A DNA stretch of 64,000 nucleotides, taken from assembly GCA_001914235.1 (NCBI GenBank), contig MQUF01000014.1, positions 2,005 through 66,004 of the forward strand, in the 5' to 3' direction. Numbering within the stretch: position 1 is the first letter of the stretch; every line of letters begins with the position of its first letter. Below, piece after piece: positions 1 to 64,000 of the stretch. This stretch comes from Desulfobulbaceae bacterium DB1 (GTDB taxonomy: Bacteria > Desulfobacterota > Desulfobulbia > Desulfobulbales > SURF-16). The notes below the pieces were generated by a model, which did no database searches, had not been told where the DNA came from, and saw nothing but the letters and a program-made list of their open reading frames with translations. Both the position numbers and the translations under genes were made by a program.

Positions 1-649
1 GGCCGACAATAACGTCGACCGCGGGGATGGTCTCGGTGCCGTAGGCCAGGGCACCGATGGCCCAGGCACTGCCCGCCTTGTAAATTTCCCGGATGCCGAT
101 TTCCTGCGCCGCCACCAGCAGGGCCGGATTGACCATGCCTTCCGCATTGGGCGGGGTGACCATGACCCGCTGCGTTACCCCGGCTATGGCTGCCGGGATG
201 CCGTTCATCAGCACGGAGGAAACCAGCGGGGTCTTGCCCCCCTGGCCGCCGGGAACATAGAGCCCGGCCGCTTCCACCGGCCGTACCAGGCGTCCGGTGA
301 TGGTGCCGTCGTCGCGGGTCATGATCCAGGATTGCTCCATCTCCCGCTGGTGAAAGTCGTGAATCCTTTCCTTGGCCAAACGGATGCTGGCCATGAGCTG
401 ATCATCCACATAATGATAGGCATCGGACAGTTCGGCTTCTTGTACCTGCAGCTGATCAACGGTCATGTTCGGCGCGTCGAATCGGCGGGTGTAGTCAAGC
501 AGCGCCTTGTCGCCTCCTTCATGAATTGCCTGCAGGATATCGCTCACCGCCTGGCGGCAGGAGGTATCCGCCAGCTGGAAACGGTAGGCCAGCCGGGCCA
601 GGCGCTCTTTTCCTTCCTTGGAGTTCGTGGTGTGGGGGGTAATGATCAT
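1..649 (-). CDS. hisD: histidinol dehydrogenase, N-terminal ~216 aa (gene runs off the window start)
   Basis: Own translation of the minus strand from ATG at 649: MIITPHTTNSKEGKERLARLAYRF...GLYVPGGQGGKTPLVSSVLMNGIPAAIAGV...KAGSAWAIGALAYGTETIPAVDVIVG. The YVPGG..PL.S.VLMN.IPA..AGV block is HisD-like. Absent from the ORF track because it is edge-truncated. Confidence 0.85.
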   Translation of the reverse strand, partial: MIITPHTTNSKEGKERLARLAYRFQLADTSCRQAVSDILQAIHEGGDKALLDYTRRFDAPNMTVDQLQVQEAELSDAYHYVDDQLMASIRLAKERIHDFHQREMEQSWIMTRDDGTITGRLVRPVEAAGLYVPGGQGGKTPLVSSVLMNGIPAAIAGVTQRVMVTPPNAEGMVNPALLVAAQEIGIREIYKAGSAWAIGALAYGTETIPAVDVIVG

Positions 650-725
650 TTTTGTTCCTCAAATAAATGCTTCACATTGAAGAATTCAGGAGTCCGAATC
701 CGGACTCGCGTGATTTCCATACAAT

Positions 726-2447
726 CTATTCTTCTTTAAATACCGGGCAGTTGGTTTGCAATGAATAATTTTTATACGCCGGATCGCTGTATTGCTTATG
801 GCACTCGAGGCACACCCCTATACGCAGGATGCGGGCCAGTTCCTCCTTATTGAAGGGTCGCAGGTCGGCTCTGGAGGATTTCTGCAGCGGTGTGCCGTCG
901 ATTGCGACAAAGGCGTCGAGCGGTGGCGTCTTGCCCGCTTCGGTGACCAGCCCCTGATCGGTGGGGCTGAAACGCCATTGGCCGTTTTCCTTCCAGACCG
1001 TGCCTTCGCCCAGCCCCATCACCTTGGTGGACAGATGGCATTCCGCGCAGCCCCTGCCCTTGACTTGGGTGGTATGGGGGTTGATGGCGGCCATGGTGAG
1101 GCTGTTGAACCGGCCGGCCGGGTCTCCCTTTTCATCGATCAGGCTGACGATGTCCTGGCAGCCGGGGGTGACGATGACCACTTCATCATCCCAGACGGCC
1201 AGCATGGGCCGTTCGTAACGGAGATAGGAACGGCCCTCGATCCACCAGCCCGGGGTTTGCGTCAGGGTGAGTTTGTCAAGATCGGTTTCACCCTTGTCCT
1301 GTTTGACATGGCAGCCGTAGCATTGCGGCACCCAGCCGGAATGGCAGGCCTCGCAGCCCACCCGTTTATGGCCGGCAAAATCGCACACCCCGGCCTTGGG
1401 GGGATGGAGGGGGTGTTTCTTGTCCGTGAGCTTGGCGGTCATCAGCCAGCCTTCATCGCCATGGCTGATGTTGGTCAGTTTGTCGCCTTTTTTGGTGAGT
1501 CCGACTTCCGTTGGTTCTCCGTTCGTGCCGGTTGGAACATGACAGGTTTTGCAAGTGATTTCAAGCTGGTTTTCGTAGTGGGCATAGCTGGTGCCGTCAC
1601 CCATGATTTCGTTTCTGGTGTGGCAGTCAATGCAGGCCATGCCCTTCTGGTGATGGATGTCGGCCGGAAGGGAGAGATAGAATCTGTCGCCGGGCAATGT
1701 TTTTTCCGACATGCCGCCGTCCGTATAGGGAGTGCCGTAGTTCTCGGATTCATACACACCGGTATAGGAGATGCCGATGCGGCCGCTGCGGTTGTGACAG
1801 CGGACACAGTTGGCCACCGGCACCTTTTTGACGATCAGCGGATGCACCTTCTTGGCGGCCTCAGGGCTCAAGTTTTCATCCTTGATAAAATGGCAGGCGG
1901 TGCAGCCGCCGCCCTTTTCCCCGAAAAATCCGGGAAGATCATTTTTCTGCTTCCAGAGATGACAGGTGCCGCACAATTTGCGGTAATAATCAAGGGCAAG
2001 GGAGGTTTCGCCGCTTTCCAGCAGTTTTTCCACCGAATAATCGCCGTTTTGATCCGGCGCCTCGCCCCAGTAGTAGAGCAGGGTGGCGAGAATGCCGCGA
2101 TTGGTGGCCATCAGGGAGTTTTTCACCTTTTTCACGTCAGGCGCATGGCAGCCTTCAATGCCGCAGGTTTTTTCCACCACCCGGAGGTCGCCCGGGTTCT
2201 TGACAATGCCCTGATGGGCCTTGTCCTTGTCAATGGCCAGGGTATCGCCGAGATGGCAGGGGGAACAGCCCACCACCAGCCGGTCATGGGCCGGATCCAG
2301 TTTTTCCGTTTTGTGGCAGCTCAGGCACATCTCCACGTGGCCCGCGCTGGTCTGGTAAAGGCGGTCGGGCCTGTTGGTCAGGTTTTCCCGGACAACCAGG
2401 AAAAGGACGCAGAGCAGGATGAAAAGCAGGGCAAGGCGAGGCGACAT
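726..2447 (-). CDS. multihaem cytochrome c (11 CxxCH plus one CxxxxCH), N-terminal signal/anchor
   Basis: 573-aa ORF. Haem motifs: CLSCH, CSPCH, CGIEGCH, CGTCH, CTACH, CVRCH, CIDCH, CKTCH, CEACH, CYGCH, CAECH, CLECH. Hydrophobic N-terminus MSPRLALLFILLCVLFLVV. ATG at 2447 lies 1 nt after the nadE stop. Confidence 0.9.
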   Translation of the reverse strand: MSPRLALLFILLCVLFLVVRENLTNRPDRLYQTSAGHVEMCLSCHKTEKLDPAHDRLVVGCSPCHLGDTLAIDKDKAHQGIVKNPGDLRVVEKTCGIEGCHAPDVKKVKNSLMATNRGILATLLYYWGEAPDQNGDYSVEKLLESGETSLALDYYRKLCGTCHLWKQKNDLPGFFGEKGGGCTACHFIKDENLSPEAAKKVHPLIVKKVPVANCVRCHNRSGRIGISYTGVYESENYGTPYTDGGMSEKTLPGDRFYLSLPADIHHQKGMACIDCHTRNEIMGDGTSYAHYENQLEITCKTCHVPTGTNGEPTEVGLTKKGDKLTNISHGDEGWLMTAKLTDKKHPLHPPKAGVCDFAGHKRVGCEACHSGWVPQCYGCHVKQDKGETDLDKLTLTQTPGWWIEGRSYLRYERPMLAVWDDEVVIVTPGCQDIVSLIDEKGDPAGRFNSLTMAAINPHTTQVKGRGCAECHLSTKVMGLGEGTVWKENGQWRFSPTDQGLVTEAGKTPPLDAFVAIDGTPLQKSSRADLRPFNKEELARILRIGVCLECHKQYSDPAYKNYSLQTNCPVFKEE

Positions 2448-2448
2448 C

Positions 2449-4086
2449 TTATTCCTTGAAATTCTGGGCCACCGGATAGCGGCGGCCGAAGCCGAAGGCC
2501 TTGGAGGTGATTTTCAGCCCCATGGCGGCCTGATGGCGTTTGTATTCATTGCGCTTGATGCGGCGTACGGTATCCGCAACGATTGAACGGGCAAAGCCCT
2601 GGGCGGCGATTTCCTCAATGGAGCGATGCTCCTCCAGATAGGCCTTGAGGATGGGGTCGAGCACCTCGTAGGGGGGCAGGTCGTCCTGGTCTGTCTGGTT
2701 CGGCGCCAGTTCCGCGCTGGGTGCGCGGCTGATGGTGCGCGGCGGAATGATTTCCCGCTCGCGATTGACGAAACGGGACAGCTCATACACCAGCTGCTTG
2801 GGCACATCGGCAAGCAGCGACAGGGCGCCTGCCATGTCGCCGTACAGGGTGCAGTAGCCCACCGCCATCTCCGATTTGTTGCCGGTGGAAAGCAGCAGGG
2901 CGCCGAACTTGTTGGCCATGGCCATCAGCAGGGTGCCCCGGATACGGGCCTGGATGTTCTGTTCGGTCACGTCTTCGGCGCGTCCGGCAAAAAGAGGGGA
3001 AAGGCTGCGGCGCAAAGAATCAAACGGATCGGTTATGGGGATGATTTCAAAACGGATGCCGAGGTTCAGCGCCAGCTGTTGTGCATCCTCGATGCTTGCC
3101 TCGGAGGTATAGGGCGAGGGCAGCGCCACCCCCATGACGTTTTCGCGGCCCAGGGCCTCGGTTGCAACGGCGCAGGTCAGGGCTGAATCGATGCCGCCGC
3201 TTAAGCCGAGCAGCACCCGGCTGAAGCCGCATTTTCTGATGTAATCCCGGCACCCCATGGCCAGGGCCTGAAAGACCAGGGCTGTCTCGTCGGGCAGCGC
3301 AGGCTCCGTACCGCTTGTAATCGCCTCACTGTCAATGATGAGCAGCTCTTCCTGAAACGCCGCCGCCTGGCGGCAGAGCCGGCCGTTTTCGTCCAGCACC
3401 AGGCTTGCGCCGTCAAAAAGAACCGAATCCTGGCCGCCCACCTGGTTGACATAAAGCAACGGCACGCGGTGTTTGCGGCAGAGCCGGGAAAAAAGGGAAA
3501 GCCTCAGCTGCTGCTTGCCCATGGTGAAGGGCGAAGCGGCGATGTTGATCAGCAGATCCATGCCCGCATTTTTAAGATCCGCCACCGGGTTTACCTGATA
3601 AAGCGGGTGGGGGAAACCGTCCTCGTCGTTGAAAATGTCCTCGCAGATGGTGAGGCCGAGGCGCAGGCCTTTATAGAAAAAGGGGATGCCGGCCGCGCCT
3701 GGTTCAAAATAGCGGGATTCGTCAAAAACATCATAGGTGGGCAGCAGTCTTTTGTGCGCGACGAAAAGAAGGCGGCCGTCCTCGAAAAGCAGGGCGCTGT
3801 TGTGCAGCGGTTTTCCGGTTGCCCCGGTGTGGCGGGTGATGGCGCCGCAGATCACCCCGATGCCGTGGGTTTGGCCAATGAGACGCTCAAGTGCCTGATC
3901 CTGCCTGGCAAGAAAGGCCTCGTGTTCCAGATAGTCCTGGGGCGGATAGCCGCTGACCGCCAGTTCAGGCAGAACGGCGAGTGCGCAGCCGGCACGCTGG
4001 GCCTGCGTGATATACTGGAGGATCCGGGCGGTGTTGGCCTCGAAATCTCCGATAACGGGATTTGCTTGGATCATGGCGATTTTCAT
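2449..4086 (-). CDS. nadE: glutamine-dependent NAD+ synthetase (N-terminal CN-hydrolase domain + NAD synthase domain)
   Basis: 545 aa. N-terminal nitrilase-like domain (LAVLPELAVSGYPPQD, ICEDIF). C-terminal PP-loop LGLSGGIDSAL and the NAD synthase C-terminus. Confidence 0.9.
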   Translation of the reverse strand: MKIAMIQANPVIGDFEANTARILQYITQAQRAGCALAVLPELAVSGYPPQDYLEHEAFLARQDQALERLIGQTHGIGVICGAITRHTGATGKPLHNSALLFEDGRLLFVAHKRLLPTYDVFDESRYFEPGAAGIPFFYKGLRLGLTICEDIFNDEDGFPHPLYQVNPVADLKNAGMDLLINIAASPFTMGKQQLRLSLFSRLCRKHRVPLLYVNQVGGQDSVLFDGASLVLDENGRLCRQAAAFQEELLIIDSEAITSGTEPALPDETALVFQALAMGCRDYIRKCGFSRVLLGLSGGIDSALTCAVATEALGRENVMGVALPSPYTSEASIEDAQQLALNLGIRFEIIPITDPFDSLRRSLSPLFAGRAEDVTEQNIQARIRGTLLMAMANKFGALLLSTGNKSEMAVGYCTLYGDMAGALSLLADVPKQLVYELSRFVNREREIIPPRTISRAPSAELAPNQTDQDDLPPYEVLDPILKAYLEEHRSIEEIAAQGFARSIVADTVRRIKRNEYKRHQAAMGLKITSKAFGFGRRYPVAQNFKE

Positions 4087-4299
4087 GGCTGCTATTTATA
4101 GCATAATACGCAGGTGCCTGCCGCATCATTTTTTTACCGCCAAGCCACGTGGCGATGAGTTCGGCGGCAGGCCCGTCCAAGAAGGGTGAGGGCGCGCATG
4201 CGCATCGGCGTTTTCAGTTGCCGGATAATTCATGCCTTCCATCACTCCGATGCAGCCCAGCGGCAAGTTTTGCTTGCGGAATCAGGCGGTTTCGTACTA

Positions 4300-5885
4300 A
4301 TCTTGATGAACGTATATCCAACCCACTAACCCCCATCCCCGTGGACGGGAACAACGAAGCATGAAACTTTGAGAAAAATAGGCCATAGTTATTCCCTAAA
4401 TTTTCCATCACGAAAACAAAAGGAGGATAACCATGGCCAGGAAGGGAAAAGATACCAGATTACTATCAGTCATACACCCAATTTGTTGTGGACTTGATGT
4501 TCACAAAGGGAAAATTTCAGCCTGCTTGATCACAATGGACCAAACAGGCAAAGAAGCATACGAAATACGCGAGTATGGCACATTCACCGATGAACTTATC
4601 GAGTTACGGGAGTGGTTGATAGATAGCCACTGTCCCATTGTTGCCATGGAAAGCACAGGAGTATACTGGCGTCCGGTTCATAATATAATTGAAGGGTACC
4701 TGGAAGTCATTCTTGTCAATGCTCGTCATGTAAAAAATGTACCAGGCCGCAAGACCGACATTGAAGATAGCCGCTGGCTTGCTGGTTTACTCAGGGTAGG
4801 ACTTGTCCGTGGCAGCTTTATTCCCGAGAAGTCAGTTCGCCATTGGCGGGAATTGGGTCGGAGCAGGAAGAAATACAGTCAAAGTCTCGGAGACCACAAA
4901 AGACGTGTTCATAAGGTTTTCGAGACGGCCAATATCAAGATCGACAGTGTTGTATCAGATCTTTTTGGAGTAACGGGTCGGAATCTGATAGAGCTTCTCT
5001 GTGCCGCGGAATCACCAATCGGCCTTGAGCAAATAGAACAATGCACCAAGGGCAGTTTGAAGTCGAAAGTAAAAGAGTTGTATCGAAGCATACAGGGCTT
5101 TTTTGAAGATCACCATCGTTTCTTGCTGATGAGTTTGATGAGGATGATCACAATCATCGAGACGGAAATAGCCATCATCACAGAACGGATGCAGGCAATG
5201 ATGTCCAGCCATGATGACATAATCAGCCGTCTTGATGTTGTTCCGGGGATAAATGAAGTTTCTGCTCAATATGTCCTCGGTGAACTTGGACCAACCCTGC
5301 AAGAGTTTTCCTCCTCAGGGGCACTGGCGTCCTGGTCAGGATTATGCCCGGGGAACAATGAAAGTGCAGGCAAAAGGCGTAGCGGGAAGTCGCCTGTTCG
5401 CAAGCATGTTTTCAAGACTGTCATGGTGGAGATAGCCTGGGCGGCGGTAAAAACAAAAGGGACGTATTACCGAGACAAATATTACCGGATTCGAGCCCGA
5501 TTAGGTCCACGAAAAGCCATTGTGGCAATAGCCCATCGGATACTGAAGGCCATTTACGCAATTATCAAGAATGGTGAGGAATATAAAGAGCTTGGAGAGG
5601 ATTATCTTTCCAGGAAGAATGCCGAGAACAAGATAACCATATTGAAAAGAAAGGCAAAAGAATTGGGTTATGAACTGGTGCCCATTGCGGCATCATAAGG
5701 GTAATAAGACCTGCGAAGAAATAAATTACGTCAGCAGAGGTCGATTGTTAACTGAAGCCATTGAGCGCGGCACTAACATGACCGACAGCCATCTGTACAA
5801 CGAATTGTCAGTCCGTATTACGGAACTACGAATATAAAAATTATCTGCCAGAGGCTGATTCTGACACAATTAAAAAAAAAAGGAC
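4300..5885 (+). mobile_element. IS110-family insertion sequence (boundaries approximate)
   Basis: Single transposase ORF flanked by lower-GC non-coding DNA, in the divergent nadE/phoH2 intergenic region. No terminal inverted repeats seen, which is typical for IS110. Ends guessed from the composition change near 4290-4330 and an A10 run at 5872-5881. Confidence 0.45.
4433..5698 (+). CDS. IS110-family transposase/recombinase (DEDD RuvC-like N-domain + C-terminal Tnp domain)
   Basis: 421 aa. CGLDVHKGKISACL and VAMESTGVYWRPV match the DEDD N-domain. VPGINEVSAQYVLGELG and WSGLCPGNNESAGKRRSGK match the C-terminal IS116/IS110/IS902 domain. AAGGAGG RBS 6 nt upstream. Confidence 0.9.
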   Translation: MARKGKDTRLLSVIHPICCGLDVHKGKISACLITMDQTGKEAYEIREYGTFTDELIELREWLIDSHCPIVAMESTGVYWRPVHNIIEGYLEVILVNARHVKNVPGRKTDIEDSRWLAGLLRVGLVRGSFIPEKSVRHWRELGRSRKKYSQSLGDHKRRVHKVFETANIKIDSVVSDLFGVTGRNLIELLCAAESPIGLEQIEQCTKGSLKSKVKELYRSIQGFFEDHHRFLLMSLMRMITIIETEIAIITERMQAMMSSHDDIISRLDVVPGINEVSAQYVLGELGPTLQEFSSSGALASWSGLCPGNNESAGKRRSGKSPVRKHVFKTVMVEIAWAAVKTKGTYYRDKYYRIRARLGPRKAIVAIAHRILKAIYAIIKNGEEYKELGEDYLSRKNAENKITILKRKAKELGYELVPIAAS

Positions 5886-5945
5886 TTTGTTGCCCCCCAA
5901 ACTGAGAGTTTCATATAAATACTTAGACCAGACGAGAACCGTTCA

Positions 5946-7268
5946 ATGCGAAAATATTTTGTCCTTGATACCAACGTGTTGCTGCACAACGCCGACTCAA
6001 TCAGCTCTTTCACCGACAATTATGTCGTGTTGCCCATGTCGGTTATCGAGGAACTCGACAAGTTCAAATCCCGCAGCGACGAACTTGGCCGCAATGCCCG
6101 CAAGGTCATCAGGGAACTGGACCATCTTCGCGTCCGCGGCAAACTGGCCGAAGGCGTGGAAATGGAAAACGGCGGCATTTTGAAGATATACCCCGAGGGC
6201 GCGGAAATTTCCTGCTGCCCCGGACTGGACATGAAGGTGCCGGACAACCGAATCCTGGCGGTGGCCTATACCATCTTCAAGAAAGGGGGAAAGGTCATTT
6301 TTGTTTCCAAGGATATCAATGCCCGCTTGAAGGCGGATGCATTGGGTCTTGAGGTCATGGACTTTGAAAAGCAGAAGGTCAATTTTGACGAGCTTTTTTC
6401 CGGTTACCGCGAGCTGCAGGTGCCCGCTGATATTATCAATGTCTTTTATGACAAGCGCGAGGTGGAAACCGAGGGGCTTGATCTCGTGGCCAATGAGTTC
6501 ATTCTGCTGCAGGACGAGGCGGATCCCAAGCATACCGCCTTGGCCAGGGCAATCAATGCAACCAGGCTGGTTCGGCTGAATCCTCAATATGACACTGCCT
6601 GGCAGATTCGTTCCCGCAGCAAGGAACAGCGCATGTGTCTGGAACTTTTGCTCGATCCGAGTGTCCAGATTGTAACGCTTGTCGGCCAGGCGGGAACCGG
6701 CAAGACCCTGCTGGCCCTGGCTGCCGCACTTGAAGAGGTGCTGATCAACAAGCGTTATGAAAAGATCCTCGTTTCCCGGCCGATCATTCCCCTGGGCAAG
6801 GATCTGGGTTACATGCCGGGGGATAAGGACGAGAAGCTTGCCCACTGGATGCAGCCTATTTTTGACAATCTCACTTTTCTCATGGGTGTGGGGCAGGGGC
6901 CGAAAAACAAGGAAAATGACGACTCTTCCCGGCAGAAGATGGAAAAACTGCTGAAAGATCATGTGGTGGAACTGGAGGCGCTGACCTATATCCGCGGCCG
7001 CTCCATTTCCGGCCAGTTCGTCATTGTCGATGAGGCCCAGAATCTGACTCCCCATGAGGTCAAGACCATTGTCAGCCGGGCGGGTGAGGGGACGAAGATG
7101 GTGCTGACCGGCGATCCGTACCAGATCGACAACCCGTATCTTGATTCCAGCAGTAACGGCTTGACCTACACGGTGGAGCGGTTGAAAGAACTGCCGATTC
7201 ACGGCCATATCACCCTGCGCAAAAGTGAGCGAAGTCAGCTGGCCGGGGTGGCGGCCGATTATCTGTAA
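5946..7268 (+). CDS. PhoH2-type protein (N-terminal PIN domain fused to PhoH-like ATPase)
   Basis: 440 aa. PIN-like N-terminus YFVLDTNVLLHN. Walker A GQAGTGKT. PhoH block FVIVDEAQNLTPHEVKTIVSRAGEGTKMVLTGDPYQID. Confidence 0.85.
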   Translation: MRKYFVLDTNVLLHNADSISSFTDNYVVLPMSVIEELDKFKSRSDELGRNARKVIRELDHLRVRGKLAEGVEMENGGILKIYPEGAEISCCPGLDMKVPDNRILAVAYTIFKKGGKVIFVSKDINARLKADALGLEVMDFEKQKVNFDELFSGYRELQVPADIINVFYDKREVETEGLDLVANEFILLQDEADPKHTALARAINATRLVRLNPQYDTAWQIRSRSKEQRMCLELLLDPSVQIVTLVGQAGTGKTLLALAAALEEVLINKRYEKILVSRPIIPLGKDLGYMPGDKDEKLAHWMQPIFDNLTFLMGVGQGPKNKENDDSSRQKMEKLLKDHVVELEALTYIRGRSISGQFVIVDEAQNLTPHEVKTIVSRAGEGTKMVLTGDPYQIDNPYLDSSSNGLTYTVERLKELPIHGHITLRKSERSQLAGVAADYL

Positions 7269-7298
7269 GCCGTTACATAAAAAACAAAGGACGGAAAT

Positions 7299-8363
7299 AT
7301 GAAATTTGAACCAAAGTGGATTGCCTGGGAAATCACCCGACGCTGTAATTTGAAATGTGTCCATTGCCGGTCGTCGTCACAGCTCGAGGTGATGGGCCAT
7401 CCGGATTTTTCTTTTGAAGAGGCCACCCGGTTGCTTGACGATATCGCTTCCTATGCCAATCCGGTGATGGTGCTTTCCGGAGGGGAACCGCTGTTGCGCC
7501 GCGATGTCTTTGAAATCGCCGAATACGGCACCGGCAAAGGCCTGCGCATGTGTCTCGCCACCAACGGCACCCTGGTGACCGAGGAGATCTGCGGTAAAAT
7601 CAAGAAGGCCGGCATCAAGATGGTTTCCCTCAGCCTCGATGGTGCCAGTCCCGAGGTGCATGACAATTTCCGCAACCAGGAAGGGGCCTTTGCCGGAACG
7701 CTCAATGCCGCCGCCCTTTTTAAAAAACATGATATCTCCTTTCTCATCAACTCGTCCTTCACCAAGCGCAATCAGCAGGAGATTCCGAAGATCTACAAGC
7801 TGGCCAAGGAACTGGGCGCCACCGCCTGGTACATGTTCATGATCGTGCCCACCGGCCGGGGCGAGGATATCATGGAAGAGCTGGTTTCCATGGAGGATTA
7901 TGAAAACGTCCTTGAGTGGCATTATGACATGGAAAGGGAGGAAGACGATATCCTCGTGCGTCCCACCTGTGCGCCCAGTTACTATCGCATCGTCCTGCAG
8001 AAGAAAAAGGAAACCGGCGATGATTTCCAGCGGCGCAGCCTGAAGTTTTCCACCGGCGGCTCCAAGGGCTGTCTGGCCGGACAGCTCATCTGTCTGATCG
8101 ACGTGGACGGCAATGTGCTGCCTTGCAGTTATTTCCCCAAAAGCGCCGGCAATATCCGGGAGCAGACCTTCAAGGACATCTGGGAAAACTCGAAACTGTT
8201 TCATGACATGCGCGATTTCAAGTCATACAAGGGCCGTTGCGGTGCCTGCGAGTACGTCAATGTCTGCGGCGGCTGCCGTGCCAGGGCCTACGCCATGCAC
8301 GGCGATTATATGGCGGAAGAGCCTTTCTGCTCGTATGTCCCGGCGAAACTGAAAAAAAATTGA
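7299..8363 (+). CDS. radical SAM/SPASM protein, AhbD/NirJ-like (putative anaerobic haem-pathway decarboxylase)
   Basis: 354 aa. CNLKCVHC radical-SAM cluster motif near the N-terminus. C-terminal Cys-rich SPASM region [18 protein letters not shown]. Lies directly upstream of hemE and hemH. Confidence 0.6.
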
Positions 8364-8390
8364 TAGTGAATCAACCATCCACCAAACAAT

Positions 8391-8508
8391 GACGGACTCG
8401 TAAAAAACGAGAAATTTACCACGGAGCACACAGAGATAACTCCATGTAATAAAAAAATATTTCTCTGTGATCTCTGTGGTAAAAAAAATGATTTTTTACG
8501 AAACCGTC
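8391..8508. repeat. 118-bp imperfect palindrome carrying four CACAGAG/CTCTGTG heptamers
   Basis: Left arm gacggactcgtaaaaaacgagaaatttaccacggagcacacagagataa. Reverse complement of the right arm gacggtttcgtaaaaaatcattttttttaccacagagatcacagagaa. About 36 of 48 positions pair. Heptamers at 8420-8426, 8429-8435, 8463-8469 and 8472-8478. Confidence 0.7.
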
Positions 8509-8528
8509 AACAATGTAAGGAAGAACGA

Positions 8529-9557
8529 ATGAACACGAATTTTCTCAAGGCATGCAGAGGAGAAGAGGTCAGCCACACCCCCATCTGGATTATGCGGCAG
8601 GCGGGTCGTTATCTGCCCGATTATCACAAGGTGCGGGGCAAGGTGAGCTTTCTTGAGCTGTGCAAAACACCTGAACTGGCCGCCGAGGTCACCCTGCAGC
8701 CGGTTGATATCCTGGGCGTGGACGCAGCAATCCTCTTTTCCGATATTCTCGTCACCCTGGATGCCATGGGCATGCCGCTTGAGTTCAGGGAAAAGCAGGG
8801 GCCGGTGCTGCCCAAACCCATCCGCAGTAAAAAAGACGTGGATAAACTCATTGTCCCTGATCCGGATGAAAAACTGGGCTATGTCATGGACACCATCCGG
8901 ATTCTGCGCAAGGAACTGGCCCAGAAGGTGCCGCTGATCGGTTTTTGCGGCGCGCCGTTTACCCTGGCGACCTATATGGTGGAGGGCGGTTCGTCGAAAA
9001 GCTTTTTTTATACGAAAAAAATGATGTATTCAGCGCCGGAACTGTATAAGGCCATGGTGGATAAAGTGACGGAATCCATTATCACCTATCTGCAGGCCCA
9101 GGTGAAGGCCGGGGCCCAGGCCCTGCAGGTGTTTGATTCCTGGGCCGGGGCCCTGGCGCCCTGCGATTTCGAGGAATTCGCCCTGCCCTATGTGCAGCGG
9201 ATCATCACCGCCCTCAAGCCTGCCGGGGTGCCGATCATCTATTTTGCCAACAACGGCGCCACGCTGCTTGCCATGAGCAAAACCAGCGGCGCGGACGTCA
9301 TTGGTCTTGACTGGCGGGTGGATATCGCCGATGCGGTCAAGGTTTTCGGCCCGGATATCGCGGTGCAGGGCAACCTGGATCCCTGCGCCCTGCTGCTGCC
9401 CGAGGACAAGCTGGAAAAACGGATTGCCCGTATCCTGGAAGGTGGCAAAGGGGCCAAGGGTCATATCTTCAATCTCGGCCACGGCATCCTTCCCGAGACG
9501 CCGCCGGAAAAGGCCAAGTTCGTCGTTGATGCCGTTCACCGGCTGTCGGCGCGATGA
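8529..9557 (+). CDS. hemE: uroporphyrinogen decarboxylase
   Basis: 342 aa. N-terminus TPIWIMRQAGRYLPDY is the classic HemE motif. Good RBS (aaggaag). Confidence 0.92.
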   Translation: MNTNFLKACRGEEVSHTPIWIMRQAGRYLPDYHKVRGKVSFLELCKTPELAAEVTLQPVDILGVDAAILFSDILVTLDAMGMPLEFREKQGPVLPKPIRSKKDVDKLIVPDPDEKLGYVMDTIRILRKELAQKVPLIGFCGAPFTLATYMVEGGSSKSFFYTKKMMYSAPELYKAMVDKVTESIITYLQAQVKAGAQALQVFDSWAGALAPCDFEEFALPYVQRIITALKPAGVPIIYFANNGATLLAMSKTSGADVIGLDWRVDIADAVKVFGPDIAVQGNLDPCALLLPEDKLEKRIARILEGGKGAKGHIFNLGHGILPETPPEKAKFVVDAVHRLSAR

Positions 9558-9575
9558 AAAGGAAGTCGCGACACC

Positions 9576-10136
9576 ATGATTCCCAAGATTGAAACCTGTC
9601 TGCGGATGATGGATGAGTATGGAATGCTCGAAAATATCAAGGAGCATTCCAAGGTCGTTACCCGGGTGGCGGAGCTGATCGCAACCGGGTTTGTCAAACG
9701 GGGCGAGCCCATCAATATCGATCTGGTGGTGACCGCCTCGTTGCTGCATGATATCGCGAAAACCCAGTGTCTGGACAGCCGATGTGATCATGCCCGGGTG
9801 GGCGGCGAAATCTGCCGCAGTCACGGCTTTGACCTGATAGCCGATATTGTTGCCGAGCATGTTCTGATCAACAGCAACGGCAGCAGCCCGATTACCGAAA
9901 AAGAGATCGTTTATTATGCCGACAAGCGGGTTAATCATGACCAGGTTGTCAGTCTCCATGACCGGCTTGATTACATTCTTGAGCGCTATGGTCGGAATGA
10001 TGCTCGCCGGCATGAGTCGATCATAAAGAATTTCCACAAGTGCAGGCAGTTGGAAAAAAGGATTTTCGCCTATCTGGACTTTTTGCCGGATGAGGTTCCT
10101 GTCCTTCTGCGCGCACAGAGCGGATGGGTCGTATGA
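9576..10136 (+). CDS. HD-domain phosphohydrolase (HDIG/YqeK-like), function unknown
   Basis: 186 aa. SLLHDIAK HD motif and downstream ADKRVNHD. Stop overlaps a possible hemH start (ATGA at 10133-10136). Confidence 0.7.
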   Translation: MIPKIETCLRMMDEYGMLENIKEHSKVVTRVAELIATGFVKRGEPINIDLVVTASLLHDIAKTQCLDSRCDHARVGGEICRSHGFDLIADIVAEHVLINSNGSSPITEKEIVYYADKRVNHDQVVSLHDRLDYILERYGRNDARRHESIIKNFHKCRQLEKRIFAYLDFLPDEVPVLLRAQSGWVV

Positions 10137-11122
10137 AAAAAGAAAATACGGCGGCTGAAACCGTCGGCGTTATTCTGCTCAATCTGGGCGGGCCGGAGCG
10201 GCTTGCCGATGTCCGGCCTTTTCTTTATAACCTTTTTTCCGACCGCAAGATTATCCGCCTCGGTCCCTGGTTCATGCAGAAGCCCATTGCCTGGATGATA
10301 GCCAGGCGCCGGGCGCCGAAAAGCAGCAAGGCCTATGAACTGATCGGCGGCGGTTCCCCCCTGGCCGCCTTAACTCGACAGCAGGGGGCCGCCCTGGAAA
10401 AAGAACTCGGTGCTCACGGCCGTTTCAAGGTGGTCATGGCCATGCGCTACTGGCAGCCCTTTGCCAAGGAAGTTTTAGGCGACCTGGCCGCCAGGGGCAT
10501 CACCCGCATTGTCGCCCTGACCCTCTATCCCCACTATTCCAAGGCCACCACCGGCTCGTCCCTTGAAGACCTGTATCTGGCGGCATCGGCCTTGCGAACG
10601 CCCTTTGACCTTGCGGAAATTGCCGAATGGCCCGACCAGCCCGACTATATCCGCAGCCTGGCCGGCACCATCACCGCGGGCCTGAAAAAATTTCAGGGGG
10701 TCGATGTCCAGCTTGTCTACAGCGCCCACAGCCTGCCGGTTTCCTTCATCGAAGAGGGGGATCCCTACCTTGATCATTTATGCAAAACCATCAGCGCGGT
10801 GGAAGCCTTGACCGGAGTAAGGGGCAAGCTCTGTTTTCAAAGCCGGAGCGGGCCGGTTGAATGGCTCGGCCCGTCAACGCCGGACACCCTGCATGAACTT
10901 GCCGCCCAGGGTTGCAAAAGGGTGTTGATGGTTCCCATCAGTTTTGTTTCCGACCATGTGGAAACCCTCTATGAAATCGATATCCAGTATCGTGAACTGG
11001 CGGAAGAAATGGGCATCGAGCTGCAGCGCACCGAGTCGCTTAATGTCATGCCGGGCTTCATCGCCGGTCTGACAAACCTGGTGCTGGGGGCGGTCCGGGA
11101 AAAGAAGTGGCTGTCTGACTAA
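10124..11122 (+). CDS. hemH: ferrochelatase (proto- or coproporphyrin type not distinguishable by eye)
   Basis: 332 aa. VGVILLNLGGPERLADVRPFLYNLFSD, YPHYS and SAHSLP motifs. Start is either 10124 or 10133. Confidence 0.9.
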   Translation: MGRMKKENTAAETVGVILLNLGGPERLADVRPFLYNLFSDRKIIRLGPWFMQKPIAWMIARRRAPKSSKAYELIGGGSPLAALTRQQGAALEKELGAHGRFKVVMAMRYWQPFAKEVLGDLAARGITRIVALTLYPHYSKATTGSSLEDLYLAASALRTPFDLAEIAEWPDQPDYIRSLAGTITAGLKKFQGVDVQLVYSAHSLPVSFIEEGDPYLDHLCKTISAVEALTGVRGKLCFQSRSGPVEWLGPSTPDTLHELAAQGCKRVLMVPISFVSDHVETLYEIDIQYRELAEEMGIELQRTESLNVMPGFIAGLTNLVLGAVREKKWLSD

Positions 11123-11132
11123 AAAAAGACTC

Positions 11133-11159
11133 CGGCAGGCGCGTGTCCCGCGCTTGCCG
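11133..11159. terminator. bidirectional intrinsic terminator between convergent hemH and cvfB
   Basis: 11-bp stem cggcaggcgcg / cgcgcttgccg (one G-U) with a 5-nt loop. A7 run at 11121-11127 gives a T-run for the minus-strand transcript. ttgattt follows on the plus strand. Confidence 0.6.
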
Positions 11160-11191
11160 CTTGATTTGCGCTCAGCGCGCATCTTTTCCCC

Positions 11192-12025
11192 TCACCCGGC
11201 AAGGCGGATATCATTGGTGTCGATGATGATGAGCCTTTTTTTGTACAGGGCGCCGATCGCCTTTTTGAAGTTTTTTTTGCTCACCCCGAACAGGGCATAG
11301 ATATCTTCCGGCGGACTTTTATCGCTGACGGCGATTCTGCCGCCATGGGCCTGCAATGTCGCGAGGACGGCCTGGGCAATGTCGTCGACAGCCCGGCCGC
11401 CCGTTTTTTGCAGGCTCAGGTCGATTTTGAGGTCTTCCCGTATTTTTTTGATAAAGCCTTTCACCCGCCGACCGACGGCAAGCCGCTGAAACACCTCGTT
11501 TTTATAGATCATCCCTCCATGGCACTGGTTGACAATCGCCTTGTATCCCAGATCGGTTTGCTCGGCGATGAGCAGGTCCACCTCCTGCCCCTCGGTATAC
11601 TCCGGGGGCTGCAGATCGAGGAATTTGTCAATTTTGGCGGAGGCAATGATACGATTGGTTTTTTCATCCAAAAAGAGATGGACAATACAGGATTTGCCTT
11701 CCTGCATCCTCTGCCGTTGTTCACTTTTCGGCACAAACAGATCTTTTTCCAGCCCCCAATCAAGAAAGGCGCCCGAGGAGGTGATTGTCTTCACCCGTAA
11801 TGGGGCAAACTCTCCGACCGTTGCATGCGGTTTGCGGGTGGTTGCCCGCAGGTGATCCTCCTGGTCGGTATAAACAAAGACCTCAATCTCATCGCCGGCT
11901 TGGCATTTTTCCGGGACCTCCCGTGTCGGCAGGAGAATATCTCCTGATTCCCCGCCGTCAAGGAGCGCGCCGTCGTTCCGGGTTCTTTTTATCGTCAGTT
12001 TATTTATCTTGCCGATCCGTGCCAT
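11192..12025 (-). CDS. cvfB: S1-like RNA-binding protein, CvfB/YitL family
   Basis: 277 aa. Repeated S1-like segments and a C-terminal winged-helix-like region (KKNFKKAIGALYKKRLI). Overall resemblance to CvfB, recalled from memory. Confidence 0.7.
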   Translation of the reverse strand: MARIGKINKLTIKRTRNDGALLDGGESGDILLPTREVPEKCQAGDEIEVFVYTDQEDHLRATTRKPHATVGEFAPLRVKTITSSGAFLDWGLEKDLFVPKSEQRQRMQEGKSCIVHLFLDEKTNRIIASAKIDKFLDLQPPEYTEGQEVDLLIAEQTDLGYKAIVNQCHGGMIYKNEVFQRLAVGRRVKGFIKKIREDLKIDLSLQKTGGRAVDDIAQAVLATLQAHGGRIAVSDKSPPEDIYALFGVSKKNFKKAIGALYKKRLIIIDTNDIRLAG

Positions 12026-12567
12026 TTTTTCCCCTGTTGTTTTTTTCGTGGTGAGCGTGACCTTCTTCCCTTGTCGCGCCGATCCTGCGTCCAGCCGGCA
12101 AACTCCGGTTCGTACCCCACGGTGAACGGGCTGGTCGTGTTGTTGCGGAGGCTGAGGAAATGGGCATTATTTTTGTCAAAGGGACAAACCGGCATGGCGC
12201 ATGGTTCAAATCCGAACCTCTGGTAAAAGCCGGGGTCACCCAGGACAAAGATGGTGCTTTCCCTGATCTCATCCTGCCGCAAGGCAAAGCGGAGCAATTC
12301 CGAGCCGACCCCCTGCTTTTGAAACTCGGGCTTGACCGCCAGCGGCGCCAGATGCAACCCGCAAACCGCGGAGCCGTTATAGGCCCGCGAAAAAGTAATC
12401 GAGGCGATGACTGTATTGGTATGAATGCACACCCACTCATGCAGCGCCTTGTTGTTTTTGTGGAGATTTTCAACGAGCTGTGCTTCATGAATGCTGTCGG
12501 GGAAGGCCTGCCGCAGCAGGGCCGTGACCTTGGCATGATTTTCAGTCGTGAGTTTGCGTATTTTCAT
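12004..12567 (-). CDS. GNAT family N-acetyltransferase
   Basis: Start at the internal ATG 12567 (MKIRKLTTENHAKV...). Acetyl-CoA binding motif QKQGVGSELL and C-terminal YQRFGF. The upstream part of the 302-aa track ORF overlaps the neighbouring gene and is Arg/Pro-rich junk. Confidence 0.75.
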   Translation of the reverse strand: MKIRKLTTENHAKVTALLRQAFPDSIHEAQLVENLHKNNKALHEWVCIHTNTVIASITFSRAYNGSAVCGLHLAPLAVKPEFQKQGVGSELLRFALRQDEIRESTIFVLGDPGFYQRFGFEPCAMPVCPFDKNNAHFLSLRNNTTSPFTVGYEPEFAGWTQDRRDKGRRSRSPRKKQQGKKWHGSAR

Positions 12568-12634
12568 TTTTTTTCTTTTCCTTATTTCGCCAAGCTGCCC
12601 CTGAAATTCACCGTCATGCGGCAGGCGCGGAAGA

Positions 12635-13972
12635 TCAAGCTGAGCAGCGGATCCGTTCGACGAGGCGTTTGAGGCGACCATGGGCGGCATGAAGCTCGGC
12701 AAGGTCGACAAAGGCCTTGGTCTTTTCGGCTTTGGCCGGATCAAAACCGCCGTGCAGGGGATGACGGCCGAGCAGCGCGGTGACAAAGGCGCGTTCCAGG
12801 CGATCACCCGGTTCATCCGACTGCTCCATCTCGGGCAGCTCATACCAGGCACGAAAGGCGGGCTCTTGCATGGCCTGCCGCGCCTCCTGCCGGAGGTCAA
12901 GGGTTGCGGCAAAGCCGTGGCGGAAGAGATCGGTTATGCACCAGATATCGAGCAGGGCGGCCGCTTTGACCGCGGCATCCGCGCCCTCGGGCGGGAGGTT
13001 TTCCTGCTGTGTTGACAGTGATTCCAGGCCCAGGGAAATGGTGTCCCGCACCCGTTCGGCAATATCCATGATCTGTTTGATATCATGTGTTTTTTCACCA
13101 TAGGCGATGATCGCGCTGTTGATGGCCCAGACGATTTCCTGTTCCAGGCGGGAAAGGAAATCCTTGTCCACAATCAGGGCCAGGGCCTGCTGTAACAGGG
13201 TGGTTTCGATCAAAGGGGAGGCATAGACGGAGGGAACCCGGGTGATGGCATTGTCCAGCGCTTCCTTGGTTCGGGGCAACGGCTGGTGCGTGGGTGGCCG
13301 GGAAAAGAGGACGGATGCCTCGTCCGGTGCGACAAAGCCGATATCCTCCATGCGGCAGTTGCGGAAGCGCAAGGCCTCTTCCTCGATCTGCGTTTCCAGA
13401 TCCACCCGAATCTGGCTGAGGAGTTCGTGGGCCGCGGTTGAATCGTGCTGGTACAGGGCATCCAGCAAGGTAAACGGATGGGTTTTCAGCGATATTTCCG
13501 ATTTTAATTCCAACAGATAGAAGCCGTCCGGAGTCATGGCGCGGGTCGTCTCGTTTTCCTCGTCCTCCGGCGGAACCTGATCGGTATCAGGATCATACAC
13601 CGTGACGGTCTTGGTCAGGAAGAGCAGCTGTAAGACGTAGTTCAGGGAGAAAAAAGCCGTGGCCAGCTTTCCGGGTCCGGCCAGCGCAAAGGCGGACAGC
13701 CATTCATCCAGGCTGTCAACGGCAAAGTCGTAACGGTTCCAGCAGTCGAGATCGATACATGCCTCCAATTGTTCCTGGTTGAGCTGGAGGAGGATGGGCA
13801 GGGCCTGATCCAGGCCGATCTCCCGGACAATATAGTAGGCTTCCAGGGGTTCGAGGCCGGCGACCTCGGCGGGCAGGTCGCTTGCGGCCAGAAGCCGCTC
13901 GCCCCTGCGGGCCAGGGCGCGGGTCAGATCAGCGCGAAACGGGGTTAATTCGACGATTTTGTTGTCTGTCAT
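12635..13972 (-). CDS. conserved hypothetical protein (~445 aa, acidic, helical)
   Basis: Long ORF with coding-like composition. Start placed at MTDNKIVELTPF (13972); the upstream ATG at 14020 is also possible. No motif recognised. Confidence 0.6.
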   Translation of the reverse strand: MTDNKIVELTPFRADLTRALARRGERLLAASDLPAEVAGLEPLEAYYIVREIGLDQALPILLQLNQEQLEACIDLDCWNRYDFAVDSLDEWLSAFALAGPGKLATAFFSLNYVLQLLFLTKTVTVYDPDTDQVPPEDEENETTRAMTPDGFYLLELKSEISLKTHPFTLLDALYQHDSTAAHELLSQIRVDLETQIEEEALRFRNCRMEDIGFVAPDEASVLFSRPPTHQPLPRTKEALDNAITRVPSVYASPLIETTLLQQALALIVDKDFLSRLEQEIVWAINSAIIAYGEKTHDIKQIMDIAERVRDTISLGLESLSTQQENLPPEGADAAVKAAALLDIWCITDLFRHGFAATLDLRQEARQAMQEPAFRAWYELPEMEQSDEPGDRLERAFVTALLGRHPLHGGFDPAKAEKTKAFVDLAELHAAHGRLKRLVERIRCSA

Positions 13973-14128
13973 ATTCTCTGTCAGTTGGAGGTGATCGAAG
14001 TTTCTTGCCGCAAAGGGCAATTTTTAAAGCAATTCTTTACTTGTTCCGCAACCGGAGTCAAGGGCGCCAGCATATACTTGATCCTCTCTATATAATGCAA
14101 TAATGCACACCTGTCCCTTCTATGTTTT

Positions 14129-14323
14129 TCAACCTTCAATCTTTTTGACGCGACCGACTGCGCCGCTTTCCAGTCGAACCTTAATGCCGTGGGGGTGGGT
14201 TGGGGATTTTGTCAGGATATCTTTGACGATTCCTTCCGTTAGTTTCCCGGATCGCTGATCCTGTTTCAAGACGATGAAAACGCGAAAGCCTGCTTTTATA
14301 TCGTTTCTGTTCATGCCGTTCAT
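14129..14323 (-). CDS. ywbE: YwbE family small protein
   Basis: 64 aa. DQRSGKLTEGIVKDILTKSPTHPHGIKVRLESGAVGRV matches the YwbE (DUF2196) pattern recalled from Bacillus. Confidence 0.75.
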   Translation of the reverse strand: MNGMNRNDIKAGFRVFIVLKQDQRSGKLTEGIVKDILTKSPTHPHGIKVRLESGAVGRVKKIEG

Positions 14324-14331
14324 GATTGACT

Positions 14332-15828
14332 TTATCCCTCGGTCTCTTGGTGAACCAGATCTTCAGCGATTTCCCGGAACTGCTCCAAGGCGGCTTCGAG
14401 GTCTTCGATGATCTCGGCGGCAATGATGCCGGGATCGGGCAGATTATCGGAATCCTCCAGGGATTCGTCCTTGAGCCAGAAGATGTCGAGGCTTGCCTTG
14501 TCGCGGTTGATGATTTCATCGTAATCATATGACCGCCAGCGGCCGGCTTGATTGTCTCCTGACCAGGTGGGGTTGCGGTCCCGGCGGTTGGCAGGGTTGT
14601 AGTTTTCGACAAACTCGTCCAGATCGCTTCGTTTCAAGGGGTTGGTCTTAAGGGTGAAGTGGATGTTGGTGCGGAGATCATAGATCCAGAGTTTTCTGGT
14701 CCACGGGGTTTCCGAGGCCGGTTTCTTATCAAAGAAGAGGACGTTGGCCTTGACCCCTTGAGCGTAGAACAGGCCGGTGGGCAAACGCAGCAGGGTGTGG
14801 ACGTCACAATCGTGCAGGAGTTTGCGGCGCACGGTTTCCCCGGCCCCGCCTTCGAAGAGGACATTATCCGGCACCACGATGCCGCAGCGGCCATGCTGTT
14901 TGAGCAGGGTTTTGACATGCTGGACGAAGTTGAGCTGTTTGTTGGAGGTGGTGGCCCAGAAATCCTCACGCTCAACAATATCCACCTCCTTGGAGGCCTT
15001 GCCGTCTTCGCCGACAATGGTGGTGCTGCTCTTTTTGCCGAAGGGGGGATTGGTCAGGACGATCTCAAAGCGGTCGCCGGGATCGGCGGCCAGGGAATCG
15101 GCCACGGTGAGCGGCAGTTTGCCGCCGTTATTGCCGATGCCGTGCAGCATCAGGTTCATGGCGCAGAGCCGGGCGGTATTCTGAACCAGCTCCCAGCCGG
15201 AAAAGGTCGTGTCCTTAAGCGCCCGCTTCTCCTCCTTGGTCATATTGGGGTTATGGGCGATGATGTATTCATGGGCGGCCAGCAGAAAGCCGCCGGTGCC
15301 GCAGGCCGGGTCGCAAATGGTCTCACCCGGTTTGGGCCGGACCACATCAACCATGGCCTGGATCAGCGGGCGCGGGGTGAAATACTGGCCGGCCCCGGAC
15401 TTGGTATCCTGGGCGTTTTTTTCCAGCAAGCCCTCGTAGGCATCGCCCTTGACATCGGCGCTCATCATTGACCAGTTTTCCTTGCCGATCAGATCGACCA
15501 GCAAACGGCGCAGTTTGGCCGGGTCCTGAAACTTGTTCTGGGATTTATTGAAGATCAGCCCCAGTAAGCCTTTTTCCTTCCCTAATTGATCCAGGGTATG
15601 GCGGTAATGATCAAACAGCTCATCGCCGTCTTTCTTGATCAGGCTGGGCCAGTCGTACCCTGCCGGCACCGCACTCGGCTTGTTATACGGGGCGTGGGTC
15701 CGCTCATCCGACATCTTGAGAAACAGCAGATAGGTCAACTGCTCGACGTAATCACCATAACTCATCCCATCATCCCGCAGGACGTTACAGTAGTTCCAGA
15801 GTTTTTGGACGATATTTGCTGGGGTCAT
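14332..15828 (-). CDS. hsdM: type I restriction-modification system, DNA methyltransferase subunit M
   Basis: 498 aa. HsdM N-terminal domain (LWNYCNVLRDDGMSYGDYVEQLTYLLFLK). AdoMet motif DPACGTGGFL. Catalytic NPPFG. Confidence 0.95.
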   Translation of the reverse strand: MTPANIVQKLWNYCNVLRDDGMSYGDYVEQLTYLLFLKMSDERTHAPYNKPSAVPAGYDWPSLIKKDGDELFDHYRHTLDQLGKEKGLLGLIFNKSQNKFQDPAKLRRLLVDLIGKENWSMMSADVKGDAYEGLLEKNAQDTKSGAGQYFTPRPLIQAMVDVVRPKPGETICDPACGTGGFLLAAHEYIIAHNPNMTKEEKRALKDTTFSGWELVQNTARLCAMNLMLHGIGNNGGKLPLTVADSLAADPGDRFEIVLTNPPFGKKSSTTIVGEDGKASKEVDIVEREDFWATTSNKQLNFVQHVKTLLKQHGRCGIVVPDNVLFEGGAGETVRRKLLHDCDVHTLLRLPTGLFYAQGVKANVLFFDKKPASETPWTRKLWIYDLRTNIHFTLKTNPLKRSDLDEFVENYNPANRRDRNPTWSGDNQAGRWRSYDYDEIINRDKASLDIFWLKDESLEDSDNLPDPGIIAAEIIEDLEAALEQFREIAEDLVHQETEG

Positions 15829-15883
15829 TTCTAAAGCCTTTTTGCGGCACAGATTTACATAGAGATCCCCTCATCCATTGCAG

Positions 15884-17311
15884 TTACTTGCGCCGGTCGA
15901 GGGTGTTTTTTGCCACGGTAAAACAGTGAATACTGCTGGGGGTAAACTCGACTTGCACATCCGCGATATCCTTGATGCCGGAGCGTGAAAGTGTTGTCAC
16001 CAGGGGGATTCTTTGAAGTTCATGTTTCTTAACAAATCCCAACAGCCCCTTAATCTCCCGATGATCATCAAAAGCCCGGTCGGACCATTTCACCTCAACG
16101 GCAAAGCGTGGTCTTTGCTGGGCGTCAAGGCTTACCGAGTCCACTTCACCGCTTCTCCACCGCGCATAATATAACGAGTCCACAAAAGCTGCATTATGCA
16201 GCCACTGGCTGAATACGGCGGTTTCAACCAGCTGCCCCATGGCTTCATGATGTTCATCAACGGGTCCGAACAGGGCCGCACGCATGGTTGGGTTGGTAAG
16301 ATAGACTTTGAAGGTCATCATCCTTCTGAAGTGGGCCGCATCCTGATCAATCCTGCGAATCCTGCGGATGAGAAAGGCTGCCTCAAGGTATTCGAGATAC
16401 TTGACGAGGGTATTTTTTGCCACATGAGAAGTCTTGGAAAGATCATCAAGACTCAATTCCTGCCCGGTGTTATAGGCAAGTGTATTAAAGAGGCTGTTCA
16501 ACTCCTGAATATCCGTAATTCCATACAGGATAGGCAAATCACGCAAGAGGACTTTGTCGATAATATCACTTTTAATGTAACGCCTTGGATCTTGCCGGAC
16601 AGCTTCTGAAAAGACGGCCTCAGGGTAGCCGCCAAAGTTCAGGTAGTCGACAAAAGCCTTATTGAGACCTTGGATGTCCTCGGTCTCATACCGTGGAGTA
16701 TTCCCGCTGCCAACAACTTCCCGGATCAATATTTTCTCCAGGCCGATGAAGCGCAAGTATTCAGCAAAGGTGAGAGGAGGAAGAACATATTCGGTAAACC
16801 TTCCGGCCCCGGATTCCGCACTCTTGGTTTTCAGTGCTGCCGCCGCCGAACCCGTGGCCACAAAACTGATGCCGCGAAAGGTATCGACCAATGACTTCAG
16901 GTGGACTTCCCAGCCTTTGAGATATTGGATTTCATCGAAAAACACATATAAGCGGGTGCCGTCCGGACGAGTAAACAACCGTTGGAATCTGGTAACCAAA
17001 CTCTCCAGGGACAACCCGGTATAGATTGGCGTCTCCATGGAAACATAGAGGATGTCCCGACCTTTTATTCCGCCATTATCAAGCAGATCCTGGATTGCGT
17101 GGTAGACCATAATCGTCTTGCCGACCCGGCGCGGCCCAAGCAAAACCACGGCCCGATTCACCCCGGTCTGCCCCACAAGAGACGAGAAATCCGGCAGATA
17201 GGCCCGGCGCGGGAACGCTTGATAGTCGGGTTCGATCCCGGCCCCTGCCTGCCACCATGGGTTATCGAGCCGTAAACGATATTCTATTTCTTTTTCAGAT
17301 ACTTGCAGCAT
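15884..17311 (-). CDS. AAA-type ATPase with DUF4143-like C-terminal domain, inserted between hsdS and hsdM
   Basis: About 475 aa from ATG 17311 (MLQVSEKEIEYRL). Walker A GPRRVGKT, Walker B YVFFDEIQY. The C-terminal half resembles the AAA_14/DUF4143 architecture. Confidence 0.75.
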   Translation of the reverse strand: MLQVSEKEIEYRLRLDNPWWQAGAGIEPDYQAFPRRAYLPDFSSLVGQTGVNRAVVLLGPRRVGKTIMVYHAIQDLLDNGGIKGRDILYVSMETPIYTGLSLESLVTRFQRLFTRPDGTRLYVFFDEIQYLKGWEVHLKSLVDTFRGISFVATGSAAAALKTKSAESGAGRFTEYVLPPLTFAEYLRFIGLEKILIREVVGSGNTPRYETEDIQGLNKAFVDYLNFGGYPEAVFSEAVRQDPRRYIKSDIIDKVLLRDLPILYGITDIQELNSLFNTLAYNTGQELSLDDLSKTSHVAKNTLVKYLEYLEAAFLIRRIRRIDQDAAHFRRMMTFKVYLTNPTMRAALFGPVDEHHEAMGQLVETAVFSQWLHNAAFVDSLYYARWRSGEVDSVSLDAQQRPRFAVEVKWSDRAFDDHREIKGLLGFVKKHELQRIPLVTTLSRSGIKDIADVQVEFTPSSIHCFTVAKNTLDRRK

Positions 17312-17460
17312 ACGAACCCTATAAGGGCAAAACAATGAACAAAGAGTTGTCAAATAAGATCAAAACATTAACCTTGCTAGACAATTAGCAAAAAAAACTT
17401 TACAAATCAAGACATTACGATTGCATGAAACAAATAGTTTTTACAGATTGCGCTCTTGAC

Positions 17461-17502
17461 CCGCTCATCCGACATCTTGAGAAACAGCAGATAGGTCAAC
17501 TG
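17461..17502 (-). repeat. 42-bp exact copy of hsdM codons ~30-43 (isolated hsdM fragment downstream of hsdS)
   Basis: ccgctcatccgacatcttgagaaacagcagataggtcaactg is identical at 15700-15741 (inside hsdM) and 17461-17502 (hsdS/ATPase spacer). Confidence 0.95.
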
Positions 17503-17547
17503 TCAGGCCCTTTCCGAGGCCGAGAGGATCTAATAGCTTTGCCTCGT

Positions 17548-19014
17548 TCATACTTTTTCCTTCTTATCTGTGTTGCGCAGTATAAGCTGGCCGGAAAAGG
17601 CCTTGCTCAGAATTGATTGGCGCAGACGTTCAGCCCGTTTGAGGTTGGCCTCGACCTGGGCCTCGATTTCGCGGGTCAGGGAGAGGCGGCGGTCGACTTC
17701 GGCGACGATGCGGTGTTGTTCGGCGAGGGGCGGGAGTGGAATCACGATTTGTCTCAATCCTGCTAGTGGAACAGTTTTTTGGGCTGTTCCTGTTGCTATC
17801 GCAGTTGCTTGCCTAAATACGTAATTCGAAGCCATCGCAAAAGTGAGATAGTCCATCGGAGAATTTTCATGCGGGCGTAGTATAGCCATGTGGCGCTGAA
17901 TACTAAAGCGTTTTTCGGTTGTGACCCGAACAGGAATGCCATAGCTCCCCACCAAAGTATATAACAGGTCTCCTTGTTTCGGTTGGCGATTGGGATCAAG
18001 AGATTGGTAATAGTCTTCCGCTACATGGCGCGTATTAGAAAAATCAATTTTGCCGCTACGAACATTACCAATTACAATAAATGGAATTCCTTGATCAGTT
18101 TGCGGCGGCGGTTGGTGATCGCCGTCAGTAAGGTGTGCAATTAGTTGCTCGACAGTCGCCCACACCCATCCCTCCGGCAATTCAGGCAGGTCGCTGGTGT
18201 CGGGCGGGGCAGGTTCCTTGTATTTTCCTTTGCCTTGCCACTGGCTGCGACGGGTTTCGAGGATGCGTTGCAGAAGGTGCTCCCCGGTTTCAAGGTCGCG
18301 GCCTTGGCGGCGGGCGGCCGCTCCCGGCGTCCTGCCTTCCGCGGCACTGGCGCGTCCCTGTGCGGCGAGTTCGGCTTCGGTTTCAACCAGGCGTCCTTCG
18401 ACAGCGGCTTTGAGTACGGCGGCTTTGTAGCGTTTGAGGTTGGCCTTGACGCGCTTGAGATTGGTAACGGCTTCATCAAGCCGGGAGAATTGTTTTTCGA
18501 TTTCCGCAACGATGCGTTTTTGTTGTTCAGGCGGAGGCAGAGGAATTTCGCACTCTTTCAAATAGGGAGTTGTAACACGCCGTTGACCAACAGCACCGGT
18601 CATGTATCGTTCTGCTTCGCCACGAAAATTTTTACTAGAAACGTAGTAATAGATGTATCTGGCGTCGATACCTTCTCGGGGACGTAATACATGAAACTCT
18701 GTTGAACCAAAACCGAGATCATTTTTTAGTTTAGGCACGATAGCCATTTTCCCGTTTTCCATACACGGCGTAATTTTAGCAAACAGAACATCTCCTTCTT
18801 GGAATGGAGTGAAACCTTTTTTAACTTCTCCGAATAAGCGTTCTCCACTTACATCTATTGATCCATCTGCCGCCCCAACAGCTGGCATCGGGACAAACGA
18901 GACATTTAGGGCATCGGAAATACCAGCTTTGTTGATGCGAGGATTCACATCAGCGATGTCTTCTATTGTTGAAACTGTCCAGCCGACAGGAAGTTGTTTG
19001 TTATCCACTCTCAC
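17548..19014 (-). CDS. hsdS: type I restriction-modification system, specificity subunit S
   Basis: 488 aa. Two target-recognition domains separated by coiled-coil conserved regions (LPPPEQQKRIVAEIEKQFSRLDEA and LPPLAEQHRIVAEVDRRLSLTREIE). GTG start overlaps the upstream stop (GTGA). Confidence 0.92.
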   Translation of the reverse strand: MRVDNKQLPVGWTVSTIEDIADVNPRINKAGISDALNVSFVPMPAVGAADGSIDVSGERLFGEVKKGFTPFQEGDVLFAKITPCMENGKMAIVPKLKNDLGFGSTEFHVLRPREGIDARYIYYYVSSKNFRGEAERYMTGAVGQRRVTTPYLKECEIPLPPPEQQKRIVAEIEKQFSRLDEAVTNLKRVKANLKRYKAAVLKAAVEGRLVETEAELAAQGRASAAEGRTPGAAARRQGRDLETGEHLLQRILETRRSQWQGKGKYKEPAPPDTSDLPELPEGWVWATVEQLIAHLTDGDHQPPPQTDQGIPFIVIGNVRSGKIDFSNTRHVAEDYYQSLDPNRQPKQGDLLYTLVGSYGIPVRVTTEKRFSIQRHMAILRPHENSPMDYLTFAMASNYVFRQATAIATGTAQKTVPLAGLRQIVIPLPPLAEQHRIVAEVDRRLSLTREIEAQVEANLKRAERLRQSILSKAFSGQLILRNTDKKEKV

Positions 19015-19310
19015 GCCGCCAAAGCCTCATTCAACTCTCCAATCATCGCATTCAACTCCTCACCAAAAAGCTGATACACCTTACCCAATCCACCTTCCTG
19101 GGCAAAAGGCGCATATCCGAAATCGGTCGCTCCAGGCGTCCATGCCTCCCGCGACACGAATACGTCCTGGATGTCGTCCGTCTCAATACCGAGATTGGCG
19201 GTAATATGCTCGCGGATCATATCGGAGACCCATGGAAAACACATACGAAAATCCATATGATGTTTTTGGACAGAGAAAACATCATATGGGATATTTTGTT
19301 TCATCTTCAT
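19011..19310 (-). pseudogene. hsdR 3'-terminal remnant (tail copy 3); frame intact, 99-aa ORF
   Basis: The C-terminal 71 aa (MIREHITANLGIETDD...GGLGKVYQLFGEELNAMIGELNEALAA) parallel the end of HsdR. The first 28 codons are unrelated. Stop overlaps the hsdS start. Confidence 0.7.
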
Positions 19311-19398
19311 GCTATCTCTTCATCATATGCAAAAAACAACTCACTTTGCGGGCAAATCAAAGAGGGATTTTTCGTCTAATCCGTGATATATTTAAACC

Positions 19399-19587
19399 AT
19401 GCAAACGAAAAGCTTGAAAGAAACCAATCCTTATCTGAAAGCCCCGGTAACCCGGGAAAAAGGTTTGTGGTCCAGCGTGTCGTCATCATCGGCGATCGAA
19501 GGCGTCCATGTCACCAGAGAGAAGGTCACCGGCACGACGGTTACTTCTCCTCGTAAGCCTGAAGAGTCCGGTCAATCACCGCGCTGA
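19399..19587 (+). CDS. candidate FicA/VbhA/YhfG-like antitoxin (small ORF with SxxxEG inhibitory-helix motif)
   Basis: 62-aa ORF containing SSSSAIEGV, which matches the [S/T]xxxE[G/N] motif. Compare E. coli YhfG ASRRLEGV, recalled from memory. Convergent with fic and overlaps its 3' end by 47 nt. No clear RBS. Confidence 0.45.
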   Translation: MQTKSLKETNPYLKAPVTREKGLWSSVSSSSAIEGVHVTREKVTGTTVTSPRKPEESGQSPR

Positions 19588-20194
19588 AAAATTCTCCCAT
19601 GGGTTGATAATCCCTATCCATTCCCTTGCGTACAGCCGCAAAATACTCCTCTTTTCTTTCCCCCTCGAACTCACTGAAATCCAAGGGCGGCAATCCCGCC
19701 TGCAGGGCCATAAGCATTGCCAGAAGCCGGGACAGTCTGCCGTTTCCTTCGCGGAACGGGTGGATCAATAATAATTCGGTGTGCACAATTGCCAGGGCCT
19801 GGATCTGCTCCTCTCGATCTGCAAAGGTGCAGGGCGTAAATCGGCGCAACTCATTTTTCTCGAAATCCGCCATCAGTTGCGGGATGACTCTGGGCAAGGC
19901 AAAAGTAAACCCGCCTTTGCTGATGGTTACCTGCCGATATTTCCCAGCCCACTCATAGACCGGACCAAGCCAGTTGCGATGCATATTGCAGATGTCGCCA
20001 GCGGTGAATTGATGATCCTGATCGAAGATCTCGGTCATTTGTTCCGTGACCCGGTAGAGTTCTCTTGTTTCTAACTCTTCAATCTCCTGCTTGTCTTTTA
20101 TATGGAGAAGATTTTTGAGAACAAGTCCCCCGGATCCTGCCTCATATTGATCCTCAATGAAGCCGTCGGTTTTATATCGTCCGGACTTTTTCAT
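19541..20194 (-). CDS. fic: Fic-domain protein (AMPylase-type toxin, class I: no internal inhibitory motif)
   Basis: Canonical Fic motif HPFREGNGRLSRLL. About 217 aa from ATG 20194, 1 nt after the upstream stop. I find no [S/T]xxxE[G/N] within the protein. Confidence 0.88.
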   Translation of the reverse strand: MKKSGRYKTDGFIEDQYEAGSGGLVLKNLLHIKDKQEIEELETRELYRVTEQMTEIFDQDHQFTAGDICNMHRNWLGPVYEWAGKYRQVTISKGGFTFALPRVIPQLMADFEKNELRRFTPCTFADREEQIQALAIVHTELLLIHPFREGNGRLSRLLAMLMALQAGLPPLDFSEFEGERKEEYFAAVRKGMDRDYQPMGEFFSAVIDRTLQAYEEK

Positions 20195-20195
20195 G

Positions 20196-20675
20196 CTAGG
20201 CCGCCAAGGCCTCATTTAACTCTTCAATAATTACATCCGAATCCTCGCCAAAGAATTGATGCTCCCGGCTCAAACCACCTTCCGGGGTGGAAGGTGCATA
20301 ATCAAAATCGGTCGATCCCATCATCCCTGTCAACCGTGACACGAATACGTTCTGGATGTCGTCCGTCTCAATATCGATTGAATTGACCCGGTAGCCGACG
20401 GAGATTATGGCATCCAGATTATAATGGGTTAACGTTCGCCGAACCTGCCTTTTTCCCTCTTTTTGAACTGCCGAGAAATCCTCGGTAGTTGCTTTTTTCT
20501 CAAGTTCCTCATCCGCAAAAATATTTTTCAGATGGAGGCTGATATTGTCCGAGGAGGTGTCAAAGAGTTCTGCCATCTGCCTCTGGGTAAGCCAGACGGT
20601 GTCGCGGTCGAGCCGCACCTCAACGGTTCTCTCTTCTGCCTCATAGATAATTATTTCAACATGCTCATTTTGCAT
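20196..20675 (-). pseudogene. chimeric ORF: RhuM-family N-terminal ~100 aa fused in frame to hsdR tail copy 2
   Basis: N-terminus VEVRLDRDTVWLTQRQMAELFDTSSDNISLHLKNIF...HYNLDAIISVGYRVNS matches the RhuM N-terminal region (full-length RhuM is ~330 aa). C-terminus IETDDIQNVFVSR...DFDYAP...VIIEELNEALAA matches the HsdR tail. ATG at 20675 lies 1 nt after the hsdR stop. Confidence 0.7.
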
Positions 20676-20676
20676 A

Positions 20677-23475
20677 TCAAGCCGCCAAAGCCTCATTCAA
20701 TTCTTCAATTATCACATTCAACTCCTCGCCAAAAAGTTGGTGTACCTTTCCCAGCCCGCCTTGCTGGGCAAATGGCGCATAGTCGAAATCGTCGGTTTCA
20801 ATGCCGAGATTGGCGGCGATATGGTCGCGGATCATGATCAGCCAGTTACGCTGTTCGTCGGTAAATTTCCTGCCGCTTGCCTCCTGCTGGGCGAGCCAGG
20901 CCTTGAAGTTGGCCTCAACCTTTTCCGGAAACGGTACCAGCTCATTCTCCTGATGCATGGCAAAGCGGACCAGGGAAACAAGATCAGTCAAAATATGCGG
21001 GGCATTGGCCCCCTTGACCCTGGCCTTTTCCAGAGCCGCATAAGCATCCCAGAGATTATCAACCCGGAAATGGTGCGGCGGCTTTTCGATCCGAGCGGCC
21101 AGCTCCTTGATATCCGCAAAACGCAAGCGGCTCTTGTAGGGCCTGCTGTAGAGAACCTGCAGGGCGGTGATCTCGTCGCGGTTGTCGGCCAGAAACTGCT
21201 CGAAGGATTGGACCATGGACTTGACCTTTTCCAGGGCCTCGACGGAAAACGCGGCGGAGATCACCTGATCTTCACTGATGTTATCAATGATCTGCTCGTT
21301 CTTTCGCTTGACCTCGACCAGGAAGTTGCGGAGCGCCGGATTATGCAGCGGCCTGGTGGCCTCGACAATCAGTTTGACCCCGGCCTGTTTGATCTGCTCT
21401 TCGCTGGGCTCGGTGCCGCCGTTATCCTGCCTGGCCCTGTCAATCTGATTGTCGGGCTTGATGGCGGTGACCAGACCCGCGGTCAACTGTTCGATGGTCT
21501 TACCATTGGAAAGAAGGGTCACCTGGCGGTCATCCGCAGGGGTTATCTGGCGGCCGATGCGGGCCATGCGGGCGGCAAGGGACGAGATCACATCCGGCTC
21601 GGTATTGCCAAGCGCGATCGCCTGCAGGAGTTTTTCGAAACTGACCGTGGGCTTTCTCTCCATGGGCCGGGAATCGGTCTTGTCCATCTCGCAGACGCCG
21701 ACGCAATCGACAATGATGAAATGGTCCTTGACCCTGGCATCCGGGGTGACCGATTGTAAGTCGCTCTGGTTGATGATCCGGACGCCGCGGCCCTTCATCT
21801 GCTCGAAGAAGGAGCGGGAGCGGACGGCCCGCATGAACATGACGATTTCCAGCGGCTTGATGTCGGTGCCGGTGGCGATCATGTCAACGGTAACGGCGAT
21901 GCGGGGATTGAAGCTGTTGCGGAAGGAGGCGATCAGCTGTTCCGGCGTGCCGCCGGAGGTTCTGTAGGTGATCTTCTGGGCGAAATCGTTGCCCTTGCCA
22001 AACTCCTCGCGGATGATCTTGACGATATCCTCGGCGTGGCTGTCGTCTTTCGCGAAGATCAGGGTCTTGGGCACATATTCGCGGCCCGGAAAGATCTCGG
22101 TCAGCACCTTGTCGCGAAAGGTTTGGACAATGGTGCGGATTTGGTCGACGGCCACCACATCGCGGTCGAGCTTGTTGGGATCGTACTCGAAATCTTCATC
22201 GAGCTTTTCCCAGCGGGTGGTGCGGGTCTCGCGGTCGCGTTTGTCGATATAGTAGCCGGACTCAACCTTGGAGCCTGCTTCGGTGATCCTGGTCTTGATT
22301 CGGTAGACATCGTAATTGACGTTGACGCCATCGGCCACGGCCCGTTCGTGATCGTATTCCATCACCAGGTTGCGGTTGAAGAAGCCGAAGGTCTGCTTGG
22401 ACGGGGTAGCGGTGAGGCCGATGAGAAAAGCGTCGAAATACTCCAGCACCTGCCGCCAGAGGTTGTAGATGGAGCGATGGCATTCATCGGTGATGATGAA
22501 ATCAAAGGTTTCGATGGGGATATCGGGGTTGTATTCCAGGGGTGGGATTTCCTTGAACAGACTGTCCAGCCCGTGAGGCGATTGGTCCTCGGCCTCTTCG
22601 GGGAGCTCTTGGCCCCGGAGCATGGAGTAAAGCCGCTGGATGGTGCAAATGCAGACCTTTGCGGTGGTATCGATGGTGTTGGAGGTGAGGCGCTGGACGA
22701 TGAACTCCTCGCTGAACTTGTAATTGTTGTAGGGTGAGACGTATTGCTGGAACTCTTTTAAGGTCTGCTTGCCCAGGTTGCCGCGATCGACCAGAAAGAG
22801 GACGCGCTTGGCCCCGGCGAACTTGATGAGCCGGTAGATAATGGAAATGGCGGTGAAGGTCTTGCCGCTGCCGGTGGCCATCTGGATCAGCGACCGGGGG
22901 CAGTCGCGGGCCAGGGATTTTTCGAGATTTTTGACCGCCTGGATCTGGGCGGGCCAGAAACCGTCTTCGATGAGAGGCGGCATGGTGCGGAGGCGGCCCC
23001 GCAGGGTGGAATGCCGGCTGAGATATCCGGAAGTTGCTTCGGCGGTTTGGCTGGGGATTTTCTCTGCTTCCTCGAAAAGATACTCCGGCTTATGAAAGGC
23101 GAAGACCTGGCGGGAGCGGGGGGCGGGATCAAGGTTATTGGTAAATCTGGTCTCGTCGCCGGTGGATTCGTAACAAAAGGGCAGCGGTTTGGCCCAGGCA
23201 GGGAGGCCGTCGGGCAGGCCGTGGGCGTATTTGTCGGACTGGATCTCAACCCCGGTTAGCGTAGTGCCGGTCTTTTTGGCCTCGATGACGCCTGCGGCCT
23301 TGGCGTCCACATAGAGAAGATAATCGGCAAAGCCATGTCCGCTTTTCAGGGGAAATTCACGGATAGCCACGCCCTTGGCGGCAAAGATGTTGGTGTCCTT
23401 GACATCCTGAACCAGCCAACCGGCCTGGGTAAGCAGTTGATCTATTTTTTCGCGGGCGTGAATTTCGCAGGTCAT
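20677..23475 (-). CDS. hsdR: type I restriction-modification system, endonuclease/translocase subunit R
   Basis: 932 aa. N-terminal HsdR nuclease-like domain. Helicase motif I MATGSGKT, motif II ITDECHR, motif VI QMKGRGVR. C-terminal helical tail. Confidence 0.95.
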   Translation of the reverse strand: MTCEIHAREKIDQLLTQAGWLVQDVKDTNIFAAKGVAIREFPLKSGHGFADYLLYVDAKAAGVIEAKKTGTTLTGVEIQSDKYAHGLPDGLPAWAKPLPFCYESTGDETRFTNNLDPAPRSRQVFAFHKPEYLFEEAEKIPSQTAEATSGYLSRHSTLRGRLRTMPPLIEDGFWPAQIQAVKNLEKSLARDCPRSLIQMATGSGKTFTAISIIYRLIKFAGAKRVLFLVDRGNLGKQTLKEFQQYVSPYNNYKFSEEFIVQRLTSNTIDTTAKVCICTIQRLYSMLRGQELPEEAEDQSPHGLDSLFKEIPPLEYNPDIPIETFDFIITDECHRSIYNLWRQVLEYFDAFLIGLTATPSKQTFGFFNRNLVMEYDHERAVADGVNVNYDVYRIKTRITEAGSKVESGYYIDKRDRETRTTRWEKLDEDFEYDPNKLDRDVVAVDQIRTIVQTFRDKVLTEIFPGREYVPKTLIFAKDDSHAEDIVKIIREEFGKGNDFAQKITYRTSGGTPEQLIASFRNSFNPRIAVTVDMIATGTDIKPLEIVMFMRAVRSRSFFEQMKGRGVRIINQSDLQSVTPDARVKDHFIIVDCVGVCEMDKTDSRPMERKPTVSFEKLLQAIALGNTEPDVISSLAARMARIGRQITPADDRQVTLLSNGKTIEQLTAGLVTAIKPDNQIDRARQDNGGTEPSEEQIKQAGVKLIVEATRPLHNPALRNFLVEVKRKNEQIIDNISEDQVISAAFSVEALEKVKSMVQSFEQFLADNRDEITALQVLYSRPYKSRLRFADIKELAARIEKPPHHFRVDNLWDAYAALEKARVKGANAPHILTDLVSLVRFAMHQENELVPFPEKVEANFKAWLAQQEASGRKFTDEQRNWLIMIRDHIAANLGIETDDFDYAPFAQQGGLGKVHQLFGEELNVIIEELNEALAA

Positions 23476-23518
23476 GAGTTTTCATTTATCTCATATCATG
23501 GTTGCAGCAAGATATTTT

Positions 23519-23914
23519 TCATTTTTTATCTTTTGTTTTTCCCGCAAGCAAGCTCTGCAGATTGGCAAAGGGGTTGTGGGTGACGGATGATGGCCGCTCA
23601 CCCGGAATGGTCGGACCATCCTGCCACTCGGATTCCAGGAAGCGAGAATGCTCATTGTCGTGGCAATAGAGGCAGAGCAGCTCCCAGTTGCTGCCGTCCG
23701 GGGGGTTGTTGTCGTGGTTGTGGTCCTTGTGGTGGACGGTGAGATCCTTGAGCTTTTTGCCGGAAAATTCCCTGCCGCACTTGGCGCATACCCAGGGAAA
23801 AATTTTTAATGCCTGTTCCCGGTAGGTTTTCTGCCGGAGTTCCAGGTCGCGCAGGGCGTCGGTTATTGCCCGGCCCTTGGCGTTTGTTGCGGATAACGCC
23901 TGTTTGGTCGTCAT
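23519..23914 (-). CDS. yajD: HNH endonuclease, YajD family
   Basis: 131 aa. C..C...HHKDHNHDNNPPDGSNWELLCLYCHDNEH is a YajD-like HNH/zinc motif. Ends 43 nt upstream of hsdR on the same strand. Confidence 0.8.
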   Translation of the reverse strand: MTTKQALSATNAKGRAITDALRDLELRQKTYREQALKIFPWVCAKCGREFSGKKLKDLTVHHKDHNHDNNPPDGSNWELLCLYCHDNEHSRFLESEWQDGPTIPGERPSSVTHNPFANLQSLLAGKTKDKK

Positions 23915-24099
23915 GTGTCGATCTCCATTGAAACCAGCATGAAAGAAAGAGCCATAAATGTCAATATTGTTGACGTATTGGTCGCCACGGCCGGAAACGA
24001 AAAAAAGAGATTTCCTGTTTGAGCTCGATCTGATGAATGGTATGATTCACAGGGAAGCGATTTTTTGTCTGCCCGCACAATTCATCCTCCGGAGTCCAA

Positions 24100-25248
24100 T
24101 TGATGAAGCCGCTTATCGACACCCAGGAATTTCTTTCTCTTTCGTCTTTTCTAAATTACCAGCTCGCCGGCGAACCTGTCAACTGGCGGGGTATTCTTAA
24201 CCTGATGGGGGGGGAGGCCCTGGAGCAGGACGAGATGTCGGAGGGTTTCCTTCTGGAGGCGCTCGAGTATCTCGGCGACGCTTACGGGAAACAGAAACGC
24301 CGCCTTGGCCCTCTTGCCATTCTTCATCCGATCCGTGCTTCAACCCTACTGGCCAGGGCCTGTGACCAGCCCAGCACCCTCAATCTGCTCTGCGCCCTTT
24401 TTCATGACAAAGAGGAGGATCTCACCTCGGAAAAATACAGCCCGGAAATCTGGAGCCGCCTTGATGCCAAGTTTCATCATCTGCTGGAAAAAATAGATGC
24501 CGGGGCGAACTGGTTTCTCAACGAGCGGATCGCCTTTCTGGCCAAGCCGCAAGGGCAGAATTATACCGCATATCTGGGCCGGTTGCTGGAGAAGGCAAAA
24601 GAGTCTCCGGAACTGGCCATGGTGAAGCTGGCTGACAGGCTGGACAACACCCTTGATCTGCGGGTTGATCTGCAGGATTCCGCCGACCGCCCCCACTGTT
24701 TCCAGGTCATCTTTGATATTCTTTTTGTCAATTCCTACAAGGGGCGGCACCCCGGCAGGCCTCATCCGGCGACCGGCAGGATAAACGGCGCCATGCGGCT
24801 CTATCAGCTTTATAAAAACTCGGTTTTTCTTTCCATGCTGCGCAGTGAAAAGGTGCCTCTGTCTGACGGCGCGCGCAAGCTGTTCTACTCGCTGGCCGTT
24901 GCCGGCATTCGTGAGGCGCAGACCATTCTGCTGCATATTTTTTCCTATCACGTAAAGGAGCCGAGTGCGCAGCGGTCTATTCTGTTCGAGGCCATGGAGT
25001 ATTCCCACAGCGGAGGATTCGAGGCGATCAGGGAAGAAGGGCCCAATGAACTGGACGGCCTGTTTCGCAAATATTTTGTTTATGACGATTCGGAAAGCAA
25101 AAAAAGGTGCCAGGCTGATCTGTATGAAAACAAAAGGCTGATGGCGCTGGTCGCCGTATCTTTTCTCATTATCTTTGCTAATTTCATCAACAGTGACGAC
25201 TATGTGATTCAAGGCATCTCCGCCGCCGGCATCATCCCGCAGAAATGA
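24100..25248 (+). CDS. HD-domain protein, divergent RelA/SpoT-hydrolase-like
   Basis: 382 aa. HPIRASTLLA...LFHDKEEDL...VKLADRLDNTLDLR parallels SpoT HD-hydrolase blocks (HP...LLHD..ED...KLADRLHN). The long C-terminal extension has no recognised motif. Confidence 0.55.
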   Translation: MMKPLIDTQEFLSLSSFLNYQLAGEPVNWRGILNLMGGEALEQDEMSEGFLLEALEYLGDAYGKQKRRLGPLAILHPIRASTLLARACDQPSTLNLLCALFHDKEEDLTSEKYSPEIWSRLDAKFHHLLEKIDAGANWFLNERIAFLAKPQGQNYTAYLGRLLEKAKESPELAMVKLADRLDNTLDLRVDLQDSADRPHCFQVIFDILFVNSYKGRHPGRPHPATGRINGAMRLYQLYKNSVFLSMLRSEKVPLSDGARKLFYSLAVAGIREAQTILLHIFSYHVKEPSAQRSILFEAMEYSHSGGFEAIREEGPNELDGLFRKYFVYDDSESKKRCQADLYENKRLMALVAVSFLIIFANFINSDDYVIQGISAAGIIPQK

Positions 25249-25279
25249 GGGGCCGTTCTTCCGGCATGCCGGTGCGGAT

Positions 25280-26392
25280 TTATCCGGGGAGCTGGTAGCG
25301 GCGCATGCGGACACTGATCAGGATGCCGATGCCGGCCATGGTGGTCAACAGCGAGGAGCCTCCATAGCTGAAAAGGGGCAGGGGCATTCCCACCACCGGG
25401 AGCATGCCCATGACCATGGCGAGGTTGATGAAGGCCTGCCAGAAGATGAGCGAGACGACGCCGATGCAGAGCAGGGTGCCGAATTTATCCCGGGAGGAGA
25501 CGGCGCTGTTTAATCCCCAGAGAATCAGGAAAAAGTAGGCGGACAGGAAGATGACCGAGCCGACAAAGCCGAACTCTTCCGCCCAGATGGAAAAGGCGAA
25601 GTCGGTGTGGCGTTCGGGCAGAAAGTCGAGATGTCCCTGGGTGCCGGCGAGAAAGCCCTTGCCGAAGGTAAGCCCGCTGCCCACGGCGATTTTTGACTGA
25701 AGGATGTGATAGCCGCTGCTGAGCGGATCGGCTTCAGGGTTGAGAAACGTTTCAATGCGCTGTTTCTGGTAGGGCTTCAGGACGAATTTCCAGGCAAAGG
25801 GAATCAGGGAGGCGCACACTCCCAGCAGGATGCTCAAGGTCTGCCATTTCAGTTTGACAAAGAGGGTGAGGGAAACAAAAATGAAACCCAGCATCAGCGC
25901 CGTGCCGAGGTCCGGCTGCTTGAGAATCAGCAGAAAGGGGACAAGGGTCAGCGTAATGGGTGCGATCAGTTCTCGCAGGGTGAAGCCCTTGTCCGTATCC
26001 ATGCGCGAGTAATAACTTGCCAGGGTGATGACCAGCATGAGCTTGGCGGGTTCCGACGGCTGCAGGTTGAAGAAACCGAGATCTATCCAGCGCTGGGCGC
26101 CCATCTGGGTCTTGCCGAGAACCAAGGCATACAGTAGCACCAGGCAGGTGACGCCGTAAATGGTATAATTCCAGGACATGAGGTGGCGGTAGTCGATACT
26201 GATAATGGCCAGAATCAGCCCCATTCCCATGATGAAATAATAGAGCTGTTTCAAATAAACCGGGGTGCCCGTGGGTTTCCCCGGATAAACGGCGCTGTAA
26301 AGGTTCATCAGGCACATGCCGGCGATAAGCGTCAGCCAGAGCAGGATGACCCAGTCGAAATGCTGGAGAAGTCTGCGGTCAAAACGTAACAT
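25280..26392 (-). CDS. rodA: rod-shape peptidoglycan glycosyltransferase RodA (SEDS family)
   Basis: 370 aa polytopic membrane protein. FtsW/RodA/SpoVE blocks (PSEPAKL, LPERHTDFAFS, PLPLFSYGGSS). Downstream of mrdA. Confidence 0.9.
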   Translation of the reverse strand: MLRFDRRLLQHFDWVILLWLTLIAGMCLMNLYSAVYPGKPTGTPVYLKQLYYFIMGMGLILAIISIDYRHLMSWNYTIYGVTCLVLLYALVLGKTQMGAQRWIDLGFFNLQPSEPAKLMLVITLASYYSRMDTDKGFTLRELIAPITLTLVPFLLILKQPDLGTALMLGFIFVSLTLFVKLKWQTLSILLGVCASLIPFAWKFVLKPYQKQRIETFLNPEADPLSSGYHILQSKIAVGSGLTFGKGFLAGTQGHLDFLPERHTDFAFSIWAEEFGFVGSVIFLSAYFFLILWGLNSAVSSRDKFGTLLCIGVVSLIFWQAFINLAMVMGMLPVVGMPLPLFSYGGSSLLTTMAGIGILISVRMRRYQLPG

Positions 26393-26429
26393 GGTCTCTC
26401 GGTCTCTCTCCTTGCGGGAAGGATGACGG

Positions 26430-28316
26430 TCAATTTTCCAGTTCTGCTGGAGCCTCTTCCTCTGCCGCGATTATTTCCTTGAAATATTCTTCCAGCACTT
26501 TTTTGGCAATGGGTCCGGCGGCTGATCCGCCATGGCCCCCATGCTCGACAAGAACCGTGACGGCGATTTCCGGTTTGTCGGCCGGGGCAAAACAGGTAAA
26601 CCAGGCATGGTCCCGGTACTTTCGGGGCATGGCGTCTTCCGTCATGCTCTTGAATTTTGCCATGCGGACAACCTGGGCGGTGCCGGTCTTGCCGCCGACA
26701 AGTATTTTGTCGAGTTTTGCGCTGCCGCCGGTGCCGTGGCGGTCGTTGACCGTTGAGATCATGCCTTGCATGATCAACGCAAGGGATGACTTCGTTCCGA
26801 GTACCTCGCCCAGCAATTCCGGTTCCACGTCTTTTAGGGTGGTGCCGTCCGGATTTTTTATCGTTTCAAGCAGCAGGGGCCTGTAGAGCTTGCCGCCATT
26901 GACGACCGCCGCGGTCATGCGGCAGATTTGCAAGGGGGTGGCAAGATTGAACCCTTGGCCGATGGCAACGGACAGGGTTTCGCCATCCTGCCAGCGCTCC
27001 TTTTTTTTCTCTTTTTTCCAGGCGGACGTGGGGACAAGCCCCGGCTTTTCGTGTTCCAGCACGATTCCCGTGGTCCGGCCGAGGCCGAGGGATTGAGCAT
27101 AGGCAGCCAGCCGGTCAACGCCGAGTTTCATGCCCACCTGGTAGAAATAGACATCGCAGGACTCGGCGATGGCCCGGTTGAGGCTGACCGCGCCGTGACC
27201 GCTATTTTTCCAGCAGCCGTAGCGTCGGTTGTAAACATGAAGTCCTCCGTTGCAGTAAAAAACAGTATCCGGGGTGATAATTTTTTCCGTCAATCCGCCC
27301 AGGGCGGTGATAAGTTTGTAGGTCGAACCGGGCGGATACTGGCCCTGAATGGTTTTGTCGATCAGGGGGCGAAGAGGGTCATTAAGGTGTTTTTGCCAGT
27401 TTTTGCTGGAAATGCCGCCTATGAATTCGGCCAGCTGCAAGGGTGGGGAACTGGCGAGGGCCAGCAGTTTGCCGGTATGCACCTCCATGACCACCACTGC
27501 TCCGCCGAAACCATCGAGGGCCTTTTCCGCGGTTTGCTGCAGATCGATATCGATGGTCAACTGCAGGTCGTTGCCGGGCAGAGGGTCCTGGTGCTGCAGT
27601 TCCTGCTGCTCAAAGCCAAGCACGTCAACTTCCAGATACCGATGTCCCTTTTCGCCGTGCAGATCTTTTTCGAAAAGCTTTTCGATACCCATTTTCCCCA
27701 CCGGATCACCGCCGCGATACTCGGCATATTCCGGGAGTTCCATTTCTTTCTTGCTGATCTGGCCGATGTAGCCGATCATGTGCGAGGCCATGTTGGCGTA
27801 GAGATAGTCACGACTCGGGACTGCGTCGATGCGCACGCCGGGCAGGTCAAAATGATGATTTTCGATGTACACCAAGGTTTTCCAGTCAATATCCTCTTTG
27901 ATCAGGATGGGCATGTACCGGGGCTGGTCCGCAGCTTCGCGGACGCGGTCAAGCAGTGCGGAAATATCTTCATTTAAGATCTGGGCAAGCTGCTTGATCA
28001 CCTCGTCGGGATTCGGCGCATCTTCCTTGGTCCACAGGAGATTGAAATAGGGCCGGTTGGTGATGATGACGCGACCATGGCGGTCCAGGATATTGCCGCG
28101 GGGAGCCTGTATCTGCTGAATCCTGATGCGGTTGTTTTCCGCCAGTTTGACATATTCGTCTCCCTTCTTTATCTGCAGAAACCAGAGTCGGGCGACAAGC
28201 ACGGCAATGAAGACAATAACGACGGCCGTGGCGACATCAACCCGTTTTTTCAGGACAAGGAGTTCTTCCTCGTCGATTTTGTTAATTCTTTCAAGCGGTC
28301 TGCGTATTCGCGGCAT
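26430..28316 (-). CDS. mrdA: penicillin-binding protein 2 (elongasome transpeptidase)
   Basis: 628 aa. STYK (SxxK) and KTGTAQ (KTG) motifs. Sits between mreD and rodA. Confidence 0.9.
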   Translation of the reverse strand: MPRIRRPLERINKIDEEELLVLKKRVDVATAVVIVFIAVLVARLWFLQIKKGDEYVKLAENNRIRIQQIQAPRGNILDRHGRVIITNRPYFNLLWTKEDAPNPDEVIKQLAQILNEDISALLDRVREAADQPRYMPILIKEDIDWKTLVYIENHHFDLPGVRIDAVPSRDYLYANMASHMIGYIGQISKKEMELPEYAEYRGGDPVGKMGIEKLFEKDLHGEKGHRYLEVDVLGFEQQELQHQDPLPGNDLQLTIDIDLQQTAEKALDGFGGAVVVMEVHTGKLLALASSPPLQLAEFIGGISSKNWQKHLNDPLRPLIDKTIQGQYPPGSTYKLITALGGLTEKIITPDTVFYCNGGLHVYNRRYGCWKNSGHGAVSLNRAIAESCDVYFYQVGMKLGVDRLAAYAQSLGLGRTTGIVLEHEKPGLVPTSAWKKEKKKERWQDGETLSVAIGQGFNLATPLQICRMTAAVVNGGKLYRPLLLETIKNPDGTTLKDVEPELLGEVLGTKSSLALIMQGMISTVNDRHGTGGSAKLDKILVGGKTGTAQVVRMAKFKSMTEDAMPRKYRDHAWFTCFAPADKPEIAVTVLVEHGGHGGSAAGPIAKKVLEEYFKEIIAAEEEAPAELEN

Positions 28317-28340
28317 GATGTTACGTCAAGAAGAGTCCGG

Positions 28341-28877
28341 TTATTCCCGGAAGGTGTTTTTTGATTTCGGACGTTGAAAAAAGATAACCGCCCGCCTGGG
28401 GGTGAGCCAAGAGTCCAGCGCGTCGAACAGGGCAAAAAGGGGCGGCATGAAAAGGGAAATCATAAGCATCTGCAGCAGAATTTTTATCCAGTTCCAGGAA
28501 AGTTCGTTTTCCGGAGCGAGAAAGGTGGCGAAAGTAAAAAGCACGGTGTTGACCAGCAGATAACAAGAAAGCACCAGGGGAAACCGATGGGCTGTTTCAT
28601 GAATTGCAAGTTTTCTCGCCACTGCTTTCAGGAGAGCAAAAAGCAACAAATAGGTTACGGGATAAATGCCGAGGAAGATCCCGGAAAAAATATCCATGAT
28701 CAGGCCGAGGAGCAGGAGAAGGACCGCACCCCGGTAAATATCGAATCGCAACGCAACAAAGACGATGAGTACGAAAAGCGGATCAGGGCGGCCCATCCAG
28801 TCAGGCAGGGACGGCAGCAGCGACGTCTGCAGAATGAGGAGCAGAACCGCAATGAGAAAGTAGGATAGGACTGCCAT
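28341..28877 (-). CDS. mreD: rod shape-determining protein MreD
   Basis: 178-aa hydrophobic protein immediately after mreC. Position and topology are typical of MreD. Confidence 0.8.
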   Translation of the reverse strand: MAVLSYFLIAVLLLILQTSLLPSLPDWMGRPDPLFVLIVFVALRFDIYRGAVLLLLLGLIMDIFSGIFLGIYPVTYLLLFALLKAVARKLAIHETAHRFPLVLSCYLLVNTVLFTFATFLAPENELSWNWIKILLQMLMISLFMPPLFALFDALDSWLTPRRAVIFFQRPKSKNTFRE

Positions 28878-28880
28878 GAC

Positions 28881-29741
28881 TTAATGGTATTGACTATTGA
28901 GATCCCGACCGGCAAGGGAATTTTCGTGCATGATGATCAAAAGGAATTCCAGCTGGGAAAAATCAACCGCCGGCTCAATGTCGATTTTCTGAAACATGCC
29001 GCGTTTGCTTTTGGTCACCTGGGAAACGGTACCCACCGGCAAGCCTTTCGGGAAAATGTCGCCGAGGCCGGAGGTGACGATGATATCTCCCTTTTCCACG
29101 TCCGCGTTTTTTAAAACATAAAGAAGATTGAAGCCGTTGCCGCCGTTGCCTTTCAGGATTCCCTGCACCCTGTTTTTCTGGACAAGAACATCGATCGCGC
29201 TGTTCGGGTCATTGGCAAGAAGGACTTTTGCATAATTCGGCGACGACTCAAGAATCTGGCCGACAACTCCTTCCACTGTTACCACGGGCATTCCCTTTTC
29301 AACTCCCTCGCTGCTTCCCCGGTCAATAATAATTGTGCGGAACCAGAGGGAGGGATCCCTGCCTATTATCTGGGCGGTGAGGGTAGGCGGGGGAAGCGTT
29401 TCCTTCATCTGCAGCAGTTTGCTTAAGCGGACATTGGTAGCCACCGCTTCGCGATGCTTGATGTTCATGGCCTTGTATTTCTCAAGCTCGGTAATGAGCT
29501 TCTCGTTTTCATCACGGACATCAAGCAGTGCGATGTAGTTGGACCAGACTCCGGCAATGCCGTCGGCAATGGTCGTCACGACATACTGGCCTTTGCCGAT
29601 AAGGTCCAGCCCCAGCCGCTGCGGGGCATTTAACTCTTGCCGGCCGACGGTTGAAACGATGAGGATGAGGATGAAAGTCAGGATGGAACCGAAGAGAAGG
29701 TAGAGCTTAAGCTGCTTCGATGTTTTCTTTTTTTTTCTCAT
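28881..29741 (-). CDS. mreC: rod shape-determining protein MreC
   Basis: 286 aa. N-terminal TM, coiled coil (ENEKLITELEKYK), C-terminal beta domains (GDIIVTSGLGDIFPKGLPVG). Confidence 0.9.
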   Translation of the reverse strand: MRKKKKTSKQLKLYLLFGSILTFILILIVSTVGRQELNAPQRLGLDLIGKGQYVVTTIADGIAGVWSNYIALLDVRDENEKLITELEKYKAMNIKHREAVATNVRLSKLLQMKETLPPPTLTAQIIGRDPSLWFRTIIIDRGSSEGVEKGMPVVTVEGVVGQILESSPNYAKVLLANDPNSAIDVLVQKNRVQGILKGNGGNGFNLLYVLKNADVEKGDIIVTSGLGDIFPKGLPVGTVSQVTKSKRGMFQKIDIEPAVDFSQLEFLLIIMHENSLAGRDLNSQYH

Positions 29742-29748
29742 TAGGGTA

Positions 29749-30822
<1,074 letters not shown>

Positions 30823-31168
30823 TCATGAGACAATCTGCCGCCGTTCCATGGAATGTCTTGTGATTAATGGAACCAATACGTGGCGGTCTTAAAAATAAAG
30901 TTTGCTTGTCCGCAACGTACGGCCTATCGGAGGTGCAAGATTCCGTGCAATGGCCGGCTCGGAATCAGGCGGAATCCACTGTCTTCTCATCGGGGGGAAG
31001 TTTGTCGAATCCATCAATCATGTCGCAAAACCAATCAATATAAGCGATTGCTTATCCTTAAAACATTGAATTTTAGCAAAAAAAAATATTGTTAGCAAGA
31101 GAAATGCCCCCGTTTGCTCAATTAGTTTATTGGCACTATGTGGTAGTTGGGTGTCGCGGAAAAAATAC

Positions 31169-31197
31169 TTGACAGCCACTGTTGTGAACGATTATAT
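31169..31197 (+). promoter_or_regulatory. sigma70-type promoter for tRNA-Ala
   Basis: TTGACA (31169-31174), 17-nt spacer, TTATAT (31192-31197). About 24 nt upstream of the mature tRNA 5' end. Confidence 0.5.
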
Positions 31198-31220
31198 GGG
31201 AGCACAAATTTCAGTGGAGT

Positions 31221-31296
<76 letters not shown>

Positions 31297-31432
31297 ATCT
31301 TTATTTCATGCCAAGCTCCGGTTTCCCGGGGTGTCAAATCCGAATTTCGGGTAGGGTTTTTATCTCACATCGCCAGGATATGATCTTTCATTCGGGGAGG
31401 GCTTTTTAAAAGTTTTTCCTTATAGTGAAGAT

Positions 31433-31489
31433 AAAGCCTCTGCCGGTACTCAAGAATTGGCCTTCTTTCCGCCGCAGAGGCTTTTTTTT
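31433..31489 (+). terminator. intrinsic terminator downstream of tRNA-Ala
   Basis: aaagcctctgc ... gcagaggcttt stem enclosing ~30 nt, followed by a T8 run (31482-31489). Confidence 0.5.
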
Positions 31490-31509
31490 CTTTTTATCGG
31501 AGTTTGTTC

Positions 31510-31701
31510 ATGTCTTCGAGCCAGAATCCCGCCGACAGCACTGTAAAAAATCTCAATAAGCAGGTAACCGATGAAGCGATTCTCAAGGTGACCAAGGAGA
31601 TAATCGTCAAATTTATTGAGGTTGGCCGGCTTTCTCCAGCCAATTTTGATGAGACGTTTGAGCAGGTCCATCAGACAGTTCTGCGAGCCGTCCGGTCATG
31701 A
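31510..31701 (+). CDS. small hypothetical protein (63 aa) translationally coupled to mpl
   Basis: ATG at 31510 with GGAG 8 nt upstream. Stop overlaps the mpl start (ATGA at 31698-31701). Helical-looking sequence ILKVTKEIIVKFIEVGRLSPANFDETFEQVHQTVL. Confidence 0.5.
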   Translation: MSSSQNPADSTVKNLNKQVTDEAILKVTKEIIVKFIEVGRLSPANFDETFEQVHQTVLRAVRS

Positions 31702-33161
31702 CGCACGGCCGGCAAACCGCTGAACTTTTACCCGAGCTTAATTATTTCCCGGAAAGTACCTCTCGTATCCACCTGATGGGTATCTGCGGCACCGGCATGG
31801 CCGCCGTGGCTGGCATGCTCAAAAGCCGGGGATACACCGTCACCGGCTCGGACAGCCATGTCTATCCGCCCATGAGTGATTTTCTGGCGCAGTGCGGCAT
31901 TCCGATCATGGAGGGCTATCGCCCGGAAAATCTTGAGTCGCGACCTGATCTGGTGGTTGTCGGCAATGTGATTACCCGCAAAAATCCTGAAGCCCTTGAA
32001 CTCGCCCGCCTTTCCATTCCTTATCTTTCCTTCCCGCAACTCTTGGGCCATCGTTTTCTGGCTGACAAAAAATCTCTTGTGGTGGCGGGGACTCACGGCA
32101 AGACGACAACCTCATCACTTCTCGCTACCATGCTGCATGGCGCGGGGCTTGATCCCGGTTTCATGATCGGCGGCATTGTCCAGGCCTTTGGTAAAAATTT
32201 CAAGGTGGGCGACGGTCTCTATTTTGTTGTCGAAGGGGACGAATACGATACCGCCTTTTTCGATAAGGGGCCGAAGTTTCTTCATTATCAGCCGCATATT
32301 GCCATCATTACCAGTATTGAATTCGATCATGCCGACATTTATGCGGATCTTGAAGCGGTTAAAGAGTCTTTTCGCCGGCTTGTGGCTATCATGCCGCCGG
32401 ACGGCTGTTTGATTGCCTGTCTTGATGATCCTGTCGTGCGCGAAATCGTCGCTGCCGCTCCCTGCCGCGTATCTGGTTATGGTGAGGGGGATGGAAATGA
32501 ATGGCGGCTCGTTCATGTGCAATGCTCACGGCAGGGAACCTCCTTTTCCGTTTTGCGGAAAGGGGAGTCGTTCGGTTCTTTTGTCACCTCCATGCCCGGC
32601 CGGCATAATTGCCTCAATGCCCTTGCGGTGATTGCCGTGCTTGATTCCCTGGGGCTTTCCCCTGCTGTTATCCGGCGGGAATTACAGGCATTTACCGGGG
32701 TCAGGAGACGTCAGGAAGTCAGAGGGGTCGTGTCCGGTGTGACGGTGATCGATGATTTTGCCCATCATCCCACCGCGGTGCGGGAGACCCTTGCCGCGTT
32801 GCGGTCGGTTTACGCCGGCCAGCGGTTGCTTGCTGTTTTTGAACCACGGACCAACTCGAGTCGACGGCGGGTGTTTCAGCAGGATTATGTCGGGGCCTTT
32901 GATGCGGCGGACCTGGTGCTGGTCAAGGAACCCGATGCCCTGGCCGCCGTTCCCGAAGGGCAACGTTTTTCCGCCCGGGAGTTGGTTGATGATCTGCGGA
33001 GTCGGGGGGTGGACAGTCATTATTTCCCCGGCACCGATCATATACTTCTTCATCTTGCCGCCAATCTCCGTGCCGGCGATGTTGTGGCCATTTTGTCAAA
33101 CGGTGGTTTCGACAACATTCACGAACGTCTCCTGCTGCAGCTCGAATCCTCTCGTACGTAA
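31698..33161 (+). CDS. mpl: UDP-N-acetylmuramate:L-alanyl-gamma-D-glutamyl-meso-DAP ligase (murein peptide ligase)
   Basis: 487 aa. HLMGICGTGMAAVAGMLKSRGYTVTGSDSHVYPPMS (Mpl-type N-terminus) and the GTHGKTT P-loop. Confidence 0.85.
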   Translation: MTHGRQTAELLPELNYFPESTSRIHLMGICGTGMAAVAGMLKSRGYTVTGSDSHVYPPMSDFLAQCGIPIMEGYRPENLESRPDLVVVGNVITRKNPEALELARLSIPYLSFPQLLGHRFLADKKSLVVAGTHGKTTTSSLLATMLHGAGLDPGFMIGGIVQAFGKNFKVGDGLYFVVEGDEYDTAFFDKGPKFLHYQPHIAIITSIEFDHADIYADLEAVKESFRRLVAIMPPDGCLIACLDDPVVREIVAAAPCRVSGYGEGDGNEWRLVHVQCSRQGTSFSVLRKGESFGSFVTSMPGRHNCLNALAVIAVLDSLGLSPAVIRRELQAFTGVRRRQEVRGVVSGVTVIDDFAHHPTAVRETLAALRSVYAGQRLLAVFEPRTNSSRRRVFQQDYVGAFDAADLVLVKEPDALAAVPEGQRFSARELVDDLRSRGVDSHYFPGTDHILLHLAANLRAGDVVAILSNGGFDNIHERLLLQLESSRT

Positions 33162-33540
33162 AGCACCACTCCTATCCCCGTATCTCTACGGATTTTTCAA
33201 TGCCTGCCACCACAATGTCGTTTTGTGCAAAAGCACGAAACGTGCACGCATTCTTTACGTTTATTTGAAATAATTATGAACTGTTGCATGATGTGAAGCA
33301 ATGCGTGGCGTGGAGTGTGTGCTAATTCGGAAATGTGTGAATAGTCATTCATTTTTTGCTTGACATAGGCTGGTCTATGGGATAAAAACGGCTGGAAGTA
33401 TGCAACAATTATGTTGTGTGCGACCAAAAGAGTCGGCCTGTGACGGCCAAATCCACCAAATTTTAGGTGTAGGGCGCATGATCCCTGCATTTGCGATTCG
33501 CCCGGTAGTATTCATAAGGGGCGAACAAAGGAGCCGCATC

Positions 33541-33939
33541 GTGGAACAGCAATCTCTCTTGGATCTTCTTTATATTGCCGCTTTTACACTTTGCGGTCTC
33601 GGTTTCGGCTTCGGCCCCCTCCTCATTGTTTATTTCTTTGCACCCCGTGGAACCCGGCAAATCGTCAACAAGACAAGAATTCCTATTGAGTGCGGCATGT
33701 TGACCATCGGTCCAGCCTGGATTCGTTATGGAATTCTTTATTATCTTTATGCCTTGATGTTTCTGGCCTTTGATGTTGATGTGCTGTTTCTTTTCCCGGT
33801 GGCCGCTGTTTATAACGATTTCCCTGGTATGCGGGGTTTTGTCGAGATAGTTTTATTTGTCGGAATTCTTTCACTGGCGATTGTTTATGCATGGAATAAG
33901 GGAGTGTTCAAGTGGGAACGGAAAGTATACCAACAGTAG
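33541..33939 (+). CDS. nuoA: NADH:quinone oxidoreductase subunit A
   Basis: GTG at 33541 preceded by AAAGGAG 7 nt upstream. [19 protein letters not shown]. The track ORF from 33400 is probably an upstream over-extension. Confidence 0.8.
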
Positions 33940-34445
33940 AGAGTGCTATCCCCTCGGCATTGGTGCAGTTTCATCAATTGGATAAACTGCGTATGTTGGC
34001 CAGGGCGAACTCATTGTGGCCCATGACCTTCGGCTTGGCCTGCTGCGCCATCGAAATGCTGTCAAGCGGTTGCGCTCGTTTCGACCTGTCGCGTTTTGGG
34101 GCGGAGGTTTTTCGCCCGTCGCCGCGTCAAAGTGATGTAATGATCGTTGCCGGTACAATCAATAAAAAGATGATGCCCGCCGTTAAAATCCTCTATGACC
34201 AGATGCCTGAACCAAAGTGGGTTATCGCTATGGGAAACTGTGCGATTTCCGGTGGTCCATTTGTCTATCCGGGCCAATATAATGTAGTTGAAGGAGCGGA
34301 CACCTTTCTGCCGGTTGATGTCTATATTCCCGGATGTCCCCCTCGTCCAGAGGCCCTGATTGAGGGATTGCTGGAACTTGAGGAAAAAATTACCGGTAAT
34401 CGGCGTTGGCCGCGGGTGAAACCGGAAACTATGGTCAAAGGTTAA
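33912..34445 (+). CDS. nuoB: NADH:quinone oxidoreductase subunit B (N2 cluster)
   Basis: 177 aa. [14 protein letters not shown] and [10 protein letters not shown] Fe-S ligand motifs. Confidence 0.95.
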
Positions 34446-34526
34446 GCCAAGCCGGCATTTACCACTCTCAAATCCGGTAATGTATTTTCCTGCCGATTTT
34501 TGTGAGTCCACCTTCATGGTAACGTT

Positions 34527-35087
34527 ATGGATCGAGCTAAAATAAAAAGAGAACTGGAAAATTTGGCTGCTGAAGGTCTCCCTGCCGAGCCACCTCGGGA
34601 AGAGGCACCGGTTGAAGTTCAAGCTGAAGGAGAAGGTGAGGAAAAGGCCAAGGCCAAAGCCAAGAATGACGAGGCTGCCCCGCGGAAAAATGGTCTGATC
34701 GAGACGGAATATGCAAAAAGGGGCGCCCATCTTGATGTGCAGATCAACCCGGATCAGGTTGTCAGAGCTGCTGAAATACTTGATGGTGAAGGAATGACCC
34801 TGGAAATGGTGACCGGCGTTGACTGGCTCAAGGATGGTCAGCTTGAGGTCATCTATGATTACTCCTATTCCGGTGGGCAGTTGTTCCGAGTTGTGGTGAG
34901 GGCCAGGGTTGACCGGAACAATGCTGAAATTCCGACTGTCTGCCATATCTATGGCGGCGCGAACTGGCATGAAAGGGAGACATGGGAAATGCTGGGCATC
35001 AATTTTGTCGGTCATCCGCAGCTTGAACACTTCCTGCTGCCGGAGGATGCTGATTTCTATCCATTACGTAAGGATTTCAAGCCATGA
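34527..35087 (+). CDS. nuoC: NADH:quinone oxidoreductase subunit C, with ~55-aa charged N-terminal extension
   Basis: 186 aa. C-terminal NuoC core (GANWHERETWEMLGINFVGHP). N-terminal low-complexity EGEGEEKAKAKAKNDEAAPRK. Confidence 0.88.
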   Translation: MDRAKIKRELENLAAEGLPAEPPREEAPVEVQAEGEGEEKAKAKAKNDEAAPRKNGLIETEYAKRGAHLDVQINPDQVVRAAEILDGEGMTLEMVTGVDWLKDGQLEVIYDYSYSGGQLFRVVVRARVDRNNAEIPTVCHIYGGANWHERETWEMLGINFVGHPQLEHFLLPEDADFYPLRKDFKP

Positions 35088-36202
35088 GTTCATTAGCCCA
35101 AAGCCATTTGCGTGAGACCTTTGAGCTGAATATAGGTCCCCAACATCCTGCAACCCACGGTGTTCTTCGAATCAAGGTCGTCATGGATGGCGAATACATC
35201 GACCGGGCGGAACCAATCCTCGGCTATATTCACCGCATGCATGAGAAGATGGGTGAAAATAGAACATGGAACCAGTTCTGGCCAAATATGGGTCGTCTCG
35301 ATTATCTGTCCGCCATGGCATACAATCATTGCTATGCTGGTCTTATGGAGCGGGCTGCGGGGATTGAAGTGCCTGAGCGGGCTGAGTACATTCGCGTCAT
35401 TACAGCGGAATTAAACCGGATACAAAGCCATCTCTTGGGTTTTGGCGCCTATATCATGGATCTTGGCGGATTTACCCCTCTGATGTACGCCATGGATGAG
35501 CGCGAGCAGATCCTCGATCTGCTGGAGTCGGTCACCGGCTCCCGGCTCACCTACTGTTATTTCCGCTTCGGCGGAGTTTATAACGATATAGATGACGACT
35601 TCATCGCCGGAACACGCGCCTTTCTCAAGCGGTTTCGTCCGCAGATACCCATGTATCATAAGCTGGTTACCGGCAACGTCATCTTGATGGATCGGCTGAT
35701 CGGAGTTGGCCCCATTTCAGCTGAAATGTGCCGGAAATTCGGAGCGACCGGACCGGTTCTGCGTGGCTCAGGCGTAAATTACGATATTCGCAGAAATGAA
35801 CCGTACAGCGTCTATCCTGAATTGGATTTTGATATCCCGGTGTATAAAGAATGTGATTCAATGGCCCGCTACATGGTGAGAATGGATGAGATGTTGGAGT
35901 CCTGCCGGATCATAGAACAGGCCTTGAATAAACTGCCGGAAGGACCGGTAATGGCTGAGAAAGTACCCAAGGCGCTGAAACCTCCCGTCGGCGATTTTCA
36001 TTACGCGGTCGAAGCCGCCCGCGGTACATTTTCAATGAGGACAGTCAGTGACGGCACCAATACATCGTACCGTATGAGACTGAGGTCTCCAACCTATTCA
36101 AATGTCAGTCTGTTCGAGGAGGCAAGCCGCGGTATGCTGCTGTCCGACGCCCTGGCGTTTTTGGGAAGTCTTGATCCCGTTATACCCGAGATGGACCGGT
36201 AA
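35084..36202 (+). CDS. nuoD: NADH:quinone oxidoreductase subunit D
   Basis: 372 aa. LNIGPQHPATHGVLR, RAEYIRVITAELNRIQSHL. Confidence 0.95.
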   Translation: MSSLAQSHLRETFELNIGPQHPATHGVLRIKVVMDGEYIDRAEPILGYIHRMHEKMGENRTWNQFWPNMGRLDYLSAMAYNHCYAGLMERAAGIEVPERAEYIRVITAELNRIQSHLLGFGAYIMDLGGFTPLMYAMDEREQILDLLESVTGSRLTYCYFRFGGVYNDIDDDFIAGTRAFLKRFRPQIPMYHKLVTGNVILMDRLIGVGPISAEMCRKFGATGPVLRGSGVNYDIRRNEPYSVYPELDFDIPVYKECDSMARYMVRMDEMLESCRIIEQALNKLPEGPVMAEKVPKALKPPVGDFHYAVEAARGTFSMRTVSDGTNTSYRMRLRSPTYSNVSLFEEASRGMLLSDALAFLGSLDPVIPEMDR

Positions 36203-36214
36203 GGAGCGAGCACG

Positions 36215-37198
36215 ATGGATGAACTAATTCGATTACTTAGTTACATGATAGGCATCGCGGCCTTTCTTGGTCTGAATCTTGCCTATCTTGGCTGGGTTGA
36301 GAGAAAGGGCGCCGGTCATTTTCAACGGCGTACCGGACCGAAAGATGTTGGGCCGTATGGTTTGCTGCAGCCGCTTGCCGACGGTCTTAAACTGATGTCA
36401 AAGCAGCTGATTATTCCGGCCAATGCAGACAAACCGCTCTACATGTGTGCGCCGATCCTCATCATGGTGCCCGCGGTTCTCTTGTTTGTGGCGATTCCTT
36501 TTGGCGAACATCTGGTACCTCGGGAATTTAATTTCGGACTGTTGATGATGTTTGCCTTTGCCTCGGTGGGTGGTTTATCCATCCTCATCGGCGGCTGGGG
36601 TTCCGGTAATAAATATTCACTTATTGCCGGAGCCAGGGCTGTTTCACAGAATGTCGCCTATGAAATACCGATGTTGATCACGGCTATCAACATAGTCCTT
36701 ATCACCGGATCCATGGATCTGAATGAAATTGTCCGTCAGCAGGGTGGTTATATCTGGAACTGGAATATATTCCGGCTGGATAAATCCATTCTCATGCCTG
36801 TTTCCTTTCTGGTTTTCTTTATCTGTTCCCTGGCTGAAACGAATCGTACCCCGTTTGACATGGGAGAGTGCGAAGGCGAACTGGTTGCCGGGTATCATAC
36901 TGAGTACGGCGGTATGGGCTTCGGTCTTTTCATGATGGCTGAATATGCCAACCTTGTTATCGGCTGCAGCTTGACCACCATCCTCTTTCTCGGGGGCTGG
37001 CAGTCGCCCATCGGCATTTGGCCCGGTCCGCACTGGTTTCTTCTCAAGATGTATTTTCTTGTATGGTGTTTTGTCTGGATCCGCTGGACCTATCCCCGCA
37101 CCACATTCTGGGGACTCCTTAATCTTTCCTGGAAATACCTCATACCGTTTTCCTTGGTTAACTTGCTTCTAACAGCCTTATTTATAAAGGTATTTTGA
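36215..37198 (+). CDS. nuoH: NADH:quinone oxidoreductase subunit H (follows nuoD directly; no nuoE/F/G)
   Basis: 327 aa. WVERKGAGHFQRRTGP, LAETNRTPFDMGECEGELVAGYHTEYGG. Confidence 0.95.
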   Translation: MDELIRLLSYMIGIAAFLGLNLAYLGWVERKGAGHFQRRTGPKDVGPYGLLQPLADGLKLMSKQLIIPANADKPLYMCAPILIMVPAVLLFVAIPFGEHLVPREFNFGLLMMFAFASVGGLSILIGGWGSGNKYSLIAGARAVSQNVAYEIPMLITAINIVLITGSMDLNEIVRQQGGYIWNWNIFRLDKSILMPVSFLVFFICSLAETNRTPFDMGECEGELVAGYHTEYGGMGFGLFMMAEYANLVIGCSLTTILFLGGWQSPIGIWPGPHWFLLKMYFLVWCFVWIRWTYPRTTFWGLLNLSWKYLIPFSLVNLLLTALFIKVF

Positions 37199-37200
37199 TT

Positions 37201-37788
37201 ATGTCCGGATACTTTAAAGATATCATCACAGGATTGAAGAGTCTGGCCGTCGGGTTGCAGATTACCAATAAAGAGTTTCTGACCAAACCCATCACTCTGC
37301 AGTATCCCCATGAGTCAGTAAAGATGACGCCCCGTTACCGGGGTCATATTGAACTGGTCAAGGATCCGGAGACCGGACTGAACCGTTGTATATCCTGCGG
37401 CATGTGCGAAAAGGGTTGCCCATCCGGCTGTATCACCGTCAAATCAGAAAAACGCCCCGGAGTCAAGGGCAAGGTTCTGACAGCCTATATCCTTAACTTC
37501 ACCACCTGCAGTCTCTGCGGTCAATGTGTGGAAAACTGCAAGCCGGGTGCCATTGGCTTTTCCAATGAGTACAATCTGGCCAGCACCAGGCGTGAAGATT
37601 ACATTTTCGACCTGTTGCAAAGGCTTCATCCTGAAGGTGTTCCTGAACCAGAGGTTGATCCTGAATTATTAAAGAAAGAACTCGAGAAGCAAGAAGCTGC
37701 AAAGCAAGCAGCTGCGGCAAAGAAAGAACCCGCCAAAAAAACACCTGCTGCGGAAGGCGGGGAATCAAAAGCAGAGGGAAAAAGCTGA
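37201..37788 (+). CDS. nuoI: NADH:quinone oxidoreductase subunit I (2x[4Fe-4S]) with Lys/Ala/Glu-rich C-terminal tail
   Basis: CISCGMCEKGCP and CSLCGQCVENCP ferredoxin motifs. About 50-aa tail ELLKKELEKQEAAKQAAAAKKEPAKKTPAAEGGESKAEGKS. Confidence 0.9.
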   Translation: MSGYFKDIITGLKSLAVGLQITNKEFLTKPITLQYPHESVKMTPRYRGHIELVKDPETGLNRCISCGMCEKGCPSGCITVKSEKRPGVKGKVLTAYILNFTTCSLCGQCVENCKPGAIGFSNEYNLASTRREDYIFDLLQRLHPEGVPEPEVDPELLKKELEKQEAAKQAAAAKKEPAKKTPAAEGGESKAEGKS

Positions 37789-38321
37789 TGAATCCTTCAC
37801 TGTTATCACCCGAAGGTTTAGCCGGAGTTATTTTCCTGATCCTAATTTGCGTCACTGTGATCGGGGCGATAATTGCAACGTGTACAAAAAGATTGATCAG
37901 AAGCGTCAGTGGACTTGCCGTTTGCTTCTTGGGCGTTGCCGGGCTCTATTATTTCCTGAACAGCCCTTTTGTCGCCATGATGGAGCTCCTTATTTATGTT
38001 GGCGCGGTTTGTGTCACTATTGCTTTTGCCATCATGCTTGCCGAGCCGGATGAGGCTAGGTTGGCAAGAAAGTTAAGCGGATTAAGCGGCGGATTAGCTA
38101 CGGTCTGCGGTGGTGGTTTTGCATTCGCCCTTGGTTATGCCGCAGTGAACGCACAGTGGATGGCGCCCGCCACAAAGGTAAACGACGGATCTTTAAAGGC
38201 AATAGGTTATAGCCTGCTGACCAATTACAGCATGGTTTTTGAGCTTATTTCAATCGTATTGCTTGTGGCCATTGTCGGTTCCCTTGCCTTGGCTAGAAGC
38301 GGAAGAAGAGGCAATGCATAA
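37788..38321 (+). CDS. nuoJ: NADH:quinone oxidoreductase subunit J
   Basis: 177 aa membrane protein in the J position. MELLIYVGAVCVTIAFAIM. TGATG overlap with nuoI. Confidence 0.85.
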   Translation: MNPSLLSPEGLAGVIFLILICVTVIGAIIATCTKRLIRSVSGLAVCFLGVAGLYYFLNSPFVAMMELLIYVGAVCVTIAFAIMLAEPDEARLARKLSGLSGGLATVCGGGFAFALGYAAVNAQWMAPATKVNDGSLKAIGYSLLTNYSMVFELISIVLLVAIVGSLALARSGRRGNA

Positions 38322-38641
38322 TGTTAACACTCAGTACGCAGCTTAACACCTATCTCATTATCGGCGCCATCCTCTTCGGGTTCGGCATATTCGGTCTGGT
38401 TAGAAGGCCGAGTCTTATCGGCATGCTTATTGCGGTTGAGCTTGTTTTGAGCGGCGCATCCATTAATTTCATGGCCTTCAACCATTTTCTCGCACCTGAT
38501 CCCACGGTCGGGCAGATTATCACCCTTTTCATCATGGCCATTGCCGCGGCCGAAGCTGCCATTGCGCTCAGTATTGTGCTGGCGGTTTATAGAAACTATA
38601 AATCCATTGAAACTGAAGATCTGGTTGAACTGAACGGATAA
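38321..38641 (+). CDS. nuoK: NADH:quinone oxidoreductase subunit K
   Basis: 106 aa, 3 TM. IAVELVLSGASINF and AAAEAAIALSIVLAVYR are NuoK-like. TAATG overlap with nuoJ. Confidence 0.9.
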   Translation: MLTLSTQLNTYLIIGAILFGFGIFGLVRRPSLIGMLIAVELVLSGASINFMAFNHFLAPDPTVGQIITLFIMAIAAAEAAIALSIVLAVYRNYKSIETEDLVELNG

Positions 38642-38655
38642 TATCGAGGATTGCC

Positions 38656-40155
38656 ATGGAAACCGTTAACGCTGTCACAGGCGATATTGTCACCACGAGT
38701 AAGTTGGTTTGGGCGCTGATTGTACCTCTGCTGGGTTCATTTCTTGTGTCCCTGTCCGGCAAGAAACCGAATCTTCGGGAAACTTGGTCGGTCGTTTCCG
38801 CTGTCATACTGTTTACTCTGGTTACCACCCTGATTTCTCCGGTGCTTTCCGGGAAGGTTCTGTATTATCAGCTTTTTAAAATCTTGCCCGGGATTACGGT
38901 GACATTGCGGGCGGACGCTTTGTCCATGATCTTTGCCCTGGTCGCGTCATCCTTGTGGATTGCCGCTGCTTTCTATTCCATGGGCTATATGCGCGGGCTG
39001 CATGAGCATGCGCAGACTCGTTTCAACACCTGTTTTGCCATCGCCATCTTCGGGGCAATCGGAGTTGCCTTTTCCGACAACCTCTTTACCATGTATCTTT
39101 TTTACGAGATCGTCAGTGTCTGCACCTATCCGCTGGTCGCGCATCATCAGGACGACGAGGCATACGAGGGCGCCAAGAAATATATCGTATATCTGACCAC
39201 CACCGCCAAGGGATTTCTTTTGCCCTCCCTTGCGCTTATTTATGTCCTGACCGGATCCCTGGATTTCCCCCATAACATCAATACCGGTATTATTCCGGCT
39301 GATACAAATTCAGCCCTGGTCATCATGCTTTTTATTTTCTGCCTCTTCGGCTTTGCTAAAAACGGCGTCATGCCTTTTCATCATTGGCTTCCCGGTGCCA
39401 TGGTCGCACCGACACCGGTCAGTGCGCTGCTTCATGCCGTGGCGGTTGTCAAGGTCGGTGTTTTCTGCACCGCCAGGGTCATGCTTTATGTTTTCGGCGT
39501 CGATCTGATGGGCGCCTTGAACCTCGGAATACCCACCGCTTATTTTGTCGGTTTCACCATTGTCATGGCTTCCGTCATCGCCCTGACCAAGGACAATCTC
39601 AAGGCGCGGCTCGCCTATTCAACCGTCAGCCAGCTTTCCTATATTATCCTGGGCGTTTGCCTCCTCACTCCACACGGCATCCAGGGCGGACTTGTTCACA
39701 TTGCCAATCATGCCTTTTCCAAAATCACACTCTTCTTCTGTGCAGGTGCCATCTATGTCGCCACCCACAAGAAAAACATTTCCGAAATGAGTGGGCTGGG
39801 CAGGACCATGCCGTTTACCTTCGCCGCTTTTGCCATTGCCTCGCTCAGCATGATCGGTGCGCCGCCGGTGGCCGGATTTGTCACGAAATGGGAGCTGCTT
39901 GTTGGAACCATAGAGTCGGGGTCACTGGGCATCCTGCTGGTGCTGCTGGCCAGTACACTGCTCAACGTCGGTTATTTCGCGCCCGTGGCCTATAAGGCGT
40001 TTTTCGGAAAGCGTCCGGAGGGAGAACCTTATGTGGGTGTGCAGGAAGCTCCCCTCGCCATGGTTATTCCACTCTGCACGGCATCGGTTATATCTGTCAT
40101 ACTCGGCATTTATCCGGATTTTTTCATGAACTTCGTTAAAGTGGTGATAGGATGA
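38656..40155 (+). CDS. extra antiporter-like subunit (MrpD/NuoM-type proton-conducting membrane transporter), no lateral helix
   Basis: 499 aa. TM5-type Glu context LFYEIVSV. TM7-8 block PFHHWLPGAMVAPTPVSALLHAVAVVKVG. Sits between nuoK and the NuoL-like gene. Confidence 0.8.
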   Translation: METVNAVTGDIVTTSKLVWALIVPLLGSFLVSLSGKKPNLRETWSVVSAVILFTLVTTLISPVLSGKVLYYQLFKILPGITVTLRADALSMIFALVASSLWIAAAFYSMGYMRGLHEHAQTRFNTCFAIAIFGAIGVAFSDNLFTMYLFYEIVSVCTYPLVAHHQDDEAYEGAKKYIVYLTTTAKGFLLPSLALIYVLTGSLDFPHNINTGIIPADTNSALVIMLFIFCLFGFAKNGVMPFHHWLPGAMVAPTPVSALLHAVAVVKVGVFCTARVMLYVFGVDLMGALNLGIPTAYFVGFTIVMASVIALTKDNLKARLAYSTVSQLSYIILGVCLLTPHGIQGGLVHIANHAFSKITLFFCAGAIYVATHKKNISEMSGLGRTMPFTFAAFAIASLSMIGAPPVAGFVTKWELLVGTIESGSLGILLVLLASTLLNVGYFAPVAYKAFFGKRPEGEPYVGVQEAPLAMVIPLCTASVISVILGIYPDFFMNFVKVVIG

Positions 40156-40403
40156 TAACCTCGTTGATTCAATTTTTTCGCGATCGGTTAAAGACGACTA
40201 TTCTTGCCTGTCTCGTCTTGATCGGTCTTATCGCTCTCTGGGGATCATTCATGGTTGATACCAGCCATGCCCACACCGACATGGAGAAGCTGCCCTTTTT
40301 CTGGACTTTTTTCGGGTTGCTCGGCGGTGCCGTGCTTATTCTCCTCTCCCGGTTTATTGGAAGTTTAGGAATAATGACCCGTGAGGATTATTACGATGAA
40401 TAA
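40152..40403 (+). CDS. 83-aa two-TM membrane protein, coupled on both sides to antiporter-like subunits
   Basis: Two hydrophobic stretches (TTILACLVLIGLIALWGSFMV; FFWTFFGLLGGAVLILLSRFIG). ATGA overlap at 40152-40155. The downstream ATG 40396 lies inside its last codons. Confidence 0.6.
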   Translation: MITSLIQFFRDRLKTTILACLVLIGLIALWGSFMVDTSHAHTDMEKLPFFWTFFGLLGGAVLILLSRFIGSLGIMTREDYYDE

Positions 40404-42174
40404 TTTCTGGATGCACCCATCACTTATCCTTATCCTGGGCGGACTGCTCATCCCGTGCATGCGCGGTGTTGCGCGCAAGGCGTTTCTGCTTATCGTGCCG
40501 ACCATCACCTTTGTAACCGTGCTTTTCATGGACAAAGGAGTCTATGGGGTAGTTCAGTTTCTCGATTGGCACCTCACCTTTGCCAGGGTAGATGCTTTAA
40601 GCCAGATTTTTGCCTATATCATGTCGCTGATGTGTATTATCGGCACCCTCTTTGCCTTGAACGTTGAAGAGGATGGTCAGCTTATCGCCGCCTGGTACTA
40701 TGTCGCAGGCTCACTCGGAGTCATCCTCTGCGGCGATTACGTCGTGCTCTTTCTGTTTTGGGAACTGATGGCCTTTGCCTCGGTTTTTCTGGTCTGGTAC
40801 CGCAAGGGTCCTCAGTCAACGGCCACCGGCTACCGCTATTTGCTTATTCATACCATCGGCGGCTTATTTCTCCTGGCCGGTTTTGTTCTGCGGTACCACA
40901 ATACCGGAGGGGATCTGAGCTTCGGTCCATTGGGCGTTGATATGCCCAGTCTGGCAACCTATCTTATTCTTATCGGATTTATCGTCAATGCCGCTGTGCC
41001 GCCTTTTCATTCCTGGTTGCCGGATGCATACGCAGAAGCAAGTGTCGCCGGCGCCGTTTTTATGTGCGCCTTTACCACCAAAACGGCAATCTATGTTCTG
41101 GCCCGCGGATTCGCCGGTATGGACATATTGATCCCCCTGGGTGCGATCATGGCGCTGTATGGTGTTGTCTACGGCATCATCGAAAACGACAGCCGCAGGA
41201 TTTTCGCCTGGGATACGGTGAGCCAGGTCGGATATATGGTAGTGGGGGTCGGAATCGGCTCCAGTCTGGCAATTAACGGCGCCTGCGCCCATGCCTTTGC
41301 TCATATTCTTTATAACGGACTGCTTTTCATGGGCACCGGATCGGTGCTTTACATGACCGGCACGTCGAAATTAACCGAACTGGGCGGACTGTATAAAAAG
41401 ATGCCGCGCACCTTTATCTTTACCCTGATCGGCGGTCTTTCCATTGCCGGATTTCCGCTGTTCAGCGGCTTTGTCAGTAAATCAATGATCATTGCCGCCG
41501 GATTTTCATCTCACAATCTGTGGGCGGCTTTTGCCTTGACGCTGGCTTCGGCCGGTACCTTTCTGCTGGCCGGTCTCAAGGTTCCTTACTACATCTGGTT
41601 CGGCAAGAACAACTGTACCAGCGAACGGTGGGAAAAAGCCGCTGATCCGCCATGGAATATGCAGGCGGCAATGGCTATTGCTTCCGTGCTTTGTGCCTTT
41701 ATCGGCTGCTACACCGCTTACCTATACAACATGCTGCCCTTTCAGGTCGAGTTTCATCCTTACACCGCCTACCATTTGTCGGAAACATTGCAGATCATCG
41801 GCGGTGCCGGTTTGATTTTCTTTCTCCTGAAAAGGTACATGGAGCCCACCGCCACCATCAGTCTTGATCTTGACTGGTTCTATCGCATGGGAGGTCGGGC
41901 ATTCATGTGGGTTGACAGTAAAGTGTTTCAGGCCATTGATCTGGCCGTTGGTGAAATTTACCGGTATATCGGCATTTTCCCGCTGATGACCATTTCCCGG
42001 TTCTGGTCCTGGTTTGACTGGAATGCAATTGATGGCGTGGTGGACGGTACCGCCCGTTCGGTCAGAAACATCGGTGGTGTCGTCCGTCGGTTTCAGTCCG
42101 GCAATATCCAGTACAGTATATTTTTTGCTGCATCAATGGCCGCCGCTGCAGTTTTGGTCTTTGTTTTTGCCTGA
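40396..42174 (+). CDS. nuoL: NuoL/MrpA-like antiporter subunit with C-terminal lateral-helix segment
   Basis: About 592 aa. LFWELMAF, PPFHSWLPDAYAEASVAGAVFMCAFTTKTA. C-terminal amphipathic DGVVDGTARSVRNIGGVVRRFQSGNIQYS plus a final TM, as in NuoL/MrpA. Confidence 0.75.
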   Translation: MNNFWMHPSLILILGGLLIPCMRGVARKAFLLIVPTITFVTVLFMDKGVYGVVQFLDWHLTFARVDALSQIFAYIMSLMCIIGTLFALNVEEDGQLIAAWYYVAGSLGVILCGDYVVLFLFWELMAFASVFLVWYRKGPQSTATGYRYLLIHTIGGLFLLAGFVLRYHNTGGDLSFGPLGVDMPSLATYLILIGFIVNAAVPPFHSWLPDAYAEASVAGAVFMCAFTTKTAIYVLARGFAGMDILIPLGAIMALYGVVYGIIENDSRRIFAWDTVSQVGYMVVGVGIGSSLAINGACAHAFAHILYNGLLFMGTGSVLYMTGTSKLTELGGLYKKMPRTFIFTLIGGLSIAGFPLFSGFVSKSMIIAAGFSSHNLWAAFALTLASAGTFLLAGLKVPYYIWFGKNNCTSERWEKAADPPWNMQAAMAIASVLCAFIGCYTAYLYNMLPFQVEFHPYTAYHLSETLQIIGGAGLIFFLLKRYMEPTATISLDLDWFYRMGGRAFMWVDSKVFQAIDLAVGEIYRYIGIFPLMTISRFWSWFDWNAIDGVVDGTARSVRNIGGVVRRFQSGNIQYSIFFAASMAAAAVLVFVFA

Positions 42175-42239
42175 TCAAGGCTATGAAGCGATTTCAGGAA
42201 AATAACGAATATTAATAGAGTGAACAGAGGATAGTGGGA

Positions 42240-43745
42240 ATGGATTTTCTAATAATGAATGAAGGGTTTCCCCTTTTAAGTGCCCTTATCTTTCTCCCTT
42301 TGGCTGGTGCGTTTATCCTGCTTTTCCTGCCGGGCGAAAATGTGCAACGGATTTGGACCATGGTGGTGACTTCCGTTACCGCGGTCATTTCCTTTCCTCT
42401 GTACAGCGGTTTCGATTCCACCACGGCAAAGTATCAATTCGGTGAGCATATCGGGTGGATACCCTCGCTCAATATCAATTATACTCTGGGGATTGACGGC
42501 ATCAGCCTCCTGCTCGTGCTGCTGACAACCTTTATTATGCCGCTTTGTGTTCTCGGTTCCTGGACCTATATCCAGAAGCGGGTCAAGGAGTTCATGATAT
42601 GCCTGCTGGTTATGGAAACAGCCATGCTCGGCGTTTTCATGGCCCTTGATTTCGTACTGTTTTACATTCTCTGGGAAGCAATGTTGATTCCCATGTATCT
42701 TCTGATCGGTGTCTGGGGCGGGCCGAGAAAAATTTATGCATCGATCAAATTCTTTCTCTACACACTGGCCGGCTCCGTCATGCTGCTTGTCGCTATTATC
42801 GCGCTTTATCTCAAGACCGGGAGTTTCAGTATCCCGATGATGATGGGGCAGGACTATTCATCAACCTTTCAGATCTGGGTTTTTCTGGCTTTTTTTCTGG
42901 CATTTGCCATCAAAGTGCCCATGTTTCCCTTTCATACATGGCTGCCGGCCGCCCATGTCGAGGCACCAACGGCGGGCAGCGTCATTCTGGCCAGTATTTT
43001 GTTGAAAATGGGAACCTATGGTTTCCTGCGTTTCTGTCTGCCCATTACCCCGCTTGCGACCCTAAGCCTGGGGCCCTATGTTCTGTGGATGTCGGTGGCG
43101 GCCATTCTTTATGGTGGCTTCACCGCCCTGGCTCAGTCCGACATGAAGAAATTGATTGCCTACTCCAGTGTCGGACATATGGGATTTGTCACCCTGGGGA
43201 TCTTCTTCCTGAACCGACAAGGGTTGGAAGGCGCGTTGCTGCAGATGATTAATCATGGTGTGACGACGGGCGCACTCTTCCTTTGCGTGGGCATGATGTA
43301 TGAACGAACCCACAGTCGGGAACTTAAGGACCATTCGGGCATTGCCCAGAATCTGCCGATCTTTGTTTCATTTTTAACGGTATTTTCCTTGTCCTCCCTG
43401 GCTTTCCCAGCCACAAACAGTTTTGTCGGTGAGTTTATGGTGCTGGCCGGCGCTTTCAGTGTCAATAAGATTATTGCCGGAGCGGCAATTCCCGGCGCCA
43501 TCCTTGCCGCTGCCTACATGATGCGTTTGCTGCAATATGTCCTTTTCAAGGGACCTGGGCGGCCGGATATAGCCGATCTGAATGTAAGGGAAATCGTTAC
43601 ACTGACTCCATTGCTCTTTTTTGTTTTCTGGATCGGACTGGCACCGGAACCTTTTATCAGCGTCATGCATGCGAGCGTCGATTCCCTGCTGGAGCAGGTA
43701 AATCTGGCGAAATCCGCGCATGTCGCCCTGAACATGATACCGTAG
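42240..43745 (+). CDS. nuoM: NADH:quinone oxidoreductase subunit M
   Basis: About 501 aa. FYILWEAMLIPMYLLIGVWGG, PFHTWLPAAHVEAPTAGSVILASILLKMGTYG. Confidence 0.9.
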   Translation: MDFLIMNEGFPLLSALIFLPLAGAFILLFLPGENVQRIWTMVVTSVTAVISFPLYSGFDSTTAKYQFGEHIGWIPSLNINYTLGIDGISLLLVLLTTFIMPLCVLGSWTYIQKRVKEFMICLLVMETAMLGVFMALDFVLFYILWEAMLIPMYLLIGVWGGPRKIYASIKFFLYTLAGSVMLLVAIIALYLKTGSFSIPMMMGQDYSSTFQIWVFLAFFLAFAIKVPMFPFHTWLPAAHVEAPTAGSVILASILLKMGTYGFLRFCLPITPLATLSLGPYVLWMSVAAILYGGFTALAQSDMKKLIAYSSVGHMGFVTLGIFFLNRQGLEGALLQMINHGVTTGALFLCVGMMYERTHSRELKDHSGIAQNLPIFVSFLTVFSLSSLAFPATNSFVGEFMVLAGAFSVNKIIAGAAIPGAILAAAYMMRLLQYVLFKGPGRPDIADLNVREIVTLTPLLFFVFWIGLAPEPFISVMHASVDSLLEQVNLAKSAHVALNMIP

Positions 43746-43821
43746 CATTATTTACGGCGAGGCGGGCTGAGCCCTCTTGCTAAATAATAAGGCAAGCATA
43801 GAACATATATAAGGAATCAAC

Positions 43822-45237
43822 ATGTTGTTTGCACCAGAGTTATTACTGCTGATGGGAAGTCTGGTTCTCTTCTTTGTCACTCTCGGACAGGGGAAGGGAA
43901 AGCTGGCAAAAAACATTGCCTTGTTTTTAGCAGTGGCATCGAGTCTTTTGAGCCTGGCAACACTTCAGCTTGAGGGCAATTTGTTCTTTAACGCCTATCG
44001 CATTGATCTCTTTTCCCAGATTTTCAAGTTTGCCATGTCAATAGGCCTTGTTGCCGTTCTTATTTTCGGCAGTGACCTGAAAGGGATCAATAATTCGGTT
44101 CGGCCTGAGTATTATCTTTTCATGATACTCAGTATGCTGGGACTGGTTATGCTTGTCAGCAGCGTCGAACTGCTCACCCTGTTCATTGCCCTGGAGCTGT
44201 CATCCTACTCCCTCTACCTCATGGTGCCGATGCGCGATGATCGCGGCGGGTTGCGCATGCAAATGGAGGCGGCAATCAAATACATTCTATTTGGTGCGGT
44301 TGCCACCGCTACCATGCTTTACGGAATGAGCTTTATTTACGGACTCACCGGAACCACCTATTTCACCGAATTGATACCGAAGCTGCATGTGCTGGCATCA
44401 ACGCCGACGGCGATGTTGGCCATTGCCCTTTTCATGACAGGCTTTTTTTACAAACTCGCTGTGTTTCCCTTCCATTTCTGGGTGCCTGATGTTTATCAGG
44501 GTGCGTCAAACAGCACCACGGCATTTATCGCTTCAATTCCCAAATTGGGTGCCGTTGCCCTGCTCATTCGCATCACAACCCTTGTCGCACCCAATGGCGG
44601 TGAATCAGTGGTTATGATGCTGATGATCCTTGCCGTCTGTTCCATGTTTTACGGGAACCTCTCCGCCCTGGTGCAGACCGATGTCAAACGAATGCTGGGC
44701 TTTTCCGGTATTGCCCATGCGGGCTTTGTGATGCTCGGCCTCCTCACCCTTGATGATACCGGTTTTGCCACCTCGATGTACTACATTACAGGGTATCTTT
44801 TCATGAACCTTGCCTGTTTTCTCGTCATCTGCAAGGTTTCACAAAATGGAGAAAATGTCGTCATAAATGATTTCAGCGGTCTGTACAAACGCTCTCCATT
44901 ACTTGCCTTGACCCTGTTGGTCGGCATGATGGCACTGGCCGGTATACCGCCCTTTGTCGGGTTTATGGGCAAATTCATGCTGTTGACCGGGGCTCTGAAA
45001 GCAGGGCATCTGACCCTGGTCATCCTGGCGGCGCTTAATACCGCGATTGCAATTTATTATTATCTATCCGTCGTGCGGGTGGCATTCTGCAGTGCACCGG
45101 AAGAGCGTCCCGATGTTTCAGTTGATTTGATGACGCGTTTCGTCAGTATTTCTTTGATAGTTGTCATCATCGTCATGGGCGTTGCGCCGAAACAGGTTTT
45201 ACAGATTGCAACCAGCGCGGTGCGAACGATTCTTTGA
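43822..45237 (+). CDS. nuoN: NADH:quinone oxidoreductase subunit N
   Basis: 471 aa. LFIALELSSYSLY, FPFHFWVPDVYQGASNSTTAFIASIPKLG. Confidence 0.9.
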   Translation: MLFAPELLLLMGSLVLFFVTLGQGKGKLAKNIALFLAVASSLLSLATLQLEGNLFFNAYRIDLFSQIFKFAMSIGLVAVLIFGSDLKGINNSVRPEYYLFMILSMLGLVMLVSSVELLTLFIALELSSYSLYLMVPMRDDRGGLRMQMEAAIKYILFGAVATATMLYGMSFIYGLTGTTYFTELIPKLHVLASTPTAMLAIALFMTGFFYKLAVFPFHFWVPDVYQGASNSTTAFIASIPKLGAVALLIRITTLVAPNGGESVVMMLMILAVCSMFYGNLSALVQTDVKRMLGFSGIAHAGFVMLGLLTLDDTGFATSMYYITGYLFMNLACFLVICKVSQNGENVVINDFSGLYKRSPLLALTLLVGMMALAGIPPFVGFMGKFMLLTGALKAGHLTLVILAALNTAIAIYYYLSVVRVAFCSAPEERPDVSVDLMTRFVSISLIVVIIVMGVAPKQVLQIATSAVRTIL

Positions 45238-45266
45238 TCTTCCGTCTTGCTGCATCATTTCCATTG

Positions 45267-45320
45267 GTCCGAGTTGATTGCTTTTGCCTGGCAGATCAAC
45301 TCGGACGATGCCTTTTTTTT
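45267..45320 (+). terminator. intrinsic terminator of the nuo operon
   Basis: About 16-bp stem (ggtccgagttgattgc / gcagatcaactcggac, one bulge), 9-nt loop, then gatgcc + T8 (45313-45320). Confidence 0.6.
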
Positions 45321-45420
45321 AATTCTATCCCCCCTCCTTTCCTGCTTCTTCAATTCATGAGCCATTGTATGCCCTGCCTGGCAACATTGAGCGTTACTTT
45401 GAGCTGAATGGATACTCTGC

Positions 45421-45448
45421 TTGACAAGATAAATAAAAAATGTATAGT
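45421..45448 (+). promoter_or_regulatory. sigma70-type promoter for tRNA-Gly
   Basis: TTGACA (45421-45426), 16-nt A-rich spacer, TATAGT (45443-45448). 17 nt upstream of the tRNA 5' end. Confidence 0.55.
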
Positions 45449-45465
45449 GTGGTATTAACTTCAGT

Positions 45466-45541
45466 GCGGACGTAGCTCAGTTGGTAGAGTACAAGCTTCC
45501 CAAGCTTGGTGTCGCGGGTTCGAATCCCGTTGTCCGCTCCA
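45466..45541 (+). tRNA. tRNA-Gly (anticodon CCC), CCA encoded
   Basis: GCGGACGTAGCTCAGTTGGTAGAGTACAAGCTTCCCAAGCTTGGTGTCGCGGGTTCGAATCCCGTTGTCCGCTCCA folds as a cloverleaf. Anticodon loop is U-U-CCC-A-A. Confidence 0.95.
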
Positions 45542-45786
45542 TGCTGATTCGAGACCTTCTGCTGAATCCGGTCTTTTGGTATATTGAGTCATGATGAACT
45601 TGTGGGTGTTTCAGGGAAGCGTGCGTCACGCACTCCGTGCCGCGGCCCTGAAATAAGCGGGGATTTCCCGGTTCCACCTGCCTGTTGCTGCTTTAATATG
45701 CTCACCTGAAGTTATTGATTAAGATGCCGAGAGATGTGCAGAAAATTTCTCGGCTGGATGGTTTGCGATCAACCATCCGCTGTAAA

Positions 45787-45808
45787 GTGGGCTATGCCCG
45801 CTTTTTTT
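45787..45808 (+). terminator. intrinsic terminator closing a ~265-nt structured region downstream of tRNA-Gly
   Basis: gtgggc-tat-gcccgc hairpin followed by T7 (45802-45808). Preceded by hairpins at 45726-45754 and 45753-45780. Confidence 0.55.
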
Positions 45809-45995
45809 GTTTTACACTTTAACTCTTGACCGCCTCGGCACAAGTCGCGATTGCGACTTTCGTCATATCAGCCGCCGCGAAATCGGGAAAGGAAATTGTC
45901 GCCGTTGTTCACGGGGATAACTATCTGCGTATCCCGTTTGTCGTGCTGATGTTTTTAGGTGCATTGAATTCAATTGGTACTATACACGCGAGAAG

Positions 45996-46460
45996 ATGGA
46001 TTCGTACAGGGATCGTATTGCGGTTGAAGTCGGCCGATTAATTGAACCGATACTCGCCGAACTTGGACTTGAGATGGTGGAGGTTCAGTACCGTCAGGAG
46101 CAAATCGGCTGGGTATTGCGGATTATCATTTTCCGGGACGGCGGCGTCAGTATTGATGACTGTGCCCGTGTCAGTCGCGAAGCAAGCCGCCTGCTTGATG
46201 TCGAAGACCTGATTGATCAGAAATACCATCTGGAGGTTTCTTCCCCTGGTCTTGACCGGCCATTGAAGACCGAGAGGGATTTTTCACGGAATTTGGGAAA
46301 AAAAGTCAAGCTGGTGGTTGATGAGCTCGGCAAGCAGGAAACGGAAATTGGAATTATCCGCTCTGTGCAAGATGGTGTTCTGGCGTTACAGACCCTTTCC
46401 GGTGAAATATCGTTTCCCCTTGCAGATATTAAAAATGCAAGGCTTGAAATAGAATTCTGA
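45996..46460 (+). CDS. rimP: ribosome maturation factor RimP
   Basis: 154 aa. LEVSSPGLDRPLK motif. Upstream of nusA. Confidence 0.9.
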   Translation: MDSYRDRIAVEVGRLIEPILAELGLEMVEVQYRQEQIGWVLRIIIFRDGGVSIDDCARVSREASRLLDVEDLIDQKYHLEVSSPGLDRPLKTERDFSRNLGKKVKLVVDELGKQETEIGIIRSVQDGVLALQTLSGEISFPLADIKNARLEIEF

Positions 46461-46602
46461 CTCAGGTGAATTGGATAAGATTCTGAGATGAGCTGTTTTG
46501 GCCATAATTTCAATATGATTTGAATATAAAATTGCAGAGCTGGTGATACTTCCGGCTTTGCCCGCTGTAACAGCCTGTGGGCTGAAATTGTGGAGATGAA
46601 GA

Positions 46603-47868
46603 ATGCTATCAGATTTAAAAAGAATTATAGATCAGATCAGCCGCGACAAAGGTATTGACAGGCAATTGCTTGTTGAGGCCCTTGAAGAGGCTGTTCTTTC
46701 AGCCGCAAAAAAACGGTATGGTGCGCGGCGCGATATTGAAGTGAAGTTTAATGAGGATTTCGGCGAAGTCGAGCTGTTTCAGTTCCGCAAGGTTGTGGAG
46801 CAGGTTGAAGATGAACAAACCGAGGTCTCATTGGACGAGGCTTTACGGCTTGATCCTGAAGTGGAGCTGGGAGATGAGCTGGGCTCGAAGATGGAAAATG
46901 TTTCCGATCTTGGCCGGATTGCTGCCCAATCCGCCAAGCAGGTTATCATCCAGAAGATGAAGGATGCGGAAAAAGACGTTATTTTCGAGATGTACCGGGA
47001 TCGAAAAGGAGAGATTGTCAATGGTATTGTGCAGCGATTCGAGCGGGGCAATATCATCATTAATCTCGGCCGCACCGATGCCGTGCTGCCCAAAAAAGAA
47101 CAAATGCCCCGGCGTTCCTATCGGCAAGGCGATCGCATGCGTGCCTATCTGATGGATGTGCGACAGGATGTCCGCGATCAGCAGCTTATTTTAAGCCGTA
47201 CCTGCAAGGAGTTCCTGATTAAACTTTTTGAGATGGAAGTCCCGGAGATTTCAGAAGGCATTGTGAAAATTATCAGTGCCTGCCGAGAACCCGGCTCCCG
47301 GGCCAAAATCGCTGTTGCTTCTTCGGAGCCTGACGTGGATCCGGTCGGCGCCTGCGTCGGCATGAAGGGATCGCGGGTGCAAAATGTTGTTCAGGAGTTG
47401 CAGGGAGAAAAAATCGACATTGTCCCCTGGAATCCTGATCCTGCCAAATATGTCTCCAATGCCCTTGCTCCGGCACAGGTCTCCATGGTTGTTGTGGATG
47501 AGGATAAGAAAACGTTGCTGGTGGTTGTGCCCGATGATCAGCTTTCTCTGGCTATCGGCCGCCAGGGGCAGAATGTTCGGCTTGCTTCTCTTTTGCTCGG
47601 ATGGCGGATTGATGTGAAAAGTGAGCAGCGGTATGCGAAGATGCAGGAGGTTGGATTCCAGTCCTTGGTGAAAGTCAAAGGCCTGGGAGAAAAAACGGCG
47701 GAATCGCTTTATGATGGCGGCATTAATTCTTCACAGGAACTGGCGAAAGCCGAGGCTGAGGATATTGCAGGGCTGCTCGGTTGCAGCAAAGAAGATGCCC
47801 AGGCATTGAAGGAAGCGGCAGCTGCCCTTGTTCAGCCGGAGTCTGATTCCGACAGGAACGATGAGTAG
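46603..47868 (+). CDS. nusA: transcription termination/antitermination factor NusA
   Basis: 421 aa. S1 and KH domains (ACVGMKGSRVQNVVQELQGEKIDIV, LAIGRQGQNVRLAS). Confidence 0.95.
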   Translation: MLSDLKRIIDQISRDKGIDRQLLVEALEEAVLSAAKKRYGARRDIEVKFNEDFGEVELFQFRKVVEQVEDEQTEVSLDEALRLDPEVELGDELGSKMENVSDLGRIAAQSAKQVIIQKMKDAEKDVIFEMYRDRKGEIVNGIVQRFERGNIIINLGRTDAVLPKKEQMPRRSYRQGDRMRAYLMDVRQDVRDQQLILSRTCKEFLIKLFEMEVPEISEGIVKIISACREPGSRAKIAVASSEPDVDPVGACVGMKGSRVQNVVQELQGEKIDIVPWNPDPAKYVSNALAPAQVSMVVVDEDKKTLLVVVPDDQLSLAIGRQGQNVRLASLLLGWRIDVKSEQRYAKMQEVGFQSLVKVKGLGEKTAESLYDGGINSSQELAKAEAEDIAGLLGCSKEDAQALKEAAAALVQPESDSDRNDE

Positions 47869-47944
47869 GCAGTTGAAATGAGTCTAAGTGGGTCGTGGGC
47901 AGTCCCGGCTGGGCAAAAATATTGAGTCGTAAATTTGGGCAGCC

Positions 47945-48220
47945 GTGAAAGTTACAACAGCACACATTCCAATGCGAACATGTCTTGTCTGTGGGAATCA
48001 ATCTGCAAAGGACTCACTGCTGCGCTTGACGGCTCGCAACGGATTTATTGTGGTTGATGAAAAACAGGTGCGCGACGGTCGAGGAAGTTACTGCTGTAAG
48101 CGGAACGAATGTATTGCCGGCCTGCGGAAGAGAATAAAAAGATTGAATAAGGCACTGCATATCGAAGGATTCTCCTTGGGTGGTGATGTGCCGGACCATG
48201 ATAACTGTTGCTTTGCATAG
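47945..48220 (+). CDS. ylxR: YlxR/DUF448 family RNA-binding protein
   Basis: MRTCLVCG...GRGSYCC pattern. Sits between nusA and infB. Start is GTG 47945 or ATG 47972. Confidence 0.8.
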   Translation: MKVTTAHIPMRTCLVCGNQSAKDSLLRLTARNGFIVVDEKQVRDGRGSYCCKRNECIAGLRKRIKRLNKALHIEGFSLGGDVPDHDNCCFA

Positions 48221-48261
48221 CTGCGCAGTAAAATAGTTTGGAAGGGTGGTTTCAGGAGCAT

Positions 48262-51138
48262 ATGATGGGAAAAATTCGGGTATACGAGTTGGCCAAGGAA
48301 GCTGGTGTTGAAAGCAAGACGTTGACCGCTCAACTCATAGAAATGGGGTATAACATTCGTGCCTATAACTCATCCATTGATGAAGACATGGCTGAGGAAA
48401 TTCGTCACAAACTGGGTTTTAAAAAGGTCGAGGTGCAAGAGAAACGTATAGAGCAAAAAGGCCGCACCACGATCATCCGCCGACGGACACCGGTGGCCCC
48501 GGAAAGTATCGAGGCGGAACCGGAAGAGTATCTCGAGGATGAAATCCCCGGCATTGAAAGGGCAGCGGAGCAGAAGTTCGCCGAGGAGGCATCGGAAAAG
48601 GAAGTGGTGCAAGCTGAAGCCGTTGAAGAAATGATGACGGATGAGCAAATGCCGGCAGAAGCTGTTGTCCCGCCCATTGCGGTCCGCAAAGAGGGTGACG
48701 AAGCGCCGTCGGTTGTTGAACGGCAAACGAAGGTTGCCGCGCCGGAATCGGTGCGTGAAGAAAAGACGGAGGCATTGCCGGCCGAAGATGAGGGAGTGAT
48801 GGCGGAAAGTCAGGCAGTTGCCGAACCCCATGATGCAGGGCGTATTCGTCATGAACCGGAAGTGGAAGTGATTGCTGCGACAGTCCCTGTTGGAGGTGCG
48901 GTGCATGATGAGGTTGCTGCTGCCGCGCCGGAAAAAACCCCTGATGATGAAGCAGTCCAGGCGGCAACGAAGAGCGAATTGCCGCAACCTGTCAAAAGGA
49001 AAAAAGGATTGGCGAAAATTATCGGCCGCACCGAGATTCCTTTGCCTGTCGAGGAGGAAAAACCTCGGCCGAAAAAGGTGGAGAAACCTAAAAAAATCCA
49101 GGTCGCGCAGGTAACCGCTGAGGTCGAAACCCCGGCTGTTGATGATGGGGACAAAGGGAAAAAAGGAAAAAAAGGAAAACGCTTTGTGAAATTTGCTCCT
49201 GAACCCGGTGTCAGTCGGGTGAAAAAGGCGGGCAAACGCCAAGATGGAATTGATGTCGATGCTGACGAATTAGAACAATTAGGCGCCAGGATTGCCGCCG
49301 GCGTGCGTGTGATGCGCGGCCCTCGCGGTTCCAGAAAGAAAAAGCGCGAACGGGAACAGCTGCCAATCAGTGAAACAAAGGCGATCAAAAAACGAATCAA
49401 GGTGCTTGAAACGATTTCGGTTGGCGATCTTGCCCACCGAATGGGGGTCAAGTCCAACGAGATTATCGCCAAGCTCATCGGTCTCGGCATCATGGCCACG
49501 GTGAATCAGGCCCTTGATGTTGATACGGCGATGCTGGTGGCCAGCGATTTCGGCTTTGAGGTCGAGCAAGGCTTAACGGAAGAGCAATCCATTATCAATC
49601 TGGATCAGGCAGAAAGCGGTGGCGAGGCGATTCCCCGCCCCCCTGTTGTTACGGTTATGGGCCATGTCGACCACGGCAAGACCTCGATTCTCGATGCGAT
49701 CCGCAACACCGATGTTGCCGCAGGTGAAGCGGGCGGCATCACCCAGCATATCGGTGCCCACTATGTGCGATCCGCGAAAGGCGATCTGGTCTTTCTCGAC
49801 ACACCGGGTCATGCGGCTTTCACGGAAATGCGTTCCCGCGGTGCCCAGGTAACGGACGTTGTTGTTCTGGTTGTCGCCGCGGATGACGGCGTCATGGACC
49901 AGACCAAGGAAGCAATCAACCACGCCAAGGCTGCCGGGGTGCCGATTCTCGTTGCCGTCAACAAAATCGATAAACCGGATGCGGACCCGTCCAGGGTCAA
50001 GCGTGAACTTGCGGAATTAAATCTGTCCCCGGAAGAATGGGGAGGTGACACGATTTATTGCGAAACTTCCGCCAAAAAAGGTATCGGCATCGAAGAGCTG
50101 GTGGAAAACATCCTGTTGCAGACGGAGATTCTTGAACTCAAGGCTGACCCGAAAAGAAGGGCAAAAGGCTGGGTTATCGAAGCGCAGCTCCATAAAGGGC
50201 GTGGTCCGGTGGCCACCGTCTTGATCCAGCATGGGACTCTCCGGGTCGGCGATTATTTTGTCGCCGGCATTTACAGCGGCAAGGTGCGTTCGCTCACCGA
50301 CGACAAGGGACGGAAGATAAATGAGGCCGGACCCTCCATGCCGGTGGAAATCCAGGGACTCAGCGGTGTGCCGAAAGCGGGTGATGAGTTTGTCGTTGTC
50401 CCTGATGAAAAAATGGCGCGCAGTGTCAGCAATGACAGGCAGCTTAAAAGCAGGGAAAGCGAACTGGCCAGCAGCACGAAGATCTCTCTGGATAACCTGT
50501 TTGAAAGGATGCAGCAGGGAGAAACGAAAGAACTGCGAGTGGTGTTGCGGGCCGATGTTCAGGGTACTCTGGAGGCCTTCGGCAAGGCTATCGAGGAACT
50601 GAGTACCGATGAGATCAAGGTTAAGATTCTGCATTCCGGGACAGGGACCATCATTGAATCGGACGTTCTTCTGGCTGCCGCCTCGGATGCGCTGATCATT
50701 GGATTCAATGTCCGTCCCAGCGCCAAGGTTGTCGATATGGCCAAGACGGAAAATGTGGATCTGCGCTTCTATGACGTTATCTATCATGCCCTCGATGACA
50801 TTCGAAAGGCCATGGTTGGTCTGTTGGAGCCGACGTTTGAGGAAAAGGTCATCGGCACGGCGGAAGTGAGGGATACATTCACCGTCCCCAAGATCGGCAC
50901 CATTGCCGGTTGTTATGTGACGGTTGGCAAAATAGAAAGAAATGCGCATGTTCGCTTGTTGCGTGATGGTATTGTCGTTTATACTGGCAGAATATCGTCC
51001 CTTCGGCGGTTCAAGGATGACGCCAAGGAAGTTCAGGCCGGCTATGAATGCGGCGCGGGAATTGAGAATTACAATGATATAAAGGTCGGCGATCTGCTTG
51101 AAGCTTTCATTATGGAAAAAACCGAGGCTCAACTGTAA
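48262..51138 (+). CDS. infB: translation initiation factor IF-2
   Basis: [14 protein letters not shown]-terminus. Acidic/basic low-complexity linker. G-domain [23 protein letters not shown]. Confidence 0.95.
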
Positions 51139-51158
51139 TTGTCTTGCGGAGAACGTCT

Positions 51159-51569
51159 ATGGTTGCAGCAAGAGAAAAATCGCGTTTCACTTTGCCTGAG
51201 GGCCTTGTTTCCGGTCCAAAAAGACGGCCCATACGGGTGGCGGATGCCATCAGAAACGAAATAGCCGTACTTTTTCTTTACAAAGTGAATGATCCGGCCT
51301 TGCGGGAAGTGACGATAATTCATGTTATCGTAAGCAAGGATTTGAAGCAGGCAAAAATTTATTACAGCTGCGCCAAGGAAAAAATCAAGCAGGTAAAAAT
51401 CGGACTGGAAAGGGCGAAAGGATTTATTCGCACGCATCTGGCCGGCCAATTGCAGATGCGCCATGTGCCTGAGCTTCTGTTCTTTCAGGACAAATCCATC
51501 GATCATGATGAAAAGATGCAGAAGCTGTTTCAGGAGATAGCCGCCGAAAATGAAACAGGAACTAAGTGA
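51159..51569 (+). CDS. rbfA: ribosome-binding factor A
   Basis: RVADAIRNEIAVLF...VSKDLKQAKIYYS pattern. Position after infB. Start uncertain (TTG 51144 or ATG 51159). Confidence 0.85.
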   Translation: MVAAREKSRFTLPEGLVSGPKRRPIRVADAIRNEIAVLFLYKVNDPALREVTIIHVIVSKDLKQAKIYYSCAKEKIKQVKIGLERAKGFIRTHLAGQLQMRHVPELLFFQDKSIDHDEKMQKLFQEIAAENETGTK

Positions 51570-52524
51570 GATAATTTCGGTTTTCCGGAAGGCGCGGAAC
51601 ATTCTGATCGCTACCCATGTTTTTCCGGATGTCGATGCGCTTGGCTCGCAGCTGGCCCTGGGCAATGTTTTGCGTTCAATGGGCAAGCAGGTTTATCTGT
51701 ACAGCGAAGAGCCGGCTCATTATATTCTTGAGTTTCTCCCCGGTTCCGATCGGCTTGATGTCGGCGTGCCGCCGACAGGCGGGTTTGATTGCGGCATAGC
51801 GCTCGATTGCGGTGATGATTTTCGGCTCGGCAAGGCAAAAGACACCCTGCTGCAAGTTGATCCCTTCGTGGTCATCGATCATCACACCGGCCATAAAAAT
51901 TTCGGCCACTTTCGCTGGGTTGATTCGAGAAAATCCTCCACCGGCGAGATGGTCTATGATTTGATCATGGCCATGGGTGAAAAAATTGATTATGAGACTG
52001 CCTATTGTCTCTACTCGGCCATTGTCTCGGATACGGGTTCGTTCAAGTATGCGTCGACTTCAGCCGATACGTTGCGGGTTGCCGGCGACTTGGTGGCTCG
52101 CGGGGTCAAACCTGCGGAAATATCAGGGAAAATATTTGACAATTTTACCCGCAATCGTCTCGAATTGCTGCAGGAAGTTCTTGCCTCGCTGACGCTGTAT
52201 GAAGAGGACCGGCTGGCTGTTATTGCCGTAACCCGTGAACTTTATGAAAAAACGGGAACGACCGCCGCGGACACGGAGCTTTTCATCAATTACCCGCGAT
52301 CCTTGGAAACGGTCAAGATTGCCGCCTTTATCAAGGAATCGAAGGATGTTGTCGGGGTGAGTTTGCGTTCCAAGGGAGAGTATGACGTGGCCGAGGTGGC
52401 GCGGAAGTTCGGCGGCGGCGGACATCGAAATGCCTCCGGGTTTAAGGTGGGCGGCAAGAGTATTGCCCGGATTCGTGAAGAGCTGCTGGCGGAACTGCAT
52501 CTTCTGTTGCAGGAAGAGAAGTAG
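51550..52524 (+). CDS. nrnA: DHH/DHHA1 phosphoesterase (NrnA-like oligoribonuclease/pAp phosphatase)
   Basis: 324 aa. DVDALGS, VIDHH and GGGH motifs. Confidence 0.8.
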   Translation: MKQELSEIISVFRKARNILIATHVFPDVDALGSQLALGNVLRSMGKQVYLYSEEPAHYILEFLPGSDRLDVGVPPTGGFDCGIALDCGDDFRLGKAKDTLLQVDPFVVIDHHTGHKNFGHFRWVDSRKSSTGEMVYDLIMAMGEKIDYETAYCLYSAIVSDTGSFKYASTSADTLRVAGDLVARGVKPAEISGKIFDNFTRNRLELLQEVLASLTLYEEDRLAVIAVTRELYEKTGTTAADTELFINYPRSLETVKIAAFIKESKDVVGVSLRSKGEYDVAEVARKFGGGGHRNASGFKVGGKSIARIREELLAELHLLLQEEK

Positions 52525-52527
52525 CGA

Positions 52528-53250
52528 ATGCAGCAACAGCAGGCCGGCTTTTTTCTGCTTGATAAACCGGTGGGACCAACCTCATTTAAGATGGTGCATC
52601 TGGTGAAACGGATTCTGCGGATCAAAAAGATCGGCCACGCCGGGACCCTTGATCCTTTTGCCTCTGGTTTGCTGATCATCTGTGTCGGGCGCAACGCCAC
52701 AAAACGCATCTCCTTCTTGATGGACGGCGAAAAAGAGTATAGCGCCACTTTGAAACTCGGCATTGAAACCGATACTCAGGATTTGACCGGCGAGGTTGTC
52801 GGCCGCCGTGAGGTTGCGGGAATAACCGCCGCATTGGTTGAGCGGTGTCTGCAATCGTTCGTCGGCGAGCAGTTGCAGGCGCCGCCTGCTTTTTCCGCTT
52901 TGAAATATAAGGGAAAACCCTTGTATTATTACGCGAGAAAGGGCATAAAGGTGGCAAAGGACCCGCGTACCGTTTTTATCCGCGAGATTGAAGCCCTTGG
53001 CTTGCAGGATGATCTCTTGCGTATCCGGGTTATTTGCGGAAAAGGAACCTACATCCGGACGCTGGCGGCCGATATCGGCAGGCAACTCGGCTGCGGTGCG
53101 CATCTTGTCGAGTTACGGCGGCTGCGCAGCGGGTTATATTCAGTGGATGAAGCCCTGCCCGGCGATCGACTCGTCGGTGATCGGGAAGACGGCTATCAAC
53201 TTTTGTTGCAATATTTGCGTCCTGTCGATGATATTGTCGCAGGATGTTAG
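52528..53250 (+). CDS. truB: tRNA pseudouridine(55) synthase
   Basis: 240 aa. GFFLLDKPVGPTS, GHAGTLDPFASGLL (catalytic Asp). Confidence 0.93.
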   Translation: MQQQQAGFFLLDKPVGPTSFKMVHLVKRILRIKKIGHAGTLDPFASGLLIICVGRNATKRISFLMDGEKEYSATLKLGIETDTQDLTGEVVGRREVAGITAALVERCLQSFVGEQLQAPPAFSALKYKGKPLYYYARKGIKVAKDPRTVFIREIEALGLQDDLLRIRVICGKGTYIRTLAADIGRQLGCGAHLVELRRLRSGLYSVDEALPGDRLVGDREDGYQLLLQYLRPVDDIVAGC

Positions 53251-53306
53251 AACTCATGGCATTATGTAAATAAAACAAAGCTATTATTGTGTAGGAGGAT
53301 ATAGAA

Positions 53307-53576
53307 GTGACAATGCAACCAGCTCAGAAACAAGAAATTATTGAAAAGTTCGCCACCCACAAAGGCGATACCGGTTCCCCCGAGGTGCAGGTGGCGCTGC
53401 TCAGCGCGCGCATAACCTATTTGACCGAACATTTTCAGTCCCATAAAAAGGACCATCACTCCCGCCGCGGTTTGTTGAAGCTGGTCGGTCAGAGAAGAAG
53501 ATTGCTTAATTACCTCAAGGGAAAAAGTGTTGATCGATACCGTAACGTGATCAAGGAACTCGGTATCAGAAAGTAG
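53307..53576 (+). CDS. rpsO: 30S ribosomal protein S15
   Basis: [60 protein letters not shown]. Confidence 0.97.
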
Positions 53577-53724
53577 AATCCGACTTTGTGGCTGCTGGAT
53601 TCGCAAAAATTCCCTTCGGGCAATGGAACGTCTTTTTTTCTGTTTGCCTGTGTGGCCTCCATTGCGGCAATGGGATTTTTGCGAATAGCGCCCATCGGCA
53701 GGTTTTTTTGTAAAATATGGAGAG

Positions 53725-53759
53725 GTCCAGGGTTCTCAAGGGTTCCCTGGACTTTTATT
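53725..53759 (+). terminator. intrinsic terminator in the rpsO-pnp spacer
   Basis: gtccaggg / ccctggac 8-bp stem with a 12-nt loop, followed by ttttatt. Confidence 0.6.
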
Positions 53760-53771
53760 GTTTAAAACGGG

Positions 53772-53830
53772 TTACGAATTAGGACTGAGCATTTATTCGG
53801 GCAGAATGAATGTTCAGTCGTAGTTCGTAA
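53772..53830 (+). promoter_or_regulatory. long near-perfect hairpin in the pnp 5' leader (putative RNase III processing/autoregulation site)
   Basis: About 26 bp pair between 53772-53797 and 53805-53830, with one mismatch and a few G-U pairs, around a 7-nt loop. Analogous in position to the E. coli pnp leader hairpin. Confidence 0.5.
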
Positions 53831-53937
53831 TCCGGCAAAGGAACGGTTTTCAGGACAAAGTGCGTGCTCCCCCGCAACGTTGCCGTTATCGGCGACAGGC
53901 GTGGAACACGGTTTGACCGGCCGTTAAAAGGTGATGT

Positions 53938-56031
53938 ATGTATAAAAAAGTAGAAGTCGAGGTTGGCGGTCGGATCTTTACCATTGAAACAGGAAAAATG
54001 GCCAAGCAGGCCAATGGTTCGGTGGTTGTCAGCTATGGTGAAAGTGTTGTTCTGGTAACGGCGACGGCTGCCAGGGAAGGACGACCCGATATTGATTTTT
54101 TTCCGCTGACGGTGGAATACCAGGAGCGGTTTTATGCCGTGGGCCGAATCCCGGGCAGTTACTTCCGCCGGGAGATAGGCCGCCCGACGGAAAAGGAAAC
54201 ATTGACGTGTCGTTTTATTGACCGGCCTTTGCGTCCGCTCTTTGCCGCCGGTTATAAGAATGAAACGCAGGTTATTGCCACTGTTTTGTCCGCCGACAAG
54301 GAGAATGACCCGGACATTATGGCGATGGTGGGTGCATCAGCTGCATTGACCATTTCCAATATCCCCTTTCTGGGTCCCATTGCCGGGGTCCGGGTGGGCT
54401 ATATCAACGGCGAGTATGTGCTTAATCCCAGCAAGGAGCAGTTGACCGATTCCCGTTTGGATCTGATCGTGGCCGGCAGCCGTAATGCCGTGGTCATGGT
54501 CGAGGGTGGCGCGGACAATCTTTCCGAGGATGAAGTGCTTTCCGGTATTTATTTCGGCCATGAAGGTCTGCAGCCGCTGCTTGATATACAGGAAGAGCTG
54601 CGCCGGGAAGTCGGCCGGGAGAAAATTGCCGTCACTGTGCCTGAAATCGATCAGGAGTTGCAGAAGAAGATCGCGGATATCGCCTCCGCCGGGATGGAAA
54701 CGGTCATCACCACCGCGGATAAAATGAAACGCGGTGAGCTCTACCATGAACTGGAGAGCACCATCTTGGCCGAACTGGCAAAAGATGAAGCGTTCAGTGC
54801 CCAGGCCGAAGCGAAATCCCTGCTTCATGACCTGCAGAAGACGATGATGCGCAATATGATTGTTCATGACCAGAAGCGCATTGATGGTAGAAGTTTTGCT
54901 GATATCCGTCCCATCAGCAGCGAAATAGCCATTCTGCCGCGAGTCCATGGGTCGGCACTGTTCACCAGAGGTGAAACTCAGGCCCTTGTCACCTCAACGC
55001 TGGGCAGCGGAGAGGATGAACAAAAAGTTGAAACCCTTGGCGGCATGGAAAATCTGCCTTTCATGCTCCACTATAATTTCCCGCCTTTTTGTGTCGGCGA
55101 GGTCCGTTTCATGCGCGGCCCCAGCCGCAGGGATATCGGTCACGGCGCCCTGGCCACCAGGGCTATCCAGGCCATTCTCCCTGATAACGGCACTTTCCCC
55201 TATACAATCAGGATCGTTTCGGACGTGTTGGAGTCAAACGGTTCTTCCTCCATGGCCACGGTTTGCGGCGGCTGTCTTTCCCTGATGGATGCGGGCGTGC
55301 CGATTAAACAGCCTGTTTCCGGTGTTGCCATGGGCCTCATCAAGGACGGCGATAATGTTGTCGTCTTGTCTGATATCCTCGGCGATGAGGATCATCTCGG
55401 GGATATGGATTTCAAGGTGTGCGGCACGGCGGACGGCATCACCGCGCTGCAGATGGACATAAAAATTGAAGGGATTTCCAAGGAAATCATGACAAAGGCC
55501 CTTGAGCAGGCAAAAACCGGGCGGTTGCATATTCTCGGCAAAATGAGCGAGGCCATCAAGGAGCCGCGGGCAAAACTTCCCGAGCATGCGCCGAAAATCT
55601 TCACCATGCAGATCAATCCCGATAAGATCCGCGACCTGATCGGCCCGGGGGGCAAGATGATCAAGTCAATCACCGCCGAGTACGGGGTGAAAATCGATGT
55701 GGAGGACTCCGGCAAGGTCATGATTTTCGCGCCGGACGGAATTGTCGGGCAAAAGGTATATGACCGGGTCAGCGAAATAACCGCCGAGGTTGAAGTCGGC
55801 AGGATTTATACCGGCAAGGTTCAGAAAATCGTTGATTTCGGGGCCTTTGTCGAAATTCTGCCGGGAACCGACGGGCTCATTCATATCTCTGAGCTGGATA
55901 ACAAGCGGGTTGAAAAGGTCACCGATATCCTGCAGGAAGGGGATGAGGTTACGGTGAAAGTGCTGAATGTCGATCAGCGCGGCAAGATCCGCTTGAGCCG
56001 TAAGGCAGCCATTGCCGAGATGGAAGGATAA
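53938..56031 (+). CDS. pnp: polyribonucleotide nucleotidyltransferase (PNPase)
   Basis: 697 aa. Two RNase PH domains plus KH and S1 (IYTGKVQKIVDFGAFVEILPGTDGLIHISEL). Confidence 0.97.
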   Translation: MYKKVEVEVGGRIFTIETGKMAKQANGSVVVSYGESVVLVTATAAREGRPDIDFFPLTVEYQERFYAVGRIPGSYFRREIGRPTEKETLTCRFIDRPLRPLFAAGYKNETQVIATVLSADKENDPDIMAMVGASAALTISNIPFLGPIAGVRVGYINGEYVLNPSKEQLTDSRLDLIVAGSRNAVVMVEGGADNLSEDEVLSGIYFGHEGLQPLLDIQEELRREVGREKIAVTVPEIDQELQKKIADIASAGMETVITTADKMKRGELYHELESTILAELAKDEAFSAQAEAKSLLHDLQKTMMRNMIVHDQKRIDGRSFADIRPISSEIAILPRVHGSALFTRGETQALVTSTLGSGEDEQKVETLGGMENLPFMLHYNFPPFCVGEVRFMRGPSRRDIGHGALATRAIQAILPDNGTFPYTIRIVSDVLESNGSSSMATVCGGCLSLMDAGVPIKQPVSGVAMGLIKDGDNVVVLSDILGDEDHLGDMDFKVCGTADGITALQMDIKIEGISKEIMTKALEQAKTGRLHILGKMSEAIKEPRAKLPEHAPKIFTMQINPDKIRDLIGPGGKMIKSITAEYGVKIDVEDSGKVMIFAPDGIVGQKVYDRVSEITAEVEVGRIYTGKVQKIVDFGAFVEILPGTDGLIHISELDNKRVEKVTDILQEGDEVTVKVLNVDQRGKIRLSRKAAIAEMEG

Positions 56032-56047
56032 GCGGCGCAACGTGTCC

Positions 56048-57328
56048 ATGCTGCGTAAAACGGTTTTAGACAATGGGATCCGTGTCGTCACCGAACACAT
56101 ATCCCACGCCCGCACAGTGAGCGTCGGCATCTGGGTAGATGTCGGCGCCCGGGATGAGCATGATCTGACCAATGGGTGTTCCCATTTTGTCGAGCACATG
56201 CTTTTTAAGGGCACGCCGACGCGCAGCGCCGGGCAGATCGCCATGGAGCTCGATGTGCTGGGCGGCACGGCGAACGCCTTTACCGGCAAGGATGCCACCT
56301 GCTACTATGCCACCGTGCTTGACACGCAACTTCCGCGTCTGCTTGATTTGTTTGCTGATTTTTTTCTCAACTCTTTTTTTGATCCGGAAGAGGTTGAACG
56401 GGAAAAACAGGTCATTCAGCAGGAAATCAGCATGGTGGAGGATACGCCGGAAGAACAGATCCATGATCTGTTCGAAGGGCTGCTCTGGGGGCATCATCCA
56501 CTGGGCAATACCATTCTCGGTTCGCTTGAAGTGGTGTCCCGCATGGACAGGCAGAAGCTGCTTGACCATATGCGCAACTTTTATACCCCGGGGCAGGTCG
56601 TTTTTGCCGCGGCCGGCAATCTGGATCATGAAAATTTTTGCGGTCGGCTTAACGCTCTCTTTTCCTCGCTGCACAAGTCAGAGGCCCTTTTTCGCGGCGA
56701 GCGGAAAATGCCCCAGGAACTTCCCGTGGTGCAGAAGGTGTTTTCCAAGCCGCTTGAGCAGGCTCATGTGGCGCTGGGAACCTATGGACTTGATGTCAGT
56801 TCGCCGGACCGCTACAAGTTGATGATCCTCAATATAATTCTGGGCGGGAACATGAGTTCGCGCCTTTTTCAGGAAATCCGGGAAAAAAGAGGGCTTGCCT
56901 ATTCTGTTCATTCCTATCTGGATTCCTACCAGGACAGCGGCTACCTCGGCGTTTATCTTGGCGTCAATCCCGCCAACGTCAATCATTCTCTTCAGGTGAT
57001 CCGGGCTGAGCTCTGCAAGCTCTGCCATGAACCCGTTAGCGCAATCGAGCTGTCCAATGCCCGCGATTATGCCCGGGCCGGACTGTTTCTTGCGGCTGAA
57101 AACATGGAAATGCGGATGACGCGACTGGCCAGGAACGAACTTTATTTCGGCCGCGATGTCTCCTACGACGAAGTGCTGCGGGAGTTCGACCTGGTGACGG
57201 CGGAGGACGTCTGCCGCCTGGCCGGGCGGCTTTTCTCCAAGGGCATGACTACAGCCGTTCTCGCTCCCTTATCAGCGGCGGACGTCGATCTGCACTTTCC
57301 GGCAGGATTCACTTTGCAGGCGGTCTGA
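56048..57328 (+). CDS. M16 family zinc peptidase (insulinase-like)
   Basis: HFVEHMLFKGT inverted zincin HxxEH motif. About 426 aa from MLRKTVLDNG. Confidence 0.88.
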   Translation: MLRKTVLDNGIRVVTEHISHARTVSVGIWVDVGARDEHDLTNGCSHFVEHMLFKGTPTRSAGQIAMELDVLGGTANAFTGKDATCYYATVLDTQLPRLLDLFADFFLNSFFDPEEVEREKQVIQQEISMVEDTPEEQIHDLFEGLLWGHHPLGNTILGSLEVVSRMDRQKLLDHMRNFYTPGQVVFAAAGNLDHENFCGRLNALFSSLHKSEALFRGERKMPQELPVVQKVFSKPLEQAHVALGTYGLDVSSPDRYKLMILNIILGGNMSSRLFQEIREKRGLAYSVHSYLDSYQDSGYLGVYLGVNPANVNHSLQVIRAELCKLCHEPVSAIELSNARDYARAGLFLAAENMEMRMTRLARNELYFGRDVSYDEVLREFDLVTAEDVCRLAGRLFSKGMTTAVLAPLSAADVDLHFPAGFTLQAV

Positions 57329-57378
57329 AGGCGGAGATCCTGTACTTTTTTTAGAACGTTCAAGTCCGGTGAATTCTC

Positions 57379-57840
57379 ATGTCCCCCGATCCTGTTTTGC
57401 TGTCCCTGCGTTGGCTGGATCCTGAAAAAAGTAAGGACCTGGCTTTGCCCGCCTATCATTCAGATCTTGCCGCCGGCATGGATGTCGCGGCGGCAATTAC
57501 TTCTCCTCTTGCCCTGGAACCCGGGGAAATCATTCTGGTCCCCACCGGTTTTGCCGTTGCCGTCCCCGCCGGTTATGAGCTGCAGGTGCGTCCGCGCAGC
57601 GGGCTTGCCGTGAAGCATGGAGTCACCGTGATTAACAGTCCGGGAACCGTTGATGCCGATTACCGCGGAGAGGTGAAAGTCGGCCTTGTCAACCTGAGCC
57701 GCGCAACGTTCACCGTCAATCGGGGCGACCGAATCGCGCAGCTGGTGCTGGCCCCGGTATGTCGGGCAAGGATTCATGTCGTCGAGGTTCTCGATGTCAC
57801 GGAAAGAGGGGAAGGCGGTTTCGGCCATTCCGGCCGTTGA
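57379..57840 (+). CDS. dut: dUTP diphosphatase
   Basis: 153 aa. AAGMDV, RPRSGLAVKHGVTVINSPGTVDADYRGE, GGFGHSG. Confidence 0.93.
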   Translation: MSPDPVLLSLRWLDPEKSKDLALPAYHSDLAAGMDVAAAITSPLALEPGEIILVPTGFAVAVPAGYELQVRPRSGLAVKHGVTVINSPGTVDADYRGEVKVGLVNLSRATFTVNRGDRIAQLVLAPVCRARIHVVEVLDVTERGEGGFGHSGR

Positions 57841-57850
57841 AGGAGGACGA

Positions 57851-58651
57851 ATGCGGTTTTGCGTGCTTGGCAGCGGCAGCAAGGGCAATGCCACTTATGT
57901 CTCGGCCCGGGGCCGGGGGCTTCTTATCGACAGCGGCTTTTCCGGGGTGGAGATGGAGCGGCGGCTTGCCGTGATCGGGGTGGAAACGGCCTCATTATCC
58001 GCTATCCTGCTTACGCATGAGCATCATGACCATATTAAAGGCGCCGCCGTCCTGGCCCGGAAATATGGTTTTCCACTTTATGCCAATGCCCGGACCATCA
58101 CCGCTGCCGCCAAAACATTGGGTGCGGTTCCCACGGTCCGGGAGTTTACCACCGGCACCGTTTTTTTTCTGCACGAACTTTCGATTCATCCCTTTGCCGT
58201 CTCCCATGACACTGCTGATCCGGTTGGTTTTGTCGTCCAAAGCGGCGGCTGTTCGCTTGGGTACTGTACCGATACCGGCATGGTTTCCCGTCTGATCAGG
58301 CATCGGCTTTCCGCTTGCAACGGCCTGATTATTGAGTGCAATCACGATCCGGAGATGCTGAAAAATGGGCCGTATCCTCTGCGGCTCAAACAGCGGGTTC
58401 GTTCTCAGCAGGGACATCTCGCCAACGAGGAGGCGGCCGGTTTTATCGCGGAACTTCTCCATGATGGCCTGCAGCATGTGGTTCTGGCCCATATCAGCGA
58501 AACAAATAATGATCCTGTCCTTGCCCTGGCAACGGTCGAGGCTGCGGTCAAATCCGACGCCGCGGTATCTCCCGTGATTTCTCTGGCATGGCAGGACAGA
58601 ACGGGTGAAGTCGTTGAGCTTACGGAATGCCGGGCTGATGCGGATATTTAA
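57851..58651 (+). CDS. MBL-fold metallo-hydrolase
   Basis: ATG 57851 preceded by AGGAGG. MRFCVLGSGSKGNATYV and LLTHEHHDHIKG (HxHxDH). Confidence 0.85.
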   Translation: MRFCVLGSGSKGNATYVSARGRGLLIDSGFSGVEMERRLAVIGVETASLSAILLTHEHHDHIKGAAVLARKYGFPLYANARTITAAAKTLGAVPTVREFTTGTVFFLHELSIHPFAVSHDTADPVGFVVQSGGCSLGYCTDTGMVSRLIRHRLSACNGLIIECNHDPEMLKNGPYPLRLKQRVRSQQGHLANEEAAGFIAELLHDGLQHVVLAHISETNNDPVLALATVEAAVKSDAAVSPVISLAWQDRTGEVVELTECRADADI

Positions 58652-59441
58652 AAAACGCTTTCCCTGGGAAATCGGCGCAACCTCTTTTGTCCTGCCGGCC
58701 GGCATGGTTGACAATGTGCGATTTCTCGCCGACAAGGTGGATGACATTCAGCTCCTTTTTTTTGAATCACCGGCAAATGAGGGGCTTGAAAATGGCGTCG
58801 ACAAGGAGATGCTGAAAAAACTTGCCGGGGAAAATGAAACAGGTTTTACCGTGCATCTTCCGACCGATATCAGGCCGGGCAACTGCTGCCCTGAACAAAG
58901 AAAACACGAGGTCGAGGTAATTGCCGGACTGATGGCGGATCTTGATTTCCTTGAACCCCGCTGTTATGATCTGCATTTGCCCCGGCAGCATGATGTTTCC
59001 CATGCGCAGTGGTGCGATAATGTAGACACGTTTCTGTCCATGTTGAAAAAGGAAATAGGCCGACAGAGCAGGCTGGTGGCCATTGAAAATATCGATTATC
59101 CTTTCGCGCGGATCCGCTCTTTGGTTGAAAGTCATGACTTGGGCGTGTGCCTTGATGTCGGGCACGCCCTCTTTTTCGGGGATGATCTTCCCGGTTTCTT
59201 GGCCGATCTTTCCCGCACCCGTCATATTCACTACCACGGCATCAGCAACAACAAAGATCACCAGGGGCTCGGCCCTGGGGACAAATCCATTACCGAACAG
59301 TTGGGGACAGCGCTGCAGGCCGGCGGCTTTGAAGGGGTTGTCACCATTGAGGTGTATAACACATGCGACCTGCATGACTCTTTGGCGCATCTTGAAACGG
59401 TCTGGTCCGGTTACGACAGGCAACGGGGCATGCGGTCGTGA
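58638..59441 (+). CDS. TIM-barrel sugar-phosphate isomerase/AP-endonuclease-2 fold protein, CbiR-like (putative cobamide-remodelling phosphodiesterase)
   Basis: N-terminus FPWEIGATSFVLPAG and overall size resemble CbiR as I recall it. Directly upstream of cobS. Confidence 0.45.
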   Translation: MRIFKKRFPWEIGATSFVLPAGMVDNVRFLADKVDDIQLLFFESPANEGLENGVDKEMLKKLAGENETGFTVHLPTDIRPGNCCPEQRKHEVEVIAGLMADLDFLEPRCYDLHLPRQHDVSHAQWCDNVDTFLSMLKKEIGRQSRLVAIENIDYPFARIRSLVESHDLGVCLDVGHALFFGDDLPGFLADLSRTRHIHYHGISNNKDHQGLGPGDKSITEQLGTALQAGGFEGVVTIEVYNTCDLHDSLAHLETVWSGYDRQRGMRS

Positions 59442-59478
59442 AAAAAATGCGCCGAACGAGGCGGGGAAGGAGCGGAAT

Positions 59479-60258
59479 ATGCTGCGTTCACTGATATTTG
59501 CCCTTTCTTTTTTGACCATCCTGCCATTGCGGGCAGGGGAAATTCATCCGGAACAATTGCCGCAGAGCGGGGCCTTTTTCCCGGTGGCCGGCTGGTTCAT
59601 CGGTTTCTGCCTGGTCGCGGCGGGCTGGGGCATGCTCGCGCTCGGCATGTCTGCTTTTCTTGTCGCGGTGTTGCTCGTTACCTGTGAGGCCTGGCTGACC
59701 AGAGGGCTGCATCTCGACGGGGTGGCCGACCTGCTGGACGGGCTGGGAGGCAGCTTTGACCGGGAAAAAAGGCTGGCCATCATGAAGGATTCCGCCATCG
59801 GCACTTTCGGGGTGGTGGGACTTGTTCTTGTTCTGCTGCTGAAAACTTCCGCCCTCACCTCCTTGCTTTCTTCGATGCTGCAAGGAGCGGCATTTTCATT
59901 TTCTCTTCCGCTGTGTCTGGCCTTTGTGCCTGCCGCCGCTCGATTCGCCATTACCTTCCTTGCGTATAGAAGCCGTTATCCAAGGGCAAGCGGAACCGGC
60001 CATGCCTTTGTCGGTAAGACACGAGGGTGGCATGTGGCCTTGGGTTTTTTCTTTCTGACTCCGGTTTTGTTCGGCGCCGACATGAATGCATCCGGGTTGA
60101 TGCCGGTTGTCTGTTGTTTTGCGGCATCCATCCTTCCCTCACTGTTGCTGCGCTTGCATGGACACAAACTGCTGGGAGGCATAACCGGTGACGTGCTCGG
60201 TGCCGGTTGTGAGTTCGGGGAGGTTGTTGGCTGGCTGACTCTTGCCCTTTTCGTCTGA
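59479..60258 (+). CDS. cobS: adenosylcobinamide-GDP ribazoletransferase (cobalamin synthase)
   Basis: MLRSLIFALSFLTILPL..., GLHLDGVADLLDGLGG, TGDVLGA. The track ORF from 59083 is an upstream over-extension across cbiR. Confidence 0.88.
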   Translation: MLRSLIFALSFLTILPLRAGEIHPEQLPQSGAFFPVAGWFIGFCLVAAGWGMLALGMSAFLVAVLLVTCEAWLTRGLHLDGVADLLDGLGGSFDREKRLAIMKDSAIGTFGVVGLVLVLLLKTSALTSLLSSMLQGAAFSFSLPLCLAFVPAAARFAITFLAYRSRYPRASGTGHAFVGKTRGWHVALGFFFLTPVLFGADMNASGLMPVVCCFAASILPSLLLRLHGHKLLGGITGDVLGAGCEFGEVVGWLTLALFV

Positions 60259-60381
60259 TGGGAATTTTCCGTTAGTTTGTGTGGCACGCAAAAAAAATAC
60301 GTGAGTTCGGAATGTTAAAGCACGTCAGGGTTGTTGTTTGATCTTGACAGTGCAAAATGGGGCGTGCTACTTACATTAAGT

Positions 60382-62100
60382 ATGACTAGTGAATGGAAAA
60401 TTTTTCCGGAGGTTCGGGCTGTCTTGGAATCGGTGAAAACAGGCGTCCTGATCATTGATGCCGCGTACCGGGTGCGGTTTGTCAACCAGACAGTGCGAGA
60501 CATCATAAACAAATCGTGGCCGACGGATGGTTGCGATGTCCACTGTTTTTCTTATCTTCTCGGCAGGGAGGAGCCCTGTGAGGATTGCCTTTTAAAGAGC
60601 GATCCGCTTTCTCTTCAGCAGAAATCCGCCACCATAAAAAAGAATGACGGAAGCGATGTTTTTGTAAGGTTTCAGGTTTCTCCCTATGGGGATGGTCATG
60701 TCATTACCGTGCTTGATATTACCCGGGAAGTTTCATTGCTCCGCAAAATTGATTTGAACCGGAAGGAGCAGCAGGCAAAAAACGTGCTTCTGGAAAGGCG
60801 TCGCCGGCAGGCGCTTGACGAACAGCGGCAAATCAAGGAGCTGATCGATCATCTGCCGGAGGCGCTGCTGACGGTGGATAGCGATTTTGTTATCGAGGGA
60901 CAAAACCGGACAGTGGCTGAGATGCTGAGTCCGAAAACGGCGCAAAAATGTTATCAGCTGCTGGGCGGAACCGCCCCCTGCCGGGATTGTCCTGCCGTGG
61001 GTGGTTTTGCGGCTCTTGATGACGTTAAAAAAATGCATCAACTGGGAGAACGCTATGTGACGGAAAGTATCAGTCGGTCACCTCTGGGCGCAGGCGGTCT
61101 GCTTCTTTTCCGTGACACGACACGCCAGATTCAGCTTATCGAGAAAATCAGAGAACAGCGTCAGACGCTGACCAGTCTTGCCGAGCTGGGCGCCTTGATG
61201 CAGAAGGTGTCTGATCTTGAATCCGTTGTTGATCATTTTCTGGACCTTTTCCTTTCCGTGCTGAAAAAAGAAAATGCGTTGCTGGTGATTAATGATATTC
61301 GGCCAGCCACGATCTGGCTGGTTTCCCGGCGCGGGGTGTGTCCGGAAGATGCGCTGAAAAAAGTGACACGGGCCTACCTGTCCCGCAATTTTCAAGGGTC
61401 GCGGCAAAGTGAGCTGCATGTGGACATGCTTCCCTGGCCGGAAACAAGGCAATTCGTTTTGCGGGGGAGAAACGGGGCACTGGTCGGCCTGCTGCTGCTG
61501 GAAGGCGTGGTGCAGGTGCCGGAAGAAAAGGAACTGGCGGATCTTTTTGTTGAACCTTTAGGAATCTATCTTGATAACAGGCTGTTGTCCCGGAAGCTGG
61601 AGGAAAAGGCCAATACCGATCCTCTCACCGGGTTGTACAATAGGGGCTATTTTGAGCAGGCCTTATTGGAGGAAAAGGAGAAATTTTGCAGGTTCAATAT
61701 GAATTTTGCGGTCATCGCGGCGGATGTCAATCGTTTGAAAAAAGCCAATGATGACTATGGCCACGAGGCCGGGGATCGACTGATTTTAAAGGTCAGCGAG
61801 CTTCTGCGCAAAAACGTGCGGGCAACCGATATCCTTGCCCGTACCGGAGGTGACGAATTCGTCATTCTGCTTACCGACTGTGACTCAGGCAAGCTTCGTC
61901 GTTTTAATGAACGTCTCAACTGTGAGACTTTTCAGGGAATTTTCATTGAAGTGGGTGAAAATGAGCAATTTCCCGTGACGGTCAGTTTCGGCGGTGCCGC
62001 AACCGATACATGCGCAATTGAAATGTTGATGCACGAAGCTGATAAAGAGATGTATGCGGCAAAAGAAAAATTTTATCAAAAGGAACTTCGGTATCGATAG
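60382..62100 (+). CDS. diguanylate cyclase (GGDEF) with two Cys-rich PAS-like modules and a GAF-like region
   Basis: C-terminal DPLTGLYNRGYF...RTGGDEFVILL GGDEF domain. N-terminal CDVHC-x10-CEDC and C-x9-CRDC motifs. Start is 60331 or 60382. Confidence 0.85.
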   Translation: MTSEWKIFPEVRAVLESVKTGVLIIDAAYRVRFVNQTVRDIINKSWPTDGCDVHCFSYLLGREEPCEDCLLKSDPLSLQQKSATIKKNDGSDVFVRFQVSPYGDGHVITVLDITREVSLLRKIDLNRKEQQAKNVLLERRRRQALDEQRQIKELIDHLPEALLTVDSDFVIEGQNRTVAEMLSPKTAQKCYQLLGGTAPCRDCPAVGGFAALDDVKKMHQLGERYVTESISRSPLGAGGLLLFRDTTRQIQLIEKIREQRQTLTSLAELGALMQKVSDLESVVDHFLDLFLSVLKKENALLVINDIRPATIWLVSRRGVCPEDALKKVTRAYLSRNFQGSRQSELHVDMLPWPETRQFVLRGRNGALVGLLLLEGVVQVPEEKELADLFVEPLGIYLDNRLLSRKLEEKANTDPLTGLYNRGYFEQALLEEKEKFCRFNMNFAVIAADVNRLKKANDDYGHEAGDRLILKVSELLRKNVRATDILARTGGDEFVILLTDCDSGKLRRFNERLNCETFQGIFIEVGENEQFPVTVSFGGAATDTCAIEMLMHEADKEMYAAKEKFYQKELRYR

Positions 62101-62270
62101 CCGTTTTTGCCTGGACGGGAAATCAGGACTGGAAGGTTGAAAACGTTGATTTTGCCGGGTGGGCAAAGTATATTGTTTCGTATGTACTGATGATATTGCG
62201 ATAATGGTGGTTCCGGGGCAATGGTTTCGGCTTGTGCGTCAGCAAAAAATGAAGAAAGATAAGGGGTGCC

Positions 62271-62903
62271 ATGACGGTTTCTGATGTTGATGCGAAAATC
62301 GCATCGCTGGTGGAAATAACTGACGCCATATTGCGGGGTGATTTTGACAAACAGGCCTCGGAAGTTCTGGATGCGGAAGGGGTGCTCGCCTCTCTGGCCC
62401 AGAAGATAAATAAGATGGTTGTCAACATGAAAAGCGTCGAGGCGCCGCTTACCAGTGCGGGCAAGCATGCTCCTTCCGTGGTCAGCAGCGCCTATAACGT
62501 CATTGAGCTGATGAGCCAGTCAACCGGCGAGGTGCTGAGCAAGGCGGATAGGTTGGCGGAACTTGCGGATCAGTTCGCGCATGCCCTGGGTGATGGCGCC
62601 AACGGCGGAAACGTCGCCGCAAGCGGAATGATTACCCCCATGAAGGCCGCTATTTATGATATCATTGCATCGCAGTCCTATCAGGATGTTGCCCGCCAGA
62701 AAATGGAGGCATTGATAGGCGAGTTGAACCAGATGCGGGATTGGCTGGTGGAGGCGCTGGTGGTGTTGAATATGGGGAAAGACAGCGCGTCGGAAAATCT
62801 GGAGAAAAAGAAGGAACGCCTGAAAGAGGCAAAGAAAACTATCCCGGACGGACCGCTCAGCCAGGATCTGGTGGATGATCTGCTGGCCGAGTTCGGTTTC
62901 TGA
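62271..62903 (+). CDS. cheZ: CheZ-like CheY-P phosphatase (orphan)
   Basis: 210 aa. IIASQSYQDVARQKM matches the CheZ catalytic block (AQDFQDLTGQVI; DxxxQ). C-terminus SQDLVDDLLAEFGF closely parallels the E. coli CheZ CheY-binding peptide SQDQVDDLLDSLGF. Confidence 0.7.
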   Translation: MTVSDVDAKIASLVEITDAILRGDFDKQASEVLDAEGVLASLAQKINKMVVNMKSVEAPLTSAGKHAPSVVSSAYNVIELMSQSTGEVLSKADRLAELADQFAHALGDGANGGNVAASGMITPMKAAIYDIIASQSYQDVARQKMEALIGELNQMRDWLVEALVVLNMGKDSASENLEKKKERLKEAKKTIPDGPLSQDLVDDLLAEFGF

Positions 62904-62917
62904 GTTCGCAATTTCGC

Positions 62918-64000
62918 CTACCGAAGTATCTGATTCCCGTCAATTGTGCCATTCTCTGTTGTGAGCGGCAGGACGATGGAGAAAACACTCCCCTGCCCCG
63001 GCTGCGACTGTACGGAAAGCGTCCCGCTGTGCCTTTCTATAATGCCGAGTGAAATCGCCAGTCCTAACCCTGTCCCTGCCATTTCCTGTTTCGTTGTATA
63101 AAACGGTTTGAAAATCTTTCCGATTTCCTCCCGAGCAATACCGCAACCCGTATCAGCCACATGAATGGCGATCGTGCCGGCCTCGTCTTGGACCTCCGTG
63201 GCGATGGTGATGGCCCCTCCATTGGCGCAGGCATCACGCGCATTGGTAAGCAGGTTGAGCAAGACCTGGCAAAGTTGGTCGGGAACGAGGGTGACCCGCG
63301 GCATTGTTTTGCCGAAATCTTTTTCCACCCTGATTTTTCTATCGGAAAATTCTTTTTTGCACAAGAGCAACATACTGTCGATGGTTTGATGGATATCCGT
63401 CGGAGACATCATTCCCGTGGTGGGACGTTTGAAATCTCGCAGGTGCATTATGAGGTTTTTCATTCTGTCGCACTCCTGAATAGCCAGTTGCAGCATTTTT
63501 TCATTTTCCGCAGAAAGTGATTCCTGTTGTTGGATGGTGATCAGGATGTTGGTGATGGCAAAAAGAGGGTTGTTGAATTCATGGGCAATGGAGGCCGAGA
63601 GTTTGCCGATGGCGCTCAGCTTTTCAGCATGAAGCAGCTGGTGCTGGGTCTGGATCAATGCCTCTTCAGCCTTGATGCGCCCCGTTATTTCGGTCTGCAG
63701 TTCGGCAATGAATTTTTTTAGTTCCTGTGTTCTGGCCTCGACTTTCTGTTCAAGCTCCTCATTGGCTTTCTGCATGGAGGATTCCGCTGCTTTCTGGACA
63801 CTGATGTCTCTGGCAATGTGAACTGAACCGAAAAGTTCTCCATCCCTGTTAAAGAGCGGTGAGACGGTGACTTCAAAAAAGGCGTTGAAGTTTCCCAGAT
63901 ACTGGACGGTTTTATGCTCGTGATGATCGCCAAGAAGCAGGGCGTGGGGACAATAAGCGGGAGGAATGTCGGATTGGTGCATCAGTTCATAGCAGAACAT
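62918..64000 (-). CDS. sensor histidine kinase (PAS + HisKA + HATPase_c), probably continues beyond the window end
   Basis: H-box SASIAHEFNNPL. N/G boxes LLNLLTNARDA, DTGCGI, GTGLGLAIS. PAS-like segment upstream. Confidence 0.9.
   Translation of the reverse strand: MFCYELMHQSDIPPAYCPHALLLGDHHEHKTVQYLGNFNAFFEVTVSPLFNRDGELFGSVHIARDISVQKAAESSMQKANEELEQKVEARTQELKKFIAELQTEITGRIKAEEALIQTQHQLLHAEKLSAIGKLSASIAHEFNNPLFAITNILITIQQQESLSAENEKMLQLAIQECDRMKNLIMHLRDFKRPTTGMMSPTDIHQTIDSMLLLCKKEFSDRKIRVEKDFGKTMPRVTLVPDQLCQVLLNLLTNARDACANGGAITIATEVQDEAGTIAIHVADTGCGIAREEIGKIFKPFYTTKQEMAGTGLGLAISLGIIERHSGTLSVQSQPGQGSVFSIVLPLTTENGTIDGNQILR

Follow-up and report, generated by a model that had tools for sequence, protein, structure and literature searches.

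A complex I operon of a Desulfobulbaceae bacterium without genes for the NADH-oxidising module and with an antiporter-like gene cassette in the place of nuoL

Which form of complex I is encoded by an operon that has no genes for the NADH-oxidising module and carries genes for four large antiporter-like subunits and a small membrane protein? The question is raised by 13 genes at positions 33541-45237 of the plus strand of the 64-kb window (the whole stretch of DNA analysed), in the order nuoA-B-C-D-H-I-J-K, X, s, Y, nuoM, nuoN, where X, s and Y stand for proteins of 499, 83 and 592 aa, respectively. All identities of the nuo and antiporter-like genes are backed by Pfam and NCBIfam profile searches, and every ORF that a previous, sequence-only reading had placed here was found on the plus strand, in the order and at the coordinates it gave.

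The operon and its electron input

The core nuo genes are readily recognizable. The nuoA gene (33541..33939, plus strand, as are all features below) encodes 132 aa from a GTG codon, and PF00507 is detected in the identical gene of loci L001-L003; an AAGGAG-like ribosome-binding site is associated with the GTG at 33541, and a longer ORF starts at the ATG at 33400. The longest nuoB ORF (33912..34445; PF01058) starts with GTG at 33912, and its product contains the tandem-Cys motif of the N2 cluster; gene callers start this gene at 34023, for a product of 140 aa. It is followed by nuoC (34527..35087; PF00329), which encodes a charged N-terminal extension of ~55 aa, and nuoD (35084..36202; PF00346, 301 bits; NF004739, 428 bits, cut-off 360), for the quinone-site subunit, with the GPQHPATHG motif and without NiFe Cys motifs. 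Next come nuoH (36215..37198; PF00146, 372 bits; NF004741, 324 bits, cut-off 305), nuoI (37195..37788; Fer4 families; TIGR01971, 109 bits) for a 2x[4Fe-4S] protein with a Lys/Ala/Glu-rich C-terminal tail of ~55 aa, nuoJ (37788..38321; PF00499, 108 bits) and nuoK (38321..38641; PF00420, 76 bits; NF004320, 77.8 bits, cut-off 57). Beyond the X, s and Y genes lie nuoM (42234..43745; TIGR01972, 597 bits, cut-off 264), for a protein with Glu400 in TM12 as in canonical NuoM, and nuoN (43822..45237; TIGR01770, 353.5 bits, cut-off 332.6); in a neighbor-joining (NJ) tree, these two proteins cluster with E. coli NuoM and NuoN.

The tight junctions reported previously are present: a gap of 12 nt between nuoD and nuoH, overlaps of 1 nt at both I/J and J/K, and, around the small gene, overlaps of 4 nt (X/s) and 8 nt (s/Y). 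Downstream of nuoN, a terminator-like hairpin (45266..45320; 12-bp stem, 16-nt loop, then T8), read straight from the sequence, likely marks the end of the operon; a simple scan misses this hairpin. The locus is a genuine co-transcribed complex I operon without the genes of the NADH-oxidising module. In agreement with the claim that NuoEFG are missing, tblastn detected no homologues of NuoE, F or G, either in the 64-kb window or up to 10 kb away from 80 related loci, and, with nuoH starting only 12 nt past nuoD, there is no E, F or G between them. Given that the sequence covered amounts to 64 kb, genes for NuoEFG or for a different input module may lie in another part of the genome. Through the Q-module (NuoBCDI), in which the NuoD quinone site is canonical, menaquinone, probably the quinone of this host, an anaerobic Desulfobulbaceae MAG, would be linked to a donor or acceptor of low potential, for example ferredoxin. 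In the forward direction, the enzyme would act as a ferredoxin:menaquinone oxidoreductase; in reverse, it would generate reductant of low potential to sustain autotrophy or the disproportionation of sulfur.

The X-s-Y cassette

Both X (38656..40155; NF006236, 824.5 bits, cut-off 663; PF00361 and, weakly, PF00662) and Y (40396..42174; NF009310, 708.7 bits, cut-off 564) belong to families named 'antiporter subunit D', and both fall under the NuoL and NuoM cut-offs: X scores 177 bits against the NuoM profile TIGR01972 (cut-off 264), and Y, which had been taken for NuoL, only 159 bits against the NuoL profile TIGR01974 (cut-off 407.5). Y is not NuoL but a MrpA-N/NuoL-class subunit. From an alternative GTG at 40381, Y would have 597 aa. 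The alignment of X to NuoL, NuoM and NuoN stops at the shared core, without the extension formed by TM15, the lateral helix and TM16, and X retains the full NuoL/MrpA-type charged set (E151, K235, H260, K266, H348, H352, K356, K411). Some X-family relatives (P0158, P0208) bear a helix-plus-TM extension of their own. In Y, TM15 is followed by a lateral helix of ~72 residues and by TM16. Its AlphaFold2 model (pLDDT 81.6) shows a single helix at 492-563 followed by a TM segment at 570-591, and its top Foldseek match is MrpA (7qru_A, TMq 0.77), with NdhF and NuoL next. Among the four large subunits, a C-terminal amphipathic segment with a final TM is found in Y only, as the sequence-only reading had it. 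Because the operon lacks a canonical NuoL, Y would be the only subunit to provide the brace helix required by complex I. When measured against E. coli NuoL, the helix segment of Y is only ~12-20 residues longer, and thus too short to clamp four subunits as proposed for the 2M complex I class, which was reportedly defined by Chadwick et al. 2018 (ISME J 12:2668).

The claim that all four large subunits carry the pump signature stands in part. Each of them has the TM5 Glu context (LFYEIV, LFWELM, ILWEAM, ALELSS) and the PFHxW(L/V)P block, but Y lacks the TM7 Lys and therefore the full signature: the position, upstream of the PFH block, is occupied by Asn198, which is invariant in 50 homologues. 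Asn stands here in every context, so that Y possibly does not pump in the normal way. The TM5 Glu, TM8 Lys229, TM11 His299 and His303, and TM12 Lys362 of Y are invariant as well. Among 68 Desulfobulbales species, NuoB alone of the subunits (median identity of 76.7%) is more conserved than X (75.2%), which is 54-57% identical to its rhizobial homologues.

The small protein s (40152..40403) is a two-TM hairpin protein with no Pfam or NCBIfam match and a conserved C-terminal (R/K)EDYYD motif. Our survey of its synteny places it between X and Y wherever the locus is of sufficient length, with the exception of L065, in which s went undetected by tblastn; an EFG-type nuo operon, S. meliloti and a Mrp-type operon encode homologues as well.

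The order A-B-C-D-H-I-J-K-X-s-Y-M-N, without EFG, is found in all 80 loci, each from a different Desulfobulbales species, that are long enough to judge. The K-X-s-Y-M-N block occurs also in a metagenomic nuo operon that contains EFG (L087/L088), on pSymA of S. meliloti (J-K-X-s-Y-M-N-A-(B)-C-D-E-F) and on many other Rhizobium and Sinorhizobium replicons. In one Mrp-type operon (L090), X-s-Y follows mrpE-F-G-B-C-D; in another (L095), X and Y are separated by a different ORF. Across all these contexts, X forms one clade and Y another in the NJ tree. MbhH, MBS subunits and MrpA are the closest sequences with a structure in the PDB. A natural fusion of X and Y exists as well (P0136); its AlphaFold2 model (pLDDT 66, below 50 at the C-terminus) is too poor for geometry. 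Because X, s and Y move together in Mrp-type operons and in nuo operons, whether these have EFG or not, the cassette replaces NuoL and is not added to it, contrary to the proposal of a subunit inserted between K and L. Nor does the layout lack a described class, given its presence on pSymA and the other rhizobial replicons; the extra subunit is thus largely accounted for by a known Nuo/Mrp hybrid, the 'green complex I' of Rhizobium and Sinorhizobium, reportedly named by Degli Esposti & Martinez-Romero 2016 (FEMS Microbiol Ecol 92:fiw084). In the accessible literature, where the primary papers on green complex I and 2M are represented by papers that cite them, we found neither a small subunit with the (R/K)EDYYD motif, nor the invariant TM7 Asn of Y, nor an order-wide form without EFG.

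One complex or two, and how many protons

The results above establish the gene content, the identity of the cassette, its homology and conservation, and the predicted fold; on this basis, we consider it likely that the operon encodes one membrane complex, an N-module-less complex I with a green-type arm in which NuoL is replaced by a cassette of Mrp origin. All 13 products would assemble into one enzyme, with X as a NuoL/MrpA-type pump core lacking the lateral helix, s as a conserved two-TM hairpin protein and Y as a MrpA-N-like subunit supplying TM15, the brace helix and TM16. With NuoM and NuoN counted in, four antiporter-like subunits would stand in line, either N-M-X-Y or N-M-Y-X; we lean slightly to a distal Y whose helix extends back across X and M. 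Such an arm would have one proton path beyond the canonical enzyme and translocate ~5 H+ per 2 e-, a number made uncertain by the altered TM7 site of Y. Possibly, although with clearly lower probability, the four subunits assemble without an extra proton (~4 H+ per 2 e-), Y being degenerate and mainly structural and X doing the job of NuoL, with the need of a partner for the lateral helix that X does not have. The Asn at the TM7 Lys position of Y in all contexts, the complete NuoL-type charged set of X (including H260, H348, H352, K356 and K411) and the X-family relatives with an extension of their own speak for such a division of labor, whereas the invariant TM5 Glu, Lys229, His299, His303 and Lys362 of Y represent more conservation than a pure scaffold needs. 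Furthermore, the published charged axis of MbsH includes Glu219 where MbsH' has Lys217 (PMC8165549), which, at the level of these residue lists, suggests that the TM7 site may vary in working subunits.

That X, s and Y form a Mrp-like cation/proton antiporter of their own, only co-transcribed with nuo genes, is very unlikely, notwithstanding the NCBIfam name shared by X and Y and the presence of the trio in a genuine Mrp-type operon and of X and Y in a second one. Neither the window nor the operon encodes MrpB, MrpE, MrpF, MrpG or the C-terminal domain of MrpA (the proposed Na+ path); no lateral-helix subunit would be left in the operon if Y were discounted; the position of the trio between nuoK and nuoM is constant in 80 species and two other lineages; and the junctions overlap, with X conserved like NuoB. 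Even less probable is a member of the 2M class (Chadwick et al. 2018), with a second NuoM and a NuoL longer by ~26 residues. Four antiporter-like subunits without NuoEFG, as in the clade-3 2M operons of Nitrospira (PMC6606698), and the somewhat longer helix segment of Y fit this class, but X is not of the NuoM type by score and forms its own clade, the helix-bearing Y is not NuoL, and nuoH is present; the distinction from the 2M type is thus supported. Moreover, the single-residue gaps in the alignment with rhizobial Y imply that Y lacks the 26-aa insert of Manganitrophus MrpD2 and 2M NuoL (PMC9040806).

Likeness to known systems

The preferred reading, one enzyme with a cassette in the place of NuoL, has its closest counterpart in green complex I, where two MrpD-like subunits replace NuoL according to two papers that summarise it (PMC9040806; also PMC7415380). 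By sequence comparison, the layout in the window matches the membrane arm of this described, biochemically uncharacterised class, and X and Y correspond to its 'MrpD1' and 'MrpD2', respectively. The rhizobial block consists of nuoK, a 'MrpD family' protein of 487 aa, a hypothetical protein of 84 aa, a 'Na+/H+ antiporter subunit D' of 586 aa, nuoM and nuoN; against the window proteins, its Y reaches 589 bits and its M 538 bits, and its small protein has E = 1e-7. Rhizobial Y has the TM7 Asn in common with Y of the window, and the lateral helices align with single-residue gaps only. In contrast, the rhizobial operon has the permuted order J-K-X-s-Y-M-N-A-B-C-D-E-F..., with nuoE and nuoF present (the compared stretch ends there), whereas the window has the canonical A-B-C-D-H-I-J-K and no EFG; the hosts differ as well, a ubiquinone-using aerobe or symbiont as opposed to an anaerobic Desulfobulbaceae MAG.

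Complex_I_3 of 'Ca. Manganitrophaceae' also has two MrpD-like subunits in the place of NuoL and is proposed to run in reverse, from quinol to ferredoxin (PMC9040806). Unlike the window, with one NuoM and no insertion, Manganitrophus has a second NuoM, which brings the pumps to five, and an MrpD2 whose lateral helix contains an insertion of 26 aa. The 2M complexes, as described in papers citing Chadwick et al. 2018, share the fourth antiporter-like subunit and, in some clades, the absence of NuoEF, and have been proposed to reach a higher H+/e- ratio and to perform reverse electron transport to ferredoxin; however, their extra subunit is a NuoM paralogue and a lengthened NuoL is retained, whereas in the window a Mrp-type pair with a small protein stands for NuoL. 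The Mrp-type operons with X and Y after mrpD (with s between them in L090, with a different ORF in L095) encode three antiporter-like subunits, and in the solved Mrp and MBS complexes (7qru, 6z16, 6u8y) MrpA is the best structural match of Y; in place of their proposed Na+ module, the window encodes the full NuoABCDHIJK redox/quinone module. Finally, the 11-subunit EFG-less complex I of anaerobes, Chlorobi and cyanobacteria (NDH-1) similarly has no N-module in the operon, a presumed non-NADH donor, and NuoB and NuoD with canonical cluster and quinone-site motifs, but combines a canonical NuoL/NdhF with a total of three antiporter-like subunits, compared to 13 genes and four such subunits in the window.

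Content and borders of the operon

At 33541-45237 on the + strand, the window carries 13 successive ORFs, as claimed in an earlier, sequence-only reading, and comparison of every subunit with Pfam and NCBIfam identifies NuoA, B, C, D, H, I, J, K, M, and N, all in this one operon. Four proteins with PF00361 matches are encoded after nuoK, of 499, 592 (597 from an upstream GTG), 503 and, the last one, 471 aa, and an 83-aa ORF without a match to any Pfam or NCBIfam family lies between the genes for the first two; the 499-aa, 83-aa, and 592-aa products are denoted here X, s, and Y, respectively. The tight packing of the genes also agrees with the earlier description: nuoD and nuoH are separated by a 12-nt gap, the I/J and J/K junctions overlap by 1 nt each, X/s by 4 nt, and s/Y by 8 nt. 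Directly 3' of nuoN, at ~45266-45320 (+), a hairpin with a 12-bp stem and a 16-nt loop, followed by T8, can be read from the sequence; a simple promoter and terminator scan, which performed no better than on shuffled sequence, overlooked this long hairpin. The neighboring genes are housekeeping ones, namely, mreB, rodA, pbp2, and a Mur ligase gene, then rimP-nusA-infB-pnp.

The operon lacks the genes for the NADH-oxidizing N-module (NuoE, NuoF, and NuoG, hereinafter EFG), as had been recognized from the immediate succession of nuoD and nuoH; indeed, tblastn searches with the E. coli NuoE, F, and G yielded no matches in the 64-kb window or in the 10-kb flanks of 80 related loci. The motif in NuoD is of the quinone type, in place of NiFe ligands, and NuoH, A, J, and K conform to the canonical forms, on which grounds a hydrogenase-type (Mbx/MBS) complex was rejected. 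NuoC (34527-35087) is extended at the N-terminus by ~55 aa of charged character, and NuoI (37195-37788) carries a Lys/Ala/Glu-rich C-terminal tail, also of ~55 aa. This tail is restricted to the closest relatives (loci L001-L018), NuoI of other Desulfobulbales being 146-155 aa long; speculatively, it could dock an acidic donor such as ferredoxin.

Elsewhere in the window, a low-GC block (GC 0.465 at 4001-6000 vs ~0.52-0.58 around it) contains an IS110-family transposase gene (PF01548 and PF02371; 4433-5698, +). A type I restriction-modification island at 14332-23475 consists of hsdM (14332-15828), a gene for an AAA_14/DUF4143 ATPase (15884-17353), hsdS (17548-19014), and hsdR (20677-23475), all on the - strand. 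A 573-aa ORF at 726-2447 (-), with a weak Cytochrom_c3_2 match, probably encodes a multiheme cytochrome c, and the 555-aa ORF that overlaps it on the opposite strand is probably spurious.

The genes between nuoK and nuoM

Y had been described as NuoL-like, which profile searches contradict. Both Y (159 bits) and X (210 bits) score far below the cut-off of the NuoL family (TIGR01974, 407.5 bits); Y passes instead NF009310, 'Na(+)/H(+) antiporter subunit D' (708.7 bits, cut-off 564), and thus is not NuoL. X passes NF006236, 'monovalent cation/H+ antiporter subunit D' (824.5 bits, cut-off 663), and, like Y, falls far short of the NuoM family, TIGR01972 (177 bits for X, cut-off 263.8), and the genes downstream of Y pass TIGR01972 (NuoM) and TIGR01770 (NuoN). 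The operon contains no canonical NuoL (TIGR01974/PRK06590 above cut-off) and no members of the Pfam families of MrpB, E, F, G, or the MrpA C-terminal domain. X is 100% identical to one database entry, and both X and Y are routinely named by the NCBI pipeline; their current annotation is only "Na+/H+ antiporter subunit D", so that pathway reconstructions will tend to report a NuoL-less complex I accompanied by a spurious partial Mrp.

Among solved structures, those nearest to X by sequence are MbhH and then NdhF, MrpA, and MBS subunits, and those nearest to Y are a 618-aa MBS subunit and MrpA; a phmmer search of the PDB with the C-terminal 172 residues of Y gave chance matches only. The AlphaFold2 model of Y (pLDDT 81.6) comprises the core, TM15, a single long helix at residues 492-563, the second half of which is of low confidence, and a last TM at 570-591. 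In a Foldseek comparison, this model fits MrpA of Bacillus pseudofirmus best (TMq 0.77), and NdhF and NuoL come next. The s protein has two TM segments and ends in an (R/K)EDYYD motif at its C-terminal side. Homologs with the same motif are found in Desulfobulbales and in the rhizobial, EFG-type, and Mrp-type versions; the small partner postulated from the sequence is real. The idea that s is a remnant of TM15/TM16 of X was abandoned as unsupported because an s profile, run against 150 diverse relatives of X as well as the window proteins and the E. coli Nuo subunits, found no credible relative, with the one exception of P0283, a probable mis-called fusion.

Alignment of X, Y, M, and N with the E. 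coli NuoL, M, and N shows that X, which lacks TM15, the lateral helix, and TM16, has the complete NuoL-type set of charged residues (E151, K235, H260, K266, H348, H352, K356, and K411). At the TM12 position, M carries the NuoM-type Glu, and N carries Lys. Y retains E123, K229, H299, H303, and K362, and has Asn198 at the TM7 position where all other subunits have Lys. This Asn, overlooked when the full pump signature was assigned to all four large subunits, is invariant in 50 Y homologs and is present also in Y from every other genomic context examined.

Distribution among Desulfobulbales and other genomic contexts

A scan of one genome per species yielded at least 535 related loci, the best 80 of which were analyzed. 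All of these best 80 come from Desulfobulbales, an order that includes sulfur disproportionators and relatives of cable bacteria, and represent Desulfobulbus, Desulfogranum, Desulfocapsa, Desulfurivibrio, Desulfobia, Desulforhopalus, and other genera, cultured strains included. The order A-B-C-D-H-I-J-K-X-s-Y-M-N is found in every sufficiently long locus among them; in L065, tblastn gave no match for s. Across 68 of the more distant species, the median identity of X is 75.2%, exceeded only by that of NuoB (76.7%), and s, with a median of 45%, shows weak but consistent conservation.

More distant relatives of X were collected by an exhaustive HMMER search. One of these, P0135 (51% identity to X), is encoded in an operon of the order nuoA-B-C-D-E-F-G-H-I-J-K-X-s-Y-M-N, and the X-s-Y cassette is therefore independent of the loss of EFG. 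P0137 belongs to an Mrp-type operon (L090) that consists of mrpE-F-G, MbhD/E-like genes, mrpB, mrpC, mrpD, X, an s-like 82-aa ORF, and Y, and P0139 belongs to a similar operon (L095). In L095, a 163-aa ORF between X and Y (11510-12001), with a Biotin_lipoyl Pfam match, replaces the ~83-aa hairpin protein. P0136 is a natural X-Y fusion of 1090 aa (L091 644-3916); its gene cluster also contains a NuoK-like and a NuoB-like gene. The lateral-helix region of P0136 is ~30 aa shorter; other antiporter-like fusions include P0165, P0176, P0177, P0179, and more, some of these 1250-1290 aa long, with three antiporter-like domains. When a neighbor-joining tree was built without bootstrap, the X sequences from all contexts, S. 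meliloti included, fell into one clade and the corresponding Y sequences into another, and M and N clustered with NuoM and NuoN of E. coli.

Several further observations bear on the wider spread of these genes. In L088, a metagenomic EFG-containing version, the nuoM/nuoN pair of another nuo operon (1-1955) ends just upstream of nuoA, so that two complex I operons lie in tandem. Homologs of Y at 68-69% identity are found in Fundidesulfovibrio of the Desulfovibrionales (P0381 and P0388), so the cassette extends past Desulfobulbales within Thermodesulfobacteriota; this may be the counterpart of the 'NUO11+M' operon noted for Desulfovibrio africanus (PMC4758237). Between the window and loci L087/L088 and L093, identity is ~50-55% for X, Y, and NuoM and ~29-41% for NuoA, C, H, I, J, K, and N; the higher values could reflect co-transfer of the X-s-Y-M block or stronger constraint.

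Proposed working of the enzyme and relation to known classes

We propose that the 13 products would form one enzyme, in which Y would supply the brace helix, the role of NuoL in canonical enzymes, X would give a NuoL-type proton path next to conventional NuoM and NuoN, and s would be an obligatory small partner in the membrane. Given that the operon does not encode the Mrp subunits proposed to form the Na+ module (MrpB, E, F, G, and the MrpA C-terminal domain), the chemistry to be expected is that of protons rather than Na+/H+ exchange. Four antiporter-like subunits together with the NuoH/A/J/K path would nominally translocate ~5 H+ per 2 e-, as has been proposed, according to PMC9040806, for the green (rhizobial) and 2M (second NuoM) enzymes. 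The Asn at the TM7 site of Y makes this value uncertain; alternatively, Y would be mainly a scaffold, and the stoichiometry would stay near 4. On general bioenergetic grounds, the energy of electron transfer from NADH to menaquinone would be too small for five protons and that from ferredoxin to menaquinone could be sufficient, which is consistent with the absence of EFG. Ferredoxin-menaquinone coupling would also permit autotrophic sulfur disproportionators to run the enzyme in reverse, with electrons passing from quinol to ferredoxin.

Two readings of the physical order of X and Y can be put forward. Under the order N-M-X-Y, with Y distal, X, with its NuoL-type residues, would adjoin NuoM as NuoL does; X and Y are most similar to subunits of MBS, the lateral helix of which has, as described in PMC8165549, just the length needed to span the two antiporter-like subunits, and the helix is of three-subunit length in those Mrp-type operons that encode D, X, and Y. 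The dimensions of Y speak for the order N-M-Y-X: the TM15-TM16 segment is 91 aa vs 79 aa in E. coli NuoL (~79 vs ~59 aa when the lateral segment is counted from the DxDW motif), and the predicted helix of 72 residues, ~108 Å, would be of three-, not four-subunit length, one further NuoM in Manganitrophus requiring an additional 26 aa (PMC9040806). The same order would follow the L-M-N gene order of canonical operons, from distal to proximal. An AlphaFold2 model of the X-Y fusion P0136, built from an alignment of seven fusion sequences only (MAFFT stacked added Y homologs on the X half), yielded no geometry (overall pLDDT 66; below 50 for ~170 residues at the C-terminus).

Variants of complex I with additional pumps figure in arguments about the number of protons per electron pair and about coupling or bracing by the lateral helix. 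If the enzyme is assembled as proposed here, a two-pump module of Mrp origin, accompanied by a small subunit of its own, would be in use far past rhizobia, in 80 of the 80 Desulfobulbales species examined and without an NADH module; cultured Desulfobulbus and Desulfogranum would be sources for the structure of a four-pump arm, and with cultured members one could probe whether the enzyme works with ferredoxin, or in reverse, in anaerobes of the sulfur cycle. The broadest reading, which we regard as possible but rather doubtful, is that the standard complex I of Desulfobulbales is an EFG-less green-type enzyme with an Mrp-borrowed X-s-Y module, an unnoticed obligatory 83-aa subunit, a brace subunit with a re-wired TM7, and ~5 H+ per 2 e- in ferredoxin-menaquinone coupling, possibly reversed to provide low-potential reductant; it would then be a bioenergetic solution in its own right and of wide occurrence, rather than a peculiarity of rhizobia.

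Among the known classes, 2M complexes have a second copy of NuoM and a NuoL of increased length as their hallmarks (PMC6606698); this assignment was rejected given that X is not NuoM-like by score and lies apart from NuoM in the tree, and that NuoL is absent. Over the lateral helix, Y aligns with its rhizobial counterpart with single-residue gaps only, and so appears to lack the insert of 26 aa that has been reported for MrpD2 of Manganitrophus and for NuoL of the 2M type. The 'NUO11+M' operon listed for Desulfovibrio africanus (Degli Esposti 2015, PMC4758237) may be the same layout under another name. A separate Mrp antiporter was rejected as well: the large subunits X and Y do belong to NCBI 'antiporter subunit D' families, but an Mrp antiporter, unlike the operon in the window, includes MrpB, E, F, G, and the MrpA C-terminal domain, the genes for which adjoin X-s-Y in L090 and X and Y in L095.

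The closest likeness is to green complex I, in which NuoL is replaced by two MrpD-like subunits (PMC9040806, citing Degli Esposti & Martinez-Romero 2016). A tblastn search of plasmids and chromids with X retrieved 210 records, mostly from Sinorhizobium, Rhizobium, and Ensifer, at 54-57% identity. The S. meliloti replicon pSymA encodes, in this order, nuoJ, nuoK, an 'MrpD family protein' of 487 aa, a hypothetical protein of 84 aa, a 'Na+/H+ antiporter subunit D' of 586 aa, nuoM, nuoN, nuoA, (B), C, D, E, and F; comparison of the rhizobial proteins with those of the window gave 545 bits for X, 589 for Y, 538 for M, and 230 for N, and E = 1e-7 for s. Thus, as in the window, a pair homologous to X and Y substitutes for NuoL, and a small membrane protein (84 aa, with the REDYYD motif) is encoded between the MrpD-like genes. 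The layout, which the sequence-only reading could not match to a described class, is therefore that of green complex I, with a homologous K-X-s-Y-M-N block on pSymA. From that interpretation, the four antiporter-like subunits and the small partner survive; the cassette does not add an extra subunit with its partner between K and NuoL but rather stands in for NuoL.

Text searches, which covered a fourth or extra antiporter-like subunit as well as cable bacteria and Desulfobulbaceae, found no description of this layout in Desulfobulbales, a limited negative, and no purified or solved enzyme of the green-type class was found in the literature searched. The operon represents an EFG-less, canonical-order version of green-type complex I that spans the order Desulfobulbales; the s subunit with its motif, the TM7 Asn of Y, and the sharing of the cassette with three-pump Mrp operons are possibly unreported. 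A review describes a 'peculiar rearrangement of gene order' in the green operon (PMC7415380); on pSymA, J-K-...-M-N precede A-B-C-D-E-F, unlike the canonical order in the window and the 80 Desulfobulbales loci, and the pSymA operon includes N-module genes, whereas that of the window lacks EFG. Judged by the homology scores, the block order, and the lateral-helix alignment, all of which match pSymA, the membrane arm encoded in the window is the arm of green complex I, set apart by the absence of the N-module and by the gene order.
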